A DNA stretch of 64,000 bases, taken from Bacteroidaceae bacterium. GTDB lineage: Bacteria; Pseudomonadota; Alphaproteobacteria; RF32; CAG-239. How positions within the stretch are numbered: position 1 is the first letter of the stretch; each line of letters starts with the position of its first letter. The translations under genes and the position numbers were made by a program. Below, piece after piece: positions 1 through 64,000 of this stretch. The notes below the pieces were generated by a model. That model was not told the origin of the DNA. It saw only the letters and a program-made list of their open reading frames with translations, and made no database searches. The DNA is taken from contig CAVIDY010000002.1 of assembly GCA_963641885.1 (NCBI GenBank), positions 18,811 to 82,810 of the forward strand, written 5' to 3'.

Positions 1-286
1 ACAACTACTTGAAAGTTGCAAAAATGCTTTAAAAATCAACGGCATTTTGGTTTACAGCACATGCTCTATTGCTAAAGATGAAGGCGAAAAACAAATAAAT
101 TCGTTTATCAGTGAACAGAAAAATTTTGAAATTGTACCTTTAAACCTTTCGGATATATCAGCGTTCGGCGAATGGAATGACCAGCTTGTCACGCCGCAGG
201 GATTTATCCGCACGCTGCCTTTTTATATGTCTGACAAAAACGGTATGGATTCATTTTTTATTTGCAAATTGAAAAGAATAATTTAA
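1..286 (+). CDS. C-terminal fragment of a NOL1/NOP2/Sun-family rRNA cytosine-C5 methyltransferase (RsmB-like); the 5' end lies outside the window
   Basis: The frame is open from the window edge. The translation ...LKINGILVYSTCSIAKDEGE...GFIRTLPFYMSDKNGMDSFFICKL matches the RsmB/Sun C-terminus (LVYSTCS, DGFF.AKL). Confidence 0.6.
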   Translation, partial: QLLESCKNALKINGILVYSTCSIAKDEGEKQINSFISEQKNFEIVPLNLSDISAFGEWNDQLVTPQGFIRTLPFYMSDKNGMDSFFICKLKRII

Positions 287-328
287 CAAATTACGTTTAT
301 ACTAGCTCTAAATTTATGGAGATTTTAA

Positions 329-1468
329 ATGTTGAGTGCTGGTATATTTATATTTGTGTTATTGGTTATTGCTGGTTTAGCTGCTATGCTGCTTGTTTTT
401 ACGCCAATTGCCAATAAATATATGCAAACGCTGACTGTGACTCCGTCAATGCTGCCGTTCAGCTATATTTTAGGATTTTATGCCGTTGGGGCAACTTTAA
501 TTTATTATTTCTTACCGCTTAATGATTTTATAGAGCCATTGACAGCAAGCCGTTTTTTTATCCCCATGCTTTTAGCAGCTGTAATATTTATTTCTTCCAT
601 GTTTTTTGACAATTTAATTTTTATACCGATTGTGATATGCTGTGTGGCAATTACGGTTTTTCTGCAGCCTTTGGGCGACGGATTTCCTTATGCATTTTTT
701 CCGCTGTGGGTGTCACGCCTTTTGCTTATTATATTTTTTTCAGTTTTTTGCATTTTTTACGGTGTGTTGAATTTTTTACCGCACACCATGGTAATTTCAA
801 CAATCCTAACCTTATTAGGAATTTCTTTACTGCCATTTTTTTCTGCCGCTCCGTTTTACTTTTTATTCTGCTCGGCTTTGCTGATTGGCGCGCTTGCTGG
901 TTATTTATGCGTCAACTTAAACACGGTAAAAGTTCCTTTTGACAACGGCTCTTGCTGTGCCTTGGCTTATTTGTTAAGCAACTTGATGCTGCAAGACAGC
1001 GGAGAATACAGCTTTAGCTCCTGCGTTATTTTTACTGCATTTTTTTGGAGCGAGTTTGCTTTTGCGCTTTGGAATAAATTTGTGATTGTCAAAGCCGGAG
1101 CATTATATGAAAACACAAACTGCGCATTAGCCGCCCAAAAATATAATTTACGCTTTTTATCGGTCAGCGTTGCCAAAATTTGCGGAGTAAGTCTGTTAAT
1201 CGGCTGTTTCCAGCTTTTTGCCGTAAACCAATATTCGCTGATAATAATCTGCTTTATCATAACCGGCTGGCTGAGTCATTCTATGCTGCACCCGTTTAAC
1301 TCTAGTTTTAAAGAAATCAATGCCGAATTTGTAGCAGATTTTAAACAAAATATTGCCGATATTCATAATGACTTGAAATCTTTGCAACAGCCGGATTTGC
1401 CGCCAAAAACAAAACAACAGTCAAAAACCAAACATTGCAAATCAGCACGCACCAAGCGCGAGGACTAA
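329..1468 (+). CDS. Hypothetical polytopic inner-membrane protein (379 aa) with a Lys-rich C-terminal tail
   Basis: Long ORF with at least 9 hydrophobic helices and no recognisable family motif. Confidence 0.5.
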   Translation: MLSAGIFIFVLLVIAGLAAMLLVFTPIANKYMQTLTVTPSMLPFSYILGFYAVGATLIYYFLPLNDFIEPLTASRFFIPMLLAAVIFISSMFFDNLIFIPIVICCVAITVFLQPLGDGFPYAFFPLWVSRLLLIIFFSVFCIFYGVLNFLPHTMVISTILTLLGISLLPFFSAAPFYFLFCSALLIGALAGYLCVNLNTVKVPFDNGSCCALAYLLSNLMLQDSGEYSFSSCVIFTAFFWSEFAFALWNKFVIVKAGALYENTNCALAAQKYNLRFLSVSVAKICGVSLLIGCFQLFAVNQYSLIIICFIITGWLSHSMLHPFNSSFKEINAEFVADFKQNIADIHNDLKSLQQPDLPPKTKQQSKTKHCKSARTKRED

Positions 1469-1473
1469 TAAAT

Positions 1474-2811
1474 ATGTCATTTTCACCGAATTTATTAAAT
1501 ATCCGCAGCCTGCTCGGCTCTGAGAAAAAGCCTGACAAAAACAGCTTATTTCGAGTTACTGTCGTTGCGTTTGAAGACAAGTGCAATTTAAACTGCGGTC
1601 TGCGTTTTGCCGAACTTTTGAAAAAAAGCAATTTATTTGACATAACATTTTTTAACGAACCGTTTGCCAAAGGCTTTTTAAATTTACAAAGCCGCAACTT
1701 TTTTGATTTTATCGACCGCGGCAATAAAATTTTGAGTTCGACTCAAGCTGATATTGTGATTTGGGGATATGAAGATGAAGGTAAAATCCGCCTTAATTTT
1801 CAGACAGCTAATCAATATGCCATCCCCGACAGCCTGTCTTTTTCACTTTTAGACAGCTTATTTATTCCTTTAAGCTATTTAACAGACACTGCGAATTTTT
1901 CCGAATCTCTGCTGCTTTTAATATACGGAATAATTGTGGCGGCAATAAATCCGGTTAGCAACGCACAAAAACAAAAGCGTCCGCAGATATTGCAAGAGCT
2001 CATCACGCTTTTATCCGCTGACAGAACCCCAAAAGACATATCCAAGGAATTTATGCCGTATATTATGAACTTATTGGGAAAAATATATTTGTGCAATGCC
2101 CGCAACAGTTTGACCGAAAAAGATATTGAAATTATCCATAACCTGTTTGAGCTGGCGCTGAAAAATAAACAATATATCCGCCTGCCTATTTATTACGGCT
2201 GCATTTACAATAATTTCGGTCAGCTATATGAAACAGCGTTTCGGCAAAGTAGACAAGGCAATCTCTATTATTTGAAACAAGCCATCTCCAACTATCAAGC
2301 GGCGCAGAAAAATTTGAACCGAAACTATCCTTATGATTTTGGGCTAATTGCCTATCATTTGGCTTTGCTTTATTTTGAATATTGGAAGCACACCGCCGAT
2401 TTGCAGGCTTTACGTGATGCCGTATCCAAGCTCCGCGAGGCTGAAAAAGTTTATTCTTTGGCGCAATTTCCGGAATCTTGGTGCCAAATTGAGGGGCTTT
2501 TAGGCAATTATATCACTTCTCTCGGAATGCAGACCAAAAGCAACGAGCTTATGCAGTTAGCAATCGAATCCTACAAAAATCAGCAAAAAATTTATACGCA
2601 GAACAACGCTCCGGCAGTTTGGGCGGAAATTCAAGAAAAAATCGGCAATATTTTTTATTTGCTCGGCAAACAAAATGACGATGACCAACTAATGGAAGAA
2701 GCGCGCAATTATTTTAATTCGGCGCAGGAAATATATTGTGAATTAAATCTGAAACAAGACATAAAAAGCGTGGATCGAGCCTTGCTGAAAGTCAGAAATT
2801 ATTTGGGTTGA
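1474..2811 (+). CDS. Hypothetical protein with a TPR-like helical repeat C-terminal half
   Basis: The ORF-track start at 1435 overlaps the upstream gene. ATG 1474 has an AGGAC Shine-Dalgarno 8 nt upstream and sits just after the upstream stop. The C-terminal region shows repeated helical A/Y/L patterns typical of TPR. Confidence 0.5.
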   Translation: MSFSPNLLNIRSLLGSEKKPDKNSLFRVTVVAFEDKCNLNCGLRFAELLKKSNLFDITFFNEPFAKGFLNLQSRNFFDFIDRGNKILSSTQADIVIWGYEDEGKIRLNFQTANQYAIPDSLSFSLLDSLFIPLSYLTDTANFSESLLLLIYGIIVAAINPVSNAQKQKRPQILQELITLLSADRTPKDISKEFMPYIMNLLGKIYLCNARNSLTEKDIEIIHNLFELALKNKQYIRLPIYYGCIYNNFGQLYETAFRQSRQGNLYYLKQAISNYQAAQKNLNRNYPYDFGLIAYHLALLYFEYWKHTADLQALRDAVSKLREAEKVYSLAQFPESWCQIEGLLGNYITSLGMQTKSNELMQLAIESYKNQQKIYTQNNAPAVWAEIQEKIGNIFYLLGKQNDDDQLMEEARNYFNSAQEIYCELNLKQDIKSVDRALLKVRNYLG

Positions 2812-2863
2812 TCTTGATTTTTGACGGACAGAGTTTATCTCCTGACTTGGAAGGAGATTTAGA

Positions 2864-3466
2864 ATGACACATTGTATAGAACAAGACAGCTTAACCCGCC
2901 GCCGCTCCGTTTATGCGCTTGGACACACGCGGGTTGTCACGGATTTTTGTTTGGAAGACACCTTAAAGGACTGCTTAAAAAATTGCCCGACGCCGTTTAA
3001 TGCACAGTCGGCGCGGCTTGTGCTTTTACTCAATAAAAAACATTTAGACTTTTGGAATTTGGTTCTGCAAAAAGTTTTGGAAGTTACTCCGCTGGGCAAA
3101 AAAAGCAGCGCAGAACAAAAAATAAATTCATTTGCGGCAGCCTATGGCACAATTCTATATTTTGAAGACACCAATATTTTAGCACAGCTGCAAAAAGATT
3201 TTCCTCTCTATCAAAAAAATATGCACGACTGGACTTTTGAAGCCAATGGAATGCTGCAATATATGGTTTGGCAGGCTTTGGCAGAAAATGAAATAGGTGC
3301 CTCGCTGCAACATTATAATGAGCTGATTGAGGAAGATGTCAAAAAAATGCTGGACTTGCCGGACAGCTGGAAAATCTTGTCGCAAATGCCATTCGGCAGC
3401 ATAGAAAAAACACCGGCGGAAAAAACATTTTTGCCGTTGGAAAACCGCTTCAAAATTTTTAAGTAA
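2864..3466 (+). CDS. Nitroreductase-family protein (RutE/YdjA-like NAD(P)H nitroreductase fold)
   Basis: AAGGAG Shine-Dalgarno. TRRRSVYALG...PTPFNAQSARLVLL resembles the TRRS.R.F / PSAxNxQPWRF nitroreductase signature. Confidence 0.55.
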   Translation: MTHCIEQDSLTRRRSVYALGHTRVVTDFCLEDTLKDCLKNCPTPFNAQSARLVLLLNKKHLDFWNLVLQKVLEVTPLGKKSSAEQKINSFAAAYGTILYFEDTNILAQLQKDFPLYQKNMHDWTFEANGMLQYMVWQALAENEIGASLQHYNELIEEDVKKMLDLPDSWKILSQMPFGSIEKTPAEKTFLPLENRFKIFK

Positions 3467-3468
3467 AG

Positions 3469-4050
3469 TTATTTATGATTAAGTTTCATACCGAGCTGGT
3501 TAGAAAATTCGGCAATGCCTTTTTTGAAAAGCACTCCGATTAAATCGGCAACCAAGTCGATATTGGCTTCCAAATTTGCTTTATCAGCTTTAGAAAAGCC
3601 GGAAAGAACGTGATTGACAATGCTGTCGGCATCGCGGTTTTGCGGGTGTCCGATACCAATGCGAATCCGATTATAATTAGGAGTAATGCAGGAATCTATG
3701 CTTTTTAAACCATTGTGCCCGCCAGCACCGCCGCCGAGTTTGGCTTTTATTTTATCAGTTGGTAAATCCATATCATCATGAATAACCACAATATTCTGCG
3801 GCAAAATTTTGTAAAAGTTAGCCGCCTTGACAACGCTGTTGCCGGAAAGATTCATAAATGTTTGCGGTTTCAGCAAATAAACTTTCTCGCCATCAATATT
3901 TCCCTCGGCAATCAGACCGTCAAATTTAGAGCGGAACGGCGAAAAATTATAGCGGCGATGAAGTTCATCAGCCGCCATAAATCCAACATTATGGCGGGTA
4001 GCCGCATATTCCGTTCCCGGATTACCTAAACCAACCACCAAAAACATCAT
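3469..4050 (-). CDS. pth: Peptidyl-tRNA hydrolase
   Basis: MMFLVVGLGNPGTEYAATRHNVGF...HNGLKS are canonical Pth motifs. Confidence 0.92.
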   Translation of the reverse strand: MMFLVVGLGNPGTEYAATRHNVGFMAADELHRRYNFSPFRSKFDGLIAEGNIDGEKVYLLKPQTFMNLSGNSVVKAANFYKILPQNIVVIHDDMDLPTDKIKAKLGGGAGGHNGLKSIDSCITPNYNRIRIGIGHPQNRDADSIVNHVLSGFSKADKANLEANIDLVADLIGVLFKKGIAEFSNQLGMKLNHK

Positions 4051-4056
4051 TACACC

Positions 4057-4347
4057 TTATTTACGCATAAAATCAACGTGAATAGGCTTGTCAGAAACTG
4101 GATGGAATTGAACGTCTTGGCAAACAGTTTTAACTTTTTTGCCTTCAACATCAACAACAATTTCAGATTTGTAAAAATCTCTCAAATCAAGAGCTTTTTC
4201 CAATTCCACAGGGTCAAGACTGATTAAAACAGCATCTTTTTTACCACCATAAATAACGGCAGGAATGCGACCCTCACGACGACATGCACGAGCTGCCCCC
4301 TTACCTGCTTTTTCACGCTTTTTTGCATTAAAAGTAATTTCTGTCAT
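4057..4347 (-). CDS. rplY: 50S ribosomal protein L25 (short form)
   Basis: A 96-aa protein KKREKAGKGAARACRREGRIPAVIYGG typical of L25. It is adjacent to pth, the conserved pairing. Confidence 0.85.
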   Translation of the reverse strand: MTEITFNAKKREKAGKGAARACRREGRIPAVIYGGKKDAVLISLDPVELEKALDLRDFYKSEIVVDVEGKKVKTVCQDVQFHPVSDKPIHVDFMRK

Positions 4348-4503
4348 TTTTGTATCCTTATATTTAAATTAACACTCGACGACCTCCAGGGGTGTCGCCG
4401 ATAACGGCTTTGTACAACAAAAAAGCCAAAAATTCAAGCCTTTTTAATAAAATTTTATGATTTTTTTGTTATATTCCGCTCAAGTAAATTTACGGAGGTT
4501 TCT

Positions 4504-5217
4504 ATGTTATACATTTTAGCGGGCTTTGTGTTTGGCTGTTTGATTCCCTATTTAGCGCGCCGCCTTGGCAAATTGATGCCAGCGACCATGGGTTATATTC
4601 TGCTCAAAATTTTTATTCCGCAGCATTATATGCCGTGGAGCAAACTGAAAAATGACTTTGAATATATGGAATTATTTAAAAGATATATGATGAGAAGCTT
4701 GGGCTGGGGAATTTTCTGCGCCGCCGCCACCTATTTGTTTGCCGTAAATTTTGACCCGTATTACACTGGCTGGTACATTGCCTTTTTATGGATTATGCTG
4801 CTGCTGGTGGAAATCGACAAGCGCTTTATGCTGCTGCCGGATATTTTGACCCTGCCGCTGCTGGTTTTGGGCTTCGGCTATGCGGCAGTCAACGGCGTAT
4901 GGCTGGATACGATTGACCCGCAGCTTATCAGTAATGCGCAAAACAGCTTTATGGGCGCTTGTGTCGGCTATTTGATGCCGGTTGTCGCCAGTATGTTTTT
5001 GGTTTGGAAATATCCGGACGCGTTCGGCGGCGGCGACATTAAGCTTTTGGCGGCTATCGGCGCTTGGGTTGGCTTAGAGCCTGTTTCATACATTTTGCTC
5101 GGATCCTGCATTTTGTTTGCCTTGGGCTGTGCCATAAAAAAACAGAGAGTCGGTCCATTTGGTCCGTCGATTGTCTACGCCACTCTGCTGGTTTGTATTT
5201 TCTTGTTTGGAATTTAG
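4504..5217 (+). CDS. A24-family prepilin (type IV leader) peptidase, lacking the N-terminal Cys-tetrad/methyltransferase region
   Basis: The conserved catalytic-Asp motifs are present: VEIDKRFMLLPD and FGGGDIKLLAAIGAWVG. It is a multi-TM protein. Confidence 0.85.
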   Translation: MLYILAGFVFGCLIPYLARRLGKLMPATMGYILLKIFIPQHYMPWSKLKNDFEYMELFKRYMMRSLGWGIFCAAATYLFAVNFDPYYTGWYIAFLWIMLLLVEIDKRFMLLPDILTLPLLVLGFGYAAVNGVWLDTIDPQLISNAQNSFMGACVGYLMPVVASMFLVWKYPDAFGGGDIKLLAAIGAWVGLEPVSYILLGSCILFALGCAIKKQRVGPFGPSIVYATLLVCIFLFGI

Positions 5218-5310
5218 CAAAAAAAATTCACTGGCTTCTTGACATCGCATTTTGTGAACACTAACTAAACAAGTAGTGAATTATAAAACTATTTGTTTAG
5301 GAGTATTAAA

Positions 5311-5598
5311 ATGAACATCAAACCTTTACACGATAAAGTTTTAATCAAACGTGTAGATGAAGAAACAAAAACCGCTGGCGGTATCATTATTCCGGACACA
5401 GCCAAAGAAAAACCGTCTGAAGGCGTGGTTGAGGCTGTGGGCAACGGTCGTGTTGCTCCAGACGGCAAAATTATCGCTTTGTCTGTTAAAGCCGGCGACC
5501 GCGTGCTGTTTGGCAAATGGGCGGGCACAGAAATTAAAGTTAACGGCGAATCCCGCTTGATTGTTAACGAATCTGATATTTTAGCAATTATAGAATAA
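5311..5598 (+). CDS. groES: Co-chaperonin GroES
   Basis: [14 protein letters not shown]...; AGGAG Shine-Dalgarno at 5298-5302. The ORF-track start at 5293 is TTG and has no Shine-Dalgarno. Confidence 0.95.
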
Positions 5599-5612
5599 TC
5601 TGCGAAAGGTGA

Positions 5613-7259
<1,647 letters not shown>

Positions 7260-7278
7260 TAATCCTCCAGATTATGAA

Positions 7279-7316
7279 ACTCCCTGCTTTGCTCTCAAGG
7301 CAGGGAGTTTTTTTTG
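7279..7316 (+). terminator. Rho-independent terminator after groEL
   Basis: Hairpin actccctgc...gcagggagt followed by T8. Confidence 0.7.
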
Positions 7317-7330
7317 ATTGATTAGTAATT

Positions 7331-7511
7331 GTCATTCTTGGCTTTGAGCGCCAGCTCATTCGCCGAGAATCCAGAACAATACATCAATAACGTTGAGGGC
7401 GTAGGCGTTAAAGAAACAAAGCAAGGAGCATAAACACACCACTGGTCATTCTTGGCTTTGAGCGATAGCTCATTCGCCGAGAATCCAGAACAATACATCA
7501 ATAACGTTGAG
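7331..7511 (-). repeat. Two direct copies (7331-7398 and 7444-7511) of a roughly 68-bp imperfect-palindromic repeat element, in reverse orientation relative to the copies at 7881-8115
   Basis: gtcattcttggctttgagcg[c/a][c/t]agctcattcgccgagaatccagaacaatacatcaataacgttgagggcg is present twice. Confidence 0.85.
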
Positions 7512-7571
7512 GGCGCTAAGCGAATAATAGACATCTTGACTTTTACTGATACAATATGCTAATTTTCTCAT

Positions 7572-7862
7572 ATGAAAACAATGTATGTATATCTTATAGC
7601 AAGTAAACGAAACGGCACCCTATATTCCGGTGTTACAAATAATTTAGTACGTCGTATTTATGAACATAGAAATGAATTGATAGAAGGTTTCTCTAAACGA
7701 TACCATATACATATGCTTGTTTATTATGAAATTTATGAGGATACTTTAACAGCTATTGAACGTGAGAAAAAAGTCAAACACGCAAGCCGTAAGTATAAAA
7801 TATCTTTGATAGAAAACATGAATCCGGAATGGAAAGATTTATATGAAGATATATGCAAATAA
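7572..7862 (+). CDS. Small stand-alone GIY-YIG nuclease-family protein (UPF0213/COG2827-like)
   Basis: YVYLIASKRNGTLYSGVTNNLVRRIYEH...KVKHASRKYKISLIE carries the GIY-(x10)-YIG pattern and the family C-terminal motif. Confidence 0.8.
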   Translation: MKTMYVYLIASKRNGTLYSGVTNNLVRRIYEHRNELIEGFSKRYHIHMLVYYEIYEDTLTAIEREKKVKHASRKYKISLIENMNPEWKDLYEDICK

Positions 7863-7880
7863 TATCAGATTATTTTTATA

Positions 7881-8115
7881 AAGCGGATATACCATACTGG
7901 ATTCTCGGCGAATGAGCTGACGCTCAAAGCCAAGAATGACAAGCACAGGTTCTTATTTTGCATCTTTAACGCCTCCACCTTCAACGTCATGCTTGAGCGT
8001 GAGCTTTAGCGAACTGCCTCGAGCATCCAGAAATAATGAGTCCTTATTTTTTAAGCAGACATACCATACTGGATTCTCGGCGAATGAGCTATCGCTCAAA
8101 GCCAAGAATGACAAG
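7881..8115 (+). repeat. Two forward-orientation copies (7881-7944 and 8054-8115) of the same palindromic element
   Basis: ataccatactggattctcggcgaatgagct[ga/at]cgctcaaagccaagaatgacaag is the reverse complement of the left-side copies, so it acts as terminal inverted repeats around the GIY-YIG gene. Confidence 0.85.
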
Positions 8116-8340
8116 TAATACTATTTTCTGGCTTAATGCTCATTCGCCAAGAATGACAAGTAATACTATTTTCTGGCTTAATGCTCATTCGCCAAGAATG
8201 ACAAGTAATACTATTTTCTGGCTTAATGCTCATTCGCCAAGAATGACAAGTAATACTATTTTCTGGCTTAATGCTCATTCGCCAAGAATGACAAGTAATA
8301 CTATTTTCTGGCTTAATGCTCATTCGCCAAGAATGACAGT
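8116..8340 (+). repeat. Five perfect tandem copies of a 45-bp unit derived from the palindromic element
   Basis: taatactattttctggcttaatgctcattcgccaagaatgacaag occurs five times. Each unit contains the tcattc-gccaa-gaatga mini-hairpin. The array abuts the stop codon of the 1133-aa gene at 8400-8402. Confidence 0.9.
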
Positions 8341-8399
8341 GTTAGGGACGATGGCTGTCGCTCAAAGCCAAGAATGACAGTGTTAGGAGTTAAAGTTGA

Positions 8400-11300
8400 T
8401 TACCATGCTTCGTTATATTTCAACGTTGGGTCATTCAACCTATTTAAATATTTACCATTAGTCGAATCAACCTTTTCATAATCAATTGCACCTGTCATAT
8501 CCTGCATATATTTATAGCCATCTACAAAGTAATCTTTTTCTGCACTATCTTCATAGCCATGAAATAGGTTTGTTCTATCAAAGTAGCAATATACCGTTGC
8601 ATATCCTTCTATTGATCCTCTCAATACCGGAAATACATTCCAATAGTAACTTTCTATTTTATTGTTACTTGGGGTAGTGCCTATAAATGCATCATACTTA
8701 GATTTAGGATACAAAAATCCAATAATTGCTGACCAACCTTGATAAATACCTTTTTCACTCTTTAATTTAGTCGTCAGAGCTTTTAATCTTGTGCTTTGTT
8801 GGAACATCAACGGCGCAGATGGTTGATAAGAAGCATTAGATTGTAGAACATAAGTACTTGTTTTTACGTTACTGATATCAGCAGTGCCTTTTTCAGCACC
8901 TACAGTTACAGGTATTGTAGTAGCAGTAGTACTATCTTTATCAACCACCATACCGACTTTACTAAATGACGGTCTATCCGCTGGAGTTGCTACTGCAGTT
9001 ACTTGTTCTTTGCTTGGAGTGTCTGGTAATATAAAATATCTATCATATGTTTTGTCACTAGCTTGAGTACCTGCCCCATGTACTGAGCCTGCTTGCGCCA
9101 TTTCCCAGCTTGCCGGAGTCAAGGTTATCACACGACCATATCCAGGAGGACATTGCGGCGCTGGCACAACCCCCATAAACGGCGATGCCCAACTGTCTTC
9201 TTTGCTCATATCCAATGTCTCATCAGGATCTATATCTTGATTCTTTTTTTGGGCTTCTGAATACAACTCATCATCTGCACTAAAATCCCAATTTCCTACT
9301 TTTGTTTCAGAAATGGTATTGTTAACCACGTAAATACCTTTATTGATAAAGTCAGGTAAAATATCACTCAGACGGGCTCCGCCGCGAGTGGTTAATTTGA
9401 TATCGTGCATAACTGAAGTATACGCCGGATTTACCATATAGGTATCATAAGCAACGTCATGGTTAGATCCATTATAATTACTAAAGTCCTTTGTAGCAAG
9501 TATAGGAAATTCAGCGCCGTATGTTTTATTCGTAACAGCATTACCATTGCTACCATAAGCCAAATTGTTTGCGACAAAGCGGGAGGCGGCAACTACACCT
9601 TTACCCTCTAACGCGCCGGTTGTTGTAGCAGGTTTACTATTTTCTCCGCGGACTTCCATATATCCCTTACGGATATATACAGTACCAGGTTCAGTATCAC
9701 TATAATTATTGGTGGTGCTAGTAGCGCCTTGGTCGATATAAACAAGGTTGGAATAATCACCCGCTGTGCTATTCGGCACGATGTTTACACCGGCTCTTAC
9801 ATTATATTGACCGATAGAAACATGATATTTTCCATTCTCTACACTTTCTGTTCCGCGTCCAACTTGACCGGATTTGGAGTCACCAATAAGAACGTTGCCA
9901 TGCATAGCAATATCATACGGCTGCAGATATCCTGCTTGGTTACTGCCTGCAGAGGTGAACATATCTTGAAAAGCATAGGAGTTTGGATTAGAATTTGCGC
10001 GAACACTAAACACATACCGTCTATCGGCAGTTGCATCATGATAATATAATCCGCCTACACCGATATTAAAGTTAGCGTCAGCCAAATCTACCGAACCTTG
10101 ATTAAACAAAGTTCTTGTCTCGTTTTCTGCTCCCTCAATGGTTAATGTTTTATTTTCCATTATAGATCTAATACCGCCACCGTACAGCACCGAAACAGCT
10201 GGTGCGGCAGAATCCGCTGTTTTATTACCGTGAAGCAAAAATAAGCCCGCAGCTTCATCATTTGCATCAGCTCCACCGGTTGCCAACATAATTTGATTCT
10301 CTCGAAATTCAGCTCCAGTTATGTTGTCATCGCCAGTATTTTGAATTGTGACGCCATCTTCATTGGCGGTCAGCCATTTTTCGCTGTCGTCGATATTTTT
10401 TGAGCCAACTGAAAGCGTTGCCGCACGTATTTTTTGCGTATCCAACTGACGAGTTGCCAACAAACCATCTATTTTAGTGTTTGCACCAACTCTAACCTGG
10501 AATAGCGGACTATTGTTATACGTTATTTCATCTAAATTTGCCCCAGGATATGTAGCACTTTTTATTCCATTTTCTAAGATGACAACTCTATCCTTTATGT
10601 TTGCCTCATTATTTTCAAAAGTATAATATGGCTTCAACTGCATAACATTTCCCATAAAATTCATATCTTCTTTTGTTGCTTTTATGGCATAAGTTCCATC
10701 TGCTCGTCCATCAATATACCCGATTTTCACATCATTCCAGACGTCCACATTTGAAGCTAAATTCACATCTCCCAAGTTTGTCAGCGAGCCGTCGGCTGTG
10801 GCGTTGCCGTTGGTGTCAACCTTAAAGTGGAAGTCTTCAGTTGTTGTGTCGCCCTCTGTAATCAGATTACGTCCAAAGCCCAAACGATTTGCATCGGCTT
10901 TAAATTGTTCTCCCGCCGCAATCAAATTGCCTTGAATAAAGGCGTCCGGTTTGCCGAAACCGTCAGCGATATAAAGTCCATAAGTAGAGTTCTCAATATT
11001 GTCGTTCTCTGCACCAACAATCAAGCTTTTAATATTGCGGATACTAAATGTTTTTTGATGATTTTCATTATTATACACATCGTAGGTATTATCAACACCG
11101 CCCATGTATAAATCCGTGCGCATACTGTTTTTCCACAATGTGTTAGGATCGTTACCGGCATCGCGTCCGCGCTGCAGGTATTTATCCATATCAATTTCGT
11201 TGCCAGTCGCGGCACTGATGGTGTCCGCCGACGCCGTCACAATGGAATATTGAGCCGCATCATCTCCATCGGGAAACACTTCGCTATATTCATCGCCTTC

Positions 11301-11801
11301 AAGTTTCCAAATACCGCCGATACCGCGGGCTTTTTTCTCGCCAGTCACATAACCGCCGCTAGAACCAATCAGCGAGGCAATGCGCGAAGTACGCTCTTGT
11401 CCAATATCGGTGTTGGTTTTAAACAGCGCAAACGTGGTCAGGTTATTTCCCTGTTTGGCAATAGCGATTTCAGGCTTGCCGTAATTATACAGCGCCTTGT
11501 CAATTTTAAAGCCATACGGCAGATACGAATCAATTAACGGTAGATCCAATTTACGGATTTTCTGTGTTTCACCCATATCTGCAATAATGGTGGAGTAGTT
11601 TGCGCCCACATAGTCGTTTGCCGCGTTCATAATAGTGCGAATGGTGGACGCAGTGTTGATGTCTTCTACCTCCATGGTTCTTTCCGCCGACTTTTTATAC
11701 ATGGTCGGGGTAACAACGGCGATAAGTCCCAGCATAGCCAGGGCTTCAATCATCAAACCACCCCTCTGCGCTATAGATTTTGAGATATTACGACGTTTCA
11801 T
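8400..11801 (-). CDS. Giant (1133 aa) secreted protein with a type IV prepilin-like (class III) N-terminal signal; candidate pilus-associated adhesin
   Basis: Strong AAGGAG Shine-Dalgarno 8 nt upstream. The N-terminus MKRRNISKSIAQRG|GLMIEALAMLGLIAVV has a basic leader, a G before the cleavage site, Glu at +5 and a 20-aa hydrophobic segment. The remainder is Gly/Asn/Thr/Asp-rich and adhesin-like. Confidence 0.6.
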   Translation of the reverse strand: MKRRNISKSIAQRGGLMIEALAMLGLIAVVTPTMYKKSAERTMEVEDINTASTIRTIMNAANDYVGANYSTIIADMGETQKIRKLDLPLIDSYLPYGFKIDKALYNYGKPEIAIAKQGNNLTTFALFKTNTDIGQERTSRIASLIGSSGGYVTGEKKARGIGGIWKLEGDEYSEVFPDGDDAAQYSIVTASADTISAATGNEIDMDKYLQRGRDAGNDPNTLWKNSMRTDLYMGGVDNTYDVYNNENHQKTFSIRNIKSLIVGAENDNIENSTYGLYIADGFGKPDAFIQGNLIAAGEQFKADANRLGFGRNLITEGDTTTEDFHFKVDTNGNATADGSLTNLGDVNLASNVDVWNDVKIGYIDGRADGTYAIKATKEDMNFMGNVMQLKPYYTFENNEANIKDRVVILENGIKSATYPGANLDEITYNNSPLFQVRVGANTKIDGLLATRQLDTQKIRAATLSVGSKNIDDSEKWLTANEDGVTIQNTGDDNITGAEFRENQIMLATGGADANDEAAGLFLLHGNKTADSAAPAVSVLYGGGIRSIMENKTLTIEGAENETRTLFNQGSVDLADANFNIGVGGLYYHDATADRRYVFSVRANSNPNSYAFQDMFTSAGSNQAGYLQPYDIAMHGNVLIGDSKSGQVGRGTESVENGKYHVSIGQYNVRAGVNIVPNSTAGDYSNLVYIDQGATSTTNNYSDTEPGTVYIRKGYMEVRGENSKPATTTGALEGKGVVAASRFVANNLAYGSNGNAVTNKTYGAEFPILATKDFSNYNGSNHDVAYDTYMVNPAYTSVMHDIKLTTRGGARLSDILPDFINKGIYVVNNTISETKVGNWDFSADDELYSEAQKKNQDIDPDETLDMSKEDSWASPFMGVVPAPQCPPGYGRVITLTPASWEMAQAGSVHGAGTQASDKTYDRYFILPDTPSKEQVTAVATPADRPSFSKVGMVVDKDSTTATTIPVTVGAEKGTADISNVKTSTYVLQSNASYQPSAPLMFQQSTRLKALTTKLKSEKGIYQGWSAIIGFLYPKSKYDAFIGTTPSNNKIESYYWNVFPVLRGSIEGYATVYCYFDRTNLFHGYEDSAEKDYFVDGYKYMQDMTGAIDYEKVDSTNGKYLNRLNDPTLKYNEAW

Positions 11802-11830
11802 CTTCGTTCTCCTTATTCTCCACTATTATC

Positions 11831-12646
11831 CTACTGCTGAACATGGCAGTGTCCGCCGCTATCGGCGTTTCGGTATTTGTCAAATGCAAACAAGCAAGGC
11901 TTGCCCTGCATACACTTTTCTTGAAATGCTTTAGAGGCGTCATCTGATCCAATATAAAAAACCTTCGGAAACACAAAGTTTATATACTTAGCAATTGAAC
12001 CTTTCGCATTTTGCGAATTCTTTTCATACATAATTTGAATTGCCGTACGCCCCACCAAATGGCATTTAGCGGTTGAGCCGGTGCCTTCGCACCACGTCCA
12101 GCCCATATTTTTAACTCCGGAAAGCTCTTTTGCCAAATAGTTGGTAAAATTCGGGGTCGGCGCAACCATTTTTACTTTGCGTGAAGATTCGCCTTCGGTG
12201 ATAGTAACTTCGGTCTCGGTTTTGGAATACCAGCGTTCCGGTATTTTGGCAAAAGAAATGGCATATTTGTTTTTGCTGCCTTCATCGCTGCTGCAACGCT
12301 TTACGTTTGCTCCGTTTTGTATGTTGTCGTCAAAGCAATAAATGGCGTGCGTGGATTCCGTAACGATGTTGTTCATATCATAACCCAAAGGCAGGTTGTC
12401 TTCCATTTTGCTCAGGCAGTTATTTTCTTCTGTGCATTTAAACGGAATGTCATAATTTCCACTTTGCCCGTTATAAATCATTTCGCACTCGGTGCCGCGA
12501 TAAAACGCAAGGTGTTCCGCCCGAAAACGGTTTACTACCGTGGCGGCTTTTATCTCAGTGAATACGCCGGCTTTGTCCTCGCGCGGAGAGGTGTTGAGAA
12601 AACTCAGCGCCACCATTATCGTTGCAAGTAAAATCCAAATATACAT
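11831..12646 (-). CDS. Hypothetical secreted or membrane-anchored Cys-containing protein (271 aa), first gene of the operon with the giant pilin-like protein
   Basis: N-terminal hydrophobic signal MYIWILLATIMVALSFL and AGG Shine-Dalgarno. There is a 30-bp gap to the downstream gene. A promoter-like TTGTGA...TATAAC lies upstream. Confidence 0.55.
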   Translation of the reverse strand: MYIWILLATIMVALSFLNTSPREDKAGVFTEIKAATVVNRFRAEHLAFYRGTECEMIYNGQSGNYDIPFKCTEENNCLSKMEDNLPLGYDMNNIVTESTHAIYCFDDNIQNGANVKRCSSDEGSKNKYAISFAKIPERWYSKTETEVTITEGESSRKVKMVAPTPNFTNYLAKELSGVKNMGWTWCEGTGSTAKCHLVGRTAIQIMYEKNSQNAKGSIAKYINFVFPKVFYIGSDDASKAFQEKCMQGKPCLFAFDKYRNADSGGHCHVQQ

Positions 12647-12782
12647 AACCCTACCTCAAAATGCGGTTTTATCTAGTTATAATTTACCATAAAAAAACGC
12701 CTATAACCAGCATATTTTGCGAAAGCAGACGATTCTTCACAATTTTGTAACATTATTTAGCATTAAGGCAGTAAATTTTTGG

Positions 12783-13199
12783 TTAAATATCGTTTATTCC
12801 TGATTCTTGCAAGGCGGCGATGATTGGCTTGTCCGCAGGCGCAAAGTCATATTGAACCAGCTCGCCCGCAGGCACCCAGCGATATTGTTCATGCTCGTTC
12901 AACTCGGGAATTTGCTCCTGCGTGCAAACCGCTTTGTAACAATGCAGCTCCACCCTGCCAAAATCATAATCATAAGCGGTGTCCATAAAATGCTTGCCAA
13001 CCACAATGGGCAGATTCATTTCTTCCAGCAATTCACGTGCCAAGCACTGCTCATAGGTTTCGCCCTGCTCCAACTTGCCGCCAGGGAACTCCCATTTATA
13101 TTCCAAATCTTTGCCGTGTTTGCGCTGCGCTATTAGAATATGCCCTTTGCAGACGATAATTCCCGCAGCTACTTTGATGATTTTTTTGACTTTTTCCAT
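12783..13199 (-). CDS. mutT: NUDIX hydrolase, MutT-like 8-oxo-dGTP diphosphatase
   Basis: The Nudix box GGKLEQGETYEQCLARELLEEMNL is present. Start is taken at MEKVKKIIKVAAGII. Confidence 0.75.
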   Translation of the reverse strand: MEKVKKIIKVAAGIIVCKGHILIAQRKHGKDLEYKWEFPGGKLEQGETYEQCLARELLEEMNLPIVVGKHFMDTAYDYDFGRVELHCYKAVCTQEQIPELNEHEQYRWVPAGELVQYDFAPADKPIIAALQESGINDI

Positions 13200-13458
13200 T
13201 TTAATTTTCCTTGTTTTAACCACCTGTTATCATAATATTGTTCGGAGGAAATGTAAATTTTTATTTTTAATTAGAGGGGAACGGCTTAATGCGCAGCCTT
13301 TAATCAGCCTTTCCGCAAATTATGCGGAGATTAGCGTGCATTTTCTCCGCAAACACAAGATAAAAATGCGTTGACTGAGTTATTCAAGCCCTATCGGGGT
13401 TCGATTCACTCCATATTATTCTGCTCCAAACATAAAGCCCCGACAAGCGGGGCTATGT

Positions 13459-13477
13459 TGGAGCAGATGAGGGGAAA
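13459..13477 (-). repeat. Direct repeat of the tRNA-Gly 3' end, 17 nt exact (tggagcagatgagggga), 172 bp from the tRNA
   Basis: It is identical to 13649-13665. It is flanked by a hairpin and by an opposite-strand degenerate copy at 13390-13429 (cggggttcgattcactcc...ctgctcca). Confidence 0.8.
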
Positions 13478-13615
13478 ACTTGATTGCTACAAATCGCTGC
13501 CCTTCGCTAACGCTCGTTTGCTCTTTGGCAATCTGCGCCTTTCGGCAAAAATCTATCCACTGGATAGATTTTTTTCTCAAGCCCTCTCAGGGTTCGATTC
13601 CCCTCTATATAAAAA

Positions 13616-13648
13616 ACAAAAAGCACCCTAATGGGTGCCTTTGTTTTT
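13616..13648. terminator. Bidirectional rho-independent terminator adjacent to the tRNA-Gly 3' end
   Basis: gcaccctaatgggtgc hairpin flanked by T-runs on both strands. An inverted T-arm copy (cagggttcgattcccctc) lies at 13583-13605. Confidence 0.6.
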
Positions 13649-13722
13649 TGGAGCAGATGAGGGGAATCGAACCCCCGTTATAAGCTTGGGAAGCTTCTAT
13701 TCTACCATTGAATTACATCTGC
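13649..13722 (-). tRNA. tRNA-Gly (anticodon CCC)
   Basis: The reverse complement GCAGATG-TA-ATTC-AATGGTA-GAAT-A-GAAGC-TTCCCAA-GCTTA-TAAC-GGGGG-TTCGATT-CCCCT-CATCTGC-T-CCA folds as a cloverleaf. The acceptor stem is perfect and the T-loop is TTCGATT. Confidence 0.8.
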
Positions 13723-13777
13723 AAAATCAATGCTTGCATTAAAGCGTAAAACCACGCCCTTTGCAAGCATTTTTTTA

Positions 13778-14596
13778 TTATTCTGCACTTTCATGCATCG
13801 GTACATCTGGAGTTTCCACTTCGGCAGATGTTTCTGGCTGAGCTACTGCTTCAGATTTTACCGGCTTTTGAGTTTCAATATCAGCATTAGAATCTGCATC
13901 TGCTGTAACATCAGATGTTTTGTTAGAAATAGTATTCGCTGCACTTGTATTCTGAACAGTAGCATCTTGCTGATCGCTATCTTTATCCAACGCAACAGAA
14001 ATAGCACTAAGCACAATGCTTATGATAAAATATAAAATAATATAAATATTGGCCTGTTTATTATATTTTGGACTTTCTTCAACCGGTTTTCCATATCTGT
14101 TTTCTTCCGCTTGGCCTTTACGCAAATATAAAATTAACAGCCATATCATAACACCAAAAACCACAACACCGGAAGCCCCCATCAAGCCAATACCGATATA
14201 TTTCATATGCGGTGTCAGCATAGTTCCAAATATTATACCTACTCCAAATATTAAAGGCAGCCATAAAAGCTGACCGCTATGGTTTGTATCATGCAATCGG
14301 CGTACGGACAAAGCCAATACAGCAATGGTTTCAAGCAGTGAATACACATAGTATAAAACCGTACCGACAATCATCATTGTTTTTATAGGAAGTAACAGTG
14401 ACATAGCTAATAGCGATATAACCATTCCCCAACCAAATATAACAAGGCTAAATAGAAAATTGGCAAAAACAAATCCCCAATAATCATATTTGCTGGCGCG
14501 GGTTTTGAAGTTAAACATATTTTTGAAACCTGCCACAAATGCGGTCAGCAGATTTTTTTCATTTTCAGTTTTTTCAACTGTTTCTGTCATTGTCAT
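13778..14596 (-). CDS. DUF805-family inner-membrane protein (YhaH-like) with an acidic Ser/Thr/Asp-rich C-terminal tail
   Basis: FKTRASKYDYWGF and VRRLHDTNHSG motifs. Start is taken at MTMTETVEK, which has an AGGAA Shine-Dalgarno and overlaps the comEC 3' end by 23 nt. Confidence 0.7.
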   Translation of the reverse strand: MTMTETVEKTENEKNLLTAFVAGFKNMFNFKTRASKYDYWGFVFANFLFSLVIFGWGMVISLLAMSLLLPIKTMMIVGTVLYYVYSLLETIAVLALSVRRLHDTNHSGQLLWLPLIFGVGIIFGTMLTPHMKYIGIGLMGASGVVVFGVMIWLLILYLRKGQAEENRYGKPVEESPKYNKQANIYIILYFIISIVLSAISVALDKDSDQQDATVQNTSAANTISNKTSDVTADADSNADIETQKPVKSEAVAQPETSAEVETPDVPMHESAE

Positions 14597-16625
14597 TCCT
14601 TTCTTGTTTAATGCAACTGCGCCATGGCCGGCAAACGCCCTGCGGCTGCAGCGGCACAACTTTTGTTTTATTTTGCTTAAAGATATACCCTCCGGCGCTA
14701 TTGTCAATATTTTTTCCATTTATTTTGATATCGCCTTGCTTAGAAAATTCAATCGAATCCAGATAAGCGCATTTTTCCGCACTGCATTTTAATTCAATAT
14801 TTTCCAAGTTTGTTTTGCTGCCGGCAAAAATTTCTTTCAACTCCTCTTTTTGCTCTTTATTCAAATCTTTCAGACGCAGATTTTCACGCCAAACCGAAAC
14901 TGTCCAGCTATCTGTTTTCATTGGCAGAAGCAGCATTTCCCCTGCCTTATCGCGCAAAGCTATCCCCTCGCCTTTGGGAGCAAAAACCATATCCGGCTGC
15001 GCACCGAAAAACATTGAGCTTACACCAATCAAAACCGGCAGCACGCCCCATAAACGCCATTTTCTTTGCCATACGCACAGCCACCAGCCGCCGCAGACAA
15101 TAAGTGCGAATCCCCCAAACGGCAGCGAATCCACATACGCCACACTATGCGGCAAACTTGAGACAAACTCCGTTATTTGGTTGAGCCAACTCACACCATA
15201 GCCCAGAGCTTTTAGCGGATACAGAGCCAATCCCAACGGCAGAGCGACTAAACAAAGCAAAATCAGAGGCATCAAAACCAAACCTATTAACGGACCGGCA
15301 AGCAGGTTAGCCAGGCTTGTATAAACCGAAATCCTGTGGAAATGATAAATTGCAAACGGCATTGTCGCCAGACTCGCTACAAAATCGCAAATCACAATTC
15401 CCGCTAAATAGAAAAAAATCTTGCTGAAAATCCCCCGATTTACTGACCATAAAGCAATCTTTTGCGCATATCTTTCATAAAAAGCGATTAAGGCAACCAC
15501 CGCCGCAAACGACATCTGAAAGCTGATAGATATCAAAGCCTGCGGTGAAATTATCAGCAAAATTAAACCCGCAAAACAAACCATTCGCATAGAAATCGCC
15601 TGCCGATTAAAAATAACCCCGAGCAACACCACGGCGGTCATGATAAACGCACGTTCCGCAGGCACCGCCATTCCCGAAACCGACAAATAGAGCGCGCTGA
15701 AAAGAATTGCTCCGAGCGCGGCAAGTTTTTTGACATCATAGCGCAAAGCTACAGCTGGAAACAGCGCCAGCAAAAAACGCAGCACAAAAAACATCAAGCC
15801 GGCAATCGCGCCCATGTGCAAACCGGAAACCGACAGAAAATGCGCCAATCCCGAATCGCGGTAATTATTAACGATTTGCTTCGGAGTGCGGCTCTGCTCG
15901 CCAATCAGCACCGCGTCAACAATTCCGGCCTCGTTCGGCGGCAGAATCGCTGCCACATCATTAGTAATCCGCTGACGGATTTTGTTAAGGCGAATCCGAA
16001 AAAACGAGGTTTGTTTCTGCTCACAATCAATCACAAATATTGAACTATTTGCATAACCGATACCGCTGATTTCCTCGTAAAAATATTTTCTATCCAGCTG
16101 AAAGCCATTCAGTACCGGCACTGGCGACGGCGGAAAAAATGTACCTACCAACTCCACACACTGCCCGACTTCCAGTTCAGTATTTCCGCTGTTCATCATG
16201 GTGACGCGGTATTTACCTTTAAGCGGTTCGTCAAAATTTTCAACATTCTGCAAAAGCAGCCGCTTGCGTCCTTTTTCATTATATGAAACCGCGCTGATTT
16301 GCCCTTTAATATAATCTGTAATTTCCGGCGTAAACATAACTTTGCGGCTTTTTAATAGAGTTTGCAGCTGGATATCCATAAAACCGAATTCGCATATAAG
16401 AATCGCCGTAAAAAGCAGATGCAGCCCCTTATTACGCAATAAATAAAACAACAGCAAAGTCGCTTCAAAAACGCCCAGACTATACCAATAATTCGGCTCA
16501 AACGGCAAAGCAAAGTATACGGCTATTCCCAAACCAAATAAAAACGGCACCCAAGCCAGCCACCTGCTCTGTTCAGCAAAAAAATTTTCGGAGACATAAG
16601 CTCTTATCTTGCGGAAAATTCTCAT
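14574..16625 (-). CDS. comEC: DNA internalisation/competence protein ComEC/Rec2
   Basis: A 683-aa polytopic protein with the ComEC competence domain (DSGLAHFLSVSGLHMG...). Its start overlaps the lpxB stop by ATGA. Confidence 0.85.
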   Translation of the reverse strand: MRIFRKIRAYVSENFFAEQSRWLAWVPFLFGLGIAVYFALPFEPNYWYSLGVFEATLLLFYLLRNKGLHLLFTAILICEFGFMDIQLQTLLKSRKVMFTPEITDYIKGQISAVSYNEKGRKRLLLQNVENFDEPLKGKYRVTMMNSGNTELEVGQCVELVGTFFPPSPVPVLNGFQLDRKYFYEEISGIGYANSSIFVIDCEQKQTSFFRIRLNKIRQRITNDVAAILPPNEAGIVDAVLIGEQSRTPKQIVNNYRDSGLAHFLSVSGLHMGAIAGLMFFVLRFLLALFPAVALRYDVKKLAALGAILFSALYLSVSGMAVPAERAFIMTAVVLLGVIFNRQAISMRMVCFAGLILLIISPQALISISFQMSFAAVVALIAFYERYAQKIALWSVNRGIFSKIFFYLAGIVICDFVASLATMPFAIYHFHRISVYTSLANLLAGPLIGLVLMPLILLCLVALPLGLALYPLKALGYGVSWLNQITEFVSSLPHSVAYVDSLPFGGFALIVCGGWWLCVWQRKWRLWGVLPVLIGVSSMFFGAQPDMVFAPKGEGIALRDKAGEMLLLPMKTDSWTVSVWRENLRLKDLNKEQKEELKEIFAGSKTNLENIELKCSAEKCAYLDSIEFSKQGDIKINGKNIDNSAGGYIFKQNKTKVVPLQPQGVCRPWRSCIKQERNDNDRNS

Positions 16626-17776
16626 TTTTTATAGGTTTTTATCGCCTTTATAATAGCTGCGGCGGCATTATCACTTGGCGTTTGCTGTCCCATACCCAAC
16701 AGTTTGCGCACTTTTTCAAAACCTTCCATCTGCCGATTATAAACTGGCTTATGTTTCATAAACTGCTCAACATAGTACATTATTTTTTCAACGGTGCAGT
16801 CCTGTTGCAGCAATTCCGGCACAATCTCTTTGCCCAGCAAAATATTGCTCAAGTTCACAAACTGAATATGAATGAAGTGACGCGCCAGCCATTCGGTCAG
16901 CTTTGGAACTTTGTAGGCGATGATGTGCGGGACATCGACAATCGCCAATTCCAGCGCCACCGTGCCGGACGCGGCAATCGCCACATCGCCGCTCTTAAAG
17001 GCGTCATGGCGTTCTTTGGTTCCCTCAACAATTTCTATCGGCAAACCCGACTGTTTAACCATCTCCTTGACCTGCGCGGCAACTGTGCCGACTGTCGGAA
17101 TCACAAAAGAAAAATCATTATAGCGTTCATGCAACTGCTTTACCACTTCCAAAAACGTCGGCAGCAAGCGTTCAACTTCATTATGGCGCGACCCTGGGAG
17201 CACTAACAGCAAGCGGTTTTCTTCCGGAATATGATGGCGTTTTTTGAAATCGCCCTTCACGCCGTTAACAACTTCGCTTTCAATTACTGGGTGCCCGACA
17301 AATTCGGCTGGCAAATTATACGGAGTAAAATATTTCGGCTCTTGCGGAAATAAAGTCAGCAGCAAATCAATATATTTATACATAGTGCGGGCACGTTTCT
17401 TTTTCCAAGCCCAAACCTGCGGCGCCACATAGTGCACCTGCGGAATATTTAATTTAAGCTGGCGCAGTTTTTTATGCACGCGGGCGGAAAAACTCCAACT
17501 GTCTATGGTGACAACAACGTCCGGCTTTACTTTTTGAATATCGGCAACCGTTTCATTGATGCGACGCAGCACACGCGGAATGCTTGGAATAACCTCTGCC
17601 AGCCCCATAACCGCCAAATCGCTGATATTGAATAAAGACTGCACGCCTTCTGCCTGCATACTTTCTCCGCCGACTCCATAAAATTCAGCATTTTTATCTT
17701 TACGGCGCAAAGCCTGAATTAAACGCGCACCAAGCGAATCTCCCGACGGTTCTCCGGCAATCAGATAATATTTCAT
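16622..17776 (-). CDS. lpxB: Lipid-A-disaccharide synthase
   Basis: MKYYLIAGEPSGDSLGARLIQAL... is the canonical LpxB N-terminus, and the protein is full length. Confidence 0.92.
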   Translation of the reverse strand: MKYYLIAGEPSGDSLGARLIQALRRKDKNAEFYGVGGESMQAEGVQSLFNISDLAVMGLAEVIPSIPRVLRRINETVADIQKVKPDVVVTIDSWSFSARVHKKLRQLKLNIPQVHYVAPQVWAWKKKRARTMYKYIDLLLTLFPQEPKYFTPYNLPAEFVGHPVIESEVVNGVKGDFKKRHHIPEENRLLLVLPGSRHNEVERLLPTFLEVVKQLHERYNDFSFVIPTVGTVAAQVKEMVKQSGLPIEIVEGTKERHDAFKSGDVAIAASGTVALELAIVDVPHIIAYKVPKLTEWLARHFIHIQFVNLSNILLGKEIVPELLQQDCTVEKIMYYVEQFMKHKPVYNRQMEGFEKVRKLLGMGQQTPSDNAAAAIIKAIKTYKK

Positions 17777-18660
17777 TATTTTTTCTCCTCTGGGACAATT
17801 CCCTTTATAAACATTCCATATTTATCAGCTAATTTTATAACCTCTTCGGCGTCAACCATAAGCGCATTGCCGGCATGCACCGCCAAACCGCGGAAACCTG
17901 CATTATGCAGATTTTCAATTGTCCGCGTACCAATAGCCGGCAAATCTATGCGCAAATCCTGCTGCGGCTTACGCAATTTAACCAAAATTCCAGCAGCTCC
18001 TTTGCGCTGATAAGTACCGCAGCGGCGCACCAGTTCATCGGTTCCTTCAATACCTTCAACACCAAGGACCAATCCTTGCTGCACAATAACCGACTGTCCG
18101 ACATCCAGCCTGCCGAGCGCCAAACCGACTTCTACGCCGCGCTCAATATCGGCTTCGGCTTGCTTATCCGGCTTATGCTTGGTTAAAACGCCCTCTTGCG
18201 CCAGCAGTTCCGGCATAACTTCATGAATGCCGACCACGCGCATATTTTCGGCCTCTATCTCTTTAATAAGGGCGCGTAAAATTCCGTCATCGCCCAAAGC
18301 TTTCATACCAATTTTAGCAAAAAATGCAGCTGTGCGCAAATCTGGTACCAACTCAGACAAGGTCGGACGGTGAATCGTGCCAATCATCACAACTTCTTCA
18401 ACACCTTCATCGGCAAAAGTCTTAAAACCAGTTCCAGCCTGCCCGATGCGAATCCATTTATGCGGAATCAGCGGAGTAAAAGCAGCTTTATCGGCATTGC
18501 CTTCTATTGCCAACACATAAAACTCACGACCGGTATCAAGGCAATGATCTATCAGCATTTTCGGCAGTCCGGTGCCGCCGGCTATAATTCCTAATTTTTT
18601 TTGTGTTTTTTCCATTTTAACAGCTCTGTTATTGATATTTGCTGCAATATTAGCAGACAT
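17776..18660 (-). CDS. lpxI: UDP-2,3-diacylglucosamine hydrolase LpxI (DUF1009)
   Basis: LGIIAGGTGLP..., DVGQSVIVQQGLVLGVEGIEGTD and RIDLPAIG match LpxI. The stop overlaps the lpxB start by 1 nt. The start could instead be the internal Met at 18615. Confidence 0.8.
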   Translation of the reverse strand: MSANIAANINNRAVKMEKTQKKLGIIAGGTGLPKMLIDHCLDTGREFYVLAIEGNADKAAFTPLIPHKWIRIGQAGTGFKTFADEGVEEVVMIGTIHRPTLSELVPDLRTAAFFAKIGMKALGDDGILRALIKEIEAENMRVVGIHEVMPELLAQEGVLTKHKPDKQAEADIERGVEVGLALGRLDVGQSVIVQQGLVLGVEGIEGTDELVRRCGTYQRKGAAGILVKLRKPQQDLRIDLPAIGTRTIENLHNAGFRGLAVHAGNALMVDAEEVIKLADKYGMFIKGIVPEEKK

Positions 18661-18703
18661 CGCCGTAAATACAACATTTTTTTAGAAAGTTAATGAATCG
18701 GTG

Positions 18704-18732
18704 TTGACAAAAATATATAAAAATGATATAAG
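18704..18732 (+). promoter_or_regulatory. Sigma70-like promoter (TTGACA-17-TATAAG) for the 18784 small gene
   Basis: Perfect -35 hexamer with 17-bp spacing to a TATAAG/TATAAT -10. Confidence 0.55.
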
Positions 18733-18783
18733 TATAATTGTAGTAAATATCATTATGTTTAATTTTTTTAAAGCTTTGTATAT

Positions 18784-19104
18784 ATGAATAATATGTATAA
18801 TATCGTTTCTGTAGAGTCTGCTAACAACGTATTGAACAACCTCAAGTCTTTGGCTCGCCCACTGACTACTGCTGAGAAACTTGCTGGTCGTAAGGCTGCA
18901 CTTGTTCAGGCTGATGTTCGTCATTCACAGGCTCTTGCTTCTGCAGCCAGTCTCCGTGAAACCGAAATCAAGTTCTACATGGGACAGGGCTACACATTGA
19001 AAGAGGCACGCGAGCAGCTTCGTCTTGAAGACTTTGCTCACGCAGAGTCTATCGGTCTCGGCATTTCAAAAAAATGCCGTTTCCGCAAGCGCAAGGCATG
19101 CTAA
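18784..19104 (+). CDS. Hypothetical small protein (about 100 aa) with a basic C-terminus (KKCRFRKRKAC); codon usage is atypical for this genome
   Basis: ORF with its own promoter and terminator (19112-19150). It prefers CGT/CTT/GCT/TCT codons, unlike neighbouring genes. No clear Shine-Dalgarno, so the start is uncertain between 18784 and 18793. Confidence 0.45.
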   Translation: MNNMYNIVSVESANNVLNNLKSLARPLTTAEKLAGRKAALVQADVRHSQALASAASLRETEIKFYMGQGYTLKEAREQLRLEDFAHAESIGLGISKKCRFRKRKAC

Positions 19105-19240
19105 AGAAACAATTAACCGCTATTTTTTGTAAAAAAAATGGCGGTTTCTTTTTGCCTGAAATGTTTTTCATAAAGAAAGTTGACAAAATATCTAAAAAAT
19201 GTTATTTTGTATTCAGAACAAATATTTTAGGAGAAATAAC

Positions 19241-19447
19241 ATGACCAATTTAACAAAACGTATCTTAGAAAAAAAGGCTCAGGTAGAAGCTAAGAGAAAT
19301 ATTCATGACGTAGCCGCTGCAACTGTTGATAATGAAAGAAAAATCGCTGAAAAACAAAACAGAGAATATTCACGCGAAGAAGCTAACCGCGACAGAATGA
19401 ATGCTTTGTTGGCAATGCAAGGCATTAACCGCGAAGATTATAACTAA
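19241..19447 (+). CDS. Hypothetical small charged coiled-coil protein (68 aa)
   Basis: AGGAG Shine-Dalgarno at 19229-19233. A TTGACA promoter lies at 19181 and a terminator hairpin cttccgatatttttcggaag+T8 at 19468-19497. Confidence 0.5.
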   Translation: MTNLTKRILEKKAQVEAKRNIHDVAAATVDNERKIAEKQNREYSREEANRDRMNALLAMQGINREDYN

Positions 19448-19597
19448 ATTTTATCAATTAAATTTTATCAACTTCCGATATTTTTCGGAAGTTTTTTTTA
19501 ATTTTCGGTTAAAAAAGTTATTGACAAAAAGCACAAAAAATAGTATATAGTAAGCACAATTTGATTATTTGAATATTTTTATGTTTTACTAAATACG

Positions 19598-19960
19598 ATG
19601 CATATGAATGGTTATAATGTTTTGGACAAGGATTGCGGGGTTGTTTCTTTAATAAAGTTACCAATTGGTTTATCTTTGTTAGAGAGGCCACAATTGTTGG
19701 ATTATACTCATCCGGCAATCCGAAAAATCATCCCTTGCATCAAGCAAGGTGACAAGTTTACCGATTTGCGTACAAACAAGAGTGTCAAAGTAACGAGAGA
19801 CATTTTGGTTTGGCCTGTTTCTGTCGGAACAGTATTCAATTATCCCGACGGTGAAAGTTTCTTGCTTTCAAGAAGATTTGCAGACGGAAAACTGCTGGTG
19901 CTTAATAAAAATAATTTTACGTTTAATCAGCTGTCTATGGTTGGTTATACCGTAAAGTAA
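19598..19960 (+). CDS. Hypothetical protein (120 aa)
   Basis: ORF preceded by a TTGACA-17-TATATA promoter (19521-19549) and followed by a terminator at 19970-19999. No family recognised. Confidence 0.45.
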   Translation: MHMNGYNVLDKDCGVVSLIKLPIGLSLLERPQLLDYTHPAIRKIIPCIKQGDKFTDLRTNKSVKVTRDILVWPVSVGTVFNYPDGESFLLSRRFADGKLLVLNKNNFTFNQLSMVGYTVK

Positions 19961-19996
19961 ACAAATAAAAAAGTCGTTCTTTTTAGAACGGCTTTT

Positions 19997-20761
19997 TTAT
20001 TTTACAGAATTTAGAGCTTTCCACTCAAACCACTTAGCAATTTTCAAAAAGCGAAAATAAGCGTATGTTGTTGCCATCCAAAATCCGCAAGTTCCATACA
20101 AAAAATAACGCTTTTTAAAATAATATACCAAAAACTGACGCGGAAATTCCGTATACAGGCGCAGACGTGTGTAATTGCGCCCTTCTTTGACGGCAGTTTT
20201 AACCAGCTCATCGGTATACATATTCAGTTTAAACCAAGTTTGAGTTAGAGAAACGTAAGAATAATGAAAAACTTTTGCCTCCATCTGTTCCACAACAGCA
20301 CCTTCGCCAACCACAACTCTATCATGCGTTAAATCATCCGGCATATTGCTTTTTTTACGGTTATACAAACGCACCTGATTATAGGTTTTAGCCAGCCAAC
20401 GCGGCTTTTTATCCCCCGGAAGCATATCGCAGATTTTCATCTTATAAGCGTCCGCAGTCGGATTTTTCATTTTTTCTTTAATCTCGGCAATCAGCTCCGG
20501 CGATAAAACTTCATCAGCATCTAAAGATAACACCCAATCGTTATGGCAAAGCTCTTGTCCATAATGCTTTTGCGCGGAAATATTTTTCCATTTATGAAAC
20601 AAAAACTTAGCCCCGTATTTTTCGGCAATTTTCTGGGTTTTATCTGTGCTTCCGCTGTCTATCACAAAAATTTCATCTGCAACTTTTTTCAGAGCCTGCA
20701 AAGTCTTGCCTAAGCGTTTTTCTTCATTTAATGTAACAATATATGCCGAGATTTTAACCAT
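19997..20761 (-). CDS. Family-2 glycosyltransferase (LPS core biosynthesis type, KdtX/WaaE-like)
   Basis: VTLNEEKRLGKTLQAL...VIDSGSTDKT...LSLDADE are the GT2 DxD motifs. Confidence 0.75.
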   Translation of the reverse strand: MVKISAYIVTLNEEKRLGKTLQALKKVADEIFVIDSGSTDKTQKIAEKYGAKFLFHKWKNISAQKHYGQELCHNDWVLSLDADEVLSPELIAEIKEKMKNPTADAYKMKICDMLPGDKKPRWLAKTYNQVRLYNRKKSNMPDDLTHDRVVVGEGAVVEQMEAKVFHYSYVSLTQTWFKLNMYTDELVKTAVKEGRNYTRLRLYTEFPRQFLVYYFKKRYFLYGTCGFWMATTYAYFRFLKIAKWFEWKALNSVK

Positions 20762-20814
20762 TTATTCTTAACCTTTCGCTTTGCAGATTAGGATATTTTT
20801 GCGTTTCTTGCAAT

Positions 20815-20855
20815 AAAAAAAGCCCCCAACCGCAAAAATTGGGGACTTTTTTGCT
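20815..20855. terminator. Bidirectional terminator downstream of fabI; member of a repeated terminator module also found at 44441-44476
   Basis: gcccccaaccgcaaaaattggggac followed by T6, and T-rich on the other strand too. The element at 44441-44476 shares 30+ nt (cccaaccgcaa...ttgRgga.tttttt.gctga). Confidence 0.6.
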
Positions 20856-20868
20856 GATATATGGCAGT

Positions 20869-21693
20869 TTAAAATTCTTTAAGAACATCTGCGCTTTCAG
20901 CAGCGTTATCAATATTTACCATTGCAATGGTGTTATATCCGCAATCAACGTGCAAAACTTCACCGGTTACGGCAGAGCCCAAATCAGACAACAAACTCAA
21001 AGCCATATTGCCAACTTCGGTCTGATGAACATTGCGCTGCAGCGGAGCGTTTAATTCATTCCAACGCAAAATTGTGCGGAAATCGCCAATTCCGGCAGCG
21101 GCCAAAGTTTTAATCGGGCCAGAAGAAATAGCGTTTACACGAACACCTTGTTTTCCCATATCCACAGCGGCATAGCGAACAGAAGCTTCCAAAGCAGCCT
21201 TAGCCACACCCATAATATTATAGTTTGGCAATACGCGTTCTGAACCCAAGTAAGTCAAAGTCACAATTGAACCGCCTTCATTCATAATTGGAGATGCACA
21301 GCGGCAAGCTTCTAAGAATGAGTAGCAAGAAATATGCATTGTCATTGTAAAGTTATCTAATGTGGTGTCGATTGTGCGACCGCGCAGTTGATCTTTATCC
21401 GAAAAAGCAATAGCGTGAACAACAAAGTCTATTTTTCCCCATTTTTCGCCCAATTCTTTAAAGCAAGCTTCAACTGAAGCAGAATCGGAAACATCGCATT
21501 TAATCAAAAGAGGATTGTTCAGCTGTTCTGCCAAAGGTTTAACTCTTTTTTCCAGCATTTCATTTTGATATGAAATTGCAAGCTGCGCACCATGCGCATT
21601 CAAAGCCTGAGCAATACCCCAAGCAATAGATTTGTCATTGGCAAGACCCATAATCAGACCTTTTTTACCGGTCATAAGTTGTTCAATAGCCAT
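20869..21693 (-). CDS. fabI: Enoyl-[acyl-carrier-protein] reductase (NADH), FabI
   Basis: GKKGLIMGLANDKSIAWGIA...; the Y-x6-K catalytic region and an SDR fold of FabI length. Confidence 0.9.
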   Translation of the reverse strand: MAIEQLMTGKKGLIMGLANDKSIAWGIAQALNAHGAQLAISYQNEMLEKRVKPLAEQLNNPLLIKCDVSDSASVEACFKELGEKWGKIDFVVHAIAFSDKDQLRGRTIDTTLDNFTMTMHISCYSFLEACRCASPIMNEGGSIVTLTYLGSERVLPNYNIMGVAKAALEASVRYAAVDMGKQGVRVNAISSGPIKTLAAAGIGDFRTILRWNELNAPLQRNVHQTEVGNMALSLLSDLGSAVTGEVLHVDCGYNTIAMVNIDNAAESADVLKEF

Positions 21694-21809
21694 TTTCTAG
21701 TTCCTTCATAAATTTTGTTCTAGACTACTCCCCTTTTTGGAAGTAAGTTACTGTAGAGATACTTATACAAATTTATCCGTTTTGTAAACATTTTTTTGAA
21801 AGTTGTAAA

Positions 21810-22661
21810 ATGGCGAAGCAATTTGACACTGCAAAATTTGGCAAACTCTGCCGATTATTTTTTAAATATCTGCGCTGGCGCACTAAAGACGCCATGGTTC
21901 TGCGCGTTGCCGCCTCGCTCAGCTACACCACATTGATTGCCGTGGTGCCGCTGATTGCCGTCGCATTGGCGATTTTTGCCGCTTTTCCGGTGTTTGAAGA
22001 CGTGCGGGCGCAGGTGCAAGACTCGCTTATTCAATATTTTGTACCCAACATCGAACAAAACATTCAAAATTATATAATGCAATTTGTTTCCGCCTCCAGC
22101 AAACTCACCACCATCGGCGTTTTAGGTATTGCCATCACGGCGATTTTGCTGCTGTTTACCATTGAAAACAGTTTTAATTTTATTTTTAAGGTCAAAAAAC
22201 ACCGCCGCTTAGCCACCAAAATCACACTCTATTGGACAATCATCACGCTTTGCCCGCTTTTGGTCGGCACGGCTCTTTCGCTTAAAGGCTATTTGCTGAC
22301 GCTTAAATATTTTCACCCCGAGCACTTTTTAGGCTATAACTTTTTTGTAACTTTTATTGTGCCAAACTCTATAACTTTTGTTTTTTTATGGCTTTCGTAT
22401 GTGATTGTTCCAAATAAAAAAATACGTCTTTCCAGCGCATTTGCCGGCGCTTGCGTAACTTTGATTTTAACCCTGCTATTACGCTTTGGCTTTGGCTATT
22501 TTTTGGTGCTGAACGTTACCTACCGCACGCTTTACGGCGCGCTTGCCACCGTTCCTATTTTGCTGGTTTGGATGTATTCATGGTGGACAATTGTTTTGTT
22601 CGGTGCTGTGGTTACCGCCACCATTGAAGAGTTCCGCAACCGTAAAAAACTATGGAAATAG
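21810..22661 (+). CDS. YihY/BrkB-family inner-membrane protein
   Basis: LAASLSYTTLIAVVPLIAVALAIFAAFP is the typical family N-terminus, with 6 TM helices. Confidence 0.8.
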   Translation: MAKQFDTAKFGKLCRLFFKYLRWRTKDAMVLRVAASLSYTTLIAVVPLIAVALAIFAAFPVFEDVRAQVQDSLIQYFVPNIEQNIQNYIMQFVSASSKLTTIGVLGIAITAILLLFTIENSFNFIFKVKKHRRLATKITLYWTIITLCPLLVGTALSLKGYLLTLKYFHPEHFLGYNFFVTFIVPNSITFVFLWLSYVIVPNKKIRLSSAFAGACVTLILTLLLRFGFGYFLVLNVTYRTLYGALATVPILLVWMYSWWTIVLFGAVVTATIEEFRNRKKLWK

Positions 22662-22663
22662 AC

Positions 22664-23482
22664 TTAACGCAGATATTGATGATTTTGCAAGAAATCAGCG
22701 AATCGGCTTAGAAACTGCGTTTTAAACTGTTCATCAACACACAGCCACTTAAACAAATCCAGCAGACGCGGTGTAACATTCAATTTTGCACAAAAATCAA
22801 TAGCATATTGATAGTTTATATCATAATACCATGTCAGATAGCCGACAATTCGGTCGGCGACAGTTTCTTCAACTCCGCGCGGCAAAGTAGCATATTGGTC
22901 AATCAAATTCCAAACAGACTTAGAAATATGCCCGTCAATTTCCGGTTCTACATCTTTTTTGCCATAAAACAAATAGCGCATCTGCGGCTCAAAAGCAAAC
23001 ATACGCAAATTAGCGATTTTATCAGCGTCGCGGATAATAAAGCAAATGCGTGCAACTTCTTGTTTAAGCTCTGCAGCGGCAATATTTTTATATTCGTCGT
23101 CAGCATACAAAGCTTCTATCAAATGCCCGTGATGTTTTATCGGCAGCCAAATACGAATATCCGAAAACTCCGGCACAGTGCGCAAAAATTCACCGCCAGC
23201 GATTCCGTGATCTATCTGTCGATTATGCAGACATCTTTCCTCTATCTCGGCGAATCGGCAAATATCATGCAAAAGCACTGCAGATTTTACCATATCCACA
23301 TAGGCAGAATCTTTGCTTTTCAGCCATTCCACGCGCGGAACAATGTAGTTGCCCGCCCCCATAACCTGATAGGAATGACGGATTTTTTCTTTGGTATAGC
23401 CCACAAAAAATTCGTCGTGAGCCACTTTTTGCAAACATTCTTCCGATTTTTCTTTCAGCAGCTGATAAGCATCTTCCAACAT
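22664..23482 (-). CDS. HD-domain phosphohydrolase-family protein
   Basis: H...LLHDICR motif. The start is moved to MLEDAYQ (GGAGA Shine-Dalgarno). The ORF-track N-terminal extension would run across the recA promoter. Confidence 0.65.
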   Translation of the reverse strand: MLEDAYQLLKEKSEECLQKVAHDEFFVGYTKEKIRHSYQVMGAGNYIVPRVEWLKSKDSAYVDMVKSAVLLHDICRFAEIEERCLHNRQIDHGIAGGEFLRTVPEFSDIRIWLPIKHHGHLIEALYADDEYKNIAAAELKQEVARICFIIRDADKIANLRMFAFEPQMRYLFYGKKDVEPEIDGHISKSVWNLIDQYATLPRGVEETVADRIVGYLTWYYDINYQYAIDFCAKLNVTPRLLDLFKWLCVDEQFKTQFLSRFADFLQNHQYLR

Positions 23483-23578
23483 GGTATTTCTCCTTTGCTT
23501 TTTACTTAGCACTTTTTTCCGGTGCAGTATAATTTTTAAATAATTATTCACAAATTTATAATAAAGTGCTTGCCATAA

Positions 23579-23593
23579 GAACAAAATTAGAAC
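23579..23593. promoter_or_regulatory. Candidate alphaproteobacterial-type LexA (SOS) box GAAC-N7-GAAC upstream of recA
   Basis: gaacaaaattagaac lies 95 bp upstream of the recA ATG and ahead of a TTGAGT-17-GATAAA promoter. It matches the GTTC-N7-GTTC direct-repeat SOS box of Alphaproteobacteria. Confidence 0.5.
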
Positions 23594-23688
23594 AATATAC
23601 ATTTCAGCGGATAAATTCAGACTCGTGTTGAGTTTTTGCTGAAAATGCGGGATAAAGAATTTAGGATAATTTTTTAAGGATAACAAAC

Positions 23689-24714
23689 ATGGAAAAAGAT
23701 AAAGCGTTAGACGCCGCCCTAAGCCAAATTGAACGCGCGTTCGGCAAAGGTTCTATTATGCGCCTCGGGCAGAATACCAACATTGATATCGAGGCGATTC
23801 CTACCGGTTCGTTGGGCATTGATATTGCTTTGGGAATCGGTGGTTTGCCAAAGGGTCGTATTATTGAAATATATGGTCCGGAGAGCTCCGGTAAAACCAC
23901 ATTGGCTTTAAGCGTAATCGCCCAAGCGCAAAAACGCAACGGCACTTGCGCTTTTATCGATGCAGAGCACGCTCTTGACCCGTCATATGCTAAAAAAATC
24001 GGCGTGGATATTGAGAACTTGCTGGTTTCACAGCCGGATTCCGGCGAACAGGCTTTGGAAATCGCCGACACTTTGGTGCGTTCCGGCGCAATTGATGTGA
24101 TGGTTGTCGACTCGGTTGCCGCTTTGGTACCAAAGGCAGAATTGGAAGGCGAAATGGGCGATGCGCACATGGGCTTGCAGGCTCGCTTGATGAGTCAGGC
24201 TTTGCGTAAACTGACCGCCACGGTTGCCCGCTCCAACACTTTGATTATCTTCATTAACCAAATTCGTATGAAACTGGGCGTTATGTTCGGCAATCCGGAA
24301 ACCACAACTGGCGGTAACGCCTTAAAATTCTACGCTTCTGTGCGTATGGACATTCGCCGCGTGGGCGCAATTAAAGATAAAGATGAAGTTATCGGTTCGC
24401 AAACCCGCGTGAAGATTGTGAAAAACAAAGTCGCTCCTCCGTTTAAGACTGTGGACTTTGACATTATGTACGGCGAAGGAATTTCCAAAACCGGCGAACT
24501 AATTGATTTGGGTGTAAAATCCGGAATTATTGAAAAAGCCGGCGCGTGGTTCTCGTATAACGGCGACAAAATCGGTCAAGGACGTGAAAACGCCAAAAGA
24601 TATTTAATGGAGAATCCAGCTATTGCCGAAGAAATCGAAAACAAAATCCGTGCTGATGCCGGTCACCTGACAACAGAAATGATTGGCGAAGACGAGCCGG
24701 AAACCGAAGACTGA
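23689..24714 (+). CDS. recA: Recombinase RecA
   Basis: GPESSGKTT Walker A and full-length canonical RecA. Confidence 0.98.
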
Positions 24715-24743
24715 TTTTGTTTTATAACTATCTCCAATGTTTT

Positions 24744-24772
24744 AAGCCCTGCTTTTCAGCAGGGCTTTTTTA
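24744..24772 (+). terminator. Terminator after recA
   Basis: aagccctgcttttcagcagggctt followed by T6. Confidence 0.7.
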
Positions 24773-24787
24773 TTGCTTACTTCATTG

Positions 24788-24811
24788 CGAATCGGAGATG
24801 CGGAAATCTAA
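24788..24811 (+). repeat. Copy 1 of an approximately 23-bp direct repeat, CGAATCGGAGATGCGGAAATCTA
   Basis: Related copies lie at 26127-26150 (cgaatcaggaatgcggaaattta) and 26610-26626 (cgaatcggaga-aattca, with a 6-bp deletion). Confidence 0.7.
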
Positions 24812-25095
24812 CTAAAAAACAGGCCTTTTCCCTCAGGTCTGCAAACAGCCTTCTCACAGACTCAAAATCCAGGCAGTTTACACACAGCTATCCTTGCGCT
24901 ACTTGTAATTCTTTGAATGTAGTGATAACATTATAAAAAAATTTAGTAAATTGAAATCTGACGAAGTATTGCAATGACATTTCAAGACTTATTCAACAAA
25001 TTCTTCTCAAAGGGCAAGCCCTATTGATATTTCTTTCATAATCCAAAAATCAATCACTAAATGAATAACTAAAATGGACGAAAGGAATAACTAAA

Positions 25096-25950
25096 ATGAA
25101 ATATGTGACCCTTAATAACGGTATCCAGATGCCGATGGTAGGCTACGGAGTCTTTGAAATCCCTGCGGAGCAGACCGCAGGATGTGTGTTTGATGCGCTG
25201 GAAACTGGCTATCGCCTGATTGACACCGCACAGGCATACTACAACGAAAAAGAAGTTGGTGACGGTATCCAGCGCGCCATAAAGGAACATGGTATTTGCC
25301 GGGAAGATATTTTCCTTACCACCAAAGTCTGGGTGACGGAGTTCGGCTATGAAAAGGCTAAGACTTCTGTTGAAAAATCCCTCCGAAAGCTCCAGACTGA
25401 TTATCTCGACCTTGTGCTGATTCATCAATGCTTGTCTGACTATTATGGCGCTTACCGAGCACTGGAGGACTTATATGATGAAGGCAAGATCAGAGCCATC
25501 GGTATCTCTAATTTCAGCGCAGAGCGCATGGCAGATATTGCAACCTTTAACCGTGTTGTCCCGGCAGTCAATCAGGTAGAAACACACCTATTCTGGCAGC
25601 AATATGATCTGCATGAGTGGATGGTAAAGTACAATATTCAGCATGAGGCGTGGGGGCCTCTTGCTCAGCATAGACTGAAAGAAATTCTCGAAAGCCCCAT
25701 TGTAAAGCAAATTGCAGATACCCACGGAAAAACGTCTGCACAGGTCGCTCTCCGGCAGCACATTCAGCGTGGCATTGTCGTAATCCCCAAGAGCGTGCAT
25801 AAGGAGCGCATGAAACAGAATCTGGATATTTTTGATTTTGAACTGACTACCGATGAAATGGAACAGCTAAAAGCGCTGGATGAAAACAAATCCATGTGGG
25901 CCGAATATGATGATCCAATGATCGTCCAGTTCGCAATGATGGATGAATAA
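25096..25950 (+). CDS. Aldo/keto reductase (2,5-diketo-D-gluconate reductase-like, AKR superfamily)
   Basis: GYGVFEIP...LIDTAQAYYNEKEVG...IGISNF are AKR catalytic-tetrad motifs. AAGGA Shine-Dalgarno. Confidence 0.85.
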   Translation: MKYVTLNNGIQMPMVGYGVFEIPAEQTAGCVFDALETGYRLIDTAQAYYNEKEVGDGIQRAIKEHGICREDIFLTTKVWVTEFGYEKAKTSVEKSLRKLQTDYLDLVLIHQCLSDYYGAYRALEDLYDEGKIRAIGISNFSAERMADIATFNRVVPAVNQVETHLFWQQYDLHEWMVKYNIQHEAWGPLAQHRLKEILESPIVKQIADTHGKTSAQVALRQHIQRGIVVIPKSVHKERMKQNLDIFDFELTTDEMEQLKALDENKSMWAEYDDPMIVQFAMMDE

Positions 25951-26146
25951 ATTCCGATTTATCTAATAGTTTGCAAAAGCCAAAAGCAGGAGTACAGCCA
26001 ACCGGACAAACTGAAAAACTGTGCTCCCGTTTTGCATATTCATGAGCTTTTTCCAGCTCTTCACCGTGTCTGCCAATAATGTCTGATTTTAAATTAAAAA
26101 CGACCACTAAAAGTCAAGTCTAAAAACGAATCAGGAATGCGGAAAT

Positions 26147-26536
26147 TTATGACTGTTTCTTAAAATTTTTATAAATCGCATAAACTAAAGAAATGATTAG
26201 CAAGATACTTGTGCCATAATCAAAAATTGAAAGTACTTTCTCTATGGCCTCATCTTGATAATCAATAAAATAACCTGAAGCGATAAAACCGGCTGTAAAA
26301 ATTATAAAAATGTAGGGATACCAGCCAATAGAACTTAAACAACTTGAGATTTTAGGATAACCGGCAATAATACGTTCTAGAAATCTAAGTTTTTTCTTAA
26401 AGCACAGCATTATTGCTAAGCCTATAAACAGCAACAGCAAAATTCCGCTGATTGTTTCATTTAAATAAGTGAAAGGAATAGCTAAAACAGTATATAATCC
26501 GCCTAAAAGCATAGCTTCTTTAGAATACAATTTCAT
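26147..26536 (-). CDS. Hypothetical small membrane protein (129 aa, 4 TM)
   Basis: AAGGAG Shine-Dalgarno before MKLYSKEAML. Its 3' end abuts direct-repeat copy 2. Confidence 0.5.
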   Translation of the reverse strand: MKLYSKEAMLLGGLYTVLAIPFTYLNETISGILLLLFIGLAIMLCFKKKLRFLERIIAGYPKISSCLSSIGWYPYIFIIFTAGFIASGYFIDYQDEAIEKVLSIFDYGTSILLIISLVYAIYKNFKKQS

Positions 26537-26737
26537 TTTTACTCCTTTCACTTTTTAGTTATATTATTACAAAAACATCACATTATGCAATTATTTTATT
26601 AGCACAAAACGAATCGGAGAAATTCAATAAAACTTTAAGCCAACATTGCAAGTTGCTTCATTGCCGCAATCGCACCACTCTACTGCGGTTGTTTTTGATA
26701 AAAGAAAAAGCCTTGGCTAAAACCAAGGCTTTTGAAG

Positions 26738-26813
26738 TGGTGGTCGGGGACGGTTTCGAACCGCCGACACAAGGATTTTCAGTCCTTTGCTCTACCAGCT
26801 GAGCTACCCGACC
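26738..26813 (-). tRNA. tRNA-Phe (anticodon GAA)
   Basis: The reverse complement GGTCGGG-TA-GCTC-AGCTGGTA-GAGC-A-AAGGA-CTGAAAA-TCCTT-GTGTC-GGCGG-TTCGAAA-CCGTC-CCCGACC-A-CCA folds as a cloverleaf. A terminator hairpin lies at 26708-26735. Confidence 0.85.
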
Positions 26814-26918
26814 ATCGTTTACGAGACACTTTATAAAATAGTTTTTTCCAAAAGTCTACATATTTTTTTATAAATGTGCATTTTTTTTATATCTTTAGGT
26901 CGGAAGCGCCATTTTTTT

Positions 26919-27107
26919 CTAGTTCAACACTCGTTTTTCCAGCGCGTCTACTCTTGCTGCAATACCACCGCGGAACACTGTCTGAATTTCTGTAGCCATT
27001 TTATATTCATTAAAATAACCATGACTGCGGAAATAGTTTTTCACTTCTTCAAGATTATCTTCTATGTCATAAATTGCATTGATGTAAGCAAATTGTTTTT
27101 GATTCAT
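26919..27107 (-). CDS. Hypothetical small protein (62 aa)
   Basis: AGGAG Shine-Dalgarno 8 nt upstream. Co-oriented with the next small gene and divergent from the LysR gene. Confidence 0.5.
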   Translation of the reverse strand: MNQKQFAYINAIYDIEDNLEEVKNYFRSHGYFNEYKMATEIQTVFRGGIAARVDALEKRVLN

Positions 27108-27127
27108 TTTTCGGTTCTCCTAAAAAA

Positions 27128-27289
27128 TCAGCGACAGCTATTACGGCAAACATCAAATTCGCAATTCAAAATGCGCAGTTTGTTAAGTTCGTTTTCGTGA
27201 TTAAATTTCAAAAAGCTGGCTTCCAGCATTTGCAATGATTGATAAATGCGGTTAGGCATTATAGCTGTTCGGTTCTTTTCTAAATTCAT
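27128..27289 (-). CDS. Hypothetical small protein (53 aa)
   Basis: GGAGG Shine-Dalgarno immediately upstream of MNLEKN. The ORF-track N-terminal extension lacks a Shine-Dalgarno. Confidence 0.4.
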   Translation of the reverse strand: MNLEKNRTAIMPNRIYQSLQMLEASFLKFNHENELNKLRILNCEFDVCRNSCR

Positions 27290-27467
27290 AATATCCTCCT
27301 TCATTTTTCTGTGGATAAAATAAGAATAATAAATTTTCCACAAAACAGAAGACCAAAAAAATATATGTCTGAATTATAAAAAGGGGCTATTGACTCTGTT
27401 TATAAGAGTAATTATTATATAAGTATAGAGTTTAATTCTAGGAATAATTGTGAGCGAGGATAACTAA

Positions 27468-28430
27468 GTGTCTGTTAGAAGCGACATTTTATTATTTAAG
27501 CTGTTATCTCATTATGAACTGGTAGTTGAACACGGTCAGCTTAAAAGCGCCGCTGAAGAATTAGGTTTGAAACAATCTAATCTATCAAAAGAAATGAAGC
27601 TACTGGAAGAGATGTTGGGAACCGAGCTTTTAGTGCGCACCAGTCATGGTGTGCGTTTAACGCTGACCGGAGAACAAGTATTTACCCTTGCTAAAGATTG
27701 CACCAGCCGTGTGGCAGAATTAGCCAACCGTTTCCACGGCGAAATTCAAAACGCCTGCATCACCCTGCAAGCCACATCGGCAACCATGGTGTCTTTTCAT
27801 AAATATCTTGATTTGTTTAAACAAATTTACCCTTCCGTCACCTGTAATTTTTATGACGGAGTTATATCTATTCCCAGCATGCTGAAAAGCGTGGACGTCT
27901 GCGCTACCTATTTGCAAAACAAATGGCAGAATGTTGATGTTATATGCGAAGGCAAAATAGTTTTCTCGCTTATCACCACGCAAAAATATTTGGACATATA
28001 TGGTTATCCCCGTGACTTAGACGACTTACGGCAAAACCACCATCTTTGCCTGTGTGAAGAATATTCGCGCTATAATCCGCAATATGACGACCTAATGGCA
28101 AACTGCCGACACTTGGATTTTCAGGTTTCAAACTTTGACATGATGCTTTCAATGATACGGCGCAAATGTCTGATTGGCGAAATGCCGGCGTATATGACCC
28201 GCGTTTTTCCAGAGCTTATAAAAATAGACGTACCGGGGTGGCAACTGAAAATGCCTATACAAATTATTACCGCCAGCGGCAGAAGCAAAATACCTTATGT
28301 CCACACTATGTGCAGCTTTATGATTGAATTATACCGTGAAGTGGTACGCGCCGGCGGTATTGAAGATTTGGTCATTTATCCGTCATATACCAAGAATAAA
28401 AATTTAATTCCGTTAAAACTTGAAAAATAG
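27468..28430 (+). CDS. LysR-family transcriptional regulator
   Basis: N-terminal HTH (YELVVEHGQLKSAAEELGLKQSNLSKEMKLLEEMLGTELLVR) and a LysR substrate-binding-length C-terminus. GTG start. Confidence 0.8.
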   Translation: MSVRSDILLFKLLSHYELVVEHGQLKSAAEELGLKQSNLSKEMKLLEEMLGTELLVRTSHGVRLTLTGEQVFTLAKDCTSRVAELANRFHGEIQNACITLQATSATMVSFHKYLDLFKQIYPSVTCNFYDGVISIPSMLKSVDVCATYLQNKWQNVDVICEGKIVFSLITTQKYLDIYGYPRDLDDLRQNHHLCLCEEYSRYNPQYDDLMANCRHLDFQVSNFDMMLSMIRRKCLIGEMPAYMTRVFPELIKIDVPGWQLKMPIQIITASGRSKIPYVHTMCSFMIELYREVVRAGGIEDLVIYPSYTKNKNLIPLKLEK

Positions 28431-28553
28431 CAATTTTTGCCTGTTTTTACACAATTTTTGTATAAAAATGAGCGAAAATTGCATATTTTTGTTGTTTTTT
28501 ATGCAAAATCAGAATATAGGAATAGCAGGTTAATTTTTAGAAAAGGAATAAAT

Positions 28554-29021
28554 ATGTCAAATCCTATTGATACCAAAGTTATTAGCAAATTGGCTGAAAT
28601 TTTGGATAAAAATCAATTAACTACCTTAAATTACGAAGATGAAAGCTGCAAAATTTCTTTGGTTAGAGAAGTAAGCGGCGGTGTTGTTCCAACATACGTT
28701 CCTGCTCCTCAACCTGTTACCACTCCGGTTGCGGCTGCTCCGGCAGAAGAAGAAACGAAAGAAACTGTTGTAGATTATAGCAATAATCCAAACGCTATTA
28801 AATCTCCGATGGTCGGCGTGGTATATCTTTCCAGCAATCCAAACTCTCCGAACTATGTTAAAGTCGGCGATTCGGTTAATGAAGGCGACACCTTATGCCT
28901 GATTGAAGCTATGAAGACATTTAATCCGGTAAAAGCTCCGCGCGCAGGCAAAGTTGCTAAAATTTTGGTAGAAACTGGCGACCCGATTGAATACGGTGAA
29001 CCATTGATTGTGATTGAATAA
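28554..29021 (+). CDS. accB: Biotin carboxyl carrier protein of acetyl-CoA carboxylase
   Basis: EAMKTFNPVKAP biotinyl-Lys motif and a Pro/Ala linker. Start at MSNPID. Confidence 0.9.
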   Translation: MSNPIDTKVISKLAEILDKNQLTTLNYEDESCKISLVREVSGGVVPTYVPAPQPVTTPVAAAPAEEETKETVVDYSNNPNAIKSPMVGVVYLSSNPNSPNYVKVGDSVNEGDTLCLIEAMKTFNPVKAPRAGKVAKILVETGDPIEYGEPLIVIE

Positions 29022-29035
29022 AACAAAGGATTGCT

Positions 29036-30382
29036 ATGTTTGAAAAAGTTTTGATAGCCAACCGCGGTGAAATTGCCTTGAGAATACATCGGGCGTGCCG
29101 AGAAATGGGAATCCGCACTGTGGCTGTACACTCAGAGGCTGACGCCAACGCCATGCACGTGCGTTTAGCCGATGAAGCTGTGTGTATCGGTCCGGCGCGT
29201 TCTGTTGATTCATATTTGAATAAACCGGCAATTATTTCTGCCGCCATTATTACCGGTGCTGACGCAATTCACCCAGGGTATGGTTTTCTTTCGGAAAACG
29301 CAGATTTTGCCGAAATGGTGGAAAAGCACGGGATTACTTTTATTGGTCCAACCGTGGCGCAAATGCGTTTGATGGGAGATAAAATTACCGCCCGTAAAGC
29401 TGCAAAAGAGGCTGGATTACCGATTACCGAAGGTTCCCCTGCTTTGGAATCTATTGAAGATGCCAAGCATTGGGCTAATGAAATCGGTTATCCGGTAATC
29501 ATTAAAGCCAAAGACGGCGGCGGTGGTAAAGGTATGAAAATTGCTTTTAACGATGAGGAAATCGGTGAAGCGTTTACAATGGCAAAAGCCGAAGCTAAAG
29601 CCGCGTTTCCAAGTGATGTTGTTTATATGGAAAAATATTTGCAGCATCCGCGCCATATAGAAATGCAGATTTTAGCTGATAAATACGGCAATGTTGTGCA
29701 TTTGGGCGAACGCGACTGCTCTATTCAGCGCAACAATCAAAAAGTGATTGAGGAATGCCCGTCTCCTGCTCTGAATCAAGAACAACGCAAAGAAATCGGC
29801 GATATTGTTCGCAATGCCATTGCAAAAATCGGCTACTGCAACGCCGGAACATTGGAATTTTTGTATGAGAACGGCAAGTTCTACTTTATGGAAATGAACA
29901 CCCGTCTGCAAGTGGAACACCCGATTACCGAAGCCGTTACCGGTATTGATATTGTTAAAGAGCAAATCCGCATTGCGGCAGGCGCTCAGCTGGGCTATAC
30001 GCAAGATGATATCAAATTCAACGGTCACGCCATTGAATGCCGCATTAACGCAGAAGATCCGGAAACTTTTGTTCCTTGCGCCGGTAAAATTGAAGAATGG
30101 CATGCTCCAGGGGGCTTGGGAGTACGCGTGGACTCGGAAATTTATTCCGGCTACACAATTCCACCGTATTATGACAGTATGATTGCCAAACTGATTGTGC
30201 ATGCAGGCACCCGCAACGCCGCTTTAATGCGTTTGCGCCGCGCCTTGGAAGAATTTGTGATTATGGGTGTGAAAACCACCATTCCGCTGCATCAAGAAAT
30301 TATTTCGCAGCCGGAGTATTTGGATGCTCAATACGACATTCACTGGTTGGAACATTTTATGAAGAATCGCAAAAAACAATAA
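29036..30382 (+). CDS. accC: Biotin carboxylase subunit of acetyl-CoA carboxylase
   Basis: Full-length ATP-grasp biotin carboxylase (MFEKVLIANRGEIALRIHRAC...). Confidence 0.96.
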   Translation: MFEKVLIANRGEIALRIHRACREMGIRTVAVHSEADANAMHVRLADEAVCIGPARSVDSYLNKPAIISAAIITGADAIHPGYGFLSENADFAEMVEKHGITFIGPTVAQMRLMGDKITARKAAKEAGLPITEGSPALESIEDAKHWANEIGYPVIIKAKDGGGGKGMKIAFNDEEIGEAFTMAKAEAKAAFPSDVVYMEKYLQHPRHIEMQILADKYGNVVHLGERDCSIQRNNQKVIEECPSPALNQEQRKEIGDIVRNAIAKIGYCNAGTLEFLYENGKFYFMEMNTRLQVEHPITEAVTGIDIVKEQIRIAAGAQLGYTQDDIKFNGHAIECRINAEDPETFVPCAGKIEEWHAPGGLGVRVDSEIYSGYTIPPYYDSMIAKLIVHAGTRNAALMRLRRALEEFVIMGVKTTIPLHQEIISQPEYLDAQYDIHWLEHFMKNRKKQ

Positions 30383-30566
30383 GCGCTTATTTATATAGAA
30401 AATCCTAAACATTGGTTTAGGATTTTTTTATGCGACCTATTAAAATGATTTGCCGATTTTATTGGCAGAGTAGCCAACGACATACAAAAACGAAATATCA
30501 TTTTTAGCCAAATCTTAACATCTGTTTTTTATGCTAAAGAAAAATGAAAATTAAAGGAGAAAAAAT

Positions 30567-31115
30567 ATGAAAAAATTTTTATCACTATTATTGGCTGCTT
30601 TTGCCTTTTCGGCAACAGCTTCGGCTGCTGAAGTAAAAGACCCTGAAAATACTTTGGTTATGCAGCTTAAAGACGGCACTGTTTTGATTGAAATGTATCC
30701 TGATGCAGCACCAAACCATGTGGCAAGAATTAAAGAATTAACACGTCAGGGCTTTTACGACGGCTTAAAATTCCACCGCGTGATTGAGGGATTTATGGCG
30801 CAAACTGGCGATCCACGCGGCAACGGCACCGGCGGCAGCGGTAAAAACTTAAAGGCTGAATTTAACCACAAACATCATGGACGCGGCACTGTTTCTATGG
30901 CAAGAGCCGCCTCGCCAGATTCGGCAGACAGCCAATTTTTTATCTGCTTTGCCGACGCCGGATTTTTAGACGGTCAATACACTGTGTGGGGACAGGTTAT
31001 CTCCGGCATGGAATATGTTGACCACATCAAAAAAGGCGATAGCGCTGACAATGGTACAGTTATAAATCCTGATAAAATAATTTCGCTTAAAGTATTGGCT
31101 GACACTCAAAAATAA
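30567..31115 (+). CDS. Periplasmic cyclophilin-type peptidyl-prolyl cis-trans isomerase
   Basis: Signal peptide followed by FHRVIEGFMAQTGDP...GNGTGG cyclophilin motifs. Confidence 0.9.
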   Translation: MKKFLSLLLAAFAFSATASAAEVKDPENTLVMQLKDGTVLIEMYPDAAPNHVARIKELTRQGFYDGLKFHRVIEGFMAQTGDPRGNGTGGSGKNLKAEFNHKHHGRGTVSMARAASPDSADSQFFICFADAGFLDGQYTVWGQVISGMEYVDHIKKGDSADNGTVINPDKIISLKVLADTQK

Positions 31116-31571
31116 AATCAGCAAGTTTATGTAATTTGCCGCTTATCTCAAGATAGGCGGCTTTTATTTTTTATAGATAGATACAGAAAGCCCCCTAAAA
31201 ATATCCAAAGATACTTTTAAAGGGGGCGCTGAGAACGAGATGTTAAACAGCTGCAGAGCTTGTTACCGGCGATGGTCGAGGAGTCTTGCGCTTCTTGCGT
31301 TTGAATTCGTCGCGGGTCTTTTGGTACTCTGTCTTAGTTGTTTTACTCTTTTTATAGTCACCTTTTGCTTTTTTACCGTTAGCAGAGGTGTGATAAGCTT
31401 TCTGTGCCATAATTTAAAAAATTTAGCAGGTTAAAAAATATGTTAATAATCTCAAAGTACGTATGGTTATATACTCTTTCATTTTTCTGTCAACATATTT
31501 TTTTATAAATTTAGGTAAAAACAAAACCGCCTCGAAAGGCGGCTTTATTTTTTAGACAGAATATATTATTT

Positions 31572-32021
31572 TTAATCAATAATCATCGCCGTTAAATCGG
31601 CTTCTGACACAACTTGGTCATCAACCATGCCAACACCGTGAAACACAAAAATGTTACGGCGTTCTTTAACTTTTTCAACGTGCATTCTCAGCTGGTCGCC
31701 TGGGCGAACCGGCTTGCGGAATTTCACGCCGTCTACAGCCATAAACAATACACTACGTTTTTTATTGGCATAATCCGGATCGGCACTCATAACCACACAG
31801 CCCGCCGACTGCGCCATAGCTTCAATTTGCAGCACCCCCGGCATAATTGGATTACCAGGGAAATGACCTTGGAAAAATTCTTCATTCATAGTCAAGTTTT
31901 TAATGCCAACGCCTTTAACCCCTGGTTCTTCAACCTCGAGTCTGTCTACCAACAAAAACGGATAGCGGTGCGGCAGCATTTTCATTACTTCATCAATATT
32001 ATAAATCTTCTTCTCAGACAT
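31572..32021 (-). CDS. fabZ: 3-hydroxyacyl-ACP dehydratase FabZ
   Basis: HFPGNPIMPGVLQIEAMAQ hot-dog motif. Confidence 0.93.
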   Translation of the reverse strand: MSEKKIYNIDEVMKMLPHRYPFLLVDRLEVEEPGVKGVGIKNLTMNEEFFQGHFPGNPIMPGVLQIEAMAQSAGCVVMSADPDYANKKRSVLFMAVDGVKFRKPVRPGDQLRMHVEKVKERRNIFVFHGVGMVDDQVVSEADLTAMIID

Positions 32022-32033
32022 TTTTTCCTCACT

Positions 32034-33047
32034 TTATTTTTTAGAATTCTTTTGCAAAAAAGCAACCTGACGCATAAAGTCTTTGAACGGAACACACGGA
32101 CTTCCCATCATCACGGCTCCGTCTTCAATATCGCGCATTACACCAGACTGGGCGGCAATTTGCACGCCGCTGCCGATATGCAAATGGTCAGCCAAACCGA
32201 CCTGACCGCCGCAAACGACATAGTCGCCTAAAGTACAGCTACCAGCGATACCAACCTGTGAAACAATCACACAGCCGCGACCCAATTTGTCGTTATGGGC
32301 AATCTGCACTAAATTATCAATGCGGCAGCCGTCGCCGATAACTGTATCATCTAAAGCGCCGCGGTCAATACAAGCATTTGCTCCGATTTCCACATCATTA
32401 CCGATAATAACGCGTCCCAATTGCGGAATCCGGTGATGATGACCGTTCATCAACTGAAAACCAAATCCGTCTTGTCCGATGCGCGCACCAGTATAAATAT
32501 AGCAATTATTGCCAATCAGTGCATAAGCTATTGAGGCGCCGGCGCCGATACGGCAATCCCGACCGATTTTGCAGTCATGAGCAATTACAACATTGGCTTC
32601 TATACGGCAATTATCGCCGATTACAACATTATCTTCAATAACCACATTAGCGCCAATATAGCAGCCGCTACCGACACTGGCAAACATAGATATTTTAGCG
32701 CTCGGGTCAATTTCTGTTTCAGGCTTTTTTTCGGAGTACATATATTCGTTTAAGCGGATAAATGCTTCTTTAGGGTTTTCGCACACCAAAGCCACAACGT
32801 CAGCCGGCAGAAATTGCTGCAAGCCCTCGGTTGTCACACAGGCTTTAGCCTTAATTCCCGCAGCAGCCTCTTTGCTTTTGCGGTCATAGAAAAAACAAAT
32901 TTCGTCAGTTTGAGCAGATTTCATGGTAGCGATGCCTTTAATTTTTTCACCAGCTTTTGCCGAATCCGTCAAATTTGCTCCGGTAACCTTAGCCACATCG
33001 GCTAAGGTTACGTTTTCTTTTATATTATAAAAATTTTTATCTACCAT
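32034..33047 (-). CDS. lpxD: UDP-3-O-acylglucosamine N-acyltransferase
   Basis: Left-handed beta-helix hexapeptide repeats and the LpxD N-terminal domain. Confidence 0.93.
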
Positions 33048-33056
33048 TATATTCTC

Positions 33057-35318
33057 CTAGAGGCTTGTACCAAAGTTCAAGCGGAATACTTCGGTTTTAT
33101 CATAATCGGTCTTACTGATAGGGAAACCAAAGTCAATATCAATTTTACCCATCGGAGACATCCAATCAAAACCAAAGCCGACAGAGCTGCGGATTTTTGA
33201 TGAATAGTCAATCTTTTGCGAATCGAAATTATCAGGTTTACCCAGCATACCGATATCCCAGAAAGTACGACCTTTAATACCAAGTTCGTCCAAACCAATC
33301 GGGAAGGTCATTTCTGCACCGGAATACATCATCCAGTTACCGCCCAAAGCATCGTCTGTGCGTTTATCGCGCGCACCAATACCAGCAAATTCGAAACCGC
33401 GCAAAGTCTGTCCGCCTAAATAGTAGCGGTCGGACAAGCGAACCTTTTCTCCGCTGTAGCCGGCAATATAGCCGCCGGTTGCGAACAGCTTAAAGGTATA
33501 GTAGTCGGCAAGAGTATAGAATTTATAGGCTTTAGCGTCAAATTTATTATATTTATCATCTCCGCCAACACCGGCAAAATCGTTACCAAATGACAGATAG
33601 TAGCCTTCTTTGGTATTGATAGCATTATCGCGTTTATCATATACAAAAGTTTGACCGATTACGGAAGCAGTACTGCTGCCTTCTTCGGCTTTTACAAATT
33701 CAGAAGCATAAGATTTTACGTGATTTACTTCATTCTTACTCAAAGTATAGCGAGCGTAATGATAAAAGTCATCGGTATAATTCCAGCCAAAACGAACACG
33801 TCCGCCTTTGGAGCTTGTATCATAAGATGCTTCATCTTCATAGTCTTGCTCTGTCATAAACAAGTCAGCACCGGCACTCAGGCGGCGTCCCATAAAATAT
33901 GGTTCGGTAAAGCTGATGTCATAATCTTTGGTACGCTGAGAAATACCAATATTAAAGCCCAATTCCTGACCGCGACCGCGGAAGTTGTTTTCGGTTACGC
34001 CAGCTCGCAGCAAAGCACCGTTGGTGGTTGAATAACCAATGCCAACATTAAAGTAACCAGTTGATTTTTCTTCGACATTAACATTTAAATCAGCCTTATT
34101 CGGACCTGTTGGTTCGGTTTGAATATCGACCTTGCTAAAGTAGTTCAAATTTTCAACATTACGGCGGGAATCGCGCAGTTTAGAAACATTCAAAGCATCT
34201 CCTTCGTCCAAGCGAAACTCTCGGCGGATTACCTCATCTAATGTCCGGTCGTTGCCTGTAATGTTAATTCTATCTACAAATACACGCTGACTTTCGGTTA
34301 TATTAAATGTCAAATCGACAGTGCCAGCGGCGTTGTTACGCACCAGCTCCGAATCCACATCAACAAAAGCAAAACCCTTTTTACCCAAAGTTTCGGTCAT
34401 AGCACTAATTGATTTATCAATCAAATCCGCGTTGTACCAATCGCCTGTATCCAATTCCACATCGTCATACAGCGGAGCGGCGTCCACATCTTTAACCTCG
34501 GACTTTATGCTGATTTTGCCGATTTTATAACGCATACCTTCATTCAGCGTAAAGGTCAAAATAAATGACTTTTTATCGGCACTGAGCTCGGCGATGGCTG
34601 ATTCAACTTTAAAATCTGCATAACCGCGGTTTGTATAAAAACGGCGCAGCAGCTCTTTATCATAGTTCATTTTTTCGGCATCATAAGTTTCAGATGAGGT
34701 AAAAATGCGATACCAGCGGCTTTCCTTACTCATAATTTCATCTTGCAAATCAGAGTTGGAATAGTGCGTGTTGCCCAAAAAGTTAATTTTATCAATTTTA
34801 GCAGCTGAACCTTCATCAATTTCATAAATCAAATCAACGCGGCTGTCATCACGTTTAATGATTTTTGGTTCAACTGAAACGGTATAGCGTCCAGTTTTGC
34901 GGTATACGTCCAAAATTCTCTGTACGTCTTGCTGCACTTTAGCCTTGTCATAAATGGAACGAGGACCTAACTGCACTTCGCTTTCCAAAATTTTATCATC
35001 TATTTTATCATTGCCGTCAAACGCGCGTTTGCCTATAACTGGATTTTCTTTTACGTTGATGATTAAAGTGTCGTTTTTTGATGTGTCAAAGTTTACATCG
35101 CTGAACAGCCCTGTGTCATACAAGCGCTTAAACGAACTATCTAACTTGTCTTGCGAAACCGTGGAATTTTGCTTGATATTCAAATATGAAAGCACTGTCG
35201 CTTTTTCCACACGCTGAAGACCGTTAACTTCTATTTTTTTAACCAGCATATCTGAAGCCATTGCTTCAAATGCAAATAAGCTGGTTGCCATTATACCGGC
35301 AAAAAGTTCTTTTTTCAT
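33057..35318 (-). CDS. bamA: Outer-membrane protein assembly factor BamA
   Basis: Signal peptide, POTRA repeats and a C-terminal Omp85 barrel ending ...FGTSL. Confidence 0.93.
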   Translation of the reverse strand: MKKELFAGIMATSLFAFEAMASDMLVKKIEVNGLQRVEKATVLSYLNIKQNSTVSQDKLDSSFKRLYDTGLFSDVNFDTSKNDTLIINVKENPVIGKRAFDGNDKIDDKILESEVQLGPRSIYDKAKVQQDVQRILDVYRKTGRYTVSVEPKIIKRDDSRVDLIYEIDEGSAAKIDKINFLGNTHYSNSDLQDEIMSKESRWYRIFTSSETYDAEKMNYDKELLRRFYTNRGYADFKVESAIAELSADKKSFILTFTLNEGMRYKIGKISIKSEVKDVDAAPLYDDVELDTGDWYNADLIDKSISAMTETLGKKGFAFVDVDSELVRNNAAGTVDLTFNITESQRVFVDRINITGNDRTLDEVIRREFRLDEGDALNVSKLRDSRRNVENLNYFSKVDIQTEPTGPNKADLNVNVEEKSTGYFNVGIGYSTTNGALLRAGVTENNFRGRGQELGFNIGISQRTKDYDISFTEPYFMGRRLSAGADLFMTEQDYEDEASYDTSSKGGRVRFGWNYTDDFYHYARYTLSKNEVNHVKSYASEFVKAEEGSSTASVIGQTFVYDKRDNAINTKEGYYLSFGNDFAGVGGDDKYNKFDAKAYKFYTLADYYTFKLFATGGYIAGYSGEKVRLSDRYYLGGQTLRGFEFAGIGARDKRTDDALGGNWMMYSGAEMTFPIGLDELGIKGRTFWDIGMLGKPDNFDSQKIDYSSKIRSSVGFGFDWMSPMGKIDIDFGFPISKTDYDKTEVFRLNFGTSL

Positions 35319-35333
35319 TTTTTGTTTTACTCC

Positions 35334-36773
35334 TTAGTCAAACCACCGGTTAATTAAGTGCATAACGTCATTCCACGTTGCCAAAACCATAATGGCTAAA
35401 ATTAACAAAAGTCCAAATTTAAAAATATAATCCTTTACTTGAGGCTTTAATTCGCGGCGGGTAATCATTTCACACAAATAAATCACCACGTGACCGCCGT
35501 CCAAAACCGGAACCGGCAAAATGTTAATCAGTCCCAAATTTACGGACAACAGCGCCATAAAATAGATGAATCCGATTAAACCGCCTGTTTTGCTGACATC
35601 ACCGGACATTTCGGCGATGCGGATAATACCTCCGACATCTTTGCCGCCGCGTTGTCCAGTAATCATTTGCCCCACGGCGCGCAAGGTAGTTACAGTCAGG
35701 TCATACGCCTCATAGAAACCTGATTTTACAGCATTGCCGAAAGTCATATTGTCATCGCTCAAAACAATCCCTGGTGTGGATTGAATCCCCAACATTCTGC
35801 GCTTAGTCGGTTTGCTGCCGTCGCCAGCATCAAAAGCGGTTTCTTTCAACACAGCGGTAACTTTCAACGGACGGCGCACTTTTAGTTCAATTTCATCTTC
35901 GGTATGCGCTGCAACATAGTCTTTCAGCTGAATAAAATCTTTAAGCTCAACTCCATTTACGCTGTCGAGCAAATCACCGCTCTGCAAACCAGCTTCCGCG
36001 GCTGGACTGCCAACAACCACATTGCCGACTTCCGCTGGAGAAGGTAAAAGTTCGCCAGTTTTTTTGTCAACCGGAGCAGGCAGAGACATTAAACCTAAAA
36101 TACGTTCTTTTTTAGGCTCTGCCGTGCAGCATGGCACTTCAATTTCTTTTGTAAACAATTTATAAGTCTGCGGTCGTTCAATTTCGACAACCACTTCATC
36201 TGTTGTCGCCAAAGAAATTTCATTGCTGATAGATTGAAAATCCGGAGTTTTGCTGCCGTTTATACTGATGATTCTATCGCCCGCTTTAATTCCCGCTAAA
36301 TCAGCGGCTTCGCCTTCAACCACCGCGCCGACAACCGACGGATAAACTATTTTGCCATAGCAGTAAAAAATACCTATAAACACAACAATCGCAAACAAAT
36401 AGTTAAACGCCGGACCTGCAACCACGATTGCCAATTTTTTCCAGCTTTTTTGATATGGGAAAGCATGTTTTTTATCTTCTTCCGACAGTTCAGCCGTTTT
36501 TTCATCAGAGGTTGAAGAAGAGGCATCGGCATCACCTAAAAACTGGCAATATCCACCTAAAGGAATCGCACAAATCTTCCACTTTGTACAATGTTTATCG
36601 GTGCGGCTCCACAGCTCTTTGCCAAAGCCTATAGAAAAATCGGAAACGGCAACGCCTAAACTGCGGGCAATGATAAAATGTCCAAACTCATGAACAAACA
36701 CCAGCACACCAAGCAGGATAATAAACGGCACAATATAATAAATAATATTTTGCAAAATTTCCATTTTTATCAC
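35334..36773 (-). CDS. rseP: RIP zinc metalloprotease RseP (site-2 protease)
   Basis: HEFGHF motif, PDZ domains and a C-terminal LDGG motif. Confidence 0.9.
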   Translation of the reverse strand: MIKMEILQNIIYYIVPFIILLGVLVFVHEFGHFIIARSLGVAVSDFSIGFGKELWSRTDKHCTKWKICAIPLGGYCQFLGDADASSSTSDEKTAELSEEDKKHAFPYQKSWKKLAIVVAGPAFNYLFAIVVFIGIFYCYGKIVYPSVVGAVVEGEAADLAGIKAGDRIISINGSKTPDFQSISNEISLATTDEVVVEIERPQTYKLFTKEIEVPCCTAEPKKERILGLMSLPAPVDKKTGELLPSPAEVGNVVVGSPAAEAGLQSGDLLDSVNGVELKDFIQLKDYVAAHTEDEIELKVRRPLKVTAVLKETAFDAGDGSKPTKRRMLGIQSTPGIVLSDDNMTFGNAVKSGFYEAYDLTVTTLRAVGQMITGQRGGKDVGGIIRIAEMSGDVSKTGGLIGFIYFMALLSVNLGLINILPVPVLDGGHVVIYLCEMITRRELKPQVKDYIFKFGLLLILAIMVLATWNDVMHLINRWFD

Positions 36774-36774
36774 C

Positions 36775-37680
36775 TTATCTCATAATATATATAAAAAACA
36801 GATACACAAACGGAGCCGAGAAAATCAAACCATCAACACGGTCAAACACTCCTCCGTGCCCCGGAATAAGCTTGCTGGAATCTTTCACGCCGACTTTACG
36901 CTTGATGGCAGATTCAATCAAATCGCCAATTTGCGCCAACACGGCAATCAGCGCGGCAACAAACGCATACATCATTTGGTCGTTAATATTCCAAACATAA
37001 CGCAGGTTCAACGGCGAATAAGTAAATGAAATATGGTTGAAACTATTTGTATAGAAAGGAATATCCATAACTTCGGTGCAAATATACATAAAGATTATGC
37101 TAACGGATATAGAAAGCAAAATACCGCCGAACAATCCCGACCAAGTTTTGTTTGGGCTGATTTTCGGAGCCAGTTTCGGACCGCGCAAATTGCAGCCGAC
37201 GACCAAACCGCCGATATCCATGCTCCAAACCATCAGGAAGAACCACAATGTCATCATAAAACTGTAATTATATTGCGGGTCATAATAACCTTCACTCGGG
37301 TCGAAGCAGCGATACATCCAAATCAACGAGCCAATGCCGATAGAGATATACGGTACGCCGAGCACCACTAGCGAGCGATGTTTTTCTTTTTCGGCTATAA
37401 ACCAAACAACCAGCGAAGTTACGGCAATCATGGTAAGCAACACTGCAAAATTATAGCTCCACAAAGAAACAGCCAAACTCATCACATAGGCCGCAACATA
37501 CGCCGATGCCTTTTGCGTCGACAGCAGGTTAGCCCATTCCCAAGCCAACAAACCACCGACGACGACAGCCAAAACTTCAACATACGGGCTGCCGATGTAC
37601 AATACTTCAACCGCCACCGGAATCATGACAATCGCTGCCAAAATTCTTTTGGTTATCGCACCTAATTTACGACTTACCAT
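36775..37680 (-). CDS. cdsA: Phosphatidate cytidylyltransferase
   Basis: The C-terminus carries the CDS signature (GHGGVFDRVDG). Start is chosen at MVSRKLG, overlapping uppS by 14 nt. The ORF-track start at 37713 would overlap by 47 nt. Confidence 0.85.
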   Translation of the reverse strand: MVSRKLGAITKRILAAIVMIPVAVEVLYIGSPYVEVLAVVVGGLLAWEWANLLSTQKASAYVAAYVMSLAVSLWSYNFAVLLTMIAVTSLVVWFIAEKEKHRSLVVLGVPYISIGIGSLIWMYRCFDPSEGYYDPQYNYSFMMTLWFFLMVWSMDIGGLVVGCNLRGPKLAPKISPNKTWSGLFGGILLSISVSIIFMYICTEVMDIPFYTNSFNHISFTYSPLNLRYVWNINDQMMYAFVAALIAVLAQIGDLIESAIKRKVGVKDSSKLIPGHGGVFDRVDGLIFSAPFVYLFFIYIMR

Positions 37681-38371
37681 ATCTTCTCTCCCTACTATTA
37701 AATTCTTTAACAATCTCTTCTAATTCCGCCTTTGAAAAATCCGGCCACAGCGTCGGCGAAAAATACATTTCGCTATACGCCAGCTGCCACAGCAAATAGT
37801 TGCTTATTCTTTGCTCACCGCTGGTGCGTATCAGCAAATCAGGCTCAGGCATTCCCGCCGTGTACAGCTGCGATGAAAAAACGCCGCAATCAACGTCTTC
37901 CAGCTGCAAGCTGCCGTTTTGTACCAATCGGGCAATTTTTTTTGCCGCCGCAACAATTTCCTGTCTTCCGCCATAGCTTAAAGCCACACATAAAGTCAAA
38001 CCATCATTATCAGCAGTTCTTTCTTCTATCTCTGCCATTTTTGCAACAATATCTGCCGCCAGCATATAACGTTCGCCAATAAAAACTATCTGAACATTAT
38101 TTTCTTCCAGCTCCTTAAAGCTGTTATCTAAATAATTGCGCAGCAAATTCATCAGTCCATCGACTTCAGACTTTTCTCGCTGCCAATTTTCGGTAGAAAA
38201 CGCATAAACAGTCATATATTTGACACCGAGACTTTTCACAGCCTTTGCCGTATCTATCAGAGTTTCAGCGCCTTTTTTATGTCCCATAGCCACAGGAAGA
38301 CCGCGCTTTTTTGCCCAACGGCGGTTTCCGTCCATAATAAATGCTATATGTTGCAAATTTTCAACAGTCAC
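37667..38371 (-). CDS. uppS: Undecaprenyl diphosphate synthase
   Basis: HIAFIMDGNRRWA motif. Confidence 0.92.
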   Translation of the reverse strand: MTVENLQHIAFIMDGNRRWAKKRGLPVAMGHKKGAETLIDTAKAVKSLGVKYMTVYAFSTENWQREKSEVDGLMNLLRNYLDNSFKELEENNVQIVFIGERYMLAADIVAKMAEIEERTADNDGLTLCVALSYGGRQEIVAAAKKIARLVQNGSLQLEDVDCGVFSSQLYTAGMPEPDLLIRTSGEQRISNYLLWQLAYSEMYFSPTLWPDFSKAELEEIVKEFNSRERRYGKS

Positions 38372-38382
38372 AGCTACTTATC

Positions 38383-38946
38383 CTATACCTGCATAATGTC
38401 TTTTTCTTTTAGCGCAACCTGCTCATCCACTTTGCGAATGGCGTCATCAGTCCATTTCTGAATATCATTAGTATATTTCTTTTCTTCATCTTCAGAAATA
38501 AGCGAATCCTTTTTCAGTTTTTTAACTTCATCCATAGCGTCACGACGGATATTGCGAACCGCAACTTTGCATTGCTCGGCATATTTGCCGCAAATTTTCA
38601 CCAATTCTTTACGACGCTCTTCACTCAACGGAGGAATAGGTATGCGAATCAGCTGACCGTCAGACATCGGATTCAAACCTAAATCGCTTTCACGCAAAGC
38701 TTTTTCCACAGCCTTAGCCAAACCTTTATCCCAAACGCTTACCGACAAAGTGCGCGCATCAGGCACTCCCACCGTACCGACTTGACTAATCGGCGTCATG
38801 CTGCCATAAGCTTCAACCAACACACCATCAAGCAGGCTGGCATGAGCACGCCCGGCACGAAGTCCTGCAAAATCTGTTTTCAGAGCCTCCAAACTTTTTT
38901 CCATACGGCTCAAGGTTTCAGTTTTAATTTTTTCAAAATCAGACAT
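38383..38946 (-). CDS. frr: Ribosome recycling factor
   Basis: Canonical 187-aa RRF. Confidence 0.94.
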   Translation of the reverse strand: MSDFEKIKTETLSRMEKSLEALKTDFAGLRAGRAHASLLDGVLVEAYGSMTPISQVGTVGVPDARTLSVSVWDKGLAKAVEKALRESDLGLNPMSDGQLIRIPIPPLSEERRKELVKICGKYAEQCKVAVRNIRRDAMDEVKKLKKDSLISEDEEKKYTNDIQKWTDDAIRKVDEQVALKEKDIMQV

Positions 38947-38961
38947 TTTTACCTCTTTACT

Positions 38962-39672
38962 TTATTTAATTATAGTACATTTTGCCAGACCGCAGACAGC
39001 CTCGACAATTGAATTTTTCCCTTTTTGAGCAAACACCATAATCGGAATATTATTTTCCGCAGCCATGGTAATCGCTGTCATATCCATAACTTTAAGTTTT
39101 TTCTCTTCAACTTCGGCAAAACTTACGGTTTCATAGCGTTTGGCATTTGAATTTTCTCGCGGGTCAGAATCATATACTCCGTCAACCTGAGTTGCCTTCA
39201 TTATCACATCGCAGTGCAATTCAGCAGCACGCAGAGCAGCGCCTGAATCTGTGGTAAAATATGGATTTCCCGTACCTGCAGCAAAAATAACAACTTTACC
39301 TTTTGCCAAAGATTTCATTGCCTCACGAAAACTATAGGTTTCGCACACTTGAGGCATTACCAAGCCGGAATAAATTTCTGCCAAACAGCCCGCGCGCTCA
39401 ATCGCCGTTTTCATAACAAGCGCGTTCATCAGTGTTGCCATCATACCAACTTGGTCGGCAACGCTTCTATCCATTCCTTCGCTGGCATTTTTAGCGCCAC
39501 GGAAAAAGTTTCCTCCGCCGATTACCAAACAAATCTGCACTCCCAGCTCACGCACTTTTGCAATTTCTTCGGCAAGTGCGGCTGCAATACCAGCGTCAAC
39601 GCCAAAGCCTTTGTTTCCCATCAAGCCTTCACCGGAAAGCTTGAGCAAAATTCTTTTATAAACAGGTTTCAT
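38962..39672 (-). CDS. pyrH: UMP kinase
   Basis: ILLKLSGE...GGGN motifs. Confidence 0.94.
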   Translation of the reverse strand: MKPVYKRILLKLSGEGLMGNKGFGVDAGIAAALAEEIAKVRELGVQICLVIGGGNFFRGAKNASEGMDRSVADQVGMMATLMNALVMKTAIERAGCLAEIYSGLVMPQVCETYSFREAMKSLAKGKVVIFAAGTGNPYFTTDSGAALRAAELHCDVIMKATQVDGVYDSDPRENSNAKRYETVSFAEVEEKKLKVMDMTAITMAAENNIPIMVFAQKGKNSIVEAVCGLAKCTIIK

Positions 39673-39834
39673 TTTCCCACCTTATACTAATCTGATTGTA
39701 TGTTACGCATTTTGCCGCTGTTGTCATCAATATTTTACACGTTTTCAGCAGAATTTTTTTAAACAATAAAATAGGGTTGAAAATTTTGCGTTTTCTGTTA
39801 ATGATAGAAAAAATTTCATAAAGGAGAAATGAAG

Positions 39835-40473
39835 ATGATTTTAGATTTGTTCTTATGCGCAATCGGCGGCTATTTTGCTGGTTCAATCCCGTTCGGCTTG
39901 GTTTTGTGCTTTATTGCAGGCTACGGCGACATACGAAAAATCGGCTCCGGCAATATCGGCGCCACCAATGTTTTGCGCACCGGCAACAAAACCTTAGCTT
40001 TGCTAACCGTGCTGCTTGACGCATTTAAAGCTGGTTTAGCGGCTTATGCGGCTTATCATCTTTTGCCGGAAACGCCGTTTTCTTTTGCGGGCGCAGACAC
40101 AACATTAAATGTGTTCGGCTCTTTGCTTGCTGGTTCGTTCGGCGTTATCGGACATAACTTTCCGGTTTGGCTCAAATTCAAAGGCGGAAAAGGCGTGGCA
40201 TCGGCGTTTGGTTTTATTTTAATGACGCAATGGCAAGTTGCCTTAATTGCATTGGCTGTTTGGCTGGCAATGGCGTTTATTTTCCGCTATTCATCACTTG
40301 CGGCTTTGACGGCGGCTGTTTCTATGCCGGTGGTAGCATTTTTTATGTGTCCTCCGGTTTATGCCGCTTTTTACACACTTATCGCCTTGCTGGTGATTGT
40401 ACGCCATCACGCTAACATTGCACGTTTGTTAAATGGTACTGAAAGCAAAATCAGCTTAAAGAAAAAGGCTTAA
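39835..40473 (+). CDS. plsY: Glycerol-3-phosphate acyltransferase PlsY
   Basis: GSGNIGATNVLRTGNK motif. AAGGAG Shine-Dalgarno favours the second ATG. Confidence 0.88.
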   Translation: MILDLFLCAIGGYFAGSIPFGLVLCFIAGYGDIRKIGSGNIGATNVLRTGNKTLALLTVLLDAFKAGLAAYAAYHLLPETPFSFAGADTTLNVFGSLLAGSFGVIGHNFPVWLKFKGGKGVASAFGFILMTQWQVALIALAVWLAMAFIFRYSSLAALTAAVSMPVVAFFMCPPVYAAFYTLIALLVIVRHHANIARLLNGTESKISLKKKA

Positions 40474-40476
40474 AAC

Positions 40477-41598
40477 GTGGCTGACAACAGACTCTTAAAT
40501 ATTTTGCGTTTGATGATGACCGAAGGAATCGGTCCAGTTACATTTTATAAATATATGCAGACCTATAATAGTTTGGATAAAGTTTTAGATGCCGCTGCGC
40601 AAAAGAAAAAAATCTGTCCGGCAGCAGAGGCTGAAAAAGAGCTTGAACGAGCAGACGCACTCGGCGTTAAGCTGATTGCTTATACAGATGCAGATTATCC
40701 CGAATCCTTAAAACAATTAAACGACGCTCCACCGATTTTATATGCTTTAGGCAATGCGGATTTGCTGAATTATCCGCTGAGCATGGCGATTGTTGGCGCA
40801 AGAAACGCCTCTATCAACGGGCGGAAAATTGCCTCGCGAATCGCCTATGATTTGACCGAAAACGACGTTTTAGTAGTTTCAGGCATGGCGCGAGGAATTG
40901 ACAGCGCCGCCCACAAAGGAGCATTATATGCTAAAAACAAACAAGGACCGACCATAGCGGTTTTAGGTACCGGCGTTGACGTTGTCTATCCGCCTGAAAA
41001 CAATGATTTATATAAAACCCTTGCCGAGCAGGGCTTGATAATTTCTGAACTGCCGTTCGGCACCGCGGCGCAGATTTCCACTTTTCCCCGCCGGAATCGG
41101 ATTATTTCCGCGCTTTCTGCCGGTACACTGGTGGTGGAAGCCAGCATGCATTCCGGCTCTTTAATTACAGCTAAATGCGCTTTGGAACAAGGCAAAGATA
41201 TTTTTGCCGTTCCTGGTTCTCCTTTAGAAAATCGTTCGCAAGCGCCGAATCATTTAATTAAAGAAGGAGCGGTTTTAACAGAAAATGCCGATGACATACT
41301 TAATATATTAAGTATAAATCAAAATCGGCAAATAAAAAACGCGCAGCTAAGTTTGAAGCCTCTTGACAAAGCAGAAAATCGTGTAAATATTTCTGACATT
41401 AAAGTTGCTGAACCGCAGCCCAAAAAAGAAGACAAAGTTTCTTTAATTGAGCTTATCACTTTTGAGGGTGTGGATATAGATGAGCTGCTGCGTTCCAGCG
41501 GTTTGACGCAAGCCGACTTTTTCACTCAGCTCTTAGACTTGGAGTTTAGCGGAAAAATAGAACGGCAGGCGGGCAACCGTGTGGCGCGCTTAAAATAA
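40477..41598 (+). CDS. dprA: DNA processing protein DprA (Smf)
   Basis: Rossmann-fold DprA domain (VVSGMARGIDSAAH...) and a C-terminal winged-helix. GTG start. Confidence 0.85.
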   Translation: MADNRLLNILRLMMTEGIGPVTFYKYMQTYNSLDKVLDAAAQKKKICPAAEAEKELERADALGVKLIAYTDADYPESLKQLNDAPPILYALGNADLLNYPLSMAIVGARNASINGRKIASRIAYDLTENDVLVVSGMARGIDSAAHKGALYAKNKQGPTIAVLGTGVDVVYPPENNDLYKTLAEQGLIISELPFGTAAQISTFPRRNRIISALSAGTLVVEASMHSGSLITAKCALEQGKDIFAVPGSPLENRSQAPNHLIKEGAVLTENADDILNILSINQNRQIKNAQLSLKPLDKAENRVNISDIKVAEPQPKKEDKVSLIELITFEGVDIDELLRSSGLTQADFFTQLLDLEFSGKIERQAGNRVARLK

Positions 41599-41611
41599 GG
41601 TGTATGATAAA

Positions 41612-44074
41612 ATGAAGTTAGTTGTTGTAGAATCTCCGGCAAAAGCCAAAACCATCAACAAATATTTGGGTTCCGATTATAAAGTGCTGGCAAGCTACGG
41701 ACATATCCGCGATTTGCCAAGCAAAGACGGTTCTGTTGACCCTGACAATGATTTTGCCATGACATGGGAATTTAGTCCGGTTGGCAAAAAGCACCTTAAT
41801 GACATTATTGCCGCACTCAAAGACTGCGACACGCTTATTCTCGCATCCGACCCGGATAGAGAAGGAGAAGCCATTGCTTGGCATATTTTAGAAGAACTTA
41901 AAGAAAAGAAAAAACTTAACGGCAAAAAAATTGAGCGCGTGGTATTCCACGAAATCACAAAATCCGCAGTTAAAGAAGGTATTGAAAATCCGCGCGAAAT
42001 AGACCAAGACTTAGTCAGCGCCTATATGGCACGCCGCGCTTTGGACTATTTGGTAGGATTTAACCTGTCGCCGATTTTGTGGCGCAAGCTTCCGGGGTCT
42101 AAATCGGCAGGACGCGTGCAATCAGTAGCCTTGCGCTTGATTTGCGACCGTGAAAATGAAATAGATAAATTTAAGCCGGAAGAATATTGGACCATTGATG
42201 TTAATGTTTTAACCGCGCAAAAAGCGGAAATGTTAACCCATTTAATCAATTTAGACGGCAAAAAATTAGATAAGTTTACCATTAACACTGAAGAAAAAGC
42301 TCTTGCCGCCAAAGCCAAAATAGAGGCTCAGGATTTTGCAATTTCCAATGTAGAGCGTAAAAAAGCCAGCCGCTACCCTGCTCCGCCGTTTACAACCTCT
42401 ACTTTGCAGCAAGAGGCAGCGCGTAAGCTGCGTTTTTCGGCTAAAAAAACCATGCAGGTTGCGCAAAAGCTTTATGAAGCCGGTATTATCACCTATATGC
42501 GTACCGATGCAGTAAACCTTTCTAAAGAAGCCATAAAAGCCTGCCGTGAAGCTATTGAAAAATATTTTGGCGCAAGTTATTTGCCGAAAACTGCTAAAGA
42601 ATATAAAAACAAGACCAAAAACGCCCAAGAAGCGCACGAGGCTATTCGTCCGTCCGATGTGATGAACACGCCGAAAAAAATGGAAATAAAACTGGATAGC
42701 GACGCCTATAAGCTTTATGAGCTGATTTGGAAACGCACGGTTGCCTGCCAAATGAATCCAGCAATTTTAGACCGCGTTGTGGTTGACGCAAAGTCTGCCG
42801 ACGGCAAAATTTTGCTGCGCGCCAATGGTCAAGTGATTCAATTTGACGGCTTTTTGAAACTTTATCAAGAAAGCAAAGACGACTCCGACGATGACGATGA
42901 AAACGCAATTCTACCGAATGTAGAAACTGGCGAAGCTGTTGAGAAAAAAGAAATTAAACCAGCGCAGCACTTTACCACGCCTCCGCCGAGATTTACGGAA
43001 GCTAGTTTGGTGAAAAAGCTGGAAGAGCTCGGTATCGGACGTCCGTCTACCTATGCCAATATTATTGCGGTTTTGCAGGAGCGCAAATATGTAAAAGTGG
43101 AAAAACTGCGTTTTATTCCGGAAGACCGCGGGCGTATCGTGACCGTATTTTTGGAAAACTTCTTCAAAAAATATGTGGAATATGACTTTACGGCGCAAAT
43201 GGAAGAATTCCTAGATGATGTTTCCGCCGGCGCTATGCAGTGGAAAAAACTGCTTGCAGGATTTTGGGCTAAGTTCATTAAAAACATTGATGAAGTCAAA
43301 CCTTTGCAGCTGACAGAAGTTATAAATAAAATTGACGAAGCGCTTTCTGCCCACCTGTTTCCGCCGCGCGAAGATGGTTCCGACCCAAGAATTTGTCCGA
43401 AATGCGGTAAAGGTCGCCTAAGCATAAAATTCGGCAAGTTTGGAGCGTTTTTAGGCTGTTCTAACTATCCGGAATGCTCATATACAAAGCCTTTGACAGA
43501 CACCAAGGAAGAAGAGGAAGAAGCAGCCAACGCCAGCGCGCAAAAACTTGCCAGCGGCGAAGATAAAATTTTGTGCAAAATAAACGAACAAAATGTTTAT
43601 TTACGCAAAGGACCTTACGGCTATTACGTTCAGCTTGGAGACGCAACAGGTAACACTGAAAAGCCTAAGCGCTGCTCGCTGCCTAAGTTTGTAAAGCCGG
43701 AAGAATTAACTGCCGAGCAAGCGCAAATTCTGCTTTCACTGCCGCGTGATTTAGGAAACGGCATAGAGGTGAATATCGGCAAATTCGGGCAATATATCAA
43801 ACAAGGCACAAAGTCTAAGTCGCTGAGCGGCGAGGACAATATTTTCAATATCACGGCAGAGCGCGCCGAAGAGCTTTTGAAAAACGCTGTCGCTAAGCCT
43901 GAACCGCAAGTTTTGGCTCAGCACCCGACCACAAAAGAAAATATTACCTTAAATAAAGGGCGCTACGGCATGTATTTGAAATGCGGCAAAAATAATTACG
44001 CTATTCCAAAAGGTTATGCGCCAAGTTCATTGACCGCGGAAGAAGCAATTCAGATTGTCACAGCAAAAAAATAG
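41612..44074 (+). CDS. topA: DNA topoisomerase I
   Basis: MKLVVVESPAKAKTI TOPRIM N-terminus and C-terminal Zn-ribbon-like repeats. The ORF-track GTG at 41600 adds 4 aa. Confidence 0.93.
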   Translation: MKLVVVESPAKAKTINKYLGSDYKVLASYGHIRDLPSKDGSVDPDNDFAMTWEFSPVGKKHLNDIIAALKDCDTLILASDPDREGEAIAWHILEELKEKKKLNGKKIERVVFHEITKSAVKEGIENPREIDQDLVSAYMARRALDYLVGFNLSPILWRKLPGSKSAGRVQSVALRLICDRENEIDKFKPEEYWTIDVNVLTAQKAEMLTHLINLDGKKLDKFTINTEEKALAAKAKIEAQDFAISNVERKKASRYPAPPFTTSTLQQEAARKLRFSAKKTMQVAQKLYEAGIITYMRTDAVNLSKEAIKACREAIEKYFGASYLPKTAKEYKNKTKNAQEAHEAIRPSDVMNTPKKMEIKLDSDAYKLYELIWKRTVACQMNPAILDRVVVDAKSADGKILLRANGQVIQFDGFLKLYQESKDDSDDDDENAILPNVETGEAVEKKEIKPAQHFTTPPPRFTEASLVKKLEELGIGRPSTYANIIAVLQERKYVKVEKLRFIPEDRGRIVTVFLENFFKKYVEYDFTAQMEEFLDDVSAGAMQWKKLLAGFWAKFIKNIDEVKPLQLTEVINKIDEALSAHLFPPREDGSDPRICPKCGKGRLSIKFGKFGAFLGCSNYPECSYTKPLTDTKEEEEEAANASAQKLASGEDKILCKINEQNVYLRKGPYGYYVQLGDATGNTEKPKRCSLPKFVKPEELTAEQAQILLSLPRDLGNGIEVNIGKFGQYIKQGTKSKSLSGEDNIFNITAERAEELLKNAVAKPEPQVLAQHPTTKENITLNKGRYGMYLKCGKNNYAIPKGYAPSSLTAEEAIQIVTAKK

Positions 44075-44166
44075 CGTATTTTTAGAGGATTGCTGACAAA
44101 ATTACTTGCAAAATTGATTATAAACAGTTATACCTTTGACAAATATTGAAAAAAAATGAGGTTTTA

Positions 44167-44388
44167 ATGAGTAAAGAAGAATTGTTGGAATTAACCGGTG
44201 AAGTTATTGAAAAACTGCCAAACGCTATGTTTCGCGTTCGTTTGGAAAATGGTGTGGAAATTTTAGCGCACACCGCCGGTAAAATGCGTAAGTTCCGTAT
44301 CCGCGTGATGGTCGGCGACAAAGTCGATATTGAAATGACGCCGTATGACCTGACAAAAGGACGCATTACTTTCCGCCATAAAGATTAA
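44167..44388 (+). CDS. infA: Translation initiation factor IF-1
   Basis: [29 protein letters not shown]... is canonical IF-1. A terminator lies at 44395-44417. Confidence 0.93.
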
Positions 44389-44491
44389 AAAAATGAGCCT
44401 CTGTGGCTCTTTTTTTATGACCTAAAATTAACAGCCACCAAAAAATCCCCAACCGCAAGATTGAGGATTTTTTTGCTGAAAGTGAAAAAAC

Positions 44492-47400
44492 TTACCACTT
44501 GTAGCGGATATTTCCGCCAACGCCCCATGCGTTGTAGCTTGAACCAAAGGTATAGTTACCAAACGCACCAAGCGAGAAGTTTTTAATAATTTCCGCATCG
44601 GCGCCGACTTCAATACGTCCCAAAGTTTCATTTTCAACAGTCTTGTCAAAAGTTGTGTCATTAACTTTGACATTACCGCCATTAGCAATGGTTTGAACTA
44701 CCGATGGTTTGATATAGCCTGTGGTCGGCAACTGGCGTTCATTGTTGAACTGATATTCATATTTGATGCCAGCTTCCAATTCTATATCGTGGATAGTGTC
44801 AAAGCTTACCTCTTTGCCGGTTGAATCTTTGATGTCGTCAAATTTGATATAGTCGTAAGTAGCCTTAATTGACGGCGTCAAAACAGAACGCTGCGAGGTT
44901 TTAACATCATAGCCGACTTCAACCTGTGCGCCTAAATTCAGTCCGTCGGTTGAAGCACTGACTCCATTGTCAGCCTTTATATCAGCACTTTGCACGCCGC
45001 CGTAAACCGCGCCGCTCATAAACAAGTCGCCGAAATATTTACGATAGTAAGCGCCGCCTAAAATGCTGGTAATATCCAATTCACTGCCGTAGTTAGAAAG
45101 AATTTCTCCTTCGCCTTTACCGCTGTTGTCATAGGTGCCGTCGCGGTAAGAGCCAAAGATTCCAAACTGACTGGAAATACTGAATTGATGGTCATATCCA
45201 AAGTCAACTCCGTACATTTTAACATCGGTTTCAATCGGTTTATCAAACGTGCCGGAACGATATACCGGAGTAGCCCAAACACGGTCTTTGCCGCCTAGGT
45301 CTTTAAAGTTGCAGACTCGGTAATTGCATTCATCGCTGTAGCAATTGCAACTGCCTTTATCCAAACGCTCAACGTTAAACAGCAAAGAACGGCTTTGCTC
45401 AATTGCTGAACGAGGCAAATCAATATAAGCAACAACTTCCGGACTCAAGAACTTAGTACGGTAGAAATACCAATCGTTAACCGTGCCGTTTTCATCGTGT
45501 CCGATACCGATTTCATAAATATTGCTGCTGGCTTTAGAAACAAACTTATAGTCATCTAAAGACTGCTCGGATTGAGTTTGCGCAAAATAGATGCGATCGT
45601 CAAGCTCCAGTTTTAAGTTTGTTGCATTGTCAAACGCAATATTAGTGGTGCCGTAAATTTTGTCGTTCACAATAATGCGGTCGGCTTTCAAGTTTGGATT
45701 ATCAACATCAATGCGGATAGTGCCGTTTTCACTTTGCACCGTGTTAATGTTAAAATCTGTCAGCACACCGTCGCTCAAATTCAGCAATCCGGAGTTTTTG
45801 ATAGTATTTGCCAAATCCTTATTTGCCGTGCCGTCATTTGCCTTATAGCTAATTGTCGAACTGGCGGCAATATCAAAGTTATTGTTAGTCAGGCTGTCGC
45901 CGTCATCTAAATTCAAATAAGAACCGGAGCTCAATTTAACTGCCGTATTTTCTAAATTAAGCGTCGGCTCATAGTCTATATATCCGGTTGTACCAATATT
46001 TAACTGCGTGTTGGCAATGTTATAGGTACCAGTGCCGCCAAAGGTTGAGTTAAGAACAATCTGCGTTTGCGGCTGGTCAGGAGTATCGCCAGTTATGCTG
46101 ATTGTACCAAGGTTATAGACATCGTCTGACGCAGTGTTGAACACCAGCTTTGCCGTGTCAGATAAAGTGAAATTCATATTGCCTGCGGTTTCGTTATAAA
46201 TAGCGCCGCCCAAACCGCCGGTGGCGCTGTTGCCATCAAAAGTCAAAGACGAGCCTTTTTTCAGACCGGCGTTGAATATAGCGTGACCGGAATTATATAC
46301 CGCTCCGCCTTTTTCCGCTTTGTTGGCGCTGAAATTTATGCTTGCCGCATTGGTTACGTCGTCGGTTTGCAAAGTGATTTTACCTAAGTTATAAATCGCT
46401 CCGCCGTTTTCTCCGGCTGTGTTGCGGACAAATTGCACGGTTCCGTTATTACCGACCGCCAATTCAATGTTGCCGAGCTCATAAGTTCCGGTGGTTTGGT
46501 CTAAGTTACCGGCGTTTGCCCAAGCGCCGCCGTCAACTCCGGCCGAGTTATCGCTGAAAGAAAGCTCATAGCCGTCCGAAACCTTAAAAATCATACCGTC
46601 TTCATCGGCATAGTTATACATTACACCGCCGTATTTATTTGCTTTGTTAGCAGTAAAAGCAATGTTTCCTCCGGTCGCGTTCACGGTTAAGCGGGCAATT
46701 TCTCCGTCTGGGTTGTTAGTGCCAGTTCCGCTTGCCGAGTTTGCCAAAGCTCCACCATAGTCGGCTTCATTTTGTTTGAACAATATGGTATGACCATTTT
46801 CGGTAACAATATCCAGCTGCCCCAAGTTGTCATTAGTGATGGCGCCGCCAATACCTTCTCCCGTAGCGGACAAAGCTTTGTTGCCGGATAATTCAACATC
46901 GGAATCACGGGCAATCAGCCGCAAGCGGCTTAAATGTCCTGAATTATTTGCACCTTGAGCTCGGTTATAAATGGCACCGCCTTCAGCGCCGCCGGCAGCG
47001 CTGATAACCTGATTGTTTTTAAAAGAACTGTCAATAATACTGCTAATTGGAGAGGTATTTTCACCCTCTGCCGTGGAATTTGCAAAGGCGCCGCCATACG
47101 CTATTTCTTCTTGATACGTTGAACGCGCATAGTTATTTTCAAACACAGAACCGATGATGGTTATTTGTCCCTCGTTATATACAGCTCCGCCCAAAACGTA
47201 ATTTTTGTTATTTACAGCATAGTTATTGCTAAAAGTCGCGCCTTTAATTTCGGCAACGCCTGTTAAACCATTCCCCAAGGCTCCGCCTTTAACGCCGACG
47301 CTGCCGTTAACGTGGTTGCCGTCAAAGACCAATCCGCCGTCGGTCGCCGTTAAAGTGCCGTCATTATAAAAAGCACCGCCATACACACCGGTATTGGTTG

Positions 47401-48709
47401 TTGTGCCGACGCCTTGCAGGCTGTTGCCGGAAAACAAAGTGTTGCCGGTAAGGGTATATGTTCCGCCCTGCGCGTTATAAACGGCGCCGCCGAATGCAGT
47501 TGCGGCTTCGGCATAGTTATTGCTGAAATTATTTTCATTGGCGGTATAAGTGCCGCTGTTGGAAACAGCGCCACCTTTTGCCGTGGTGGTCGCTTTGCTG
47601 TAATTGTTTGCGAAAACACTGCCGGAAACGAAAATTACACCATTGTTATAAACAGCACCGCCCTCTCCCAGCTCATCGCCGACCACATAGTTGCCGCTAA
47701 AATTGGTGCCGCCGTTGTTGGTTATGGTCAAATTACCGGTAACGCCGTTTTCGATACCATTATAAACCGCGCCGCCCTGAGCCGTTGTTCCTTTGGCAAA
47801 GTTAGATGTAAACGTATCATTTTCCGAAACAAAAGTGCCGCTGTTATAAACCGCGCCGCCCATGGCTTTTTCAGTGGTTTTACCCACAAACTGCGTTAAC
47901 AAAGTGTTGGTCGAAGAAGTTTCATTTGCCGCATAGTTGCCGGTATATTGGTTATTCTGAGACAACAAATAGCCTTTATCCGTATCATCCAAGGCAAAGT
48001 TAGAAACCGCACCGCCGGAAATTGTTTTTTCACCCATTACATAGTTGCCGGTAAATTTGCTGTTGCTGATAACATTGTCCTGGTTATTGCTGTAATTGGC
48101 AATCGCACCGGCCGTAACCATTCCGGTCGGGTTATTGGCGCTGGCACTGTTATTTTCGAAGGTAGTATTTACAATTTTTATCAGCGGCTGCGTCCCGATT
48201 TCATCTTCATCGCCAACCACAAAAACACCGCCGCCGACCTGATTCATTAAAGCGCGGGTATTGTGTTTGTTAGAAATGATAACACCGCCGGTTACTTCCG
48301 AGATTTGTCCGGTGGAAGAATCATATTTGTAGCCGGTGTAGACATTACCGTTATCAAATATCCAGGCACCGACCTTAAATTGAGTTGGGTCAGAACCTTC
48401 CGAAAAAAGCTCCTGCGTGTAGTTTTGGTCAATAAACAAAGTGCCGATAGACTGCTTGTTGTCTCCGGTATCGGTACTGATTGTGGTTCCCATATAGTCT
48501 TTGAGATAGCCAACAGTCAGTTGACCTTTAGCATCCAAATTCCCTGTATTGCTGGTGTTGGCTGTTTGATTAGAATTCCAATCATCTGCAGCCACCGGAA
48601 ACGCCGCAAGCAAAGAGGCGGCAACCAAATTCAGCATAAAGCATTTTTTCAAAACACTGCGATATTGCGCGTTTAACAAACCTAAAGTGTGGCTATGAGC
48701 TTTCATCAT
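44492..48709 (-). CDS. Autotransporter with a Pmp-type (polymorphic membrane protein) repeat passenger: about 18 GGA[ILV] and 15 FxxN motifs, an extended signal peptide and a C-terminal beta-barrel
   Basis: GGGAGA Shine-Dalgarno. Extended signal MMKAHSHTLGLLNAQYRSVLKKCFMLNLVAASLLAAFPVAA. Recurrent GGAVYN / FSNNYA units. C-terminal about 280 aa has alternating amphipathic strands ending ...NIRYKW. Confidence 0.75.
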   Translation of the reverse strand: MMKAHSHTLGLLNAQYRSVLKKCFMLNLVAASLLAAFPVAADDWNSNQTANTSNTGNLDAKGQLTVGYLKDYMGTTISTDTGDNKQSIGTLFIDQNYTQELFSEGSDPTQFKVGAWIFDNGNVYTGYKYDSSTGQISEVTGGVIISNKHNTRALMNQVGGGVFVVGDEDEIGTQPLIKIVNTTFENNSASANNPTGMVTAGAIANYSNNQDNVISNSKFTGNYVMGEKTISGGAVSNFALDDTDKGYLLSQNNQYTGNYAANETSSTNTLLTQFVGKTTEKAMGGAVYNSGTFVSENDTFTSNFAKGTTAQGGAVYNGIENGVTGNLTITNNGGTNFSGNYVVGDELGEGGAVYNNGVIFVSGSVFANNYSKATTTAKGGAVSNSGTYTANENNFSNNYAEAATAFGGAVYNAQGGTYTLTGNTLFSGNSLQGVGTTTNTGVYGGAFYNDGTLTATDGGLVFDGNHVNGSVGVKGGALGNGLTGVAEIKGATFSNNYAVNNKNYVLGGAVYNEGQITIIGSVFENNYARSTYQEEIAYGGAFANSTAEGENTSPISSIIDSSFKNNQVISAAGGAEGGAIYNRAQGANNSGHLSRLRLIARDSDVELSGNKALSATGEGIGGAITNDNLGQLDIVTENGHTILFKQNEADYGGALANSASGTGTNNPDGEIARLTVNATGGNIAFTANKANKYGGVMYNYADEDGMIFKVSDGYELSFSDNSAGVDGGAWANAGNLDQTTGTYELGNIELAVGNNGTVQFVRNTAGENGGAIYNLGKITLQTDDVTNAASINFSANKAEKGGAVYNSGHAIFNAGLKKGSSLTFDGNSATGGLGGAIYNETAGNMNFTLSDTAKLVFNTASDDVYNLGTISITGDTPDQPQTQIVLNSTFGGTGTYNIANTQLNIGTTGYIDYEPTLNLENTAVKLSSGSYLNLDDGDSLTNNNFDIAASSTISYKANDGTANKDLANTIKNSGLLNLSDGVLTDFNINTVQSENGTIRIDVDNPNLKADRIIVNDKIYGTTNIAFDNATNLKLELDDRIYFAQTQSEQSLDDYKFVSKASSNIYEIGIGHDENGTVNDWYFYRTKFLSPEVVAYIDLPRSAIEQSRSLLFNVERLDKGSCNCYSDECNYRVCNFKDLGGKDRVWATPVYRSGTFDKPIETDVKMYGVDFGYDHQFSISSQFGIFGSYRDGTYDNSGKGEGEILSNYGSELDITSILGGAYYRKYFGDLFMSGAVYGGVQSADIKADNGVSASTDGLNLGAQVEVGYDVKTSQRSVLTPSIKATYDYIKFDDIKDSTGKEVSFDTIHDIELEAGIKYEYQFNNERQLPTTGYIKPSVVQTIANGGNVKVNDTTFDKTVENETLGRIEVGADAEIIKNFSLGAFGNYTFGSSYNAWGVGGNIRYKW

Positions 48710-48784
48710 AAAACATCTCCCATAAATTTGCCTTATGCTAACGCAAATTTATTAAGAAATATCTAAAAGCAGCGTCAATTTTTG

Positions 48785-49843
48785 CTAATTGGCAATATAT
48801 ACGACCTGATTAAACACATTTTCTAAAAAGAACAGGCTGATAAAGCAAATCGCCATGGAAATTACCGGAGCGGCAACCCAGCCGACCATAATCTTTCCGA
48901 CAATCGTCCAGTTTATACCGCGTCCGCCCTTCAAAAGCCCCAAGCCGACAATCGCACCGATAACCGCTTGCGTGCTGGAAACCGGCACCAATGGTAAAGA
49001 CGGCAGCGCATGGCTTTCCAGCCAATTATGCAAAGTTACTGATGAAAACAGCAACAAAACAATAGCTTGCGACAGCACCACAATCCACGCCATAATCGGC
49101 GTCATTTTCATCAGGTTGTTGCCAACCGTCATAATGATTTTTTTAGAATATGTCAAAATACCGACGCTGACCGCCACCGCACCTAAAAAGAAAAGCACCT
49201 GTTCCGGAGTAAACGTAGCAAAACTGCCGATTTTCAGCGGCTTAAACGGACACGATTCTACAAACATTCCCACTGCGTTGGCAATATTGTTAGCGCCCAA
49301 AGCATAGGCGCTGATGGCAGCTGTCACCACCAAGCCGATACGGGTGATTTGGTCTTGCATCAACAGATGAACGTGCGAATATTTTAAGATGCGCTTGAAG
49401 ATAAAATATAAAATTACCGCAACCACACCGGAAAGCATAGGGCACACTGTCCACGTGGAACAAATGCGAGCCAATGTTTGCAAATCCGTGGTTTTACCAG
49501 CGTATAAGTTCCAGCCGATAATGGCTCCAACCACCGCCTGCGACGAAGAAACGCTTAAACCAGTGCGCGCCATTGAATAAACCGCCAAAGCCGCCGACAG
49601 CGCCACCATAAAAGCTCCAGCCAAAGCATTTACCGCACCCAAACTACCCAAGGTTTTGCTAGTGCCAGCGCCGCCGTACACCGCTCCCAAAATCACGAAA
49701 AAGCAGGAAATTAAAGCTATGGTCGTAAAGCGAACCATTTTGGAGCCGACCGCCGTTCCAAAAATGTTTGAAGCGTCATTTGCCCCCAAAGACCAGCCCA
49801 AAAACAAGCCGCTGCTTAAATAAAATAAATAGCTGATGTCCAT
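48785..49843 (-). CDS. PiT-family inorganic phosphate transporter
   Basis: GANDASNIFGTAVGS and a second GANNIANAVG PHO4 repeat. Confidence 0.85.
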   Translation of the reverse strand: MDISYLFYLSSGLFLGWSLGANDASNIFGTAVGSKMVRFTTIALISCFFVILGAVYGGAGTSKTLGSLGAVNALAGAFMVALSAALAVYSMARTGLSVSSSQAVVGAIIGWNLYAGKTTDLQTLARICSTWTVCPMLSGVVAVILYFIFKRILKYSHVHLLMQDQITRIGLVVTAAISAYALGANNIANAVGMFVESCPFKPLKIGSFATFTPEQVLFFLGAVAVSVGILTYSKKIIMTVGNNLMKMTPIMAWIVVLSQAIVLLLFSSVTLHNWLESHALPSLPLVPVSSTQAVIGAIVGLGLLKGGRGINWTIVGKIMVGWVAAPVISMAICFISLFFLENVFNQVVYIAN

Positions 49844-50502
49844 TAGATATCTCGCTTAATGGTGAAAATCAACAACGCGTCTATGCAGTCTTCGGCTTTA
49901 TCTGCCACATCGGCGACTTCGCCAATCAGCATATTCAGCTGAATTTTATGCGCCAATTCCATGTTGGAAGCAAACACGTTTTCCTTTAAACGAGCGCTGG
50001 TTTTGTCGCTTTCATGCTCCAAAAAATATACCTTTTGCGCATAGTCGCGCACCGTTACAAAGTCGCGGAAAAAAGCACGCGATGAAATCGCCATATTTTC
50101 AGCACAATCCGAAACCTGCTTAACCAACAGCTTAAAGTCATCTTGATATTGTTCGGGAATATCCGGCTGTTCAATATAAAACTTGTGCGCTACTTCATCA
50201 AATTCATTGATAACTTTATCAATATTTTCAACCATTTGCAACACATCGGCGCGCAAATCTGGAATCAGGTTCTGCGCATAGAGGCTGCTTTCGATTTCGC
50301 GGCGCAAATCGTCTGCCTGAGCTTCAATGTTTTTAATTTTTTTGCTGGCACGGCGATAGGACAAGCTGCGTTTTTCTTTCAAAAATATAGCAAACGCTTC
50401 CTTAAAAAACATGGCACACTCAATCACTTTGTCGTGCATTAAATCTATTTTATGCTCCAGCTCTCTGGTGCCGGAAAATAATGAAATTTTAACATTGAAC
50501 AT
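49843..50502 (-). CDS. DUF47 / PhoU-like accessory protein, paired with the PiT transporter
   Basis: Conserved DUF47 architecture and the typical position immediately upstream of pit. Confidence 0.7.
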   Translation of the reverse strand: MFNVKISLFSGTRELEHKIDLMHDKVIECAMFFKEAFAIFLKEKRSLSYRRASKKIKNIEAQADDLRREIESSLYAQNLIPDLRADVLQMVENIDKVINEFDEVAHKFYIEQPDIPEQYQDDFKLLVKQVSDCAENMAISSRAFFRDFVTVRDYAQKVYFLEHESDKTSARLKENVFASNMELAHKIQLNMLIGEVADVADKAEDCIDALLIFTIKRDI

Positions 50503-50665
50503 TTTTATCTCCCTTTAATATAATTTTTCTTTGTACTAATAAAAAGCAAGCTTGTCCACTCTTATTTTTTGTTTGCAAAACTATTTTTTACCCTTGCAAA
50601 TTTCAGAAATCTCAGCTATTTTTGAAAGTGATTTGAACGTTAATTATTTATAAGGACATATCTAG

Positions 50666-51397
50666 ATGAAAAATTTTTCAATAATTCTTTCTACTGTCGC
50701 TGTTGTTTTAGCTGCAGCCGCTTTGGTTTGCAGCCTGAAATGCAAAACGACCGGTACAGCTGCTCCGACTGCCAGCGTTGAAGAAGCTCTTAAAGCCAAC
50801 CCTAAAATGGTTGTAGACGCTTTGCAGGCTTACCAAATTCAACAACAAGAAGAACAAAGAAAAGCTGCTGAAGAAGCATTAAGCAAATACGTTCCAGAAA
50901 TCAACTCTTCGGCAAACGCTCCGTTTGTTGGTCCGGAAGACGCTAAAGTAACCGTTGTGGAATTTTTTGACTTTTCTTGCCACTTCTGCAAGAGATTAGC
51001 TCCGGCTTTGGAAGAAGTTATGGCTAAAAACGCCGATGTTAAATTTGTGTTTAAGCCATTGTCTTTTGTTGATCCGGAAAATTCTCACTATCAAGCTCAA
51101 GCTGGTTTAGCAGTTTATAAACAAGGCAAATTCATTGACTTTTACAAAGCTTTGATGGCTGCAGAAGGCAGAGTTACAAAAGACACTGTTGATGGTATTG
51201 CCAGAGGTTTGAACATTGACTTTGACAAATATAAAGCCGATGTAGAATCTGCTGAAGTTAACAGCAACTTGGATGAAATTTTCAGCTTATCTCAAAAAAT
51301 TCAAGTTAACGGCGTTCCGACTGTAATTGTTAACGGCAAACACATTCAAACTATGCGCGCCAAAGATTTACAAGCCGCTATTGACGCTGCAAAATAA
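50666..51397 (+). CDS. DsbA-family thiol:disulfide oxidoreductase
   Basis: Signal/anchor, then VVEFFDFSCHFCKRLAP CxxC active site. Confidence 0.75.
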   Translation: MKNFSIILSTVAVVLAAAALVCSLKCKTTGTAAPTASVEEALKANPKMVVDALQAYQIQQQEEQRKAAEEALSKYVPEINSSANAPFVGPEDAKVTVVEFFDFSCHFCKRLAPALEEVMAKNADVKFVFKPLSFVDPENSHYQAQAGLAVYKQGKFIDFYKALMAAEGRVTKDTVDGIARGLNIDFDKYKADVESAEVNSNLDEIFSLSQKIQVNGVPTVIVNGKHIQTMRAKDLQAAIDAAK

Positions 51398-51549
51398 TTT
51401 GACATTGTCATAAAAGCAAACAGAGAGCAGCCCATATGGGCTGTTCTTTTTTGTATCTGACTTTATATGCTGAGAAAATTTGCTTTAACATTTGACTTCA
51501 TAAAACAAATGGCTTAAATATATGGGTGTGTTGAATTTATGGATTATGA

Positions 51550-52515
51550 TTGATGACCGATACCGCCGCTGTGGCTATTTCTGTGATTATTCCGATTTAT
51601 AACGTGGAAAAGTTTTTACCACGCTGCTTGGATAGTGTTATTCAGCAGTCTTTTTCTAATATAGAAATTATTTGCGTAAACGATGGTTCCACCGACAAAA
51701 GCGGAGAAATTTTAGCTAGATTCGCGGCAAAAGATCGGCGGTTTTTAGTTATTACGCAAGAAAATCAAGGGCTATCGGCTTCCCGCAACAACGGACTGGA
51801 AGTAGCCAGCGGCAACTATGTGTTCTTTTTAGATGCTGACGATTATTTGCATAAACAAGCTTTGGAAATTTTTTATAAAACAGCGCAAAAAGCCGAATGT
51901 CCGATTGTGGTTTCACAAAAATTCTGCCGTATCGGCAAAGATGCGTTAAATACCAAAAACTATGATACGGATAAAGTTAATTTCAAAATTTGCAGCAACC
52001 CGCTGAATGATTTGTATAAATACCGTTTGGTTTCTGCCGTGGTTTGGAACAAATTATATCGTACCAGCGCTTTAAAAAGATTCCGCTTTATTGAGGGAAT
52101 CTATTATGAAGACTGGCCGTTTACCGCCTGCGTTTTTTCTAATATAGAGCGTTTTGCGCTAATCAGCGAAAAGCTATATATGTATAACACTTCTTCCCCT
52201 TCCATTGTCCGCAGTTCGTTTTCCGTGAAAAAAATTCATGACTACATTCGAGGAATCCGCCACGTATATAATTATTTTACGGCAAAAAATAAAATGGAAC
52301 AATGGCAGACTATCCGCAAAAAACGCATCAGCCTTTCTTTGAAAATGGTGCTGTCGAAAATTTCTAAAAGCAAAGAAAATAAAAACGAGCTTGAGGCATA
52401 TTTCAAACAAGAGTATCAAAAGCTGGTGAATGAAGGAATTATCACCTTTTCCGATTTAACGCTGAAAAGCAAAGTCAGACTACTGCGGCTACTGTGGCAT
52501 CAAAGAAACAGCTAA
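51550..52515 (+). CDS. Family-2 glycosyltransferase
   Basis: VIIPIYNVEKFL...NDGSTD...FLDADD motifs. TTG at 51550, or ATG at 51553. Confidence 0.75.
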   Translation: MMTDTAAVAISVIIPIYNVEKFLPRCLDSVIQQSFSNIEIICVNDGSTDKSGEILARFAAKDRRFLVITQENQGLSASRNNGLEVASGNYVFFLDADDYLHKQALEIFYKTAQKAECPIVVSQKFCRIGKDALNTKNYDTDKVNFKICSNPLNDLYKYRLVSAVVWNKLYRTSALKRFRFIEGIYYEDWPFTACVFSNIERFALISEKLYMYNTSSPSIVRSSFSVKKIHDYIRGIRHVYNYFTAKNKMEQWQTIRKKRISLSLKMVLSKISKSKENKNELEAYFKQEYQKLVNEGIITFSDLTLKSKVRLLRLLWHQRNS

Positions 52516-53289
52516 TTAGTGCTTTAAATAAAATAAATCATACATTTTTGCAAAAATAATGTTGGTATAAACAAATATCACCGTGCTTACGGTATAGTGA
52601 AACCACTCCTGCAAATTAAAAATGCGGTCAATCTGCAAACTAAGCGCCTCGGGATAGAGCAGCGCCGCGGAAATGATTACAAAAGCAGTATAATTGCCGC
52701 GGGTCTTGTTGCCAGCTTTACGGAAAGAAGCATTATGCCCCCGCAATGAGGAAATCCACGCCAAATATGGCTTGCAAATCAGATGTGGAGCCAGCAGCGC
52801 CATAACGCCGTAAACCACCAAAACATTAACAAAAGAAGTTCCTATTCCTTTGGCGTCCGACATGTTTTCTATTGCCGACATATAGCGCTCATAATAATCC
52901 AAATAAACATCGTTGAAGCCTAAGAAAAGCGGCAGCATCGGCAAAAGCGCCAATCCCATTATCACCACAAACATCAACACCAAAGCCTTTGACGAAGGAG
53001 CCATACTGCCCAGCAGGGTTTTACTCAAAATATAGGGTTTCAGATGGTAGTAATAACGATAGAAAGCACACCAAAAAATATAGTAAGTAACAGCCCAAAC
53101 CAAGCTAAGCGGATTAGACAAGCCGCCGTCTATGGATTTGAAAGTCAGCATATAAGCCATATTGACCACAAAAACACAAAGCGTAAAAAGCTTGTTATCC
53201 GCAATATAACGGTTGGCGGCACGAAAAATTGCCCCGACATACATTGTGATTTTAGGATTTTCCTTCGGCGTCATTTTAGGCATCGCCAT
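52516..53289 (-). CDS. Hypothetical polytopic membrane protein, last gene of the porin/response-regulator operon
   Basis: Hydrophobic ORF that overlaps the upstream regulator gene by 14 nt. Confidence 0.45.
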   Translation of the reverse strand: MAMPKMTPKENPKITMYVGAIFRAANRYIADNKLFTLCVFVVNMAYMLTFKSIDGGLSNPLSLVWAVTYYIFWCAFYRYYYHLKPYILSKTLLGSMAPSSKALVLMFVVIMGLALLPMLPLFLGFNDVYLDYYERYMSAIENMSDAKGIGTSFVNVLVVYGVMALLAPHLICKPYLAWISSLRGHNASFRKAGNKTRGNYTAFVIISAALLYPEALSLQIDRIFNLQEWFHYTVSTVIFVYTNIIFAKMYDLFYLKH

Positions 53290-53893
53290 CGTCCTGCTGC
53301 AGCATATAGCCGCCGTTATACGTTACAATCAAACGACGTCCGCCATTTTGTTCAACCTTTTGGCGCAGCCGATAAATGTGGGTTTCAATGGTGTGAGTAG
53401 CAACACCTTCGCTATATTTCCAAACGTTCAACTGTAAATCTGTTTTAGAAACATAAGTTCCTTGAGTTTTATACAAATATTTCAGAATACCTATTTCTTT
53501 TTCAGTCAGCTTGGTTACTTTGCCGCTGGGCAAATCGACAATTTCACGCAAATTAGGGCGCAGTTCGTAGCCATTAAAAGTCAAATAACCGTCCTCGGAG
53601 TTGTCTAAATTATTATTCGCCGCGCGCAAAACATCGAGAAAATTCATTAAAGTAAACGGCTTTTTAACATAAATATTCAGCCGATCGTTCTGTTTGCTTT
53701 CCGATGAAAGAAAAATCAGAGGAACCGACGGGTATTTCTGCCGCAAATCATTGCACTGTTCTTCATTTTCATCAACCAGCAACAGGTCGGGAGCTGTTTC
53801 AACAAATGAAAAATCCGGAGCAAAACGTAACACCTGCGCTTTCAAATCCTCGACAAAATCGGCATTATCGGAAACAAACAAAATATGCGACAT
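53276..53893 (-). CDS. OmpR-family response regulator with a partly degenerate receiver domain; no histidine kinase is adjacent
   Basis: C-terminal winged helix (LTEKEIGILKYLYKTQGTYVSKTDL...THTIETHIYRLRQK). Receiver with LLLVDE phospho-Asp and a conserved KP. GGAG Shine-Dalgarno before MSHILF. Confidence 0.7.
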   Translation of the reverse strand: MSHILFVSDNADFVEDLKAQVLRFAPDFSFVETAPDLLLVDENEEQCNDLRQKYPSVPLIFLSSESKQNDRLNIYVKKPFTLMNFLDVLRAANNNLDNSEDGYLTFNGYELRPNLREIVDLPSGKVTKLTEKEIGILKYLYKTQGTYVSKTDLQLNVWKYSEGVATHTIETHIYRLRQKVEQNGGRRLIVTYNGGYMLQQDDGDA

Positions 53894-53897
53894 ACTG

Positions 53898-55007
53898 TTA
53901 AAACTCCACTTCCAAACCGCTGATAAACGCATAGCCACGGTTATTTTCTTCTATGGTCTGTCCGCCAGTGTATTCAGCATAAGCCGCCGCCAAATACAGA
54001 GACACGTATTTATGCACTGCAATTTTATTTGCCCAAGTTACAATTTTATCTTTATTATCAGTTTTATCCGCCGATGAAGCAAAATAGGAAACACCCGTGG
54101 TCAAAGGTCCAAACTCATAGCTAAGTCCCAAATTATAAGCACTGCCTTTACGATAGCCGTCAAAATAATACGGCAAACTGGCAACATCATTCAAGGCATA
54201 GTCGCCTGAAGAAGTAAAAGACTTACGATAAGAGCCACCTAAAGTCCAGCCCTTGCGGTAGACGCTTAATCCGGCAGAAACTTCCTGATTGTTTTTACGA
54301 TTATAAGCATAACCAAGCGAGCTTTCCACTTCCCAAGTTCCCAGCTCCTGATGATTGTATAAGCCAGCTGCATACGATGAACGACTATCATAGCGGCTGT
54401 GTTTGTTAATCAGACCTGCTTGAGAATAACTGTCAGGAGTATATGAAAGAGCCAGCTTGGTGCGGTAAAATTCCGGCGTGGTATAGCTGATTTTCGGCGC
54501 ATCGGCATCTGTGTTTAAATAAGTTGAATTGAGCGTGCGATATGAGGAGGTGCGGCTGTGACGCTGCCAATTCGGATTGGCGATAAAGTCGGTTATCGGT
54601 GAATTATTGGCTTTAAAATACCCTACTTTCGGAGCACCCACCGCCAGCTGATAAGCGGCGTTATAAACTTGTCCCAAACTAAATTCACCATAAGCTGTTT
54701 CCAAAGTTCCGTAAATATTTTCGCCCCATTTGCCCTGATTATAATCTTCTACCTCTTTACCGCCGGCAGCCTGCAAATCAAATCCCAGCTTGAATGAAGT
54801 TTCATCATCAAAGTGATAACCAGCAGACGAATATATTTCAGCGGCAGCCGGAGTATGGTTATGTTTATAGAGCGGGCGATACTTTCCGGCATAATCACTA
54901 TAGCCATAAAAAGAATTACCCACACCGGAAACGTCATAAAAAAATTCTCCGGCGCAAACCGGCGACGCCATCAGTAAAAAAGCAATAACCAACAGATTTT
55001 TTTTCAT
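53898..55007 (-). CDS. Outer-membrane beta-barrel porin-like protein
   Basis: Signal peptide. Alternating aromatic/polar beta-strand pattern, rich in Y/G/S. Ends with ...GLEVEF. Confidence 0.6.
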   Translation of the reverse strand: MKKNLLVIAFLLMASPVCAGEFFYDVSGVGNSFYGYSDYAGKYRPLYKHNHTPAAAEIYSSAGYHFDDETSFKLGFDLQAAGGKEVEDYNQGKWGENIYGTLETAYGEFSLGQVYNAAYQLAVGAPKVGYFKANNSPITDFIANPNWQRHSRTSSYRTLNSTYLNTDADAPKISYTTPEFYRTKLALSYTPDSYSQAGLINKHSRYDSRSSYAAGLYNHQELGTWEVESSLGYAYNRKNNQEVSAGLSVYRKGWTLGGSYRKSFTSSGDYALNDVASLPYYFDGYRKGSAYNLGLSYEFGPLTTGVSYFASSADKTDNKDKIVTWANKIAVHKYVSLYLAAAYAEYTGGQTIEENNRGYAFISGLEVEF

Positions 55008-55192
55008 TTTATATCCTTAATATTTGGTTTTAATTTATGAATACTCACACTTTATGTCAATAAAAAATCATATTTTTATACTTTTTTAAAAATAAGTCTG
55101 TTTATAAATAAAAAAATAGTGCTTTTAAAATTTGTTTTCCTATATATAATAGTGAATAGTTTAAAAGATTTCTGATTTAATGAAAGGATACA

Positions 55193-56725
55193 TTGATGCA
55201 AAGACCGGTTATGTTACTTATTTTGGACGGCTGGGGATACAGAAGCAAAGCAACCAAAGATAACGCTATTGAAATGGGCGAAACTCCAAATTGGCACGAG
55301 CTGTTAAAAACCTGCCCACACTGCTTTGTAGAAACTTCAGGATTAGATGTCGGCTTGCCGACAGGTCAAATGGGCAATTCCGAAGTAGGTCATATGAATT
55401 TGGGTGCCGGACGCGTGGTTATGCAAGACTTGCCGAAAATCGACCAAGCTGTAAAAGAACACACTTTGGAAAAGAATCCGGTGGTGGTTGATTTGATTAA
55501 CACCTTAAAAGCTAATGGAAAAACCTGTCATGTTATGGGCTTGATGTCTCCGGGCGGAGTTCACTCTCATCAGGAACATATTGTCGCTTTGTGCGAAATT
55601 TTGAACCGCAACGGCATTAAAGTTGACGTACACGCATTTTTAGACGGACGCGACACACCTCCGACATCTGCCGAAGGCTTTTTAGCCGATTTCAGTAACT
55701 CTATTAAAGATATGCCGTTGGTTAAATTGGCAACATTAGCTGGTCGTTTTTATGCTATGGACAGAGACAAGCGCTGGGATAGAGTTGAGCTTGCCTATAA
55801 CAATATTGTTTCCGCCAATGGCAAGCGCTATGCTACTGCCGATGAAGCAATCAAAGCTTCTTACACTGCCGGAGTTAACGATGAATTTGTGGTTCCGTGC
55901 GTTATCGGCGATTATCAAGGCGCAAATGACGGCGATGCCTTTTTGATGGCAAACTTCCGCGCCGACCGCGCCCGCGAAATTACATACGCTTTGGGCGATG
56001 ACAAATTTGAAGGCTTTGCCCGCAATAAAATTGTAAAATTCTCTGAGTGCATCGGTATGGCTGAATATTCTGTTGACCACAACCGTTTTATGAAAACTAT
56101 TTTTGCGCCGGAACAGCTCAAGAATATTTACGGTGAAGTAGTTTCTGAACATGGTATGACCCAGCTGCGTATTGCCGAAACCGAAAAATATGCGCACGTT
56201 ACATTTTTCTTTAACGGCGGCGAAGAACGTATGTTTAAAGGCGAAGAGCGCATTTTGATTAACAGTCCGAAAGTTGCCACTTATGACCTGAAACCGGAAA
56301 TGAGCGTATATGAAGTAACTGATGCTTTGGTAAACGCTATTGAAAGCAAAAAGTTTGACACGATTATCTGCAACTTTGCCAACGGCGATATGGTAGGTCA
56401 TACTGGTATCATGTCGGCAGCTCTGCAGGCTGTTGCGGCTGTTGACAAGTCTTTGGGACGCGTGATGAAAGCCATTAAAGACGTTGACGGCGTTTTATTT
56501 GTAACCGCCGACCACGGCAATGTAGAAAAAATGGTTGATGAAAAAACTGGTCAGCCTTACACCGCACACACAGTGGGCAAAGTTCAGGCCGTTTTATATA
56601 ACGCTCCGGCAAATGTAAAAGGCATGGAAGACGGTAGATTGGCTGACGTTTCCCCGACTTTGCTTGATTTATTGGGCTTGGAAAAACCTGCCGATATGAC
56701 TGGTCATTCTTTGCTGAAAAAATAA
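55193..56725 (+). CDS. gpmI: 2,3-bisphosphoglycerate-independent phosphoglycerate mutase
   Basis: MLLILDGWGY...SEVGHMNLGAGR motifs at full length. Confidence 0.94.
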   Translation: MMQRPVMLLILDGWGYRSKATKDNAIEMGETPNWHELLKTCPHCFVETSGLDVGLPTGQMGNSEVGHMNLGAGRVVMQDLPKIDQAVKEHTLEKNPVVVDLINTLKANGKTCHVMGLMSPGGVHSHQEHIVALCEILNRNGIKVDVHAFLDGRDTPPTSAEGFLADFSNSIKDMPLVKLATLAGRFYAMDRDKRWDRVELAYNNIVSANGKRYATADEAIKASYTAGVNDEFVVPCVIGDYQGANDGDAFLMANFRADRAREITYALGDDKFEGFARNKIVKFSECIGMAEYSVDHNRFMKTIFAPEQLKNIYGEVVSEHGMTQLRIAETEKYAHVTFFFNGGEERMFKGEERILINSPKVATYDLKPEMSVYEVTDALVNAIESKKFDTIICNFANGDMVGHTGIMSAALQAVAAVDKSLGRVMKAIKDVDGVLFVTADHGNVEKMVDEKTGQPYTAHTVGKVQAVLYNAPANVKGMEDGRLADVSPTLLDLLGLEKPADMTGHSLLKK

Positions 56726-56744
56726 AAGAACGGACTTTAATATT

Positions 56745-57986
56745 GTGCAGAAAAAATTTTTAATTTTGACTTTAATTTTGTTAGCTGCAGCCGGAGAGTG
56801 CGCAAGCACTGCTTCGGCAGCAGCTGTTTCCGCATCGGAAGTTGCCAAAGTGGAAGCCGAGGCTAAGCGCGTTTCCAAAGAACATATGGAAATGGAGCAA
56901 AAAGCTAATAAACTTAAAGAAGAACTTAAAAATGTTAATCAAAAATTGATTGCCGCCGCAAAAAAAATTCAAAACGGCGAAGATGAAGTGCGCAAAAAGC
57001 AGGAAGAACTTGCCGTTTTGCAAAAAAAACTCAGCGAATCCGAAGAAAAATTTAATTCGGAAAACGATATGCTGATAGAAACCTTGGCGGCGTTGCAAAA
57101 CTTAGCTTTGCGACCTTCCGAAGCCGTATTGGTGCAGCCGCTGTCTCCGGTTGAAGTTATGCGCAGCAGCATTTTACTGCGCGGCAGCGTACATTCTTTG
57201 GAAAACCGCGCCAGCTCCATCCGTAAAAGTATTGAAGACATCAGCAACCAAAAAGAACAAATTGCCCTGCGCCTGCAAGATTTGGAAAAAGACAATAAAA
57301 AACTGGCGCAGCAGCAAGAGGATATGAAAAAATTATCTCAGCAAAAAAATGAGATGTATGGTCAAATTTCCAGCAAAAGCGAAGAGGCAAAAAAGAAAGC
57401 TGATTTGCTGGCAAGCCAAGCGCACAACCTGAGAGATTTGCTGGAAAAATTGGAAAAGCAAAAAGAGATTAACCGCCGCCAAATGGCTGAAAAAGCCCGT
57501 ATAGCCCGCGAACAAGAATTGAAGAGAATCCATAAAGAAAGCCACGGCTTAGAGGCTATTGACGAAATGGAAAACACTTATACCACAGCAACTGCAACCA
57601 CAGATTTCAGCAAGGCAAAGGGGCGTTTGACCCGCCCTGCCCGCGGTCCGATTGTTACGGCGTTTCATTCCGAATTGTCTAAAGGCGTATATTCTAATGG
57701 TATAGACATTAAAACCGCAGCCAAAGCACAAGTTATTGCACCTTATGACGGCAACGTAATTTATGCCGGACCTTTTAAGAACTTTGCCAATTTGGTGATT
57801 ATCGACCACGGCGACGGCTACACATCTTTGCTGAGCGGCTTAGGCGAAACCGACACTGAAGTCGGACAAATGCTGCTTGCCGGCGAGCCGGTCGGGACAA
57901 TGCCTGCTGATGCCGACAGCAAGTTACATATTGAAATTCGCAAAAACAACCATCCTGTTGACCCTGATACATGGATAAAAAAATAA
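56745..57986 (+). CDS. envC: Murein hydrolase activator EnvC-like: coiled-coil domain plus C-terminal LytM/M23 domain
   Basis: Signal peptide, long coiled coil, and M23 motifs (VIIDHGDGYTSLLSGLGE). Confidence 0.8.
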   Translation: MQKKFLILTLILLAAAGECASTASAAAVSASEVAKVEAEAKRVSKEHMEMEQKANKLKEELKNVNQKLIAAAKKIQNGEDEVRKKQEELAVLQKKLSESEEKFNSENDMLIETLAALQNLALRPSEAVLVQPLSPVEVMRSSILLRGSVHSLENRASSIRKSIEDISNQKEQIALRLQDLEKDNKKLAQQQEDMKKLSQQKNEMYGQISSKSEEAKKKADLLASQAHNLRDLLEKLEKQKEINRRQMAEKARIAREQELKRIHKESHGLEAIDEMENTYTTATATTDFSKAKGRLTRPARGPIVTAFHSELSKGVYSNGIDIKTAAKAQVIAPYDGNVIYAGPFKNFANLVIIDHGDGYTSLLSGLGETDTEVGQMLLAGEPVGTMPADADSKLHIEIRKNNHPVDPDTWIKK

Positions 57987-58003
57987 AATAAGAGGAACCA
58001 AAC

Positions 58004-59341
58004 ATGCTAAAAAAATCGTTGATTGTTTACACCTTAATTTTGAGTTTGATTGCCAGCTGTGCAACTGCCAAAAGCAAAACCGAACAAGATGAGCAGGTTA
58101 GCACCTATGAGCTGCTTAATTTGTTCGGAGAAGTAATGGAACGCACTAAAATGACTTATGTTGAAGAAGTCAGCGACAAACAGCTGATTGAAGCGGCAAT
58201 TAACGGCATGTTATCGTCATTGGATCCGCACTCCAGCTATTTAACCGCCAAGGACTATAAATATATGACCGAACAAACTAAAGGAAAATTCGGTGGTTTA
58301 GGCATTCAAATCACCACCGACAACGGCTTAGTCAAGGTTATTTCGCCGATAGACGGAACTCCGGCTGCAAAAGCAGGGATAAAAGCTGGTGATTATATTA
58401 CCGAAGTAAACGGCAAAACTGTGATTGGACAGACTCTTGACGAAGTGGTTGATAAACTGCGCGGCAAAGTAGGATCAAAAGTAAAAGTAACCTTCAAGCG
58501 CGCTAACAAAAAACCGTTCACGGTTACGCTCCGCCGCGCCGAAATTAAAGTAGACGACATTAAAAGCGCCATCAAAAATGACGATATTTTATATATCCGA
58601 ATTTCTACATTTGATGAAGAGCTAAGCAAAAATGTGAAAAAAGAAGTAACCAATGCTCAAAAGAAACTGAAAAACAAACTTGCCGGTATTGTATTAGACG
58701 TGCGCAACAATCCGGGTGGACTGTTGAATCAGGCAGTAGACGTTTCTGATTTGTTTTTAGAGCAAGGAGAAATTGTTTCCACCCGCTCACGCAATGTTGA
58801 AGACACTATAAAATATTCAGCTTCTACCGGAGACATCGCCGAAGGTTTGCCGATTGTGGTGATTATCAATGAAGGAACGGCGTCAGCAGCAGAAATTTTA
58901 GCAGGTGCTTTGCAAGACCACCACCGCGCCGTTATCATTGGTGAAAAATCTTTCGGCAAAGGTTCGGTGCAAACCCTATCGCAGCTTCCTAACGGCGGCG
59001 GTATGCGTTTGACCACAGCCCGCTATTACACACCGTCCGGACGCTCTATTCAGGCTAAAGGAATTGAGCCGGATATTGAAGTAAAATTTGCAAAAGTGGA
59101 AGAAATTGAAGACAACGGCTGGAACATCAGCGAAGCCGACTTAAAAGGTGCCTTGAAGAATGAACAGGCGGACAAGAAAAAAGCCGGCGATAAAAATTCG
59201 GATAAACTTTCTGAAGAAGATAAAAAAGACTACCAGCTTATTAGAGCTCTGGATTTGGTTAAAGCACTGTATCTGTACGGACAATATGACAATACCTATG
59301 TCGGCATTCTACCCAAACTTAATAAAGAAGGCAAAAAATAA
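58004..59341 (+). CDS. ctpA: C-terminal processing protease (S41, with PDZ domain)
   Basis: GGLGIQI PDZ domain, an S41 catalytic region (GTASAAEILAGALQD) and a lipoprotein-like signal. Confidence 0.9.
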   Translation: MLKKSLIVYTLILSLIASCATAKSKTEQDEQVSTYELLNLFGEVMERTKMTYVEEVSDKQLIEAAINGMLSSLDPHSSYLTAKDYKYMTEQTKGKFGGLGIQITTDNGLVKVISPIDGTPAAKAGIKAGDYITEVNGKTVIGQTLDEVVDKLRGKVGSKVKVTFKRANKKPFTVTLRRAEIKVDDIKSAIKNDDILYIRISTFDEELSKNVKKEVTNAQKKLKNKLAGIVLDVRNNPGGLLNQAVDVSDLFLEQGEIVSTRSRNVEDTIKYSASTGDIAEGLPIVVIINEGTASAAEILAGALQDHHRAVIIGEKSFGKGSVQTLSQLPNGGGMRLTTARYYTPSGRSIQAKGIEPDIEVKFAKVEEIEDNGWNISEADLKGALKNEQADKKKAGDKNSDKLSEEDKKDYQLIRALDLVKALYLYGQYDNTYVGILPKLNKEGKK

Positions 59342-59817
59342 TGGCTGAATGGTTTAGACGCAATGCCGGTATAGTGGTTTTCCGCGCCGATAAAAAAGTT
59401 TTGCTCTGTCAGCGCAATGATATGGTTGATTCTTGGCAGTTTCCGCAGGGCGGTATCGAATCCGGCGAAACACCGGAGCAAGCTGCCGCAAGAGAATTAG
59501 AGGAAGAAACTTCATTAAAAGGATTAAAACGAATCGAAACTTTAACAGAAGCGGCGCGCTACCGCTTTCCGCCAGCTGTGATTGCCTCTATGCACAAACG
59601 CGGATTTGACAATGCCGGACAAGATATGTATTGGTCGCTATTTTATTTTGATGGTAAAGATTCCGACATTAACCTGCAAACGGCAGAACCGGAATTTAAG
59701 GCTTTTAAATGGGGAACTTTAGAAGAGGCTGTAAAGCTTGCCGTAGAGTTTAAAAAGCCGGCTTACGAAAAAATGTATCAGGTTTTCAAGCCTTTGATTG
59801 AGCAACATAAAGCTTAA
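59341..59817 (+). CDS. rppH: RNA pyrophosphohydrolase RppH (NUDIX)
   Basis: WQFPQGGIESGETPEQAAARELEEETS Nudix box. The position after ctpA is conserved. Confidence 0.88.
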   Translation: MAEWFRRNAGIVVFRADKKVLLCQRNDMVDSWQFPQGGIESGETPEQAAARELEEETSLKGLKRIETLTEAARYRFPPAVIASMHKRGFDNAGQDMYWSLFYFDGKDSDINLQTAEPEFKAFKWGTLEEAVKLAVEFKKPAYEKMYQVFKPLIEQHKA

Positions 59818-59890
59818 ATACATTTTATATGTTTTTAAAAGAAAACCCTGAGTTCAGTCAGAACTCGGGGTTTTAAATATGAAACACTTA

Positions 59891-60277
59891 TCAGGCAACC
59901 AGCAAATAGATTAGATATGCAACTTGCACAAAAATTGCTGCGTATAAAAAGCCAAGAGCTGCAACTGCCTCAAAATTTTTAAGTTCCGTGCCGCGTTTTT
60001 GCTGCACTTCATACAAACCGACAAAAGACATTACAAAGGCAGGAGCATTGCATGACCAAAACAGCACATCAGCCATTTTATGGTTTTGAGGTTTACCGGA
60101 GAAAAATATCATCCAAGCAAACATTGCCAGCAAAAATAAAGCCGTGCAAATCAAACTACCGTAACGGAGTTTGTTGCAGCGCTTAGGAGCCTCTAAATCT
60201 GGCGACTCGGCACAACCGCTGGCTATAAGCAAAAAATAGACTGACAGTAACGGAACTGTGATAGATAAATCATTCAT
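59891..60277 (-). CDS. Hypothetical small membrane protein
   Basis: ORF with 3-4 TM helices and no recognised family. Confidence 0.45.
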   Translation of the reverse strand: MNDLSITVPLLSVYFLLIASGCAESPDLEAPKRCNKLRYGSLICTALFLLAMFAWMIFFSGKPQNHKMADVLFWSCNAPAFVMSFVGLYEVQQKRGTELKNFEAVAALGFLYAAIFVQVAYLIYLLVA

Positions 60278-60373
60278 AACTAATAATTTTTAATAACTAA
60301 ATAATAGGCTTTATACAAAACAAATTAAGGGAAAATCTAAATTTTGTCAAGTAGCAAAGATAAAAGCAATTTT

Positions 60374-62158
60374 TCAGTTTTTGATAATTTTCTGTAAATT
60401 CCGCAAAACTTCAGGATTGGTCAAATGCAAAACCGTGTTATCGGCAGTACCGCTGTCGATTTTATGCTGCACTTTTTCTTTATCCAAAATATTTTCATCT
60501 TCTTTTAGAACAAGTGCGTGGCGCCATTGATAAACAGCCTCATTTTCACGCCCCACAAACCAATAAGCATCGCCCAAATGGTCGCTGATTACTGCATTTT
60601 CAGGATTGATGTCTGCCGCCTGCTCCAAAAAATATACAGCTTTATCATATTCGCCTGTTCTAAAAAGCGCCCAGCCAAGACTGTCAATAATATGTCCTTC
60701 ATACGGATAATTATGGTAGGCCTCCAAAATCATCTGCACCGCACTGTCAACGTTTTTGTTATTATCCAAATACACATATCCCAAATAATTTAGCACATTC
60801 GGATTCCGGTTGCTAAGCTCAACCGCCTTTTTCAAATATGCAACCGCTTTTTCATATTCGTTTTCCTGATAATACAAAGCACCAAGCGCATAATAAATCG
60901 ACCAGCTGGTTTGGTCAGGGTTCTTTTGAACTTCCAACGCTTGATGATACAATTTCATCGCCTCTTTATTTTGTTTGAGCTCGCGTTCAATATCAGCTAA
61001 ATTACTTAAAAGCATAACATTGTTCGGATATTCTTTTAACATTTCACGCAAATACTTTTCAGCTGTTTTATAATCTTTGAGAGCGTTCAAATTTTCAATA
61101 TTTTTCAAACGAGCTAAATAGTAAGAAGATGAATTTTTATCAATCTGCCCATAAATTCTGTTGGCATCGGCATAGTCACCCATATTTTCATAAACATTCG
61201 CTAGGGCAAATTTTGTAACTTCATAGTCCGGATTCAAATAAACCGAAGCCGCTAAATAAATTTGTGCCACCTCAGGAATATTCTCCATGCGGTACATTGT
61301 GCCAAGATTAAACATTACATCAGCAAAGCCTTTTTGCGGAGTATCTATTATGGCGGGGCTAGAAGAATCCGTATTGTCAATTTTTTGCCGCAGGCTTGTC
61401 AGCAGCAAAGCCATAGCGCCATTTTCTTTGTAATGATTAAAAATCTGCAAAGCCACATCTTTTTGATTATGGCGAATATAAAAATTAAGCATTACGTCAA
61501 GCAAACGATAGTTAATTTCCTCTGAGTATGATTTTAGAAATTTTCTATAAGTTTCATCGGCTTTTCGATAATTGTCTAAATAATCATAAATCATACCGGA
61601 GTGCATCAACTTCAGCGCATCATATCTTTTACCTTTTATTTTATTCAAGGAAGCAACCGCAGCCTTTTCCTGCTGTTCTCCGGCAAAAGTCCAAGCGTCG
61701 AACAGCGGACGAACAACTTTTTTATAGAAAGGATCGCGGTCAAAAGGCAGAATATCTTTACGCACTTTAGCATAATCGCCTTCCTTAAAATCTCTAGACG
61801 CCACAATGATAACCGGCACTAAAGATTTATTGCCGCCTTTAATGCTTTCTTCAGCATAAACAGCTGCCTCGTCAAATTTTCCTAGATACAGCATAATATT
61901 TGAAACCGCATTAGCAACATTTTTGTTTTGCGGAGATTTTTCCAAAACTATTTTATAGTACGCAGCAGCGTCTTCATAGTCATGACGAATATGAGCGACA
62001 TGCGCCGCCAAAACCGCTCCGTATAAGGAATTTGAGTGTTGAATAGTCTCTTTACTCTCCGTATCTGACCTTTGTGATTGTTTTCCAAAATCAAACACAT
62101 TTTGCGAGCATGCCAAAACGGCGGCAGACAATAAAATAACGGCGCAAACAGTCTTTTT
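60374..62158 (-). CDS. TPR-repeat lipoprotein
   Basis: Lipobox LLSAAVLAC|SQ after MKKTVCAV, then multiple TPR units. Confidence 0.7.
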   Translation of the reverse strand, partial: KKTVCAVILLSAAVLACSQNVFDFGKQSQRSDTESKETIQHSNSLYGAVLAAHVAHIRHDYEDAAAYYKIVLEKSPQNKNVANAVSNIMLYLGKFDEAAVYAEESIKGGNKSLVPVIIVASRDFKEGDYAKVRKDILPFDRDPFYKKVVRPLFDAWTFAGEQQEKAAVASLNKIKGKRYDALKLMHSGMIYDYLDNYRKADETYRKFLKSYSEEINYRLLDVMLNFYIRHNQKDVALQIFNHYKENGAMALLLTSLRQKIDNTDSSSPAIIDTPQKGFADVMFNLGTMYRMENIPEVAQIYLAASVYLNPDYEVTKFALANVYENMGDYADANRIYGQIDKNSSSYYLARLKNIENLNALKDYKTAEKYLREMLKEYPNNVMLLSNLADIERELKQNKEAMKLYHQALEVQKNPDQTSWSIYYALGALYYQENEYEKAVAYLKKAVELSNRNPNVLNYLGYVYLDNNKNVDSAVQMILEAYHNYPYEGHIIDSLGWALFRTGEYDKAVYFLEQAADINPENAVISDHLGDAYWFVGRENEAVYQWRHALVLKEDENILDKEKVQHKIDSGTADNTVLHLTNPEVLRNLQKIIKN

Positions 62159-62273
62159 CATAATATCTCTCATAACTTTTTACCTTAATGCACAATCTGT
62201 TTGTATAATATATAAAATTTATTAGCAATGTGTAAAGAGTCTTTATCGTATTGCAAAAAATGTATTTTAGAGT

Positions 62274-63095
62274 ATGATTGGCAGTCAGGGAGAAAAAATG
62301 GAAGATTTGGAAGGAATATTGCGTTGGTATATGCTGGGCGGAGTTGATGAAATTTACGCCGAAAAACCTTTTGACGCTTTGGCAAAACAAACGCCTGACA
62401 CCGCAAAAGCAGCAACACCAGCACCGATGGCTGTTTCGCAAGCATCGGCGCCGCAGCGTCCTGCCACAACTTTGCTGGCGCAAAGCAACAATAGCGCCTG
62501 CATAAACGCGCGGGAAATCTGTGCGTCTGCCCAAACCTTAGACGAATTAAAAATTGCCATGGAAAAATTTGAGGGCTGCTCCTTAAAATTTTCGGCAAAT
62601 TCCACGGTGTTTGGAAGTGGCAATCCGTCAGCACAAGTAATGTTTATCGGTGAAGCTCCTGGGGCTGATGAAGATATGCAAGGCAAGCCGTTTGTCGGGC
62701 GCAGCGGTCAGCTTTTGAGCAAAATGCTGACAGCAATCGCCTTAAAACGCGAAGATTGCTATATTACCAACGTATTGCCGTGGCGTCCTCCCGGAAACCG
62801 TACGCCAACCGACGGAGAAGTGGCGGTCTGCCTGCCTTTTTTACAGCGGCAAATAGAGTTGGTTAAGCCAAAATGCATATTTTTGCTGGGTGCCAGTGCG
62901 GCAAACGCTTTATTGGATAATGCTGACAGCATTTCACATTTGCGCGGAAAAGTATTGGATTATAAAACTTCGAACGGCGAGGTAATTTCAGCTTTATGCA
63001 GCTATCACCCAGCATTTTTGCTGCGCTCTCCGCAGCAAAAATCTAAGTCATGGAGTGATTTGCTGCGCCTGCAAAGAAAATTGCAGGAAAATTGA
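62274..63095 (+). CDS. Family-4 uracil-DNA glycosylase with an N-terminal extension and a Pro/Ala-rich linker
   Basis: The catalytic core carries the GEAPG (GEAPGADEDMQGKPFVGRSG) and HPAFLLR motifs. The N-terminal LRWYMLGGVDEIYAEKPFD domain is typical of alphaproteobacterial UdgX/family-4 proteins. Confidence 0.8.
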   Translation: MIGSQGEKMEDLEGILRWYMLGGVDEIYAEKPFDALAKQTPDTAKAATPAPMAVSQASAPQRPATTLLAQSNNSACINAREICASAQTLDELKIAMEKFEGCSLKFSANSTVFGSGNPSAQVMFIGEAPGADEDMQGKPFVGRSGQLLSKMLTAIALKREDCYITNVLPWRPPGNRTPTDGEVAVCLPFLQRQIELVKPKCIFLLGASAANALLDNADSISHLRGKVLDYKTSNGEVISALCSYHPAFLLRSPQQKSKSWSDLLRLQRKLQEN

Positions 63096-63164
63096 TTTTT
63101 TTGAAAAATTAAGGAAAATTAAACAATAAAGTTATATATATGTTACCATATTTAACCCTTTGGA

Positions 63165-63881
63165 GTGATAAAGATGCGTATGTTTAATAAAATTTTAGTT
63201 TCAGGTATCAGCTTTTTGACATTGTTTGCCTTGATGAATCCGGCAATGGCAGAAGAAAAAAAAGAAGATGAAGCTTCATCTAAGCCGGAAGCAATTTTGT
63301 TTCGTATAGAAAACATAAAACCAATTGCCAATAAAGACGGTTTAATTGATAAATGTAACTTTATGGTTACCGCTTTCAACCGTATGGATAAAGCTGTAAA
63401 AGAAGCTAAATTGAACTTTAAATGGACCGACAATATCTCGGGCAAATACGTGATTGACGGCTCGGACATTAAGGTAAAAAGTGGAAACGATGCGAAAACG
63501 GTTGTTAATACCGACATCACTCTTTCGGATATTGCTCCGCACACGCAAAAAAGCTTTGAAACAAGCGTTGATACAGACAAATGCTTTCTGTTGTTTGATA
63601 ACTTGGAATACACCGTTGAATCCTGCATGAACGAGGGCGACAAGGTAGAAATTAAAAACAGTAAAGTCGTCAGCAAAACAGAAGGCTGCAAAAACAACTT
63701 TGACTATATCGACTCGAAGAATCCAGAGTATTATTCCGAATTTAAAGATGTGCCCGAAAGCGTGATTGCCAAACAGGCTGAAGACGAAAAAAACAATGAA
63801 GTTGCAAAAATTTCAGAAAATTATCAAAATTCAATAAAAGATTTGCAAAAAGCCGTCACAACTCTTGACAGCATCAAATAA
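63165..63881 (+). CDS. Hypothetical secreted protein (signal peptide ...NPAMA|EEKK)
   Basis: ORF with a cleavable signal peptide and a Lys/Glu-rich mature part. Confidence 0.5.
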   Translation: MIKMRMFNKILVSGISFLTLFALMNPAMAEEKKEDEASSKPEAILFRIENIKPIANKDGLIDKCNFMVTAFNRMDKAVKEAKLNFKWTDNISGKYVIDGSDIKVKSGNDAKTVVNTDITLSDIAPHTQKSFETSVDTDKCFLLFDNLEYTVESCMNEGDKVEIKNSKVVSKTEGCKNNFDYIDSKNPEYYSEFKDVPESVIAKQAEDEKNNEVAKISENYQNSIKDLQKAVTTLDSIK

Positions 63882-63909
63882 TTCACCCTCATTTAGCGGA
63901 GAGCTGATA

Positions 63910-64000
63910 TGCTGAAAAAGCTTTGTTTACTGACAATTTTGTTTTTGGGTATAAATACGGCGCAGGCGCAGATGTTTGCTCCTAAGCAAAATGCGCAAAA
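63910..64000 (+). CDS. 5' end of a gene for a signal-peptide protein (MLKKLCLLTILFLGINTAQA|QMF...), truncated by the window edge
   Basis: ATG followed by a classic signal peptide; the frame is open to the window end. Confidence 0.35.

Follow-up and report, generated by a model that had tools for sequence, protein, structure and literature searches.

The region downstream of groEL in the 64,000-nucleotide stretch of DNA analysed here (the window) is very probably an Ssn–SRM module, i.e., an ssn nuclease gene flanked by its cognate recognition hairpins, the Ssn-related motifs (SRMs). Nucleases of the Ssn family consist of one GIY-YIG domain and cleave single-stranded DNA beside a tagged hairpin (Chenal et al. 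2025, PMC11893778), and the family signature is (T/C)GTC, a palindrome starting with AT, and then CCAG. The C after the palindrome is the most critical base for binding, and the three bases before the palindrome are the most critical for cleavage (PMC11893778). The pairing of the GIY-YIG gene with the hairpins is real but already described, since it matches the NTS–ssnA–NTS architecture of that paper; our finding is largely known, and the signature of a nuclease family described in 2025 is detectable from sequence alone.

The small GIY-YIG gene noticed in the initial annotation is the ORF at 7572–7862 (+ strand). Its 96-aa product matches PF01541 at residues 4–74 (E 9e-14), the sole family matched, and an NCBIfam search with it returned nothing. 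In size, and in having a lone domain without a DNA-binding extension, it agrees with the Ssn proteins, which are about 94–100 aa long (PMC11893778). A promoter-like site at 7528–7555 (+; TAGACA-16-TACAAT with TG before the -10 hexamer), which is a consensus match only, lies 17 nt upstream of the ATG. For comparison, a 94-aa N. gonorrhoeae ORF flanked by NTS (NZ_CP119140.1) was taken as the SsnA ortholog; the two proteins are 53% identical over 90 aa with 77% positives (E 2e-36 pairwise and 1e-25 by tblastn). Homology to Ssn has been defined as E < 1e-10 over > 75% of the length, with at least 60% identity in the strict version (PMC11893778); against the gonococcal ORF our protein falls within the general definition and, at 53% identity, outside the strict one. 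In an alignment of 26 homologs, residues Y7, Y18, G20, R28, H32, E65, and N84, which are the GIY-YIG catalytic positions, are invariant. The predicted structure is one compact GIY-YIG domain (pLDDT 94.8) with a fold nearest to UPF0213 and Slx1, and no solved structures beyond UPF0213 were found by sequence or by fold. Assignment to the UPF0213/YhbQ group was ruled out, as 1zg2 matches at E 0.006 only. Judged by its sequence, the gene belongs to the Ssn family.

A 42-nt imperfect palindrome is present in four copies around this gene: the upstream pair lies on one strand and the downstream pair on the opposite one. The pattern GGATTCTCGGCGAATGAGC-N4-GCTCAAAGCCAAGAATGAC matches 7331–7372 (−), 7445–7486 (−), 7899–7940 (+), and 8071–8112 (+), with 38/38 specified bases found in each copy; it occurred 0 times in 100 shuffles and has 0 further copies in the 64-kb window. 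This search recovered the four repeats within a few bases of where the initial annotation had placed them and on the strands it had assigned; the short ORFs called in the region do read through the repeats, as it had proposed. The copies are parts of longer units (7331–7401 and 7445–7515, 97% identical; 7875–7943 and 8047–8115, 91% identical), and the left and right arms are 86–98% complementary.

Each copy can be resolved into a tag, a palindrome, and a tail. In SRM-L1 (7330–7374, tagged strand +), the TGTC tag occupies 7330–7333, the palindrome 7334–7370, and the CCAG tail 7371–7374; the 37-nt palindrome is two-tier: its 9-bp basal stem ATTCTTGGC/GCCGAGAAT has a T.G at position 6, and its inner stem is GAGC-N4-GCTC. 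SRM-L2 (7444–7488, +), the upstream site closest to ssn, is the same element as SRM-L1 but has a GGTC tag and a GATA loop. The downstream site closest to ssn, SRM-R1 (7897–7941, tagged strand −), reads CTGG-palindrome-GACA on the + strand, and the core and loop of SRM-R2 (8069–8113, tagged strand −) are the reverse complement of SRM-L2 (98% complementary). The tails are thus directed towards the gene and the tags outward, on opposite strands, with two sites per side.

When each copy was folded, the tagged strand formed a two-tier hairpin in all four (−9.9 to −12.4 kcal/mol, z −3.1 to −4.2); SRM-L2 gave the values −12.4 kcal/mol and z −4.2, and the tagged strand folds better than its complement by 1.8 kcal/mol. 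The signature (T/G)GTC + AT...AT + CCAG is present in 4/4 copies, the tag being TGTC in three and GGTC in one. Between the basal arms there are 19 nt, which form the second stem GAGC-N4-GCTC. The basal-stem triplet covaries (GGC/GCC, GCC/GGC, CAG/CTG, CGG/CCG, GGG/CCC, TGC/GCA, GAG/CTC), with ATTCTT...GAGAAT and the T.G at position 6 retained across stems. Among the 81 tagged hairpins that accompany ssn homologs, the four unfiltered tail positions are C (81/81), C (76), A (78), and G/T (73), and the long form (at least 31 nt) is rare, with 6/81 of the ssn-proximal hairpins elsewhere. The published SRM motif HGTCWYN(0-2)YYVSBRHN(0-5)WNVSBRGN(0-2)RNCYNB matches 44/80 distant loci, with 0 matches in the window and in the closest relatives (L001–L014). 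The hairpin described here is outside the form for which cleavage has been shown; by architecture, both sides of ssn carry the GTC tag, the AT...AT palindrome, and the CCAG tail, with the tails directed towards the gene.

Further elements are located in the one gap that holds the downstream repeats. E5 (7985–8030, +) has a CGTC tag, a basal stem ATGCTTGAG/CTCGAGCAT unlike that of the SRM-L/R sites, and a CCAG tail; its hairpin is weak (folding gave −6.1 kcal/mol, z −0.3). E5 and SRM-R2, tail to tail, make up a doublet without ssn whose homologs are the doublets found after groEL in sister lineages. A perfect tandem array (8101–8338, 45 bp × 5.3) bears in each unit GCTCATTCGCCAAGAATGAC, which is the SRM 3' half with the tag; the exact 45-bp unit is absent from 108 fetched loci. 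The partial copy that had been reported near 8355–8382 was found at 8354–8379 (−) as a half SRM, reading on the + strand as the 3' arm with a GAC tag; the stop codon of the gene that follows is 21 nt away. The structure is mosaic: the 39-nt segments 7387–7425 and 7952–7990 are inverted copies, non-collinear with the main arms. E5, the tandem array, and this mosaic are additions to what the initial annotation had listed. A generic search of the window for GGATTC...GAATGAC hairpins gave nothing beyond the four known copies, and an Rfam search of 7000–8600 gave two sub-threshold chance matches only. The one additional tagged hairpin, at 19199–19245, has an AT-rich sequence and a TTTT tail and is probably fortuitous.

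Outside the window, one tag-less copy was detected in the species-representative genome, a count to be read with the under-assembly of repeats in MAGs. In the available data, this SRM subfamily is low copy and has not proliferated. Hence, of the initial suggestion of a REP/RPE-like hairpin family that had proliferated locally, the assignment to such a family stands and the proliferation, in these data, does not.

The association of the hairpins with the nuclease gene is not confined to this locus. Inverted hairpin bracketing was also found at 80 unrelated metagenomic ssn-homolog loci, about 30-fold over background. Within 100 bp upstream, a tag-first hairpin is present in 38/75 loci (5 have the other orientation), and within 100 bp downstream an inverted hairpin is present in 30/77 (8 in the other orientation); hairpin density is 5.3 per kb near ssn homologs and 0.17 per kb at more than 500 bp from them. 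In the related P0007 species, hairpin units occur on the downstream side of ssn alone, with no inverted copy upstream. The bracketing of ssn is frequent, not obligatory.

The left border of the variable region is the groEL intrinsic terminator (7276–7311, +), a 16-pair stem with a T run. Homology with related assemblies passes this terminator, extending to approximately 7324 in the more distant L099–L108; in L118, from the same species, it reaches 7347, within SRM-L1. The post-groEL region is hypervariable and harbours Bundlin/PilS pilin genes in sister lineages. On the right, convergent with ssn and outside the module proper, lies a gene (8400–11801, −) whose 1133-aa product has an N-terminus like that of prepilins (G|GLMIE). 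Its orthologs, 39–48% identical, occupy the same position beside a 68%-identical ssn in one related species. ComEC and a prepilin peptidase are also encoded in the window.

Comparison of strains for presence or absence of the unit, as the initial annotation had advised, revealed polymorphism in presence, absence, and orientation. Three structural alleles occur among related assemblies at the groEL/pilin-gene site: the cassette is forward, inverted, or absent. In L001 (groEL 99.9% identical) it is inverted, with the join inside a hairpin; this allele comes from a single short-read MAG contig of 4.6 kb, which ends in a repeat, and an assembler path through the inverted repeat is possible. Exact-protein look-ups for the same allele gave one other contig only with an identical Ssn or GroEL and no second inverted assembly. 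In L118 (95% identical) the cassette is absent and the 5' half of SRM-L1 remains. The breakpoints of the rearrangements are at a hairpin or within it, and MAG assemblies break at the SRM/ssn locus. Moreover, ssn genes at least 88% identical occur in four different contexts (for the L014 protein over 71% of the query), and the two flanking hairpin types are swapped in L014 and L098. Sister lineages have, at the equivalent site, tail-to-tail doublets without ssn, with 40–46-nt spacers, and such a doublet also lies beside the cassette in the window.

The cleavage activity and specificity of the ssn product may be predicted by analogy with the Neisseria and Wolbachia enzymes. In single-stranded DNA, the strand 5'-(T/C)GTC-palindrome-CCAG-3' would fold into a hairpin; Ssn would bind the palindrome and the following C and cut the tagged strand a few nt 5' of the GTC tag, leaving double-stranded DNA and the complementary strand uncut. 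Inverted near-palindromic sites may also be prone to recombination, either by RecA-type exchange or by hairpin breakage, and recombination at the SRMs would result in cassette inversion, loss, and tandem amplification. Such recombination would make the groEL/pilin-gene junction a structural hot spot. We suppose that this is the cause of the observed rearrangements and that the module may have a role in limiting or shaping transformation.

One may ask whether the cassette is instead an autonomous mobile element (IS/REPtron-like or of the homing type), in which Ssn itself moves SRM–ssn–SRM: nicks would be made at the outward tags, the cassette would be excised or copied into ssn-less SRM doublets, and solo or doublet SRMs would be non-autonomous derivatives, as REPINs are for RAYT. 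We regard this as possible yet clearly the less probable course. The terminal-inverted-repeat layout, the closely similar ssn genes in four genomic contexts, the ssn-less doublets at the equivalent sister-lineage site and beside the cassette, and the presence/absence and orientation polymorphism are all consistent with it, and the identity of the Ssn architecture with an insertion-sequence layout is remarked in PMC11893778. In that paper as we read it, transposition by Ssn is not demonstrated. The 96-aa protein is a nuclease domain only, with no transposase domain in a Pfam scan and no known strand-transfer or ligation activity, and the cleavable strands are opposite at the two ends, unlike IS200/IS605. 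Target-site duplications, which the initial annotation had proposed to look for, did not materialise: among related assemblies we found no clean one and no empty site produced by simple insertion, as L118 and L099 hold other sequence in the cassette's place and filled and empty sites are not separated by a simple insertion. A 6-bp direct repeat, AGTAAT, immediately beyond SRM-L1 and SRM-R2 would speak for insertion, but it is a single AT-rich case whose right copy belongs to the tandem unit. The subfamily is low copy, and ordinary inverted-repeat recombination accounts for the inversion and loss. An IS or MITE proper was rejected, since the inverted repeats are present but a transposase domain, a clean insertion, and dispersed copies in the window are not. 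The MITE/IS-like unit of the initial annotation is thereby partly upheld: the layout is IS/REPtron-like and the hairpins and the gene belong together, but this is the published Ssn/SRM pairing (PMC11893778) rather than a new MITE carrying a GIY-YIG gene. In its boldest form, which we offer tentatively, SRM–ssn–SRM would be an active invertible and mobile unit, nicking would drive inversion, loss, amplification, and copying into doublets, and Ssn would be the missing mobiliser of the CGTC-tagged REPs, generating, in this alphaproteobacterium, structural variation at type IV pilin loci.

Two further explanations were considered. The inverted repeats, the inverted allele in a near-identical strain, and the pilin genes of the hypervariable post-groEL region might together suggest an invertible switch, shufflon- or phase-variation-like, that would regulate or diversify the adjacent type IV pilin-like gene, with the nuclease gene as a passenger. 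The N-terminus of the neighbour is weakly similar to the PilV shufflon constant region, but the Shufflon_N match (E 7e-5) is under the curated cut-off, no Pfam-identified recombinase was found among the nine neighbouring ORFs scanned, and the inverted segment comprises only ssn with its promoter and no alternative pilin 3' exons; the same bracketing also occurs at 80 loci, most of them not examined for pilin genes. We consider such a switch very improbable. Least credible of all is that ordinary REP hairpins serving as terminators or mRNA stabilisers stand by chance beside an unrelated small nuclease gene, or that the repeats are a local duplication or an assembly artefact. Copies downstream of convergent genes do occupy the usual REP position, are confined to one locus within the window, and lie where MAG assemblies break; however, the orientation-specific enrichment at 80 independent loci, the conservation of the tag and tail while the stems covary, the published biochemical link between nuclease and hairpins (PMC11893778), and the same structure in an independent assembly all argue against this reading.

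The Ssn–SRM module, as we read the locus, extends this kind of system to abundant uncultured alphaproteobacteria. Because the published motif does not detect their long two-tier hairpins, surveys based on it undercount the Ssn family. Whether Ssn modules move or recombine has been raised as a hypothesis only (PMC11893778), and the three alleles with hairpin breakpoints represent natural evidence for whether they move or merely recombine. The hairpins fall in the CGTC-tagged REP class, for which the enzyme question was open in 2013, and this links two literatures. The hairpins cluster at pilin genes, as they do in Neisseria, which may point to a common role in varying surface genes or in controlling transformation.

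Several known systems resemble the locus to different extents. In the Neisseria intergenic mosaic elements (NIMEs), short repeat units form arrays with dRS3 at their boundaries, located beside surface-protein genes, with the number of units varying between strains. The locus shares with them the mosaic repeat clusters bounded by tagged palindromes beside surface-protein genes; the sequences and the host differ, and the 45-bp array is perfectly homogeneous here, in one assembly only.

With REPtrons, the RAYT–REPIN systems (Nunvar 2010; Bertels and Rainey 2011, PMC3116915), the locus has in common an enzyme gene between inverted hairpins that are its own sites, gene-less hairpin doublets elsewhere, and a recognised unpaired tag next to the stem. 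A GIY-YIG enzyme takes the place of the HUH/Y1 transposase here, GTC replaces GTAG as the tag, and there is no evidence of transposition chemistry for the Ssn module, so the resemblance is one of layout only.

The CGTC-tagged REPs (Di Nocera et al. 2013, PMC3733652), a class with stems of 8–9 bp that includes Neisseria dRS3 and Rickettsia RPE-4/-6, show the same unpaired (C/T)GTC tag, 9-bp AT-starting stem, CCA tail, and inverted dimers, and their host range is mainly alphaproteobacterial. They differ in the loop, which is of 4–5 nt there and is replaced in our hairpins by a 19-nt structured insert; in addition, one copy here is GGTC-tagged, and the repeats are not high-copy in the available data. 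No dedicated enzyme or transposase was found for this class (PMC3733652), and the paper on Ssn (PMC11893778) does not cite Di Nocera 2013. The sequences indicate that the SRMs are the same kind of element as the Neisseria NTS/dRS3 and the CGTC-tagged REP class.

The closest counterpart is the Ssn/NTS system of N. meningitidis (SsnA = NMV_0044/NMB0047; Nat Commun 2025, PMC11893778). Our hairpin is 37 nt with an extra inner stem-loop (19 nt), compared with about 20–23 nt, each side has two sites, with a tandem array in addition, the organism is an alphaproteobacterium that has not been cultured, copies of the subfamily are few as opposed to hundreds, and cleavage is predicted. In other respects the two correspond: both have a ~95-aa single-domain GIY-YIG protein, the same inverted hairpin bracketing with a GTC tag before the palindrome and C (CCAG) after it, and the same clustering beside a surface (pilin-like) gene in a ComEC-encoding organism.

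The region between groES-groEL (5293-7259, +), with a terminator at 7276-7311 that precedes the first repeat unit, and a convergent gene for an 1133-aa protein (8400-11801, -) contains ssn, an ORF of 96 aa (7572-7862, +) whose product is a GIY-YIG domain protein. This gene is located between two direct 71-nt units upstream (7331-7401 and 7445-7515; 97% identical) and two 69-nt units of the opposite orientation downstream (7875-7943 and 8047-8115; 91% identical). The four occurrences of the core shared by these units, GGATTCTCGGCGAATGAGC-N4-GCTCAAAGCCAAGAATGAC, agree in each of the 38 specified bases, and 100 shuffles contain none. Since the domain search agrees as well, the initial annotation was correct in describing a GIY-YIG gene with repeats twice upstream and, inverted, twice downstream; the further partial copy it mentioned is a half element at 8354-8379. 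The hairpin scan added a fifth element, E5 (7985-8030), with the same ends and a different stem. The 64-kb window holds no further copy of the core, and outside it one tag-less copy was found, on another contig of the related assembly GCA_963617265.1, beside a pilin-like gene and two short motifs.

Reading of the tagged strand gives the same order in each copy: (T/G)GTC, the palindrome ATTCTTGGC-TTTGAGCG..AGCTCATTC-GCCGAGAAT, and CCAG. The basal stem has 9 bp with T.G at position 6, the inner stem 5 bp and the loop 4 nt, with an unpaired GTC ahead of the palindrome and CCAG behind it. Folding of each copy, suggested in the initial annotation, gives predicted hairpins of -9.9 to -12.4 kcal/mol (z -3.1 to -4.2) for the tagged strand; the complement, in which T.G is turned into C.A, folds 1.8 kcal/mol worse. 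The tagged strand is the plus strand upstream of ssn and the minus strand downstream, so the CCAG tails point toward the gene and the tags outward.

Hairpins of this kind were defined by Di Nocera et al. (2013; PMC3733652) as CGTC-tagged REPs, which possess a (C/T)GTC tag, an 8-9-bp stem starting with AT, a 4-5-nt loop and a CCA tail; they are mainly alphaproteobacterial and include dRS3 of Neisseria and RPE-4/-6 of Rickettsia. Chenal et al. (2025; PMC11893778), who do not cite Di Nocera 2013, described SsnA of N. meningitidis as a 94-aa single-domain GIY-YIG protein (CDD family cd10448) that binds the NTS hairpin, CGTCATTCCCGCGMAVGCGGGAATCYRG, in single-stranded DNA only and cuts a few nucleotides upstream of it. 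Binding depends most on the C that follows the palindrome, and cleavage on the three bases that precede it; motifs of this type lie near 71% of the homologs and on both sides of 42%. No follow-up to this publication was found in the literature searched.

A tblastn search of a plasmid collection matched the window protein in two N. gonorrhoeae chromosomes (NZ_CP119140.1 and NZ_CP119142.1, 2.17 Mb, misfiled as plasmids in PLSDB), where a 94-aa ORF, taken as the gonococcal ssnA ortholog, is followed by two canonical NTS copies; over 90 aa, identity is 53%, with 77% positives (E 2e-36). Across 26 aligned homologs, no variation is seen at the catalytic Tyr, Tyr, Gly, Arg, His, Glu and Asn, and the confident AlphaFold model (pLDDT 94.8) has UPF0213 BH0048 and the Slx1 nuclease domain as its closest solved folds. 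By sequence, the window protein is best placed in the Ssn family, with the repeats as a long version of the Ssn-related motif (SRM). The published degenerate SRM motif matches 44 of 80 distant loci and gives no match in the window and its closest relatives, because the palindrome there is too long for it.

The association of hairpins with ssn homologs is systematic. The exact protein is present on one other contig (locus L001, GCA_963642415.1), and 1463 homologs, many on very short contigs, were retrieved from 5.8 billion proteins. We took 80 metagenomic loci whose encoded homologs are 52-64% identical and searched them for hairpins that combine a GTC tag with an AT...AT palindrome, leaving the tail unfiltered. 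A tag-first hairpin occurs within 100 bp upstream in 38/75 loci, typically 13-17 nt from the start codon, versus 5 in the opposite orientation; an inverted one occurs within 100 bp downstream in 30/77 loci versus 8 in the other orientation, and 21/72 have hairpins on both sides. Close to the gene there are 5.3 hairpins per kb, compared with 0.17 per kb at distances above 500 bp. Stem sequences vary from locus to locus, and the tail reads C (81/81), C (76/81), A (78/81), G or T (73/81). The palindrome has 20 or 23 nt in 69 of the 81 hairpins and at least 31 nt in only six; the 37-nt hairpin of the window is a rare long variant.

Within the lineage of the window, whose GroEL occurs on hundreds of contigs and shares 99% identity with proteins named “MAG: Alphaproteobacteria bacterium”, long motifs retain ATTCTT...GAGAAT including T.G, while the next three pairs covary (GGC/GCC, GCC/GGC, CAG/CTG, CGG/CCG, GGG/CCC, TGC/GCA, GAG/CTC). 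In the sister-lineage homolog of the window element, the basal stem differs by two compensatory double changes, with conservation of the inner 19 nt. The 68%-identical ssn of a related species goes with a second class of motifs, which are short (e.g. ATTGCCGGA, tail CTTG); this fits enzymes and hairpins forming cognate pairs. Another small repeat, approximately ACCCCTCACCCGAGGC...CTCTCCCGC..GGGGCGAGGTT, recurs beside SRM clusters of related genomes (L004 4640-4690; L098 3700-3750; L099 5720-5765 and 5990-6010) and is absent at the window locus.

Comparison of strains, also proposed in the initial annotation, revealed ssn to be forward, inverted or absent at the groEL site. In L001, groEL is 99.9% identical to that of the window, yet ssn has the opposite orientation; the join falls inside the hairpin adjoining the groEL terminator. 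Locus L118 (GCA_963617265.1) is 95% identical to the window over 5.7 kb, and its 215 bp between groEL and the orthologous 1165-aa gene lack ssn, keeping only TGTCATTTTTGGCTTTGA, the 5' half of the first upstream hairpin, with divergence starting at the hairpin centre. This assembly (L002 and L118; CAVEOB010000003.1, ...17.1) is publicly titled [Ruminococcus] gnavus. Judging by sequence, its organism label or bin is wrong, since this groEL region resembles a window encoding the lipid A enzymes lpxB and lpxI, and its GroEL (P0122) is nearly identical to the alphaproteobacterial one of the window. In a sister lineage (GroEL 99% identical in amino acids, about 87% in nucleotides after the gene), all ten contigs lack ssn at the site: six have an ssn-less doublet, arranged tail-to-tail and homologous to window 7947-8116, another two have one built from other motifs, and the last two lack a doublet; Bundlin/PilS pilin genes come next in eight. 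One further lineage has unrelated genes at this position.

The junction 3' of groEL is hypervariable among close lineages (L099-L108, L110-L118): depending on the assembly, it leads into the large pilin-like gene, a single Bundlin/PilS pilin gene or a pair of them, nrdDG, or unrelated ORFs. Where a lineage carries SRM doublets (8/10 of L099-L108), homology to the window stops just before the first hairpin start. On the other side, the gap between the prepilin peptidase gene and groES, only about 90 bp in other strains, carries an inserted gene for a 607-aa AAA/STAND-type NTPase in one sister strain, L105 (1782-3605). Elsewhere, ssn genes at least 88% identical (the L014 protein covering 71% of the query) occur in four contexts: at groEL, at der, beside pilin genes and a sequence of tRNA-like appearance, and at pyrimidine-nucleoside phosphorylase. 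Orientation relative to der is reversed between L003/L096 and L004-L013, and the flanking motif types are on swapped sides in L014 and L098.

These alleles suggest that the inverted near-palindromic sites promote inversion, deletion and tandem amplification, which would proceed either by breakage at the hairpins or by ordinary recombination, with nicks made by Ssn as a possible stimulus. The inversion in L001 is possibly an assembler path, as this short-read MAG contig ends in a repeat. For the insertion with target-site duplication considered in the initial annotation, the hexamer AGTAAT stands directly outside the outermost tags (7322-7333 and 8110-8121; AGTAAT-T-GTC ... GAC-A-AGTAAT); this pair could be such a duplication or a coincidence in AT-rich DNA, its right member also being part of the 45-bp tandem unit, and none of the filled/empty pairs compared differs by a clean insertion. 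A 39-nt module with inverted copies at 7387-7425 and 7952-7990 (79% complementary) is not collinear with the main inverted repeat and in sister lineages sits before the tag of an E5-type hairpin, so the left repeats have the appearance of inverted, shortened copies of a module-hairpin-spacer-hairpin doublet. At 8101-8338, Tandem Repeats Finder detected a perfect array of 45 bp x 5.3, its unit including the 3' half of the element. Every unit has GCTCATTCGCCAAGAATGAC, a variant SRM 3' half predicted to pair perfectly with the 5' half. The unit was found in no other fetched locus, and the 100% identity of the copies suggests a recent origin; the 113-aa ORF at 8036-8377 is an artefact of this array.

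The N-terminus of the protein of 8400-11801 is of the prepilin type (G|GLMIE). No Pfam family was assigned to this protein, and residues 1-179 show a weak resemblance, scoring below the cut-off (E 7e-5), to the constant region of the PilV shufflon (PF04917). Its orthologs are just 39-48% identical, yet in a related species they keep the same position, convergent with a 68%-identical ssn. Genes near the module encode a prepilin peptidase (4504-5217, +) and a ComEC-type competence channel (14574-16625, -; PF03772, E 3.5e-61), in keeping with uptake of DNA, during which SsnA is active in Neisseria (PMC11893778).

Beyond the observed anatomy, homology, site signature, enrichment, covariation and polymorphism, homology predicts that the protein would cleave the tagged strand of the window hairpins when the DNA is single-stranded. 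In Neisseria, NTS-flanked DNA transforms less because of SsnA, and the NTS-ssnA-NTS unit was likened to an insertion sequence, with domestication proposed (PMC11893778). By analogy with what was proposed there, one can speculate that the module influences transformation, or the way in which the neighbouring type IV pilin-like gene varies. It seems rather unlikely that Ssn actively mobilises or inverts its cassette and the CGTC-REP class, for which Di Nocera et al. (PMC3733652) noted the apparent absence of a dedicated transposase. The interpretation in the initial annotation, a mobile-like unit or hairpin family, is partly right: the feature is real, but an Ssn nuclease with motif hairpins is a kind of system already known, to which this locus adds a long hairpin variant and informative structural alleles.

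Follow-up and report, generated by a model that had tools for sequence, protein, structure and literature searches.

A two-gene module encoding a giant PilV-like prepilin with a hypervariable body and a pilin-fold partner in uncultured gut Alphaproteobacteria

Results

A PilV-like giant prepilin and its partner gene

We analysed a 64,000-nucleotide stretch of DNA (hereafter the window) and found a two-gene module whose larger product, a 1133-aa protein, combines two parts of different character. By sequence comparison, its first ~295 residues are a type IV pilin homologous to the tip adhesin PilV, and the ~830 residues past this pilin module make up a new body, predicted to be beta-rich, that is mosaic and hypervariable and has a conserved C-terminal region. 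On balance we favour, with somewhat better than even confidence, the reading that the operon encodes two type IVb-pilus-derived proteins, a variable adhesin of the pilus tip and a PilM-like partner, with the machinery encoded elsewhere. The features of the locus are as follows.

8400..11801, minus strand: gene of the 1133-aa PilV-like modular prepilin, with an ATG start and its stop codon at 8400-8402 (ORF list and translation)
11760..11801, minus strand: leader peptide, residues 1-14, MKRRNISKSIAQRG; its last residue is the -1 Gly
11655..11759, minus strand: residues 15-49, the predicted N-terminal part of the mature protein: alpha1 helix GLMIEALAMLGLIAVVTPTMYKKSAERTMEVEDIN, Glu at +5
10917..11753, minus strand: PilV-like (Shufflon_N-like) pilin region, residues 17-295 (hhalign, tblastn, Pfam)
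9477..10916, minus strand: variable middle body, residues ~296-775, rich in G/N/T/D and mostly beta by prediction
8403..9476, minus strand: conserved C-terminal region, residues ~776-1133 (YDTYMVNPAYTSVMHDIKLTTRGGARLSDILPDF..., CPPGY, ...RLNDPxLKYxxxW-COOH), its motifs found in 50 diverse representatives
11802..11830, minus strand: 29-nt intergenic spacer, with an AAGGAG Shine-Dalgarno sequence 7 nt ahead of the ATG
11831..12646, minus strand: gene of the 271-aa partner, a leaderless protein with a pilin fold like that of PilM, with an ATG start
4504..5217, plus strand: candidate processing enzyme, a 237-aa A24 prepilin peptidase (Pfam Peptidase_A24, E 2.7e-16, residues 92-207, above cut-off)

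Both minus-strand genes described in the first-pass annotation, 8400-11801 (1133 aa) and 11831-12646 (271 aa), were recovered with their ATG starts, and translation reproduced the N-terminus that it had quoted, MKRRNISKSIAQRG followed by GLMIEALAMLGLIAVVTPTMY. Clustering at 90% gives more than 650 homologues of the 1133-aa protein, and clustering at 50% identity gives 520 representatives; none of these is named. They range from 830 to 1470 aa in length, and identity across the diverse family is only 28%.

A class III signal at the N-terminus

The proposed class III (prepilin) signal gained support from the family as a whole. Among relatives, the basic leader drifts in sequence and in length (8-25 aa), while the Gly at -1 (G14) never changes in 27 orthologues or 50 diverse representatives, nor does the Glu at +5 (E19) in the latter. 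Residues 14-49, which include most of the sole hydrophobic segment (residues 13-35), are near-identical in 27/27 orthologues whose overall identity is just 35-70%. A search for G-x4-E followed by a hydrophobic tract, run on all ORFs of the window and of 26 related loci, returned only orthologues of the 1133-aa protein and one spurious ORF. Since the search was this selective and conservation across relatives starts precisely at the predicted -1 Gly, the motif goes beyond chance. The mature protein is predicted to begin GLMIE. GLMIEALAMLGLIAVVTPTMYK would be a semi-specific N-terminal peptide of the pair.

The Pfam N_methyl model (PF07963; IPR012902), by which the type IV prepilin assignment was to be checked, lent it no support, as residues 1-179 gave no match even at E<=10. 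This model favours pilins of type IVa and T2SS, and type IVb pilins often escape it. In Alphaproteobacteria the usual type IV filament is Tad/Flp, and we also considered its pseudopilins (TadE, TadF and TadG). Like Tad, the 1133-aa system belongs to an alphaproteobacterial host, has the G/xxxxE processing motif and comes with a short A24 peptidase that has no methyltransferase domain. Unlike in Tad substrates, residue +6 is Ala in all members, not the typical Tyr or Phe. The Tad reading was rejected: the 1133-aa protein gave no TadE or other Tad match in Pfam, and its detectable homology is to PilV.

Homology of the pilin region to PilV

PilV (Pfam PF04917, Shufflon_N) is a minor pilin of the conjugative type IVb thin pili of R64/IncI type, where it serves as a shufflon-variable tip adhesin. 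Comparison of the family profile with plasmid PilV by hhalign gave Prob 95.9% and E 5.7e-9 over 264 columns, against 0.7% for shuffled PilV and 0.1% for PilS as controls. In tblastn searches of plasmids, pilV was the sole type of match, in 682 records. The Shufflon_N model scored 22.8-23.1 bits on the N-terminal fragment of the window protein, under its curated GA of 27.5, and matched 6/27 N-terminal fragments (best E 8e-8); one relative exceeded the cut-off at 37.6 bits (P0374). The same model gave no match on the full-length window protein or on 27 full-length family members, and Pfam and NCBIfam together gave nothing on full-length proteins.

The full-length AlphaFold2 model (40-sequence alignment) had a pLDDT of 38.5 and is therefore unusable outside residues 45-190, where a long helix and 5-6 strands were modelled at a pLDDT of only 50-74. 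Residues 17-27 and 35-67 were modelled as helical, with residues 1-45 at low confidence. A Foldseek search with the whole model was meaningless, its matches (sliding clamps, mucins) being noise, and PDB sequences, searched with profiles of the full-length and N-terminal alignments, yielded just spurious designed-repeat matches.

Like PilV, the 1133-aa protein has a prepilin N-terminus and a constant region, homologous over ~265 residues and including the GGYV...A.G.GG.W motif; in both, the C-terminal part varies between strains, and both systems include a short A24 peptidase. PilV is ~430-475 aa long and encoded on enterobacterial plasmids, whereas the present family is 830-1470 aa long and its gene is chromosomal, alphaproteobacterial and outside any pil operon. 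Past residue ~300 the two are unrelated. Unlike pilV, the gene has no Rci recombinase, sfx repeats or silent cassettes, and we found no sign of a shufflon in the window: no recombinase lies next to the gene, and the gene is neither repeated nor present in partial copies.

Large modular pilins, of up to 860 aa, are also an established idea (Raynaud et al. 2021; PMC8179133); PilB and PilC of S. sanguinis belong to them. CofB and TcpB, large minor pilins of type IVb, prime assembly. All of these resemble the 1133-aa protein in having an N-terminal pilin module and a bulky C-terminal part that is thought to be displayed at the pilus tip. They are 400-860 aa long, carry identifiable modules (vWA, lectin, beta-repeat) and lie inside pilus gene clusters, whereas here the genes are orphan and the ~830 residues that follow the pilin module (residues 1-295) match no defined domain. 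The first-pass description of an undescribed type of adhesin was thus too broad, given the relationship to PilV/Shufflon_N and to modular pilins, and holds for the size, the unrecognisable body and the orphan arrangement, which are new.

A hypervariable body and a conserved C-terminal region

The middle body is the least conserved and most indel-rich part of the protein. Some of its 50-aa blocks are only 20-30% identical to the closest relatives (L001 and L002), whereas the flanking genes are 93-100% identical. The annotated G/N/T/D richness was correct, each of these residue types making up 7-10%. No match to the middle body was obtained in Pfam, the PDB, PHROG, plasmids or phages, the body of none of the more than 650 homologues matched Pfam, and PHROGs gave no match to the 1133-aa protein as a whole. 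The AlphaFold2 model of the middle body had a pLDDT under 50. Neither internal repeats in the protein nor silent cassettes or paralogous copies in the window were found that could explain the variability.

The C-terminal region carries near-invariant motifs, and the Cys pair C884/C1072 and the terminal Trp are invariant in the 50 diverse representatives; the region is probably disulfide-bonded. It had no homologue in plasmids or among PDB sequences. In a single protein, P0409, a Sec signal and BspA LRR repeats are joined to this region. An origin of the body in phage tail fibres or plasmids was also considered. tblastn found nothing for the body in phages and nothing for the C-terminal region or the 271-aa partner in plasmids, and such an origin is therefore unsupported.

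The 271-aa partner

The two-gene module was present at every locus examined. The two genes had been described as translationally linked across a 30-bp gap with a strong Shine-Dalgarno sequence. The Shine-Dalgarno sequence is there, the gap is 29 nt, and linkage was overstated: the short gap with AAGGAG supports co-transcription and gives no evidence of translational coupling. In 71 related loci the apparent gap was -89 to +47 nt, mostly 6-38 nt, the negative values arising because the first-start ORF calls over-extend the ORF starts. Promoter and terminator scans performed no better than on shuffled sequence.

The label of Cys-containing secreted protein was incomplete for the upstream product. 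It does contain Cys (8-10 residues), and it is a leaderless protein with a PilM- or pilin-like fold, closest to R64-type PilM (PDB 3eoi and 3hg9; Pfam PF07419), and with an N-terminal membrane helix as invariant as alpha1 of the 1133-aa protein. This is a likeness of fold: the partner is about twice as long as PilM and has no detectable sequence similarity to it. No Pfam match was obtained in 65 partner members at E<=1, the hhalign comparison was non-significant (Prob 0.65%), and Foldseek against the PDB gave no significant match and did not recover the PilM likeness.

The A24 peptidase and the search for filament machinery

The annotated A24 prepilin peptidase was confirmed by its Pfam match, and both catalytic Asp motifs (EIDKRFMLLPD and GGGDIK) were recognised by eye; no methyltransferase-domain match was found on it. 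Its gene lies between rplY/pth on one side and groES/groEL on the other, and is linked to the pair only in L001 and L002.

As annotated, the window holds no T4P, T2SS or Tad machinery, judging by Pfam on about 50 ORFs and by null phmmer searches with PilN/O/P/Q/R/S. With PilL/M/N/O2/P/Q/R/S/T/U of a reference operon (L029), phmmer gave no match either in the window or across 112 loci. No pilus assembly gene occurred within 10 kb of the pair in these loci, and regular-expression, Walker-A motif and phmmer searches detected no major pilin or machinery in their flanks. This negative result covers 10-kb flanks in more than 100 genomes and contigs. A literature search on pili of this lineage and on PF04917 returned nothing relevant.

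Discussion

The 1133-aa protein is probably a variable adhesin displayed on a pilus. In the mechanism that we propose, an A24 peptidase (the candidate at 4504-5217) would cleave the protein after Gly14 and so release the leader of 14 residues. The 1133-aa protein and the 271-aa partner would insert in the inner membrane through their N-terminal helices, pair there and make up the complex that primes a type IV filament or sits at its tip; the machinery of this filament would be encoded elsewhere in the genome. The giant body at the pilus tip may then, as a variable adhesin, bind host or bacterial surfaces in the gut.

Other readings were considered. With no machinery or further pilin gene nearby in 112 loci, and an A24 peptidase likewise isolated among housekeeping genes, the giant pilin and its PilM-like partner, processed by this orphan peptidase, might form a self-contained, filament-independent surface-display or envelope-spanning structure; this could be a short pseudopilus or stalk of the two proteins, with no separate major pilin or dedicated cluster. 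An alpha1 conserved as strongly as that of a major self-packing subunit, and the equally invariant helix of the partner, fit this idea. We nevertheless consider it unlikely, as all characterised type IV filaments depend on an ATPase plus a platform protein, with a secretin also required in diderms (PMC4471445, PMC10191384), a subunit of 1100 aa would not easily pack into a helical polymer, and the absence of genes from the flanks is silent on the rest of the genome. A related reading, in which the pair, matured by the orphan A24 peptidase, is a self-sufficient and so far unrecognised descendant of type IV filaments, a surface structure without a separate major pilin or linked assembly cluster, seems to us slightly less plausible again. 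The two-gene module does stand alone in the gut and rumen metagenome contigs and alphaproteobacterial MAGs examined.

Lower still we place a role like that of TcpB or CofB, in which the protein would be a priming or secretion adaptor and not an adhesin, mainly starting assembly and retraction and docking a secreted partner on the conserved C-terminal region as a binding platform. No secreted-effector gene was found conserved beside the pair, and the mosaic hypervariability of the body better suits an exposed, selected surface. Least probable, and in our view very improbable, is an ordinary N-terminally anchored membrane protein, its hydrophobic segment serving as a Sec signal or as a signal anchor that is not cleaved, and its pilin features being vestigial. 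The missing N_methyl and TadE matches, the lack of machinery nearby and the low-confidence model of residues 1-45 would agree with it, but an invariant Gly-1 and Glu+5 beside a drifting leader, in a family at 28% identity, are difficult to account for without recognition by a peptidase and packing of the pilin type. The PilV homology, moreover, runs 280 residues past the helix, and an apparently intact A24 peptidase has been kept.

The variable tip adhesin with a PilM-like partner, which we prefer, would carry the idea of the modular pilin to sizes of 1100-1470 residues and a body without a recognisable domain. It also gives PilV and PilM, familiar from pathogenicity islands and conjugative plasmids, a link to a setting that is chromosomal and vertically inherited. 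If the carrier genomes lack conventional pilus machinery, the pair would point to a new use of pilin-type proteins. The carriers are uncultured Alphaproteobacteria that recur in the human-gut and rumen metagenomes where the family was found, and their attachment is almost unstudied. Since the module occurs at every locus examined and the 1133-aa protein diverges far faster than its surroundings, it is a prime candidate for the main surface adhesin or antigen of these bacteria.

Gene pair and surroundings

We confirmed by ORF listing, translation and Pfam the ORF coordinates, the N-terminus of the large protein and the A24 peptidase gene reported in the first-pass annotation. The features are as follows.

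8400-11801, minus strand: 1133-aa ORF, the large protein (ORF list, translation)
11831-12646, minus strand: 271-aa ORF, the partner, upstream of the large gene (ORF list, translation)
4504-5217, plus strand: Peptidase_A24 protein, 237 aa (Pfam, E 2.7e-16)

The two ORFs of the pair are separated by a short spacer with a Shine-Dalgarno sequence, as had been described; it reads AAGGAG and lies 7 nt 5' of the ATG, and the gap measures 29 nt rather than 30. To call the genes translationally linked on this evidence is an over-reading. The A24 ORF, in which Pfam found no methyltransferase domain, contains two aspartate motifs, EIDKRFMLLPD and GGGDIK, which we take to be the catalytic motifs, and its gene lies between rplY/pth on one side and groES on the other. 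The remaining genes of the window are housekeeping genes and others (groES/EL, lpxB/I/D, bamA, comEC, dprA, topA, recA and a PMP-repeat autotransporter). A second candidate for a large adhesin is the autotransporter (44492-48709, minus strand; 1405 aa), which has a C-terminal beta-domain as well as Chlamydia PMP repeats. Two genes upstream of the peptidase region, encoding a 379-aa polytopic membrane protein (329-1468, plus strand) and a 458-aa soluble protein (1435-2811, plus strand), had no Pfam or PHROG match; both are conserved, in the same order in three loci of relatives (L001, L002 and L027). The DUF805 (13778-14719) and ComEC (14574-16625) ORFs, both listed on the minus strand, overlap by 146 nt, and the DUF805 gene therefore probably starts at a codon 3' of the first ATG of its ORF.

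Immediately 3' of the stop codon of the large gene, a 45-bp unit is repeated perfectly in tandem (8101-8338; 5.3 copies, 100% matches). This array explains a spurious ORF at 8036-8377, whose translation repeats the peptide PRMTSNTIFWLNAHS. A 96-aa GIY-YIG nuclease gene (7572-7862) within 7323-8383 has inverted repeats of 48-58 nt on both sides (7329-7385 and 7442-7499 versus 7886-7943 and 8069-8120). None of the ORFs in this ~1-kb block is shared by L001 or L002, the loci closest to the window and otherwise collinear with it in their flanks; the block looks like a small mobile insertion.

Prepilin signal and PilV homology

The N-terminus of the large protein consists of MKRRNISKSIAQRG followed across the junction by GLMIEALAMLGLIAVVTPTMY, and its single hydrophobic segment spans residues 13-35. 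Among 27 orthologues (35-70% identity), residues 1-13 were variable, with near-complete invariance from G14 through N49. Across 147 cluster representatives the leader varied in sequence and in length (8-25 residues), and the junction followed the consensus G↓[G/S/T][L/M/I][L/M][I/V]E-A. An alignment of 50 representatives (28-51% identity) showed G14 (-1) and E19 (+5) to be invariant and +1 to be variable, which fixes the cleavage register proposed in the first-pass annotation. Invariant residues behind a drifting leader are the pattern expected of a prepilin-peptidase site followed by a packing helix, and the class III prepilin N-terminus proposed there is thus well supported at the sequence level. 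When every ORF in the window and in 26 loci was searched for the prepilin pattern, this protein was the only match. The Pfam N_methyl check that had been suggested gave no match to the N-terminus, nor did the TadE models.

The N-terminal 179- and 300-residue fragments scored 23 bits, below the cut-off of 27.5, against Shufflon_N, the Pfam model of the PilV constant region. The model matched 6 of 27 orthologous N-terminal fragments (best E 8e-8), and the 910-aa relative P0374 exceeded the cut-off at 37.6 bits. Full-length members of the 27-sequence alignment yielded no Pfam match, presumably because HMMER filters act differently on long, compositionally biased sequences. When residues 1-300 were searched against 72,556 plasmids by tblastn, 682 records matched; among the matches listed, all lay under genes annotated 'shufflon system plasmid conjugative transfer pilus tip adhesin PilV'. 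These aligned residues 13-275 at 24-28% identity, with E-values of only 5e-3 to 0.2 in a 7.3-Gb database. Profile comparison by hhalign of the family N-terminus with Salmonella plasmid PilV gave a probability of 95.9% (E 5.7e-9, 264 columns; query 17-303 versus PilV 11-285), and the full-length family profile gave 93.9%, whereas the controls stayed at 0.7% (shuffled PilV) and 0.1% (PilS, the major pilin from that operon). From these searches and controls we concluded that residues ~17-295 probably form a PilV-type pilin module. In the R64 thin pilus, PilV is a minor component (PMC5430464); work cited in PMC4471445 attributes PilV-specific cell aggregation to it.

Body and C-terminus

The body is rich in G/N/T/D. 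Residues ~300-1133 had no match in Pfam, NCBIfam, PHROGs, PDB sequences, plasmids or phages, and no internal repeats were found in them. Conservation was lowest and indels most frequent at residues 300-450, 500-700 and 900-1000, and conservation was high at residues ~776-900 and at the C-terminus, with the motifs YTSVMHDIKLTTRGGARLSDILPDF, CPPGY and RLNDPxLKYxxxW-COOH. The only two cysteines, C884 and C1072, are invariant, as is the terminal Trp; almost all relatives end in RLNDPxLKYxxxW (in the window, the last five codons are 8403-8417). This terminus lacks the alternating arrangement of an outer-membrane beta-signal.

Relative to L001 and L002, identity is 93-100% for the flanking genes and 88-91% for the partner, but only 64-67% for the large protein, in which some 50-residue blocks of 20-30% identity stand beside blocks of 88-98%. 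This mosaic divergence is consistent with allele replacement or with diversifying selection on a putatively exposed surface; neither silent cassettes nor a recombinase are present. A 966-aa relative, P0409 (L114:538-3438), joins a Sec-type signal and BspA-type LRR_5 repeats to the family's conserved C-terminal ~450 residues. This points to a transferable C-terminal module or, alternatively, to a chimeric scaffold; no GC shift was found at the junction.

Distribution and gene neighbourhood

A 5.8-billion-protein collection contains more than 650 relatives of the large protein; all are unnamed, and none has a precomputed Pfam domain. Exhaustive phmmer against 1.84 billion cluster representatives identified 520 related representatives (372 at E<=1e-10; ~830-1470 aa). 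In species-representative genomes, all 26 loci came from gut or rumen MAGs, labelled Alphaproteobacteria or Proteobacteria save for three bins: L002 ([Ruminococcus] gnavus), L009 (Bacteroidaceae) and L010 (Eubacteriales). L002 carries flanking genes 93-100% identical to those of the window. A further 80 loci came from human-gut and rumen metagenomes.

The partner gene directly precedes the large gene in all 84 loci with enough upstream sequence; 71 partners were found by phmmer, and the other 13 are divergent with the same N-terminal pattern. The sole other conserved neighbour is a NUDIX gene (13 of the first 26 loci), and distant members are surrounded by unrelated housekeeping genes. We searched the 10-kb flanks of 112 loci (1.8 Mb in total) by phmmer with 12 queries, namely eleven proteins of a reference R64-type operon and the window's A24 peptidase. 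ATPase, platform, secretin, PilO2, PilP and major pilin were absent from these flanks, and the peptidase was detected in the window's closest relatives only. The locus of one distant relative, L033, has a further 989-aa gene without Pfam match (19532-22501), which is found 6 kb downstream from the pair.

Proposed role

The model with the best support combines a modular minor pilin of the PilV type with a PilM-like partner. Both proteins would be inserted in the membrane via their N-terminal helices, the A24 peptidase would mature the large protein by cleavage, and the two would pair to initiate, or to form the tip of, a type IV filament whose machinery would be unlinked; once incorporated, the variable body may serve as the adhesin. 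Precedents for such a complex are CofB and TcpB, tip-located minor pilins that initiate assembly (PMC6048534, PMC5207764), and modular pilins (PMC8179133). Three observations count against this model: the strictly orphan arrangement of the pair, an alpha1 conservation resembling that of major pilins, and a C-terminus that is conserved rather than variable. On these grounds we give a small but appreciable chance to the pair being used independently of a filament or in some other unconventional way.

The finding on the 1133-aa protein is real. Its description as an undescribed type holds for the new body, the unusual size and the orphan two-gene organisation; as a relative of PilV that conforms to the idea of modular pilins, the protein is no wholly new kind. 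This variant is uncharacterised, exceptionally large for its type and very widespread.

Follow-up and report, generated by a model that had tools for sequence, protein, structure and literature searches.

Tandem non-coding cassettes matched to their tRNA behind tRNA-Gly(CCC) and other tRNA genes of uncultured gut Alphaproteobacteria

Introduction

Why should a bacterial tRNA gene be followed, within 200 bp, by an exact copy of its own 3′ end? Genomic islands and prophages have tRNA genes as their classic landing sites, and a short stretch of tRNA 3′ end that is found a second time is, as a matter of routine, taken for the scar of such an element. ICEclc, for example, uses for its recombination 18-bp repeats that match the 3′ end of tRNA-Gly genes exactly (PMC5812530). 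A first-pass annotation of the locus studied here, which lies in a 64,000-nt stretch of DNA (the window), followed the same logic: direct and inverted copies of the 3′ end of tRNA-Gly(CCC) were interpreted as remnant att sites around almost empty DNA, left by an excised or decayed element or marking a reusable integration hotspot. We find that the interval which would count as the scar is itself a conserved object, a gene-less cassette of about 190 bp derived from the T arm and 3′ end of the host tRNA, and that it varies in copy number and type among close strains of an uncultured gut lineage.

Results

Anatomy of the locus

The tRNA-Gly(CCC) gene, with its CCA encoded, lies on the minus strand at 13649-13722, where ARAGORN and Rfam both place it (RF00005, 65.7 bits; gathering score 29). 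A 19-nt exact direct repeat, TTGGAGCAGATGAGGGGAA, consists of the final 18 nt of the gene and one base more. The tRNA-proximal copy (13648-13666, minus strand) covers the end of the T loop, the 3′ strands of the T stem and acceptor stem, CCA and the extra base; the distal copy occupies 13458-13476 on the same strand, 171-172 bp away. Apart from a small offset, this is the direct repeat of the earlier description. A search for further copies, which that description had proposed, found only these two in the whole 64 kb, against 0.01 expected by chance, and none of 100 shuffled sequences contained two.

The locus consists of one complete (13459-13648) and one truncated (13384-13457) copy of a non-coding cassette of about 190 bp, placed head to tail; the distal 19-mer is the terminal part of the complete copy. 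Read in the sense of the tRNA, a cassette (150-250 bp across loci) starts with an intrinsic terminator, followed by an inverted copy of the T arm of the tRNA and by a small hairpin whose final part duplicates, in direct orientation, the T-stem 5′ strand plus TTCGA. Then comes a core of about 100 nt, made up of a palindrome, a GAAA hairpin and a long-range helix around an AGCGA-rich sequence, and last the remainder of the T loop, the T-stem and acceptor 3′ strands and CCA.

Each of these parts can be located in the window. The first terminator (type B, GCACCC-ATTA-GGGTGC, 13619-13642) is flanked by A and T tracts and is matched by the terminator scan in both directions. Next to it lies the inverted T arm invT-B (13586-13612, minus strand), whose 16 nt at 13590-13605 are fully complementary to the T arm at 13659-13674 (inverted repeat I4, 100%). 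The small hairpin, CCCT-GAG-AGGG (hairpin a, 13582-13592), together with a degenerate T-stem copy spans 13577-13592 on the minus strand and has cleaner counterparts in loci L056, L023, L133 and L141; the degenerate piece itself, AGGGCTTGA (13577-13585, minus strand), repeats in direct orientation the 5′ strand of the T stem and the T loop as far as its fifth base. The core opens with a strandless, perfect 13-bp palindrome, AAAAATCTATCCA / TGGATAGATTTTT (13547-13573, inverted repeat I5), whose stem covaries across genomes. The earlier description had this palindrome too, displaced by about 8 nt from its actual arms at 13547-13559 and 13561-13573. The palindrome is followed on the minus strand by the small hairpin GCC-GAAA-GGC (13537-13546) and then a conserved GGCGCAG motif (conserved columns of our alignment A2), and by the covarying long-range helix d (13482-13533, arms 13524-13533 and 13482-13493) around a conserved GAGCAA..AGCGA-rich loop.

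Beyond the distal repeat stand a second, strandless terminator hairpin (type A, AGCCCCG-CTTGT-CGGGGCT, 13436-13454) and invT-A (13384-13429, minus strand), a degenerate inverted tRNA 3′ half that forms the stub of the second cassette, with chromosomal flank beyond, and is homologous to the distal stub of L010. This inverted copy (13386-13429) extends to CCA, with a 5-nt insertion. The two strong hairpins of the first-pass annotation are thus real, and both score as intrinsic terminators, with a GC-rich stem and a T run. The opposite-strand copies that it listed are likewise present; on the plus strand they read TCAAGCCCTMTCRGGGTTCGATTC, which is directly repeated at 13384-13407 and 13577-13600. 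They are, however, a fixed part of the cassette design and not independent att remnants. The genes flanking the array are NUDIX, DUF805, ComEC and LpxB. The tRNA-Phe gene in the same window has a plain terminator and no comparable structure.

Several familiar identities for a unit of this size were considered and set aside. A small protein encoded in the core was rejected: ORFs do cross the core, but the frame through the repeat differs between variants (FSPHLLQ vs FPLARS), so that the core holds no conserved reading frame. The ends are not those of a MITE: pairing between the repeat and the inverted T arm covers 8 bp, and the unit is not flanked by a short duplication. A tmRNA or permuted tmRNA was dismissed, since ARAGORN reported none and the sole Rfam hit reached 11.7 bits, and hammerhead-like motifs (CGAAA, GATGAG) were discarded by eye, their order and core bases being unfit.

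Occupancy and copy number in related genomes

To place the locus among its relatives we used an LpxB-based scan of species-representative genomes, which gave 80 loci from uncultured gut and rumen Alphaproteobacteria, and a scan of metagenomes with the tRNA body, which gave 23 more. Counted without removal of duplicates, 44 tRNA-Gly(CCC) loci have 150 nt or more of downstream sequence; an inverted T arm is found in 34 of them and a downstream repeat in 29. For the 35 loci with at least 600 nt downstream, the number of extra repeats is zero in 15, one in 17 and two in 3.

The interval between the repeats can be aligned across genomes (alignments A1 and A2) and has a constant order: terminator, GAAKCGAAC (the inverted T loop), small hairpin, a palindrome of 10-16 bp, GAAA hairpin, GGCGMAG, the long-range helix enclosing GAGCAAGC and an AGCGA-rich sequence, an extra hairpin in some lineages, and then the repeat. 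Every array closes with a further terminator past its final repeat, in most cases accompanied by an inverted T arm, before flanking DNA specific to the lineage begins. What had been described as almost empty DNA is no decay product but a conserved, covarying module, present in most related genomes and behind other tRNAs. Downstream repeats follow their tRNA closely, with 28 of 31 matching their own tRNA at 18 of 18 positions across five acceptor-stem variants; the inverted T-arm copies are perfect in only 26 of 58 cases.

Two loci, L144 and L146, are empty sites, in which tRNA, terminator, inverted T arm and hairpin are fused straight to the flank that in L002, L005 and L145 is found beyond the distal stub. 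Comparing them with occupied loci shows what occupation adds to an empty site: exactly one unique core of about 92 nt and a further copy of a long direct repeat, which spans some 105 bp and runs from the repeat and terminator to the inverted T arm and hairpin. With these empty sites, zero to two extra repeats and varying neighbour genes, the earlier suggestion of a reusable recombination site survives.

The arrays are also heterogeneous. The terminator order of the window, type B proximal and type A distal, is reversed in L002 and L003, where the type A hairpin adjoins the tRNA; L009 carries two differing cassette variants, L141 has two different core families within one array, and L024 a third core type. 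Moreover, cassette type does not track host relatedness, as the identity of cores is discordant with that of LpxB. The closest genome by LpxB is L002, in which 0.72 of four-fold sites but merely 0.66 of core positions are identical to the window, whereas core identity reaches 0.85-0.87 in L005, L007, L009b and L011, for which the LpxB four-fold sites are 0.40-0.56 identical. In the more distant relatives L028, L032 and L035 the tRNA-Gly has a plain terminator.

Cassettes behind other tRNAs and the position of the core

A profile of the Gly cassette also finds matches behind tRNA-Arg(CCU) (L040, L043) and tRNA-Glu(CUC) (L017) and at an inverted tRNA-Lys(UUU) fragment in L038, and by eye a related cassette stands behind tRNA-Thr(GGU) in L062 and L052. 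A second core family, characterized by AAGCGAAAGGC, a hairpin and GGTCGGC..GCCGATGAGCGC, follows tRNA-Pro(UGG) in L056, tRNA-Asn(GUU) in L023, tRNA-Val(UAC) in L032 and tRNA-Ser(GGA) in L133. Most of these cassettes have the inverted T arm of their own tRNA, and the complete ones (Arg, Pro, Asn and Val) repeat their own 3′ end as well; the Glu, Ser and Thr modules are truncated or have no repeat, and the Lys module shows neither its own T arm nor a repeat. No such structure was found at tRNA-Leu(UAG) (15 loci) or tRNA-Phe (4 loci). Since at least three core families share one architecture, it may be the architecture, rather than any one element, that propagates.

The least decayed cases reveal where the core sits. 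In these the core separates two pieces, the T-stem 5′ strand plus TTCGA, copied in direct orientation, ahead of it and the repeat behind it, which in the tRNA itself are exactly contiguous: GTAGGTTCGA | ATCCTATAG... for Pro (L056), GTTGGTTCGA | ATCCGACAG... for Asn (L023) and GGGGGTTTGA | TTCCCCTC... for Gly (L141). The core therefore lies at T-loop position 58|59 of a second, 5′-truncated copy of the tRNA. The left half in the window, the AGGGCTTGA piece, is a degenerate form of the same segment.

Precise positioning of this kind raises the question of whether the core could be a miniature derivative of an IS200/IS605-type single-strand transposon, inserting 3′ of TTCGA in T-arm-like hairpins without target duplication. 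The core does lie exactly 3′ of TTCGA, with no duplication, in the Pro, Asn, Ser and Gly examples (L056, L023, L133 and L141), each time inside a duplicated tRNA fragment; hairpins occur near both of its ends; and in L143 an IS200 Y1 transposase gene is found directly 3′ of tRNA-Gly. The L143 element, however, shares no sequence with the cassettes, the hairpins at the left and right ends of the core are dissimilar, and there is no Y1 transposase (Y1_Tnp) in the window or at any other locus. Furthermore, nearly all cassette copies are adjacent to a tRNA and not scattered, and neither the inverted T arm nor the duplicated terminator would be explained. We consider this the least probable of the explanations discussed here.

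Alternatively, the structure could be a passive by-product, created by fold-back or template switching at the terminator hairpin and then multiplied by unequal crossing-over, with no function and no dedicated enzyme. From the tRNA 3′ end and terminator through the inverted copy and short loop to the direct copy, successive segments switch orientation, the pattern expected of repeated template switching at hairpins, and the palindromes are nearly perfect. The long repeats inside one genome are often identical (L006, L011, L016 and L026) and distal units are truncated to differing degrees, both of which fit such an origin. It does not account for a homologous core of about 100 nt at no fewer than eight tRNA loci, for core conservation far above that of neutral sites, for the heterogeneous arrays, or for the absence of the structure at tRNA-Leu(UAG) and tRNA-Phe, and we regard it as unlikely.

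Covariation and constraint in the core

To analyze the fold we placed a hand-built structure on alignment A2; RNAalifold on the raw alignment returned no structure. For the hand-drawn structure, 82% of pairs are canonical compared with 69% in shuffles, and 20 of the 35 pairs are altered on both sides. The covariation score is 0.314, against 0.130 in shuffled alignments (none of 500 shuffles as high) and approximately 0.1 with slid partners. Helix d is the clearest element, with 97% of its cells paired, 4 of 6 pairs changed on both sides, and long-range variants such as GATTGC/GCAATC, GTTTTCT/AGAAAAC, GGTTGC/GCAACC and GTTTGC/GCAAAC. Conserved unpaired motifs (GGCGCAG, GAGCAAGC and AGCGAA) lie between these variable helices, and the core as a whole is much more conserved than synonymous sites, with the four-fold sites of LpxB as reference; those of ComEC were disregarded, being out of frame. 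The fold z-score of the unit in the window is −4.35 on the tRNA strand and −3.77 on the opposite strand.

These are properties expected of an RNA, and the main rival to the explanation that we favour below is indeed that the core is a structured small RNA, either a 3′ trailer of the tRNA or a set of tandem sRNA genes read in the tRNA direction. Each RNA would then end at its own intrinsic terminator, and the antisense T arm and the mimic of the 3′ end would be functional and be kept matched to the neighbouring tRNA. We see this as a possibility, though on present evidence a rather doubtful one. Besides covariation above both controls, the nearly complete pairing of helix d, the unpaired motifs and the stronger folding of the tRNA strand, it is favoured by core identities of 0.85-0.87 where four-fold sites have fallen to 0.40-0.56, by the canonical terminator that closes every unit, and by the first hairpins of the second core family, whose loops, judged by eye, are mostly of the GNRA type on the tRNA strand (GGGA, GCAA, GGAA).

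Other observations argue against a small RNA. No conserved promoter is evident on either strand, the promoter scan and the inspected alignments giving weak, non-conserved matches only, and a strong terminator stands ahead of each unit. Rfam 15 reports the tRNA alone at gathering score and nothing credible for the core at E values up to 10. The helices are nearly all Watson-Crick, and the scarcity of G.U pairs would be unusual for such an RNA; the one or two wobbles seen are both on the tRNA strand, which fits an RNA read in that direction, but non-Watson-Crick pairs are too few for a comparison of G.U with A.C to assign the strand or to tell RNA from single-stranded DNA. Lastly, at least three core types share one tRNA-derived frame, and presence or absence among close strains together with the swapping of types suggests that the unit is dispensable.

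Search for a recombinase or a parent element

The genes of the window look like housekeeping genes, and we found no integrase-like ORF among them, searching the 64 kb by similarity to the integrase of L038 and for the HxLRH motif. No recombinase was found next to the other arrays either. The flanks of related loci, including the 35 with at least 600 nt downstream, hold no large element bounded by distant repeats, and there is no autonomous or longer version of the cassette among 100 or more related loci. In L136, what looked like a large element with the cassette's left end turned out to be a truncated cassette fused to ordinary chromosomal genes.

Viral contigs were searched with three cassette motifs, without a true hit; two matches were discarded as chance matches in GC-rich coding DNA. 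The integrase of L038 has no relative there either. The bare 18-mer is found in 43 viral contigs, which represent either unrelated tRNA-Gly genes or prophage att fragments that begin exactly at TTCCCCTC. The latter mean that the segment is a genuine integrase crossover segment elsewhere, as it is for ICEclc. The integrase-signature interpretation of the tRNA repeat thus stands as far as the nature of the segment is concerned; in the window itself no integrase-like ORF was found to go with it.

These results bear most directly on the classical interpretation, in which the repeats are attL and attR of an excised or decayed island or prophage that encoded its integrase, with an almost empty interval between them. 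That the repeat spans the usual tRNA-Gly att segment is in its favour, as is the variation among strains of the genes past the array (NUDIX, Fic or other), and in L038 a P4-type integrase island is present at the neighbouring tRNA-Lys fragment. However, that integrase targets a different tRNA, at the anticodon loop. More importantly, species whose synonymous sites are near saturation still share this interval of about 170 bp, part for part, and a large element lies between the repeats in 0 of the 35 loci with sufficient downstream sequence. The first-pass annotation had asked for an occupied site carrying an island in related strains, and had named an ancestral structure lacking an occupied variant as evidence against its own proposal: the structure is conserved and the island was not found. 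Classical scars are largely refuted as an explanation, and we consider them very improbable.

Discussion

A possible mechanism

Any explanation must accommodate what is directly observed: the anatomy of the cassette, its conservation and covariation, its polymorphism in presence and copy number, the heterogeneous arrays, and its occurrence at eight or more tRNA species with ends specific to each tRNA. The explanation that we prefer, tentatively and at somewhat less than even odds, is that these are non-autonomous integrative cassettes which recombine at the segment from T loop to CCA, using a recombinase encoded elsewhere. This would account for tRNA-specific ends at many tRNAs and for the exact T-loop junction, and likewise for empty and multi-copy states, mixed arrays and the conflict between cassette type and host relatedness. 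The repeat, in addition, is exact and non-random, and its left boundary coincides with the att boundary of the prophage fragments and with the 18-bp site of ICEclc. We also count in favour the nearly pure Watson-Crick helices and the assemblies that break inside the array (L006, L007 and L016).

In such a scheme the crossover site would be the segment from T loop to CCA. Each insertion would supply a fresh tRNA 3′ end and terminator, pushing the old ones outward as the downstream repeat, and the length of the array could subsequently be altered by recombination between the long direct repeats of roughly 100 bp. The recombinase would presumably act in trans from elsewhere in the genome. One strand of the cassette may fold back on itself, its inverted T arm base-paired with the two halves of the direct one. 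A double-stranded replica of the tRNA target would thereby be restored, from which the core would protrude as a branch where crossover takes place. When derived on paper, a top-strand exchange at TTCGA|TT would yield exactly the arrangement that is observed.

Several observations count against integrative cassettes. The searches described above located neither a recombinase in the window or beside other arrays, nor an autonomous relative or larger repeat-bounded element, and the motifs are absent from viral contigs. A double-stranded circle of 190 bp would be a poor substrate for recombination. The constrained core, with covarying helices and conserved unpaired motifs, is what a functional RNA would have, and ordinary homologous recombination between the repeats of about 100 bp could by itself produce both repeat identity and changes in copy number. 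The architecture shared by three or more core families, which may itself be what propagates, counts against them too. The integrative-cassette and structured-RNA models are, however, not mutually exclusive.

Put more broadly, the locus could represent either an undescribed, tRNA-anchored recombination system with folded att sites in gut alphaproteobacteria or a new class of structured RNA matched to its tRNA, a statement at this level of generality that seems to us possible but rather unlikely. In the first version, a single strand of each gene-less cassette may fold to imitate the duplex tRNA gene and carry its cargo as a side branch at the point of T-loop crossover, which would make the cassettes a tRNA-anchored counterpart of integron attC sites or of CTX-type folded att sites.

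Comparison with known systems

Our full-text literature searches found no description of such a cassette structure, but several systems share parts of it. As in ICEclc, the same 18-nt tRNA-Gly segment is repeated and the tRNA is restored by a segment on the incoming DNA (PMC5812530). ICEclc, unlike the cassettes, measures about 100 kb and encodes its own integrase, while the cassettes have approximately 170 bp between repeats and no gene. To our knowledge the att sites of ICEclc have been described without the inverted T arm or the split direct T arm, both of which the cassettes have.

Cis-mobilizable elements (CIMEs) have no integration or transfer genes but retain attL and attR; they line up one after another at the 3′ end of their target gene and rely on a helper (PMC5704250). 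The cassettes have att-like repeats with no gene between them, which is the bare definition of a CIME. Yet a CIME measures kilobases and is a decayed ICE or IME in which remnants can still be recognised, whereas the cassettes, at 150-250 bp, are conserved rather than decaying, and no autonomous parent was detected for them in the viral contigs or among at least 100 related loci.

Integrons offer a different parallel, since they array short cassettes at a fixed site, each ending in a palindromic attC of about 100 nt whose structure is conserved over its sequence. As in integron arrays, the order and number of cassettes differ among strains. The differences are that no IntI-like integrase occurs in the 64 kb and no attI was seen there, that the anchor is a tRNA gene, and that no ORF is carried. 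By inspection the RYYYAAC/GTTRRRY core motifs of attC are absent as well, the ends of the repeat being TTCCCCTC and GAGGGGAA. Folded single-strand att sites such as attP of the CTX phage, in which a mimic of the duplex target can form when one strand folds, resemble the fold proposed here.

On the RNA side, the closest counterparts are the RNAs from tRNA 3′ external transcribed spacers, such as 3′ETS-leuZ of E. coli, in which a structured segment behind the tRNA, on the same strand, extends to the operon terminator. The cassettes too are structured non-coding segments directly behind a tRNA on its strand. In contrast to the spacer RNAs, they are separated from the tRNA by a strong terminator, occur as repeats in variable number and have copies of the tRNA 3′ end on either side.

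At the ssrA locus of Dehalococcoides, where islands stand in tandem, successive integrations at one site are marked by the 3′ end of a small RNA gene, present in several direct copies (PMC3146451). Those islands carry genes and come with integrases, unlike the non-coding cassettes of about 170 bp that the repeats bound here.

Implications

If site-specific recombination is the correct explanation, the cassettes would be the smallest att-bounded elements known to us, and they would point to a T-loop-recognising recombinase, possibly one that acts on folded single strands. If instead the RNA interpretation is correct, a new class of RNA matched to its tRNA would be implied. Under both interpretations the cassettes would be misread by any annotation pipeline that labels such repeats as remnants of att sites. 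The arrays also have a practical consequence, in that they break metagenome assemblies at their tRNAs: the contigs of L006, L007 and L016 all stop 252 nt beyond the tRNA, within the array.

Variable DNA beside the cassette array

Between the cassette array behind tRNA-Gly(CCC) and the NUDIX gene of the window lies some 60 bp of conserved sequence (13300-13362), a segment that contains the inverted repeat TGCGGAGA / TCTCCGCA and a third copy of TTTGCGGA.

The gene found beyond this segment differs between relatives: it is the NUDIX gene in the window and in the related locus L002, L010 and L144 carry one of the Fic family, and L005, L145 and L146 have other DNA beyond the counterpart of the segment. 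The segment may be a second variable junction. Downstream of the NUDIX gene, the minus strand of the window encodes proteins of 271 and 1133 aa (8400-12646), neither of which has a Pfam match; the N-terminus of the larger one is pilin-like. Of the relatives for which downstream genes were listed, only L002 shares these two genes with the window, and they may therefore belong to the variable region as accessory cargo.

Fic-family genes are also found next to a cassette array at another tRNA. In L056, genes with T5orf172/MUG113 and Fic/DOC domains (571-2393) lie immediately past the two-unit array of tRNA-Pro(UGG), and the Gly arrays of L010 and L144 are likewise flanked by Fic-family genes.

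Integrase and transposase genes at tRNA sites of relatives

A P4-type integrase (Phage_integrase and Arm-DNA-bind_3 domains) is accompanied by island genes in L038 (14500-21152), and this island adjoins 46 nt from the 3' part of tRNA-Lys(UUU), an inverted fragment that bears a cassette-like module of its own. In L143 the cassette architecture is replaced by a gene for an IS200-family Y1 transposase (Pfam Y1_Tnp, E = 1.9e-38). This gene lies directly behind tRNA-Gly(CCC), about 100-600 nt 3' of it, and is convergent with it.

Repeat mismatch, assembly breaks and the upstream spacer

In L005 and L145 the tRNA ends in CATCCGC, whereas the repeat 175 nt past the tRNA reads CATCTGC, the variant of the window's clade. 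The cassette of these two loci, or its distal repeat, may therefore have originated in another lineage.

In three independent assemblies (L006, L007 and L016) the contig stops exactly 252 nt beyond the tRNA, within the second repeat unit, which suggests that the arrays break short-read assemblies.

On the other side of the tRNA, the interval from the stop codon of DUF805 to the 5' end of the tRNA holds an inverted repeat (AAATCAATGCTTGCA / TGCAAGCATTTTTTT, window 13724-13776). This repeat is probably the terminator of DUF805, and tRNA-Gly should therefore have its own promoter within the space of about 50 nt that separates it from DUF805.

Follow-up and report, generated by a model that had tools for sequence, protein, structure and literature searches.

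In the 64 kb stretch of DNA analysed here (the window), the interval between recA and tRNA-Phe holds an aldo/keto reductase (AKR) gene in a segment bordered by direct repeats. The best reading, to which we assign a probability of roughly 60%, is that a fragment carrying the AKR gene was captured by illegitimate recombination, and that short-homology and homologous recombination among co-occurring lineages then reshaped the locus. The interval is probably an accessory slot of a human-gut alphaproteobacterial lineage, remodelled by ordinary recombination. As for the 23-bp repeat, the first-pass annotation had suggested an att-like or cassette site. Comparison of alleles instead identifies it as the native, drifting and non-conserved 3' flank of a neighbouring 129-aa gene, stop codon included. 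It drifts freely, and the hallmarks of integrons and transposons are missing.

Read this way, the locus would be a natural example of cross-phylum gene capture, in which a reductase module that travels on mobile elements of other gut bacteria has settled among core genes of an uncultured gut alphaproteobacterium, apparently with no mobile-element machinery involved. The population alleles are consistent with modules gained, decaying, deleted and re-imported at short repeats. Where direct repeats surround accessory genes, they can mimic att or cassette sites even when they are native spacer, a caution for automated island and cassette callers. No new mechanism is called for unless the borders are true cassette sites.

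The slot between recA and tRNA-Phe

The neighbours in the window are core genes (recA, HD, BrkB and FabI; LysR and AccB/C). The left border of the slot is the intrinsic terminator hairpin of recA (24744-24767, plus strand), a 10-pair stem plus a T-run, which is kept in relatives that lack the AKR. The right border is formed by tRNA-Phe (26738-26813) and its terminator (26706-26733), both on the minus strand (26706-26813 together). The AKR reading frame, the 129-aa reading frame on the opposite strand with its stop inside repeat copy 2, the recA terminator and tRNA-Phe were all confirmed.

A gene for a predicted membrane protein of 129 aa (26147-26536, minus strand) separates the AKR segment from the tRNA. 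No family was found for its product in Pfam or NCBIfam. It is intact in the window, a pseudogene in L116-type strains (broken by nonsense and frameshift in L116, L119 and L122) and absent in L118. Two loci with distant homologues of the protein (L114 and L115) were considered as related sites and set aside, their contexts being unrelated and the repeat missing.

Next to the tRNA is the 3' remnant of a bundlin-like type IVb pilin gene (26624-26698, minus strand; PF05307, 5e-7), made of the last 25 codons including the stop and reading ...EWCDCGNEATCNVGLKFY*. The gene is intact in L002-L004, and the remnant corresponds to the C-terminus of the L002 protein, with the breakpoint after ...GGTTGTTTTTG. 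The tRNA-Phe gene is next door because the pilin gene was deleted down to these last 25 codons.

The idea of a tRNA-proximal hotspot holds in one respect. The locus is a hotspot of structural variation, with at least five arrangements among close relatives, but the hallmarks of a tRNA island are missing and the tRNA adjacency comes from the pilin deletion. The slot does resemble tRNA-linked islands and integrase-less cis-mobilisable elements in its acquired DNA, its direct repeats and the tRNA gene nearby. It differs from such islands in that the repeats do not derive from the 3' end of tRNA-Phe, the window holds no integrase and the unit measures only 1.3 kb. The 3' 25-mer of tRNA-Phe occurs once only in the window at up to 3 mismatches, which gives no tRNA-derived repeat, and the AKR insertion is separated from the tRNA by about 600 bp or more, with another gene in between. 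Among the window ORFs of at least 110 aa, several of which have no Pfam match at all, none matched a Pfam integrase, transposase or recombinase family; the reported lack of an integrase in the window is thus borne out at this level.

A foreign reductase module with orphan flanks

The AKR gene (25096-25950, plus strand) encodes a DkgA/YvgN-like protein of 284 aa that falls full-length in the AKR (beta/alpha)8 family (PF00248; PDB 1vp5 at 1e-95, residues 3-279). Its score of 239 bits against the DkgA model of NCBIfam is below the equivalog cut-off of 425, and equivalog status was dropped for that reason. Located by reading the translation, D43, Y48, K77 and H110 sit in the motifs LIDTAQAY, LTTKVW and LIHQ, with a spacing that we take to be that of the AKR catalytic tetrad Asp-Tyr-Lys-His.

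Codon usage, a comparison already suggested for this gene, places the AKR second of 51 ORFs in deviation, with a GC3 of 0.51 against a median of 0.42. Homologues with 85-95% amino acid identity adjoin MerR/Fe-ADH, Tn916-type Int/Xis, relaxase, serine-recombinase/prophage or dockerin genes. Nucleotide homology to these foreign-context loci is confined to 24934-25951, where leader and coding sequence are 83-87% identical. It begins at 24934-24955, the same boundary being seen in many contexts, and for all other AKR loci it ends at the AKR stop codon. Close AKR relatives elsewhere carry neither these flanks nor the repeats. In a tblastn search against plasmids the AKR reached at most 52% identity, too little to name the carriers of the close homologues; judging from the neighbouring gene families only, they may be Firmicutes.

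None of the deeper lineages L002, L112 and L113 has the AKR; their neighbouring BrkB and HD genes show 78-82% identity to those of the window. The nearest species representatives, L026 and L027 (RecA 89-90%), have unrelated DNA after recA and no AKR there, so these two do not polarise the event. Given the absence from deeper lineages, the deviant codon usage and the closest relatives in integrase-, relaxase- and prophage-type contexts, the AKR is, on sequence grounds, a foreign gene horizontally acquired from unrelated bacteria. The same module is cargo of integrase-, relaxase- and prophage-type elements elsewhere.

The part upstream of the gene that is common to AKR homologues in unrelated contexts comprises the promoter and 5' leader (24934-25095, plus strand). 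An anti-SD/SD hairpin is present in the leader, with no covariation. The duplicated aataactaaaatg segment and the mini-ORF ATG AAT AAC TAA (25062-25073) that had been described before the AKR start are both there, and the 13-bp duplication belongs to a larger imperfect tandem duplication of 22 bp (25056-25077 and 25078-25099, 19/22 identical). This larger duplication is missing from every AKR homologue outside the recA-linked insert.

The long non-coding flanks of the AKR gene, also noted earlier, measure 381 bp and 196 bp in the window. An Rfam search of 23400-27600 at E up to 1 returned tRNA-Phe only, with no riboswitch or sRNA to account for them. The acquired fragment, about 1.3 kb, is made of the AKR promoter, leader and coding sequence together with orphan flanks of 123 bp and 175 bp. 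The left orphan flank (24811-24933) is non-coding, with a GC of 0.41 and no match found; the right one (25951-26126) ends in ...AAGTCTAAAAA and has no match elsewhere.

No donor of the orphan flanks was found by blastn against up to 125 fetched loci, plasmids and phages, and a second copy of the insert flanks was seen neither in the window nor in up to 125 other loci. The AKR protein and two exact 25-28-mers searched against viral contigs gave no flank donor, and concatenated six-frame flank peptides had no homologue among 5.8 billion proteins. Folding of the right orphan flank gave no structure (z = -0.04). A minus-strand ORF (25847-26107) and the open flank frames were considered as genes and treated as non-coding, having no Pfam family and no homologue. 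Overall, a piece of DNA about 1.3 kb long, of unrelated origin, has become fixed in the spacer downstream of recA.

The repeats and the alleles of relatives

Copy 1 (CGAATCGGAGATGCGGAAATCTA, 24788-24810) and copy 2 (CGAATCAGGAATGCGGAAATTTA, 26127-26149) are 23-mers on the same strand (plus), identical at 19/23 positions, and can be aligned with 4 mismatches or with two 1-nt indels. With up to 3 mismatches allowed, the 64 kb window has no match besides these two, against an expectation of 0.14, and their longest common exact stretch is 10 nt. The consensus as first typed, of 24 letters, has no match even at 3 mismatches, and the repeat was re-derived in a 23-nt register.

Of the three copies first described, copies 1 and 2 are real. 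'Copy 3' (AAAACGAATCGGAGAAATTCA, 26606-26626, plus strand) is made of the 3' flank of the pilin remnant and its stop (TCA, i.e. TGA, at 26624-26626). Its repeat-like part (26610-26626) amounts only to CGAATCGGAG, a 6-nt gap and AAAT, and it has only about 10-14 nt in common with copies 1 and 2. Alone this is at chance level, an 11-mer match having a BLAST E of about 2 in the window, and other strains read CGAATCGGATAAACATCA or CGAATCGTGTAAAACATCA there. Copies 2 and 3 both contain the 10-nt direct repeat AAAACGAATC.

Copy 2 ends with the stop codon of the 129-aa gene as its final 3 nt (TTA, i.e. TAA on the minus strand). Copy 1 has the same composition, the native 3' flank and a displaced stop (CTA, i.e. 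TAG on the minus strand), and is now parted from the gene by the AKR segment. Contigs with an identical RecA protein, and related ones, run from the recA terminator through one 23-mer into the 129-aa gene without an AKR, the single 23-mer lying at the place of copy 1 and directly adjoining the gene. Across alleles the 23-mer occurs in eight versions, each with the gene's stop codon at its end, and in L113 it reads CGAATAGAAAATAAAACTTA, unrecognisable as a repeat. Copy 1 is identical in all AKR-bearing alleles that cover the position. The alleles thus identify what was called a 23-bp repeat as the non-conserved 3' flank and stop of the 129-aa gene, as read from its drift between strains.

In terms of gene content, relatives differ downstream of recA, a comparison that the first-pass annotation had put forward: AKR presence varies and the arrangements are not identical. 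The 129-aa gene only is found in L002-L006, L110, L112, L113 and L116-L122 (L118 apart), both genes in the window, L001 and L107, and the AKR only in L118. The last lacks 483 bp, exactly from copy 2 to copy 3, so that its AKR lies between copy 1 and copy 3, and its deletion or replacement joint falls exactly in AAAACGAATC. The claim of an acquired, gene-sized AKR module bounded by the repeat agrees with the single repeat copy of AKR-less relatives, and L118 likewise makes the 129-aa gene behave as a presence/absence module. A look-up by the HD-domain protein for a near-isogenic strain without the AKR returned none, only one short contig from the same sample as L107.

An assembly artefact, with a foreign AKR contig chimerically joined through a common k-mer, is almost certainly not the explanation. 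The assemblies of the window and its relatives do come from metagenomes, and repeats flank the insert. The exact stretch of 10 nt shared by the copies is, however, below assembler k-mers, and the AKR structure recurs with differences in independent assemblies and samples, namely L001 (about 98-99% identical) and L118 (97.6% over the insert), and in L107 (identical over its 973 bp).

The AKR insert of the window is 97.6% identical to that of L118, whereas recA of the same pair is 93.2% identical. That the insert is closer between strains than recA points to its spread by recombination. The recA of L118 is nearer to those of AKR-less L116, L003 and L110 (95-96%) than to that of the window, and AKR-bearing strains are not monophyletic for recA. 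This last pattern would also follow if the AKR were ancestral at the locus, inherited vertically and repeatedly lost by deletion between the 23-bp repeats, which is mechanistically easy. We consider such a history very improbable. The AKR is missing from all deeper lineages sampled (L002, L112 and L113) and from L026 and L027, it has atypical codon usage, at the nucleotide level its leader and coding sequence come close to mobile-element genes of unrelated bacteria, and the insert is more similar between strains than recA. Vertical descent also leaves the origin of the repeat without account.

A different mosaic is seen to the right of the AKR. The 129-aa segment of the window is 98.7% identical to the L002 type, while the identity between window and L002 is about 80% for the BrkB and HD genes on the left side and 93% for recA. 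SNPs of the L002 type extend from copy 2 (at the shared CGAATC(G)G) to about 26680, which is about 50-70 nt beyond copy 3 and inside the pilin remnant, with recipient and donor alleles being inferred ones. L001 has the same 129-aa patch with a different copy-3 allele. We infer that the 129-aa segment of the window is a recent import from a distant lineage, with its left end at copy 2.

Other strains break elsewhere. L110 breaks directly after CGAATC, and in L111-L113 the break comes about 10 nt ahead of copy 3, at other sequence. Comparison of the right-hand DNA of L110 with the AKR flanks gave nothing beyond a 12-mer. A MITE in that DNA was considered and is unsupported, the DNA not being repeated among the fetched loci.

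Proposed capture and import, and the alternatives

In the preferred reading, illegitimate recombination at microhomology would have brought in the AKR fragment, the L118 state being either the primary product or a later derivative. Then, as the mosaic SNP patterns suggest, a patch of about 550 bp would have come into the window lineage from a distant L002-like lineage, spanning the 23-mer, the intact 129-aa gene, copy 3 and the first part of the pilin remnant. On the right, the crossover would be homologous, in the pilin remnant, and the left joint would have formed through CGAATC(G)G, which the incoming 23-mer has in common with the resident copy 3. Two alleles of one native spacer would so end up in tandem around the AKR.

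Such a re-import accounts for the differences between copies 1 and 2 at 4/23 positions, for the AAAAC that precedes copy 2 as it precedes copy 3, and for all three gene combinations. The serial insertion of the 129-aa gene proposed at first fits less well than its re-import by homologous recombination, as the L002-like tract passes copy 3. Counting against the import, its anchor (copy 3 plus the pilin remnant) is short, about 90 bp at 85-90% identity, and the copy-3 allele of L001 needs one further recombination event.

Homology-facilitated or double illegitimate recombination is described (PMC3240628) for Acinetobacter baylyi, Streptococcus pneumoniae, Pseudomonas stutzeri and E. coli conjugation. 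The locus would resemble it in having one joint at a homologous anchor and the other at a microhomology of a few bases, with no need for an element enzyme, and in products with short duplications or deletions of recipient sequence. Unlike the experimental cases, the one proposed here draws on natural alleles only, and its anchor of about 90 bp is diverged. The anchors known from experiments are longer than that. Uptake by natural transformation is plausible, given the genes for ComEC, DprA and RecA in the window and the presence of a prepilin peptidase and a pilin locus.

The 23-bp duplication could have arisen at the insertion or by later import. The former is the basis of a possible but rather unlikely alternative, a single insertion with a 23-bp target-site duplication in which the window-type allele came first. 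A foreign fragment would have been ligated at a staggered break past the stop codon of the 129-aa gene, with fill-in duplicating 23 nt; a slipped or illegitimate deletion joining the AAAACGAATC repeats of copies 2 and 3 would later have removed the 129-aa gene from L118; and the 4/23 differences and the L002-like patch would reflect later allelic conversion, with tracts ending at the insert border. This agrees with empty sites having exactly one copy and filled sites two in direct orientation, with an L118 joint in a 10-nt direct repeat at 483 bp spacing, typical of repeat-mediated deletion, and with flanks that are demonstrably mosaic. Yet it takes one event more than the favoured model, leaves the AAAAC before copy 2 to chance and has the conversion tract stop exactly at the insert border. 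The copies also differ by 17%, against 0.2-2.4% between the AKR inserts of different strains.

As in a transposon, IS or MITE insertion, a direct duplication flanks the insert and is single in empty sites. Known bacterial transposases leave target duplications of 2-14 bp. The duplication here, in contrast, is 23 bp with copies only 83% identical, no enzyme is evident (no transposase was found), terminal inverted repeats are absent from 24780-26160, and the ends form no stable structures.

A true site-specific cassette or att system, with a recombinase encoded elsewhere acting on CGAATC(R)G...-type sites, is improbable. Single-gene circles would be inserted and excised, the AKR unit having 1339 bp and the 129-aa unit 483 bp. 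All three module combinations do exist with joints at repeats, the L110 break comes right after CGAATC, CTAAAAA(A)C stands at both ends of the AKR segment, and one 12-mer is common to two independent joints. The site nevertheless drifts like neutral spacer and has no further occurrence in the 64 kb window, attC-like folding and inverted repeats are absent and the window yielded no integrase or transposase family. The imported 129-aa tract goes on for about 50-70 nt past copy 3, beyond the reach of a cassette circle, the breaks of L111-L113 lie about 10 nt before copy 3 at different sequence, and close AKR relatives elsewhere have neither flanks nor repeats.

The likeness to integron gene cassettes is in the row of gene-sized modules, their strain-variable presence and the repeated sequence at their borders. 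The AKR segment differs in lacking an attC-like imperfect hairpin (25951-26150, z = -0.04; 24780-24940, z = +0.17 against shuffles) and any IntI or tyrosine recombinase in the window. Integron cassettes are mostly promoterless with minimal non-coding sequence, while the AKR unit has about 160 bp of its own conserved leader plus long flanks, and its border repeat is unconserved native spacer. Att-flanked elements differ as well, the 23-mer varying at many positions between strains with no conserved att core.

Quite improbable, too, is that the CGAATC(R)G... sites, possibly with a CTAAAAA(A)C / TAACTAAAA motif that recurs at several joints, are targets of a putative trans-acting recombinase that shuffles promoter-bearing single-gene units. 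The units would be the AKR (1.3 kb), the 129-aa gene (0.5 kb) and the L110 DNA. If true, gut Alphaproteobacteria would have a cassette system of a non-integron kind.

Two coincidences lie outside the model of capture and import: the CTAAAAA(A)C at both ends of the AKR segment, and the 12-mer ATCTAACTAAAA, which spans both the joint of copy 1 with the AKR segment and the unrelated L110 joint after CGAATC.

Finally, L118 resembles a deletion mediated by short direct repeats (RecA-independent, by slipped misalignment), as it is without exactly the 483 bp between the AAAACGAATC repeats and sister strains have a decaying native 129-aa gene. Unlike a clear case of deletion, L118 may instead be the state before a later insertion.

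Repeats around the AKR insert

The slot between recA and tRNA-Phe is a recombination hotspot that holds an HGT islet, a new example of a known phenomenon, and its neighbours are core genes. From recA (23689-24714, plus strand), a strong terminator (24744-24767) is followed by a first 23-mer (copy 1, 24788-24810), 285 bp lacking any credible ORF, the aldo/keto reductase (AKR) gene (25096-25950), 176 bp of non-coding DNA and a second 23-mer (copy 2, 26127-26149). The final three bases of copy 2 are the stop codon of a 129-aa gene on the minus strand (26147-26536). From a short partial repeat (copy 3, 26606-26626), about 75 bp further lead to the terminator of tRNA-Phe (gene and terminator at 26706-26813, minus strand).

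The first-pass annotation described a three-copy repeat and read it as a series of cassette or att-like insertions. Copies 1 and 2 are real repeats, identical at 19 of 23 positions; with up to three mismatches allowed, no other site in the 64 kb matches (0.14 expected). Copy 3 has only CGAATCGGAG in common with copy 1 and only AAAACGAATC with copy 2, and by itself is a chance-level match (BLAST E ~2). The consensus typed for the repeats has no match in the window, because the copies align only with four mismatches or two 1-nt indels.

In alleles without the AKR gene, the 23-mer is the sequence directly 3' of the 129-aa gene, ending every time in its stop codon. It varies across strains (CGAATCGGGAATGCGGAAATTTA, CGAATCAGGAATGCGGAAATCTA, CGAATCGGGAATATGGAAATCTA and TGAATCGGAGATATGGAAATCTA, with further variants CGAATCGGAAAGGCGAAAATTTA, CGAATCGGGATATGGAAAACTA and CGAATAGAAAATAAAACTTA). 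The hallmarks of a mobile element are absent from the locus. The borders lack attC-like folding (z = -0.04 and +0.17), the AKR segment has no terminal inverted repeats, and the window ORFs of 110 aa or longer show no match to any integrase, transposase or recombinase family, as the earlier remark on a missing integrase had it. The observation was largely correct, but the cassette or att interpretation is not supported: the repeat is a native, freely varying spacer without recombinase or att/attC features, not a recombination site. This well-resolved natural case warns against taking flanking repeats for att sites.

As for the joints, CTAAAAA(A)C is present at each end of the AKR segment, and the 12-mer ATCTAACTAAAA (24806-24817), which spans the joint of copy 1 and the AKR segment, is identical across an independent joint in contig L110. 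There, to the right of the 129-aa gene (L110 1-135, reverse strand), the sequence breaks directly after AAAACGAATC into unrelated DNA starting TAACTAAAAC. Beyond the 12-mer this DNA has no similarity to the window joint, and no other copies of the right-hand DNA of L110 were found. We consider an unrecognised site-specific system very improbable here.

Presence and absence of the two modules

The AKR segment is a true presence/absence polymorphism. In L002-L006, loci whose RecA protein is identical to that of the window, the recA terminator leads to a single 23-mer and the 129-aa gene, with no AKR gene. The same order is seen in the more distant L110, L112 and L113 (found via the 129-aa protein) and in L116, L117 and L119-L122 (found via a 62-aa ORF beyond tRNA-Phe). 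An assembly artefact was ruled out because other, independently assembled contigs have the same AKR-bearing structure, namely L001 (~98-99% identity), L107 (no difference over 973 bp) and L118 (GCA_963617265.1).

In L118, recA, copy 1 and the AKR insert are followed by AAGTCTAAAAA joined directly to CGAATCGGAAAAACATCA, which corresponds to copy 3. The 483 bp spanning copy 2 to copy 3 are missing, and with them the 129-aa gene. The two modules thus occur naturally in all three combinations (AKR only, 129-aa gene only, and both), bearing out the earlier description of two separate gene-sized units.

Both dispensable and in decay, the 129-aa gene is a pseudogene in L116/L119/L122, the sister lineage that lacks the AKR gene, where the native copy has a nonsense codon at position 99 and, in L116 (9560-9975), a frameshift as well. 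In L111, the gene (279-665), the 23-mer and a 22 bp spacer lie downstream of the terminator of a pyruvate:ferredoxin oxidoreductase (845-4393, 1182 aa) and not of recA, so the 129-aa block sits in more than one context. The DNA to the right of the gene differs again in L110, L111 and L112/L113, and the locus is a hotspot of structural variation in general. The terminal bases of the metagenome contig L113 (1-45) are not genomic, since they are Illumina adapter sequence (AGATCGGAAGAGCGTCGTGTAGGGAAAGAGTGTAGATCT).

Foreign origin of the AKR module

The AKR module is foreign in origin, and its two joints have a single origin. Similarity to foreign AKR loci (83-87% at the nucleotide level) is limited to 24934-25951, a stretch that takes in ~160 bp of leader and the coding sequence as far as the stop codon. 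Such sharp borders, from about -130 relative to the ATG to just beyond the stop codon, recur between foreign loci. The L009 and L010 modules share 98.9% identity across 1012 bp, and their surroundings are unrelated, one prophage/serine-recombinase and the other chromosomal dockerin/ROK. Hundreds of homologues exist at 85-95% protein identity; those located adjoin MerR/Fe-ADH, a Tn916-type integrase with Xis, relaxases, a serine-recombinase/prophage region, or dockerin proteins, and these neighbouring gene families suggest that the carriers are Firmicutes.

Furthermore, AKR codon usage is the second most deviant among 51 window ORFs, with a GC3 of 0.51 against a median of 0.42. The gene is missing in the L002, L112 and L113 lineages, where the BrkB/HD neighbours are just 78-82% identical to the window, and the nearest species representatives (89-90% RecA identity) have unrelated DNA beyond recA. 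For the two flanks within the insert (123 bp and 175 bp), DNA and peptide searches gave no match.

A leader of ~125 nt is conserved wherever the gene occurs (window 24934-25095; upstream of AKR in L008-L025, L108 and L109). In its hairpin, UUCCUUUCG pairs with the Shine-Dalgarno region CGAAAGGAA, which would appear to be sequestered; no covariation in the hairpin and no Rfam match were found. The duplication of aataactaaaatg reported ahead of the AKR start is present and belongs to a 22-bp tandem duplication (25056-25077 and 25078-25099). The 22-bp duplication is absent in every AKR homologue outside the recA-linked insert, where it lies between the two hairpin halves and gives two mini-ORFs.

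Mosaic flanks and the tRNA-Phe side

Sequence identities show that the flanks of the AKR insert are mosaic. Window and L118 are 93.2% identical in recA and 97.6% in the AKR insert, and the closest relatives of the L118 recA are the AKR-less L116, L003 and L110. Since the inserts are more alike than recA, the AKR allele has moved between lineages via recombination in the flanks. In the 129-aa segment, window and L002 type share 98.7% identity; L002 differs from the window in its recA-side spacer and is only 80% identical to it in the BrkB/HD region. L002-like SNPs run from copy 2 through copy 3 to ~26680, within a pilin remnant; a recombination tract can carry this stretch beyond copy 3, whereas a repeat-bounded cassette circle cannot.

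We infer that the AKR fragment was captured by illegitimate recombination and the 129-aa patch re-imported by homologous and short-homology recombination. The right end of the imported tract would be homologous and the left end would use the short homology CGAATC(G)G, common to the incoming 23-mer and the resident copy 3. Such a combination of joints has been described as homology-facilitated illegitimate recombination (PMC3240628). Re-import would explain why 4 of 23 positions differ between copies 1 and 2, as alleles from different lineages, and, with the left joint at copy 3, why AAAAC precedes copy 2 exactly as it does copy 3, and neither copy 1 nor any empty site. In the main rival, insertion duplicated a 23-bp target, and the deletion in L118 and an allelic conversion ending exactly at the insert border came later; this takes one more event and one more coincidence than re-import. 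The DNA may have been taken up by transformation: ComEC (14574-16625), DprA (40477-41598), RecA, a prepilin peptidase (Peptidase_A24, 4504-5217) and a pilin locus are present, so that this uncultured gut alphaproteobacterium has part of the gene set for natural transformation.

The tRNA-Phe gene is a bystander. Next after the 129-aa gene, L002-L004 carry a gene of >192 aa that matches bundlin, a type IVb pilin (intact at L002 5532-6110 and L003 2055-2423). The window, L001, L116 and L118 keep only its last 25 codons (window 26624-26698, minus strand), fused to the tRNA-Phe terminator, and copy 3 overlaps the stop codon of this remnant. The pilin C-terminal region and its 3' flank are highly variable between strains. 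The idea of tRNA-proximal insertion was not borne out, as the adjacency comes from the truncated pilin and no second copy of the tRNA-Phe 3' end was found in the window. In L112, the tRNA-Phe side of the 129-aa gene holds the LysR/AccB/AccC block (13-2457), inverted relative to window 27982-30428; no tRNA-Phe was found on this 7.5-kb contig.

Elsewhere in the window, ORFs of 379, 458, 1133, 271, 257 and 238 aa (329-2811, 8400-12646, 52516-53289, 63165-63881) had no Pfam family, the first four at E <=0.001 and the 257-aa ORF at E <=1e-8 only. In the gap between a chaperonin gene (5619-7259) and the 1133-aa ORF (8400-11801, minus strand) lies a perfect tandem array (8101-8338) of 5.3 copies of a 45-bp unit, with 100% matches and no indels. 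The unit equals 15 codons, and an ORF (8036-8377) passes through the array.
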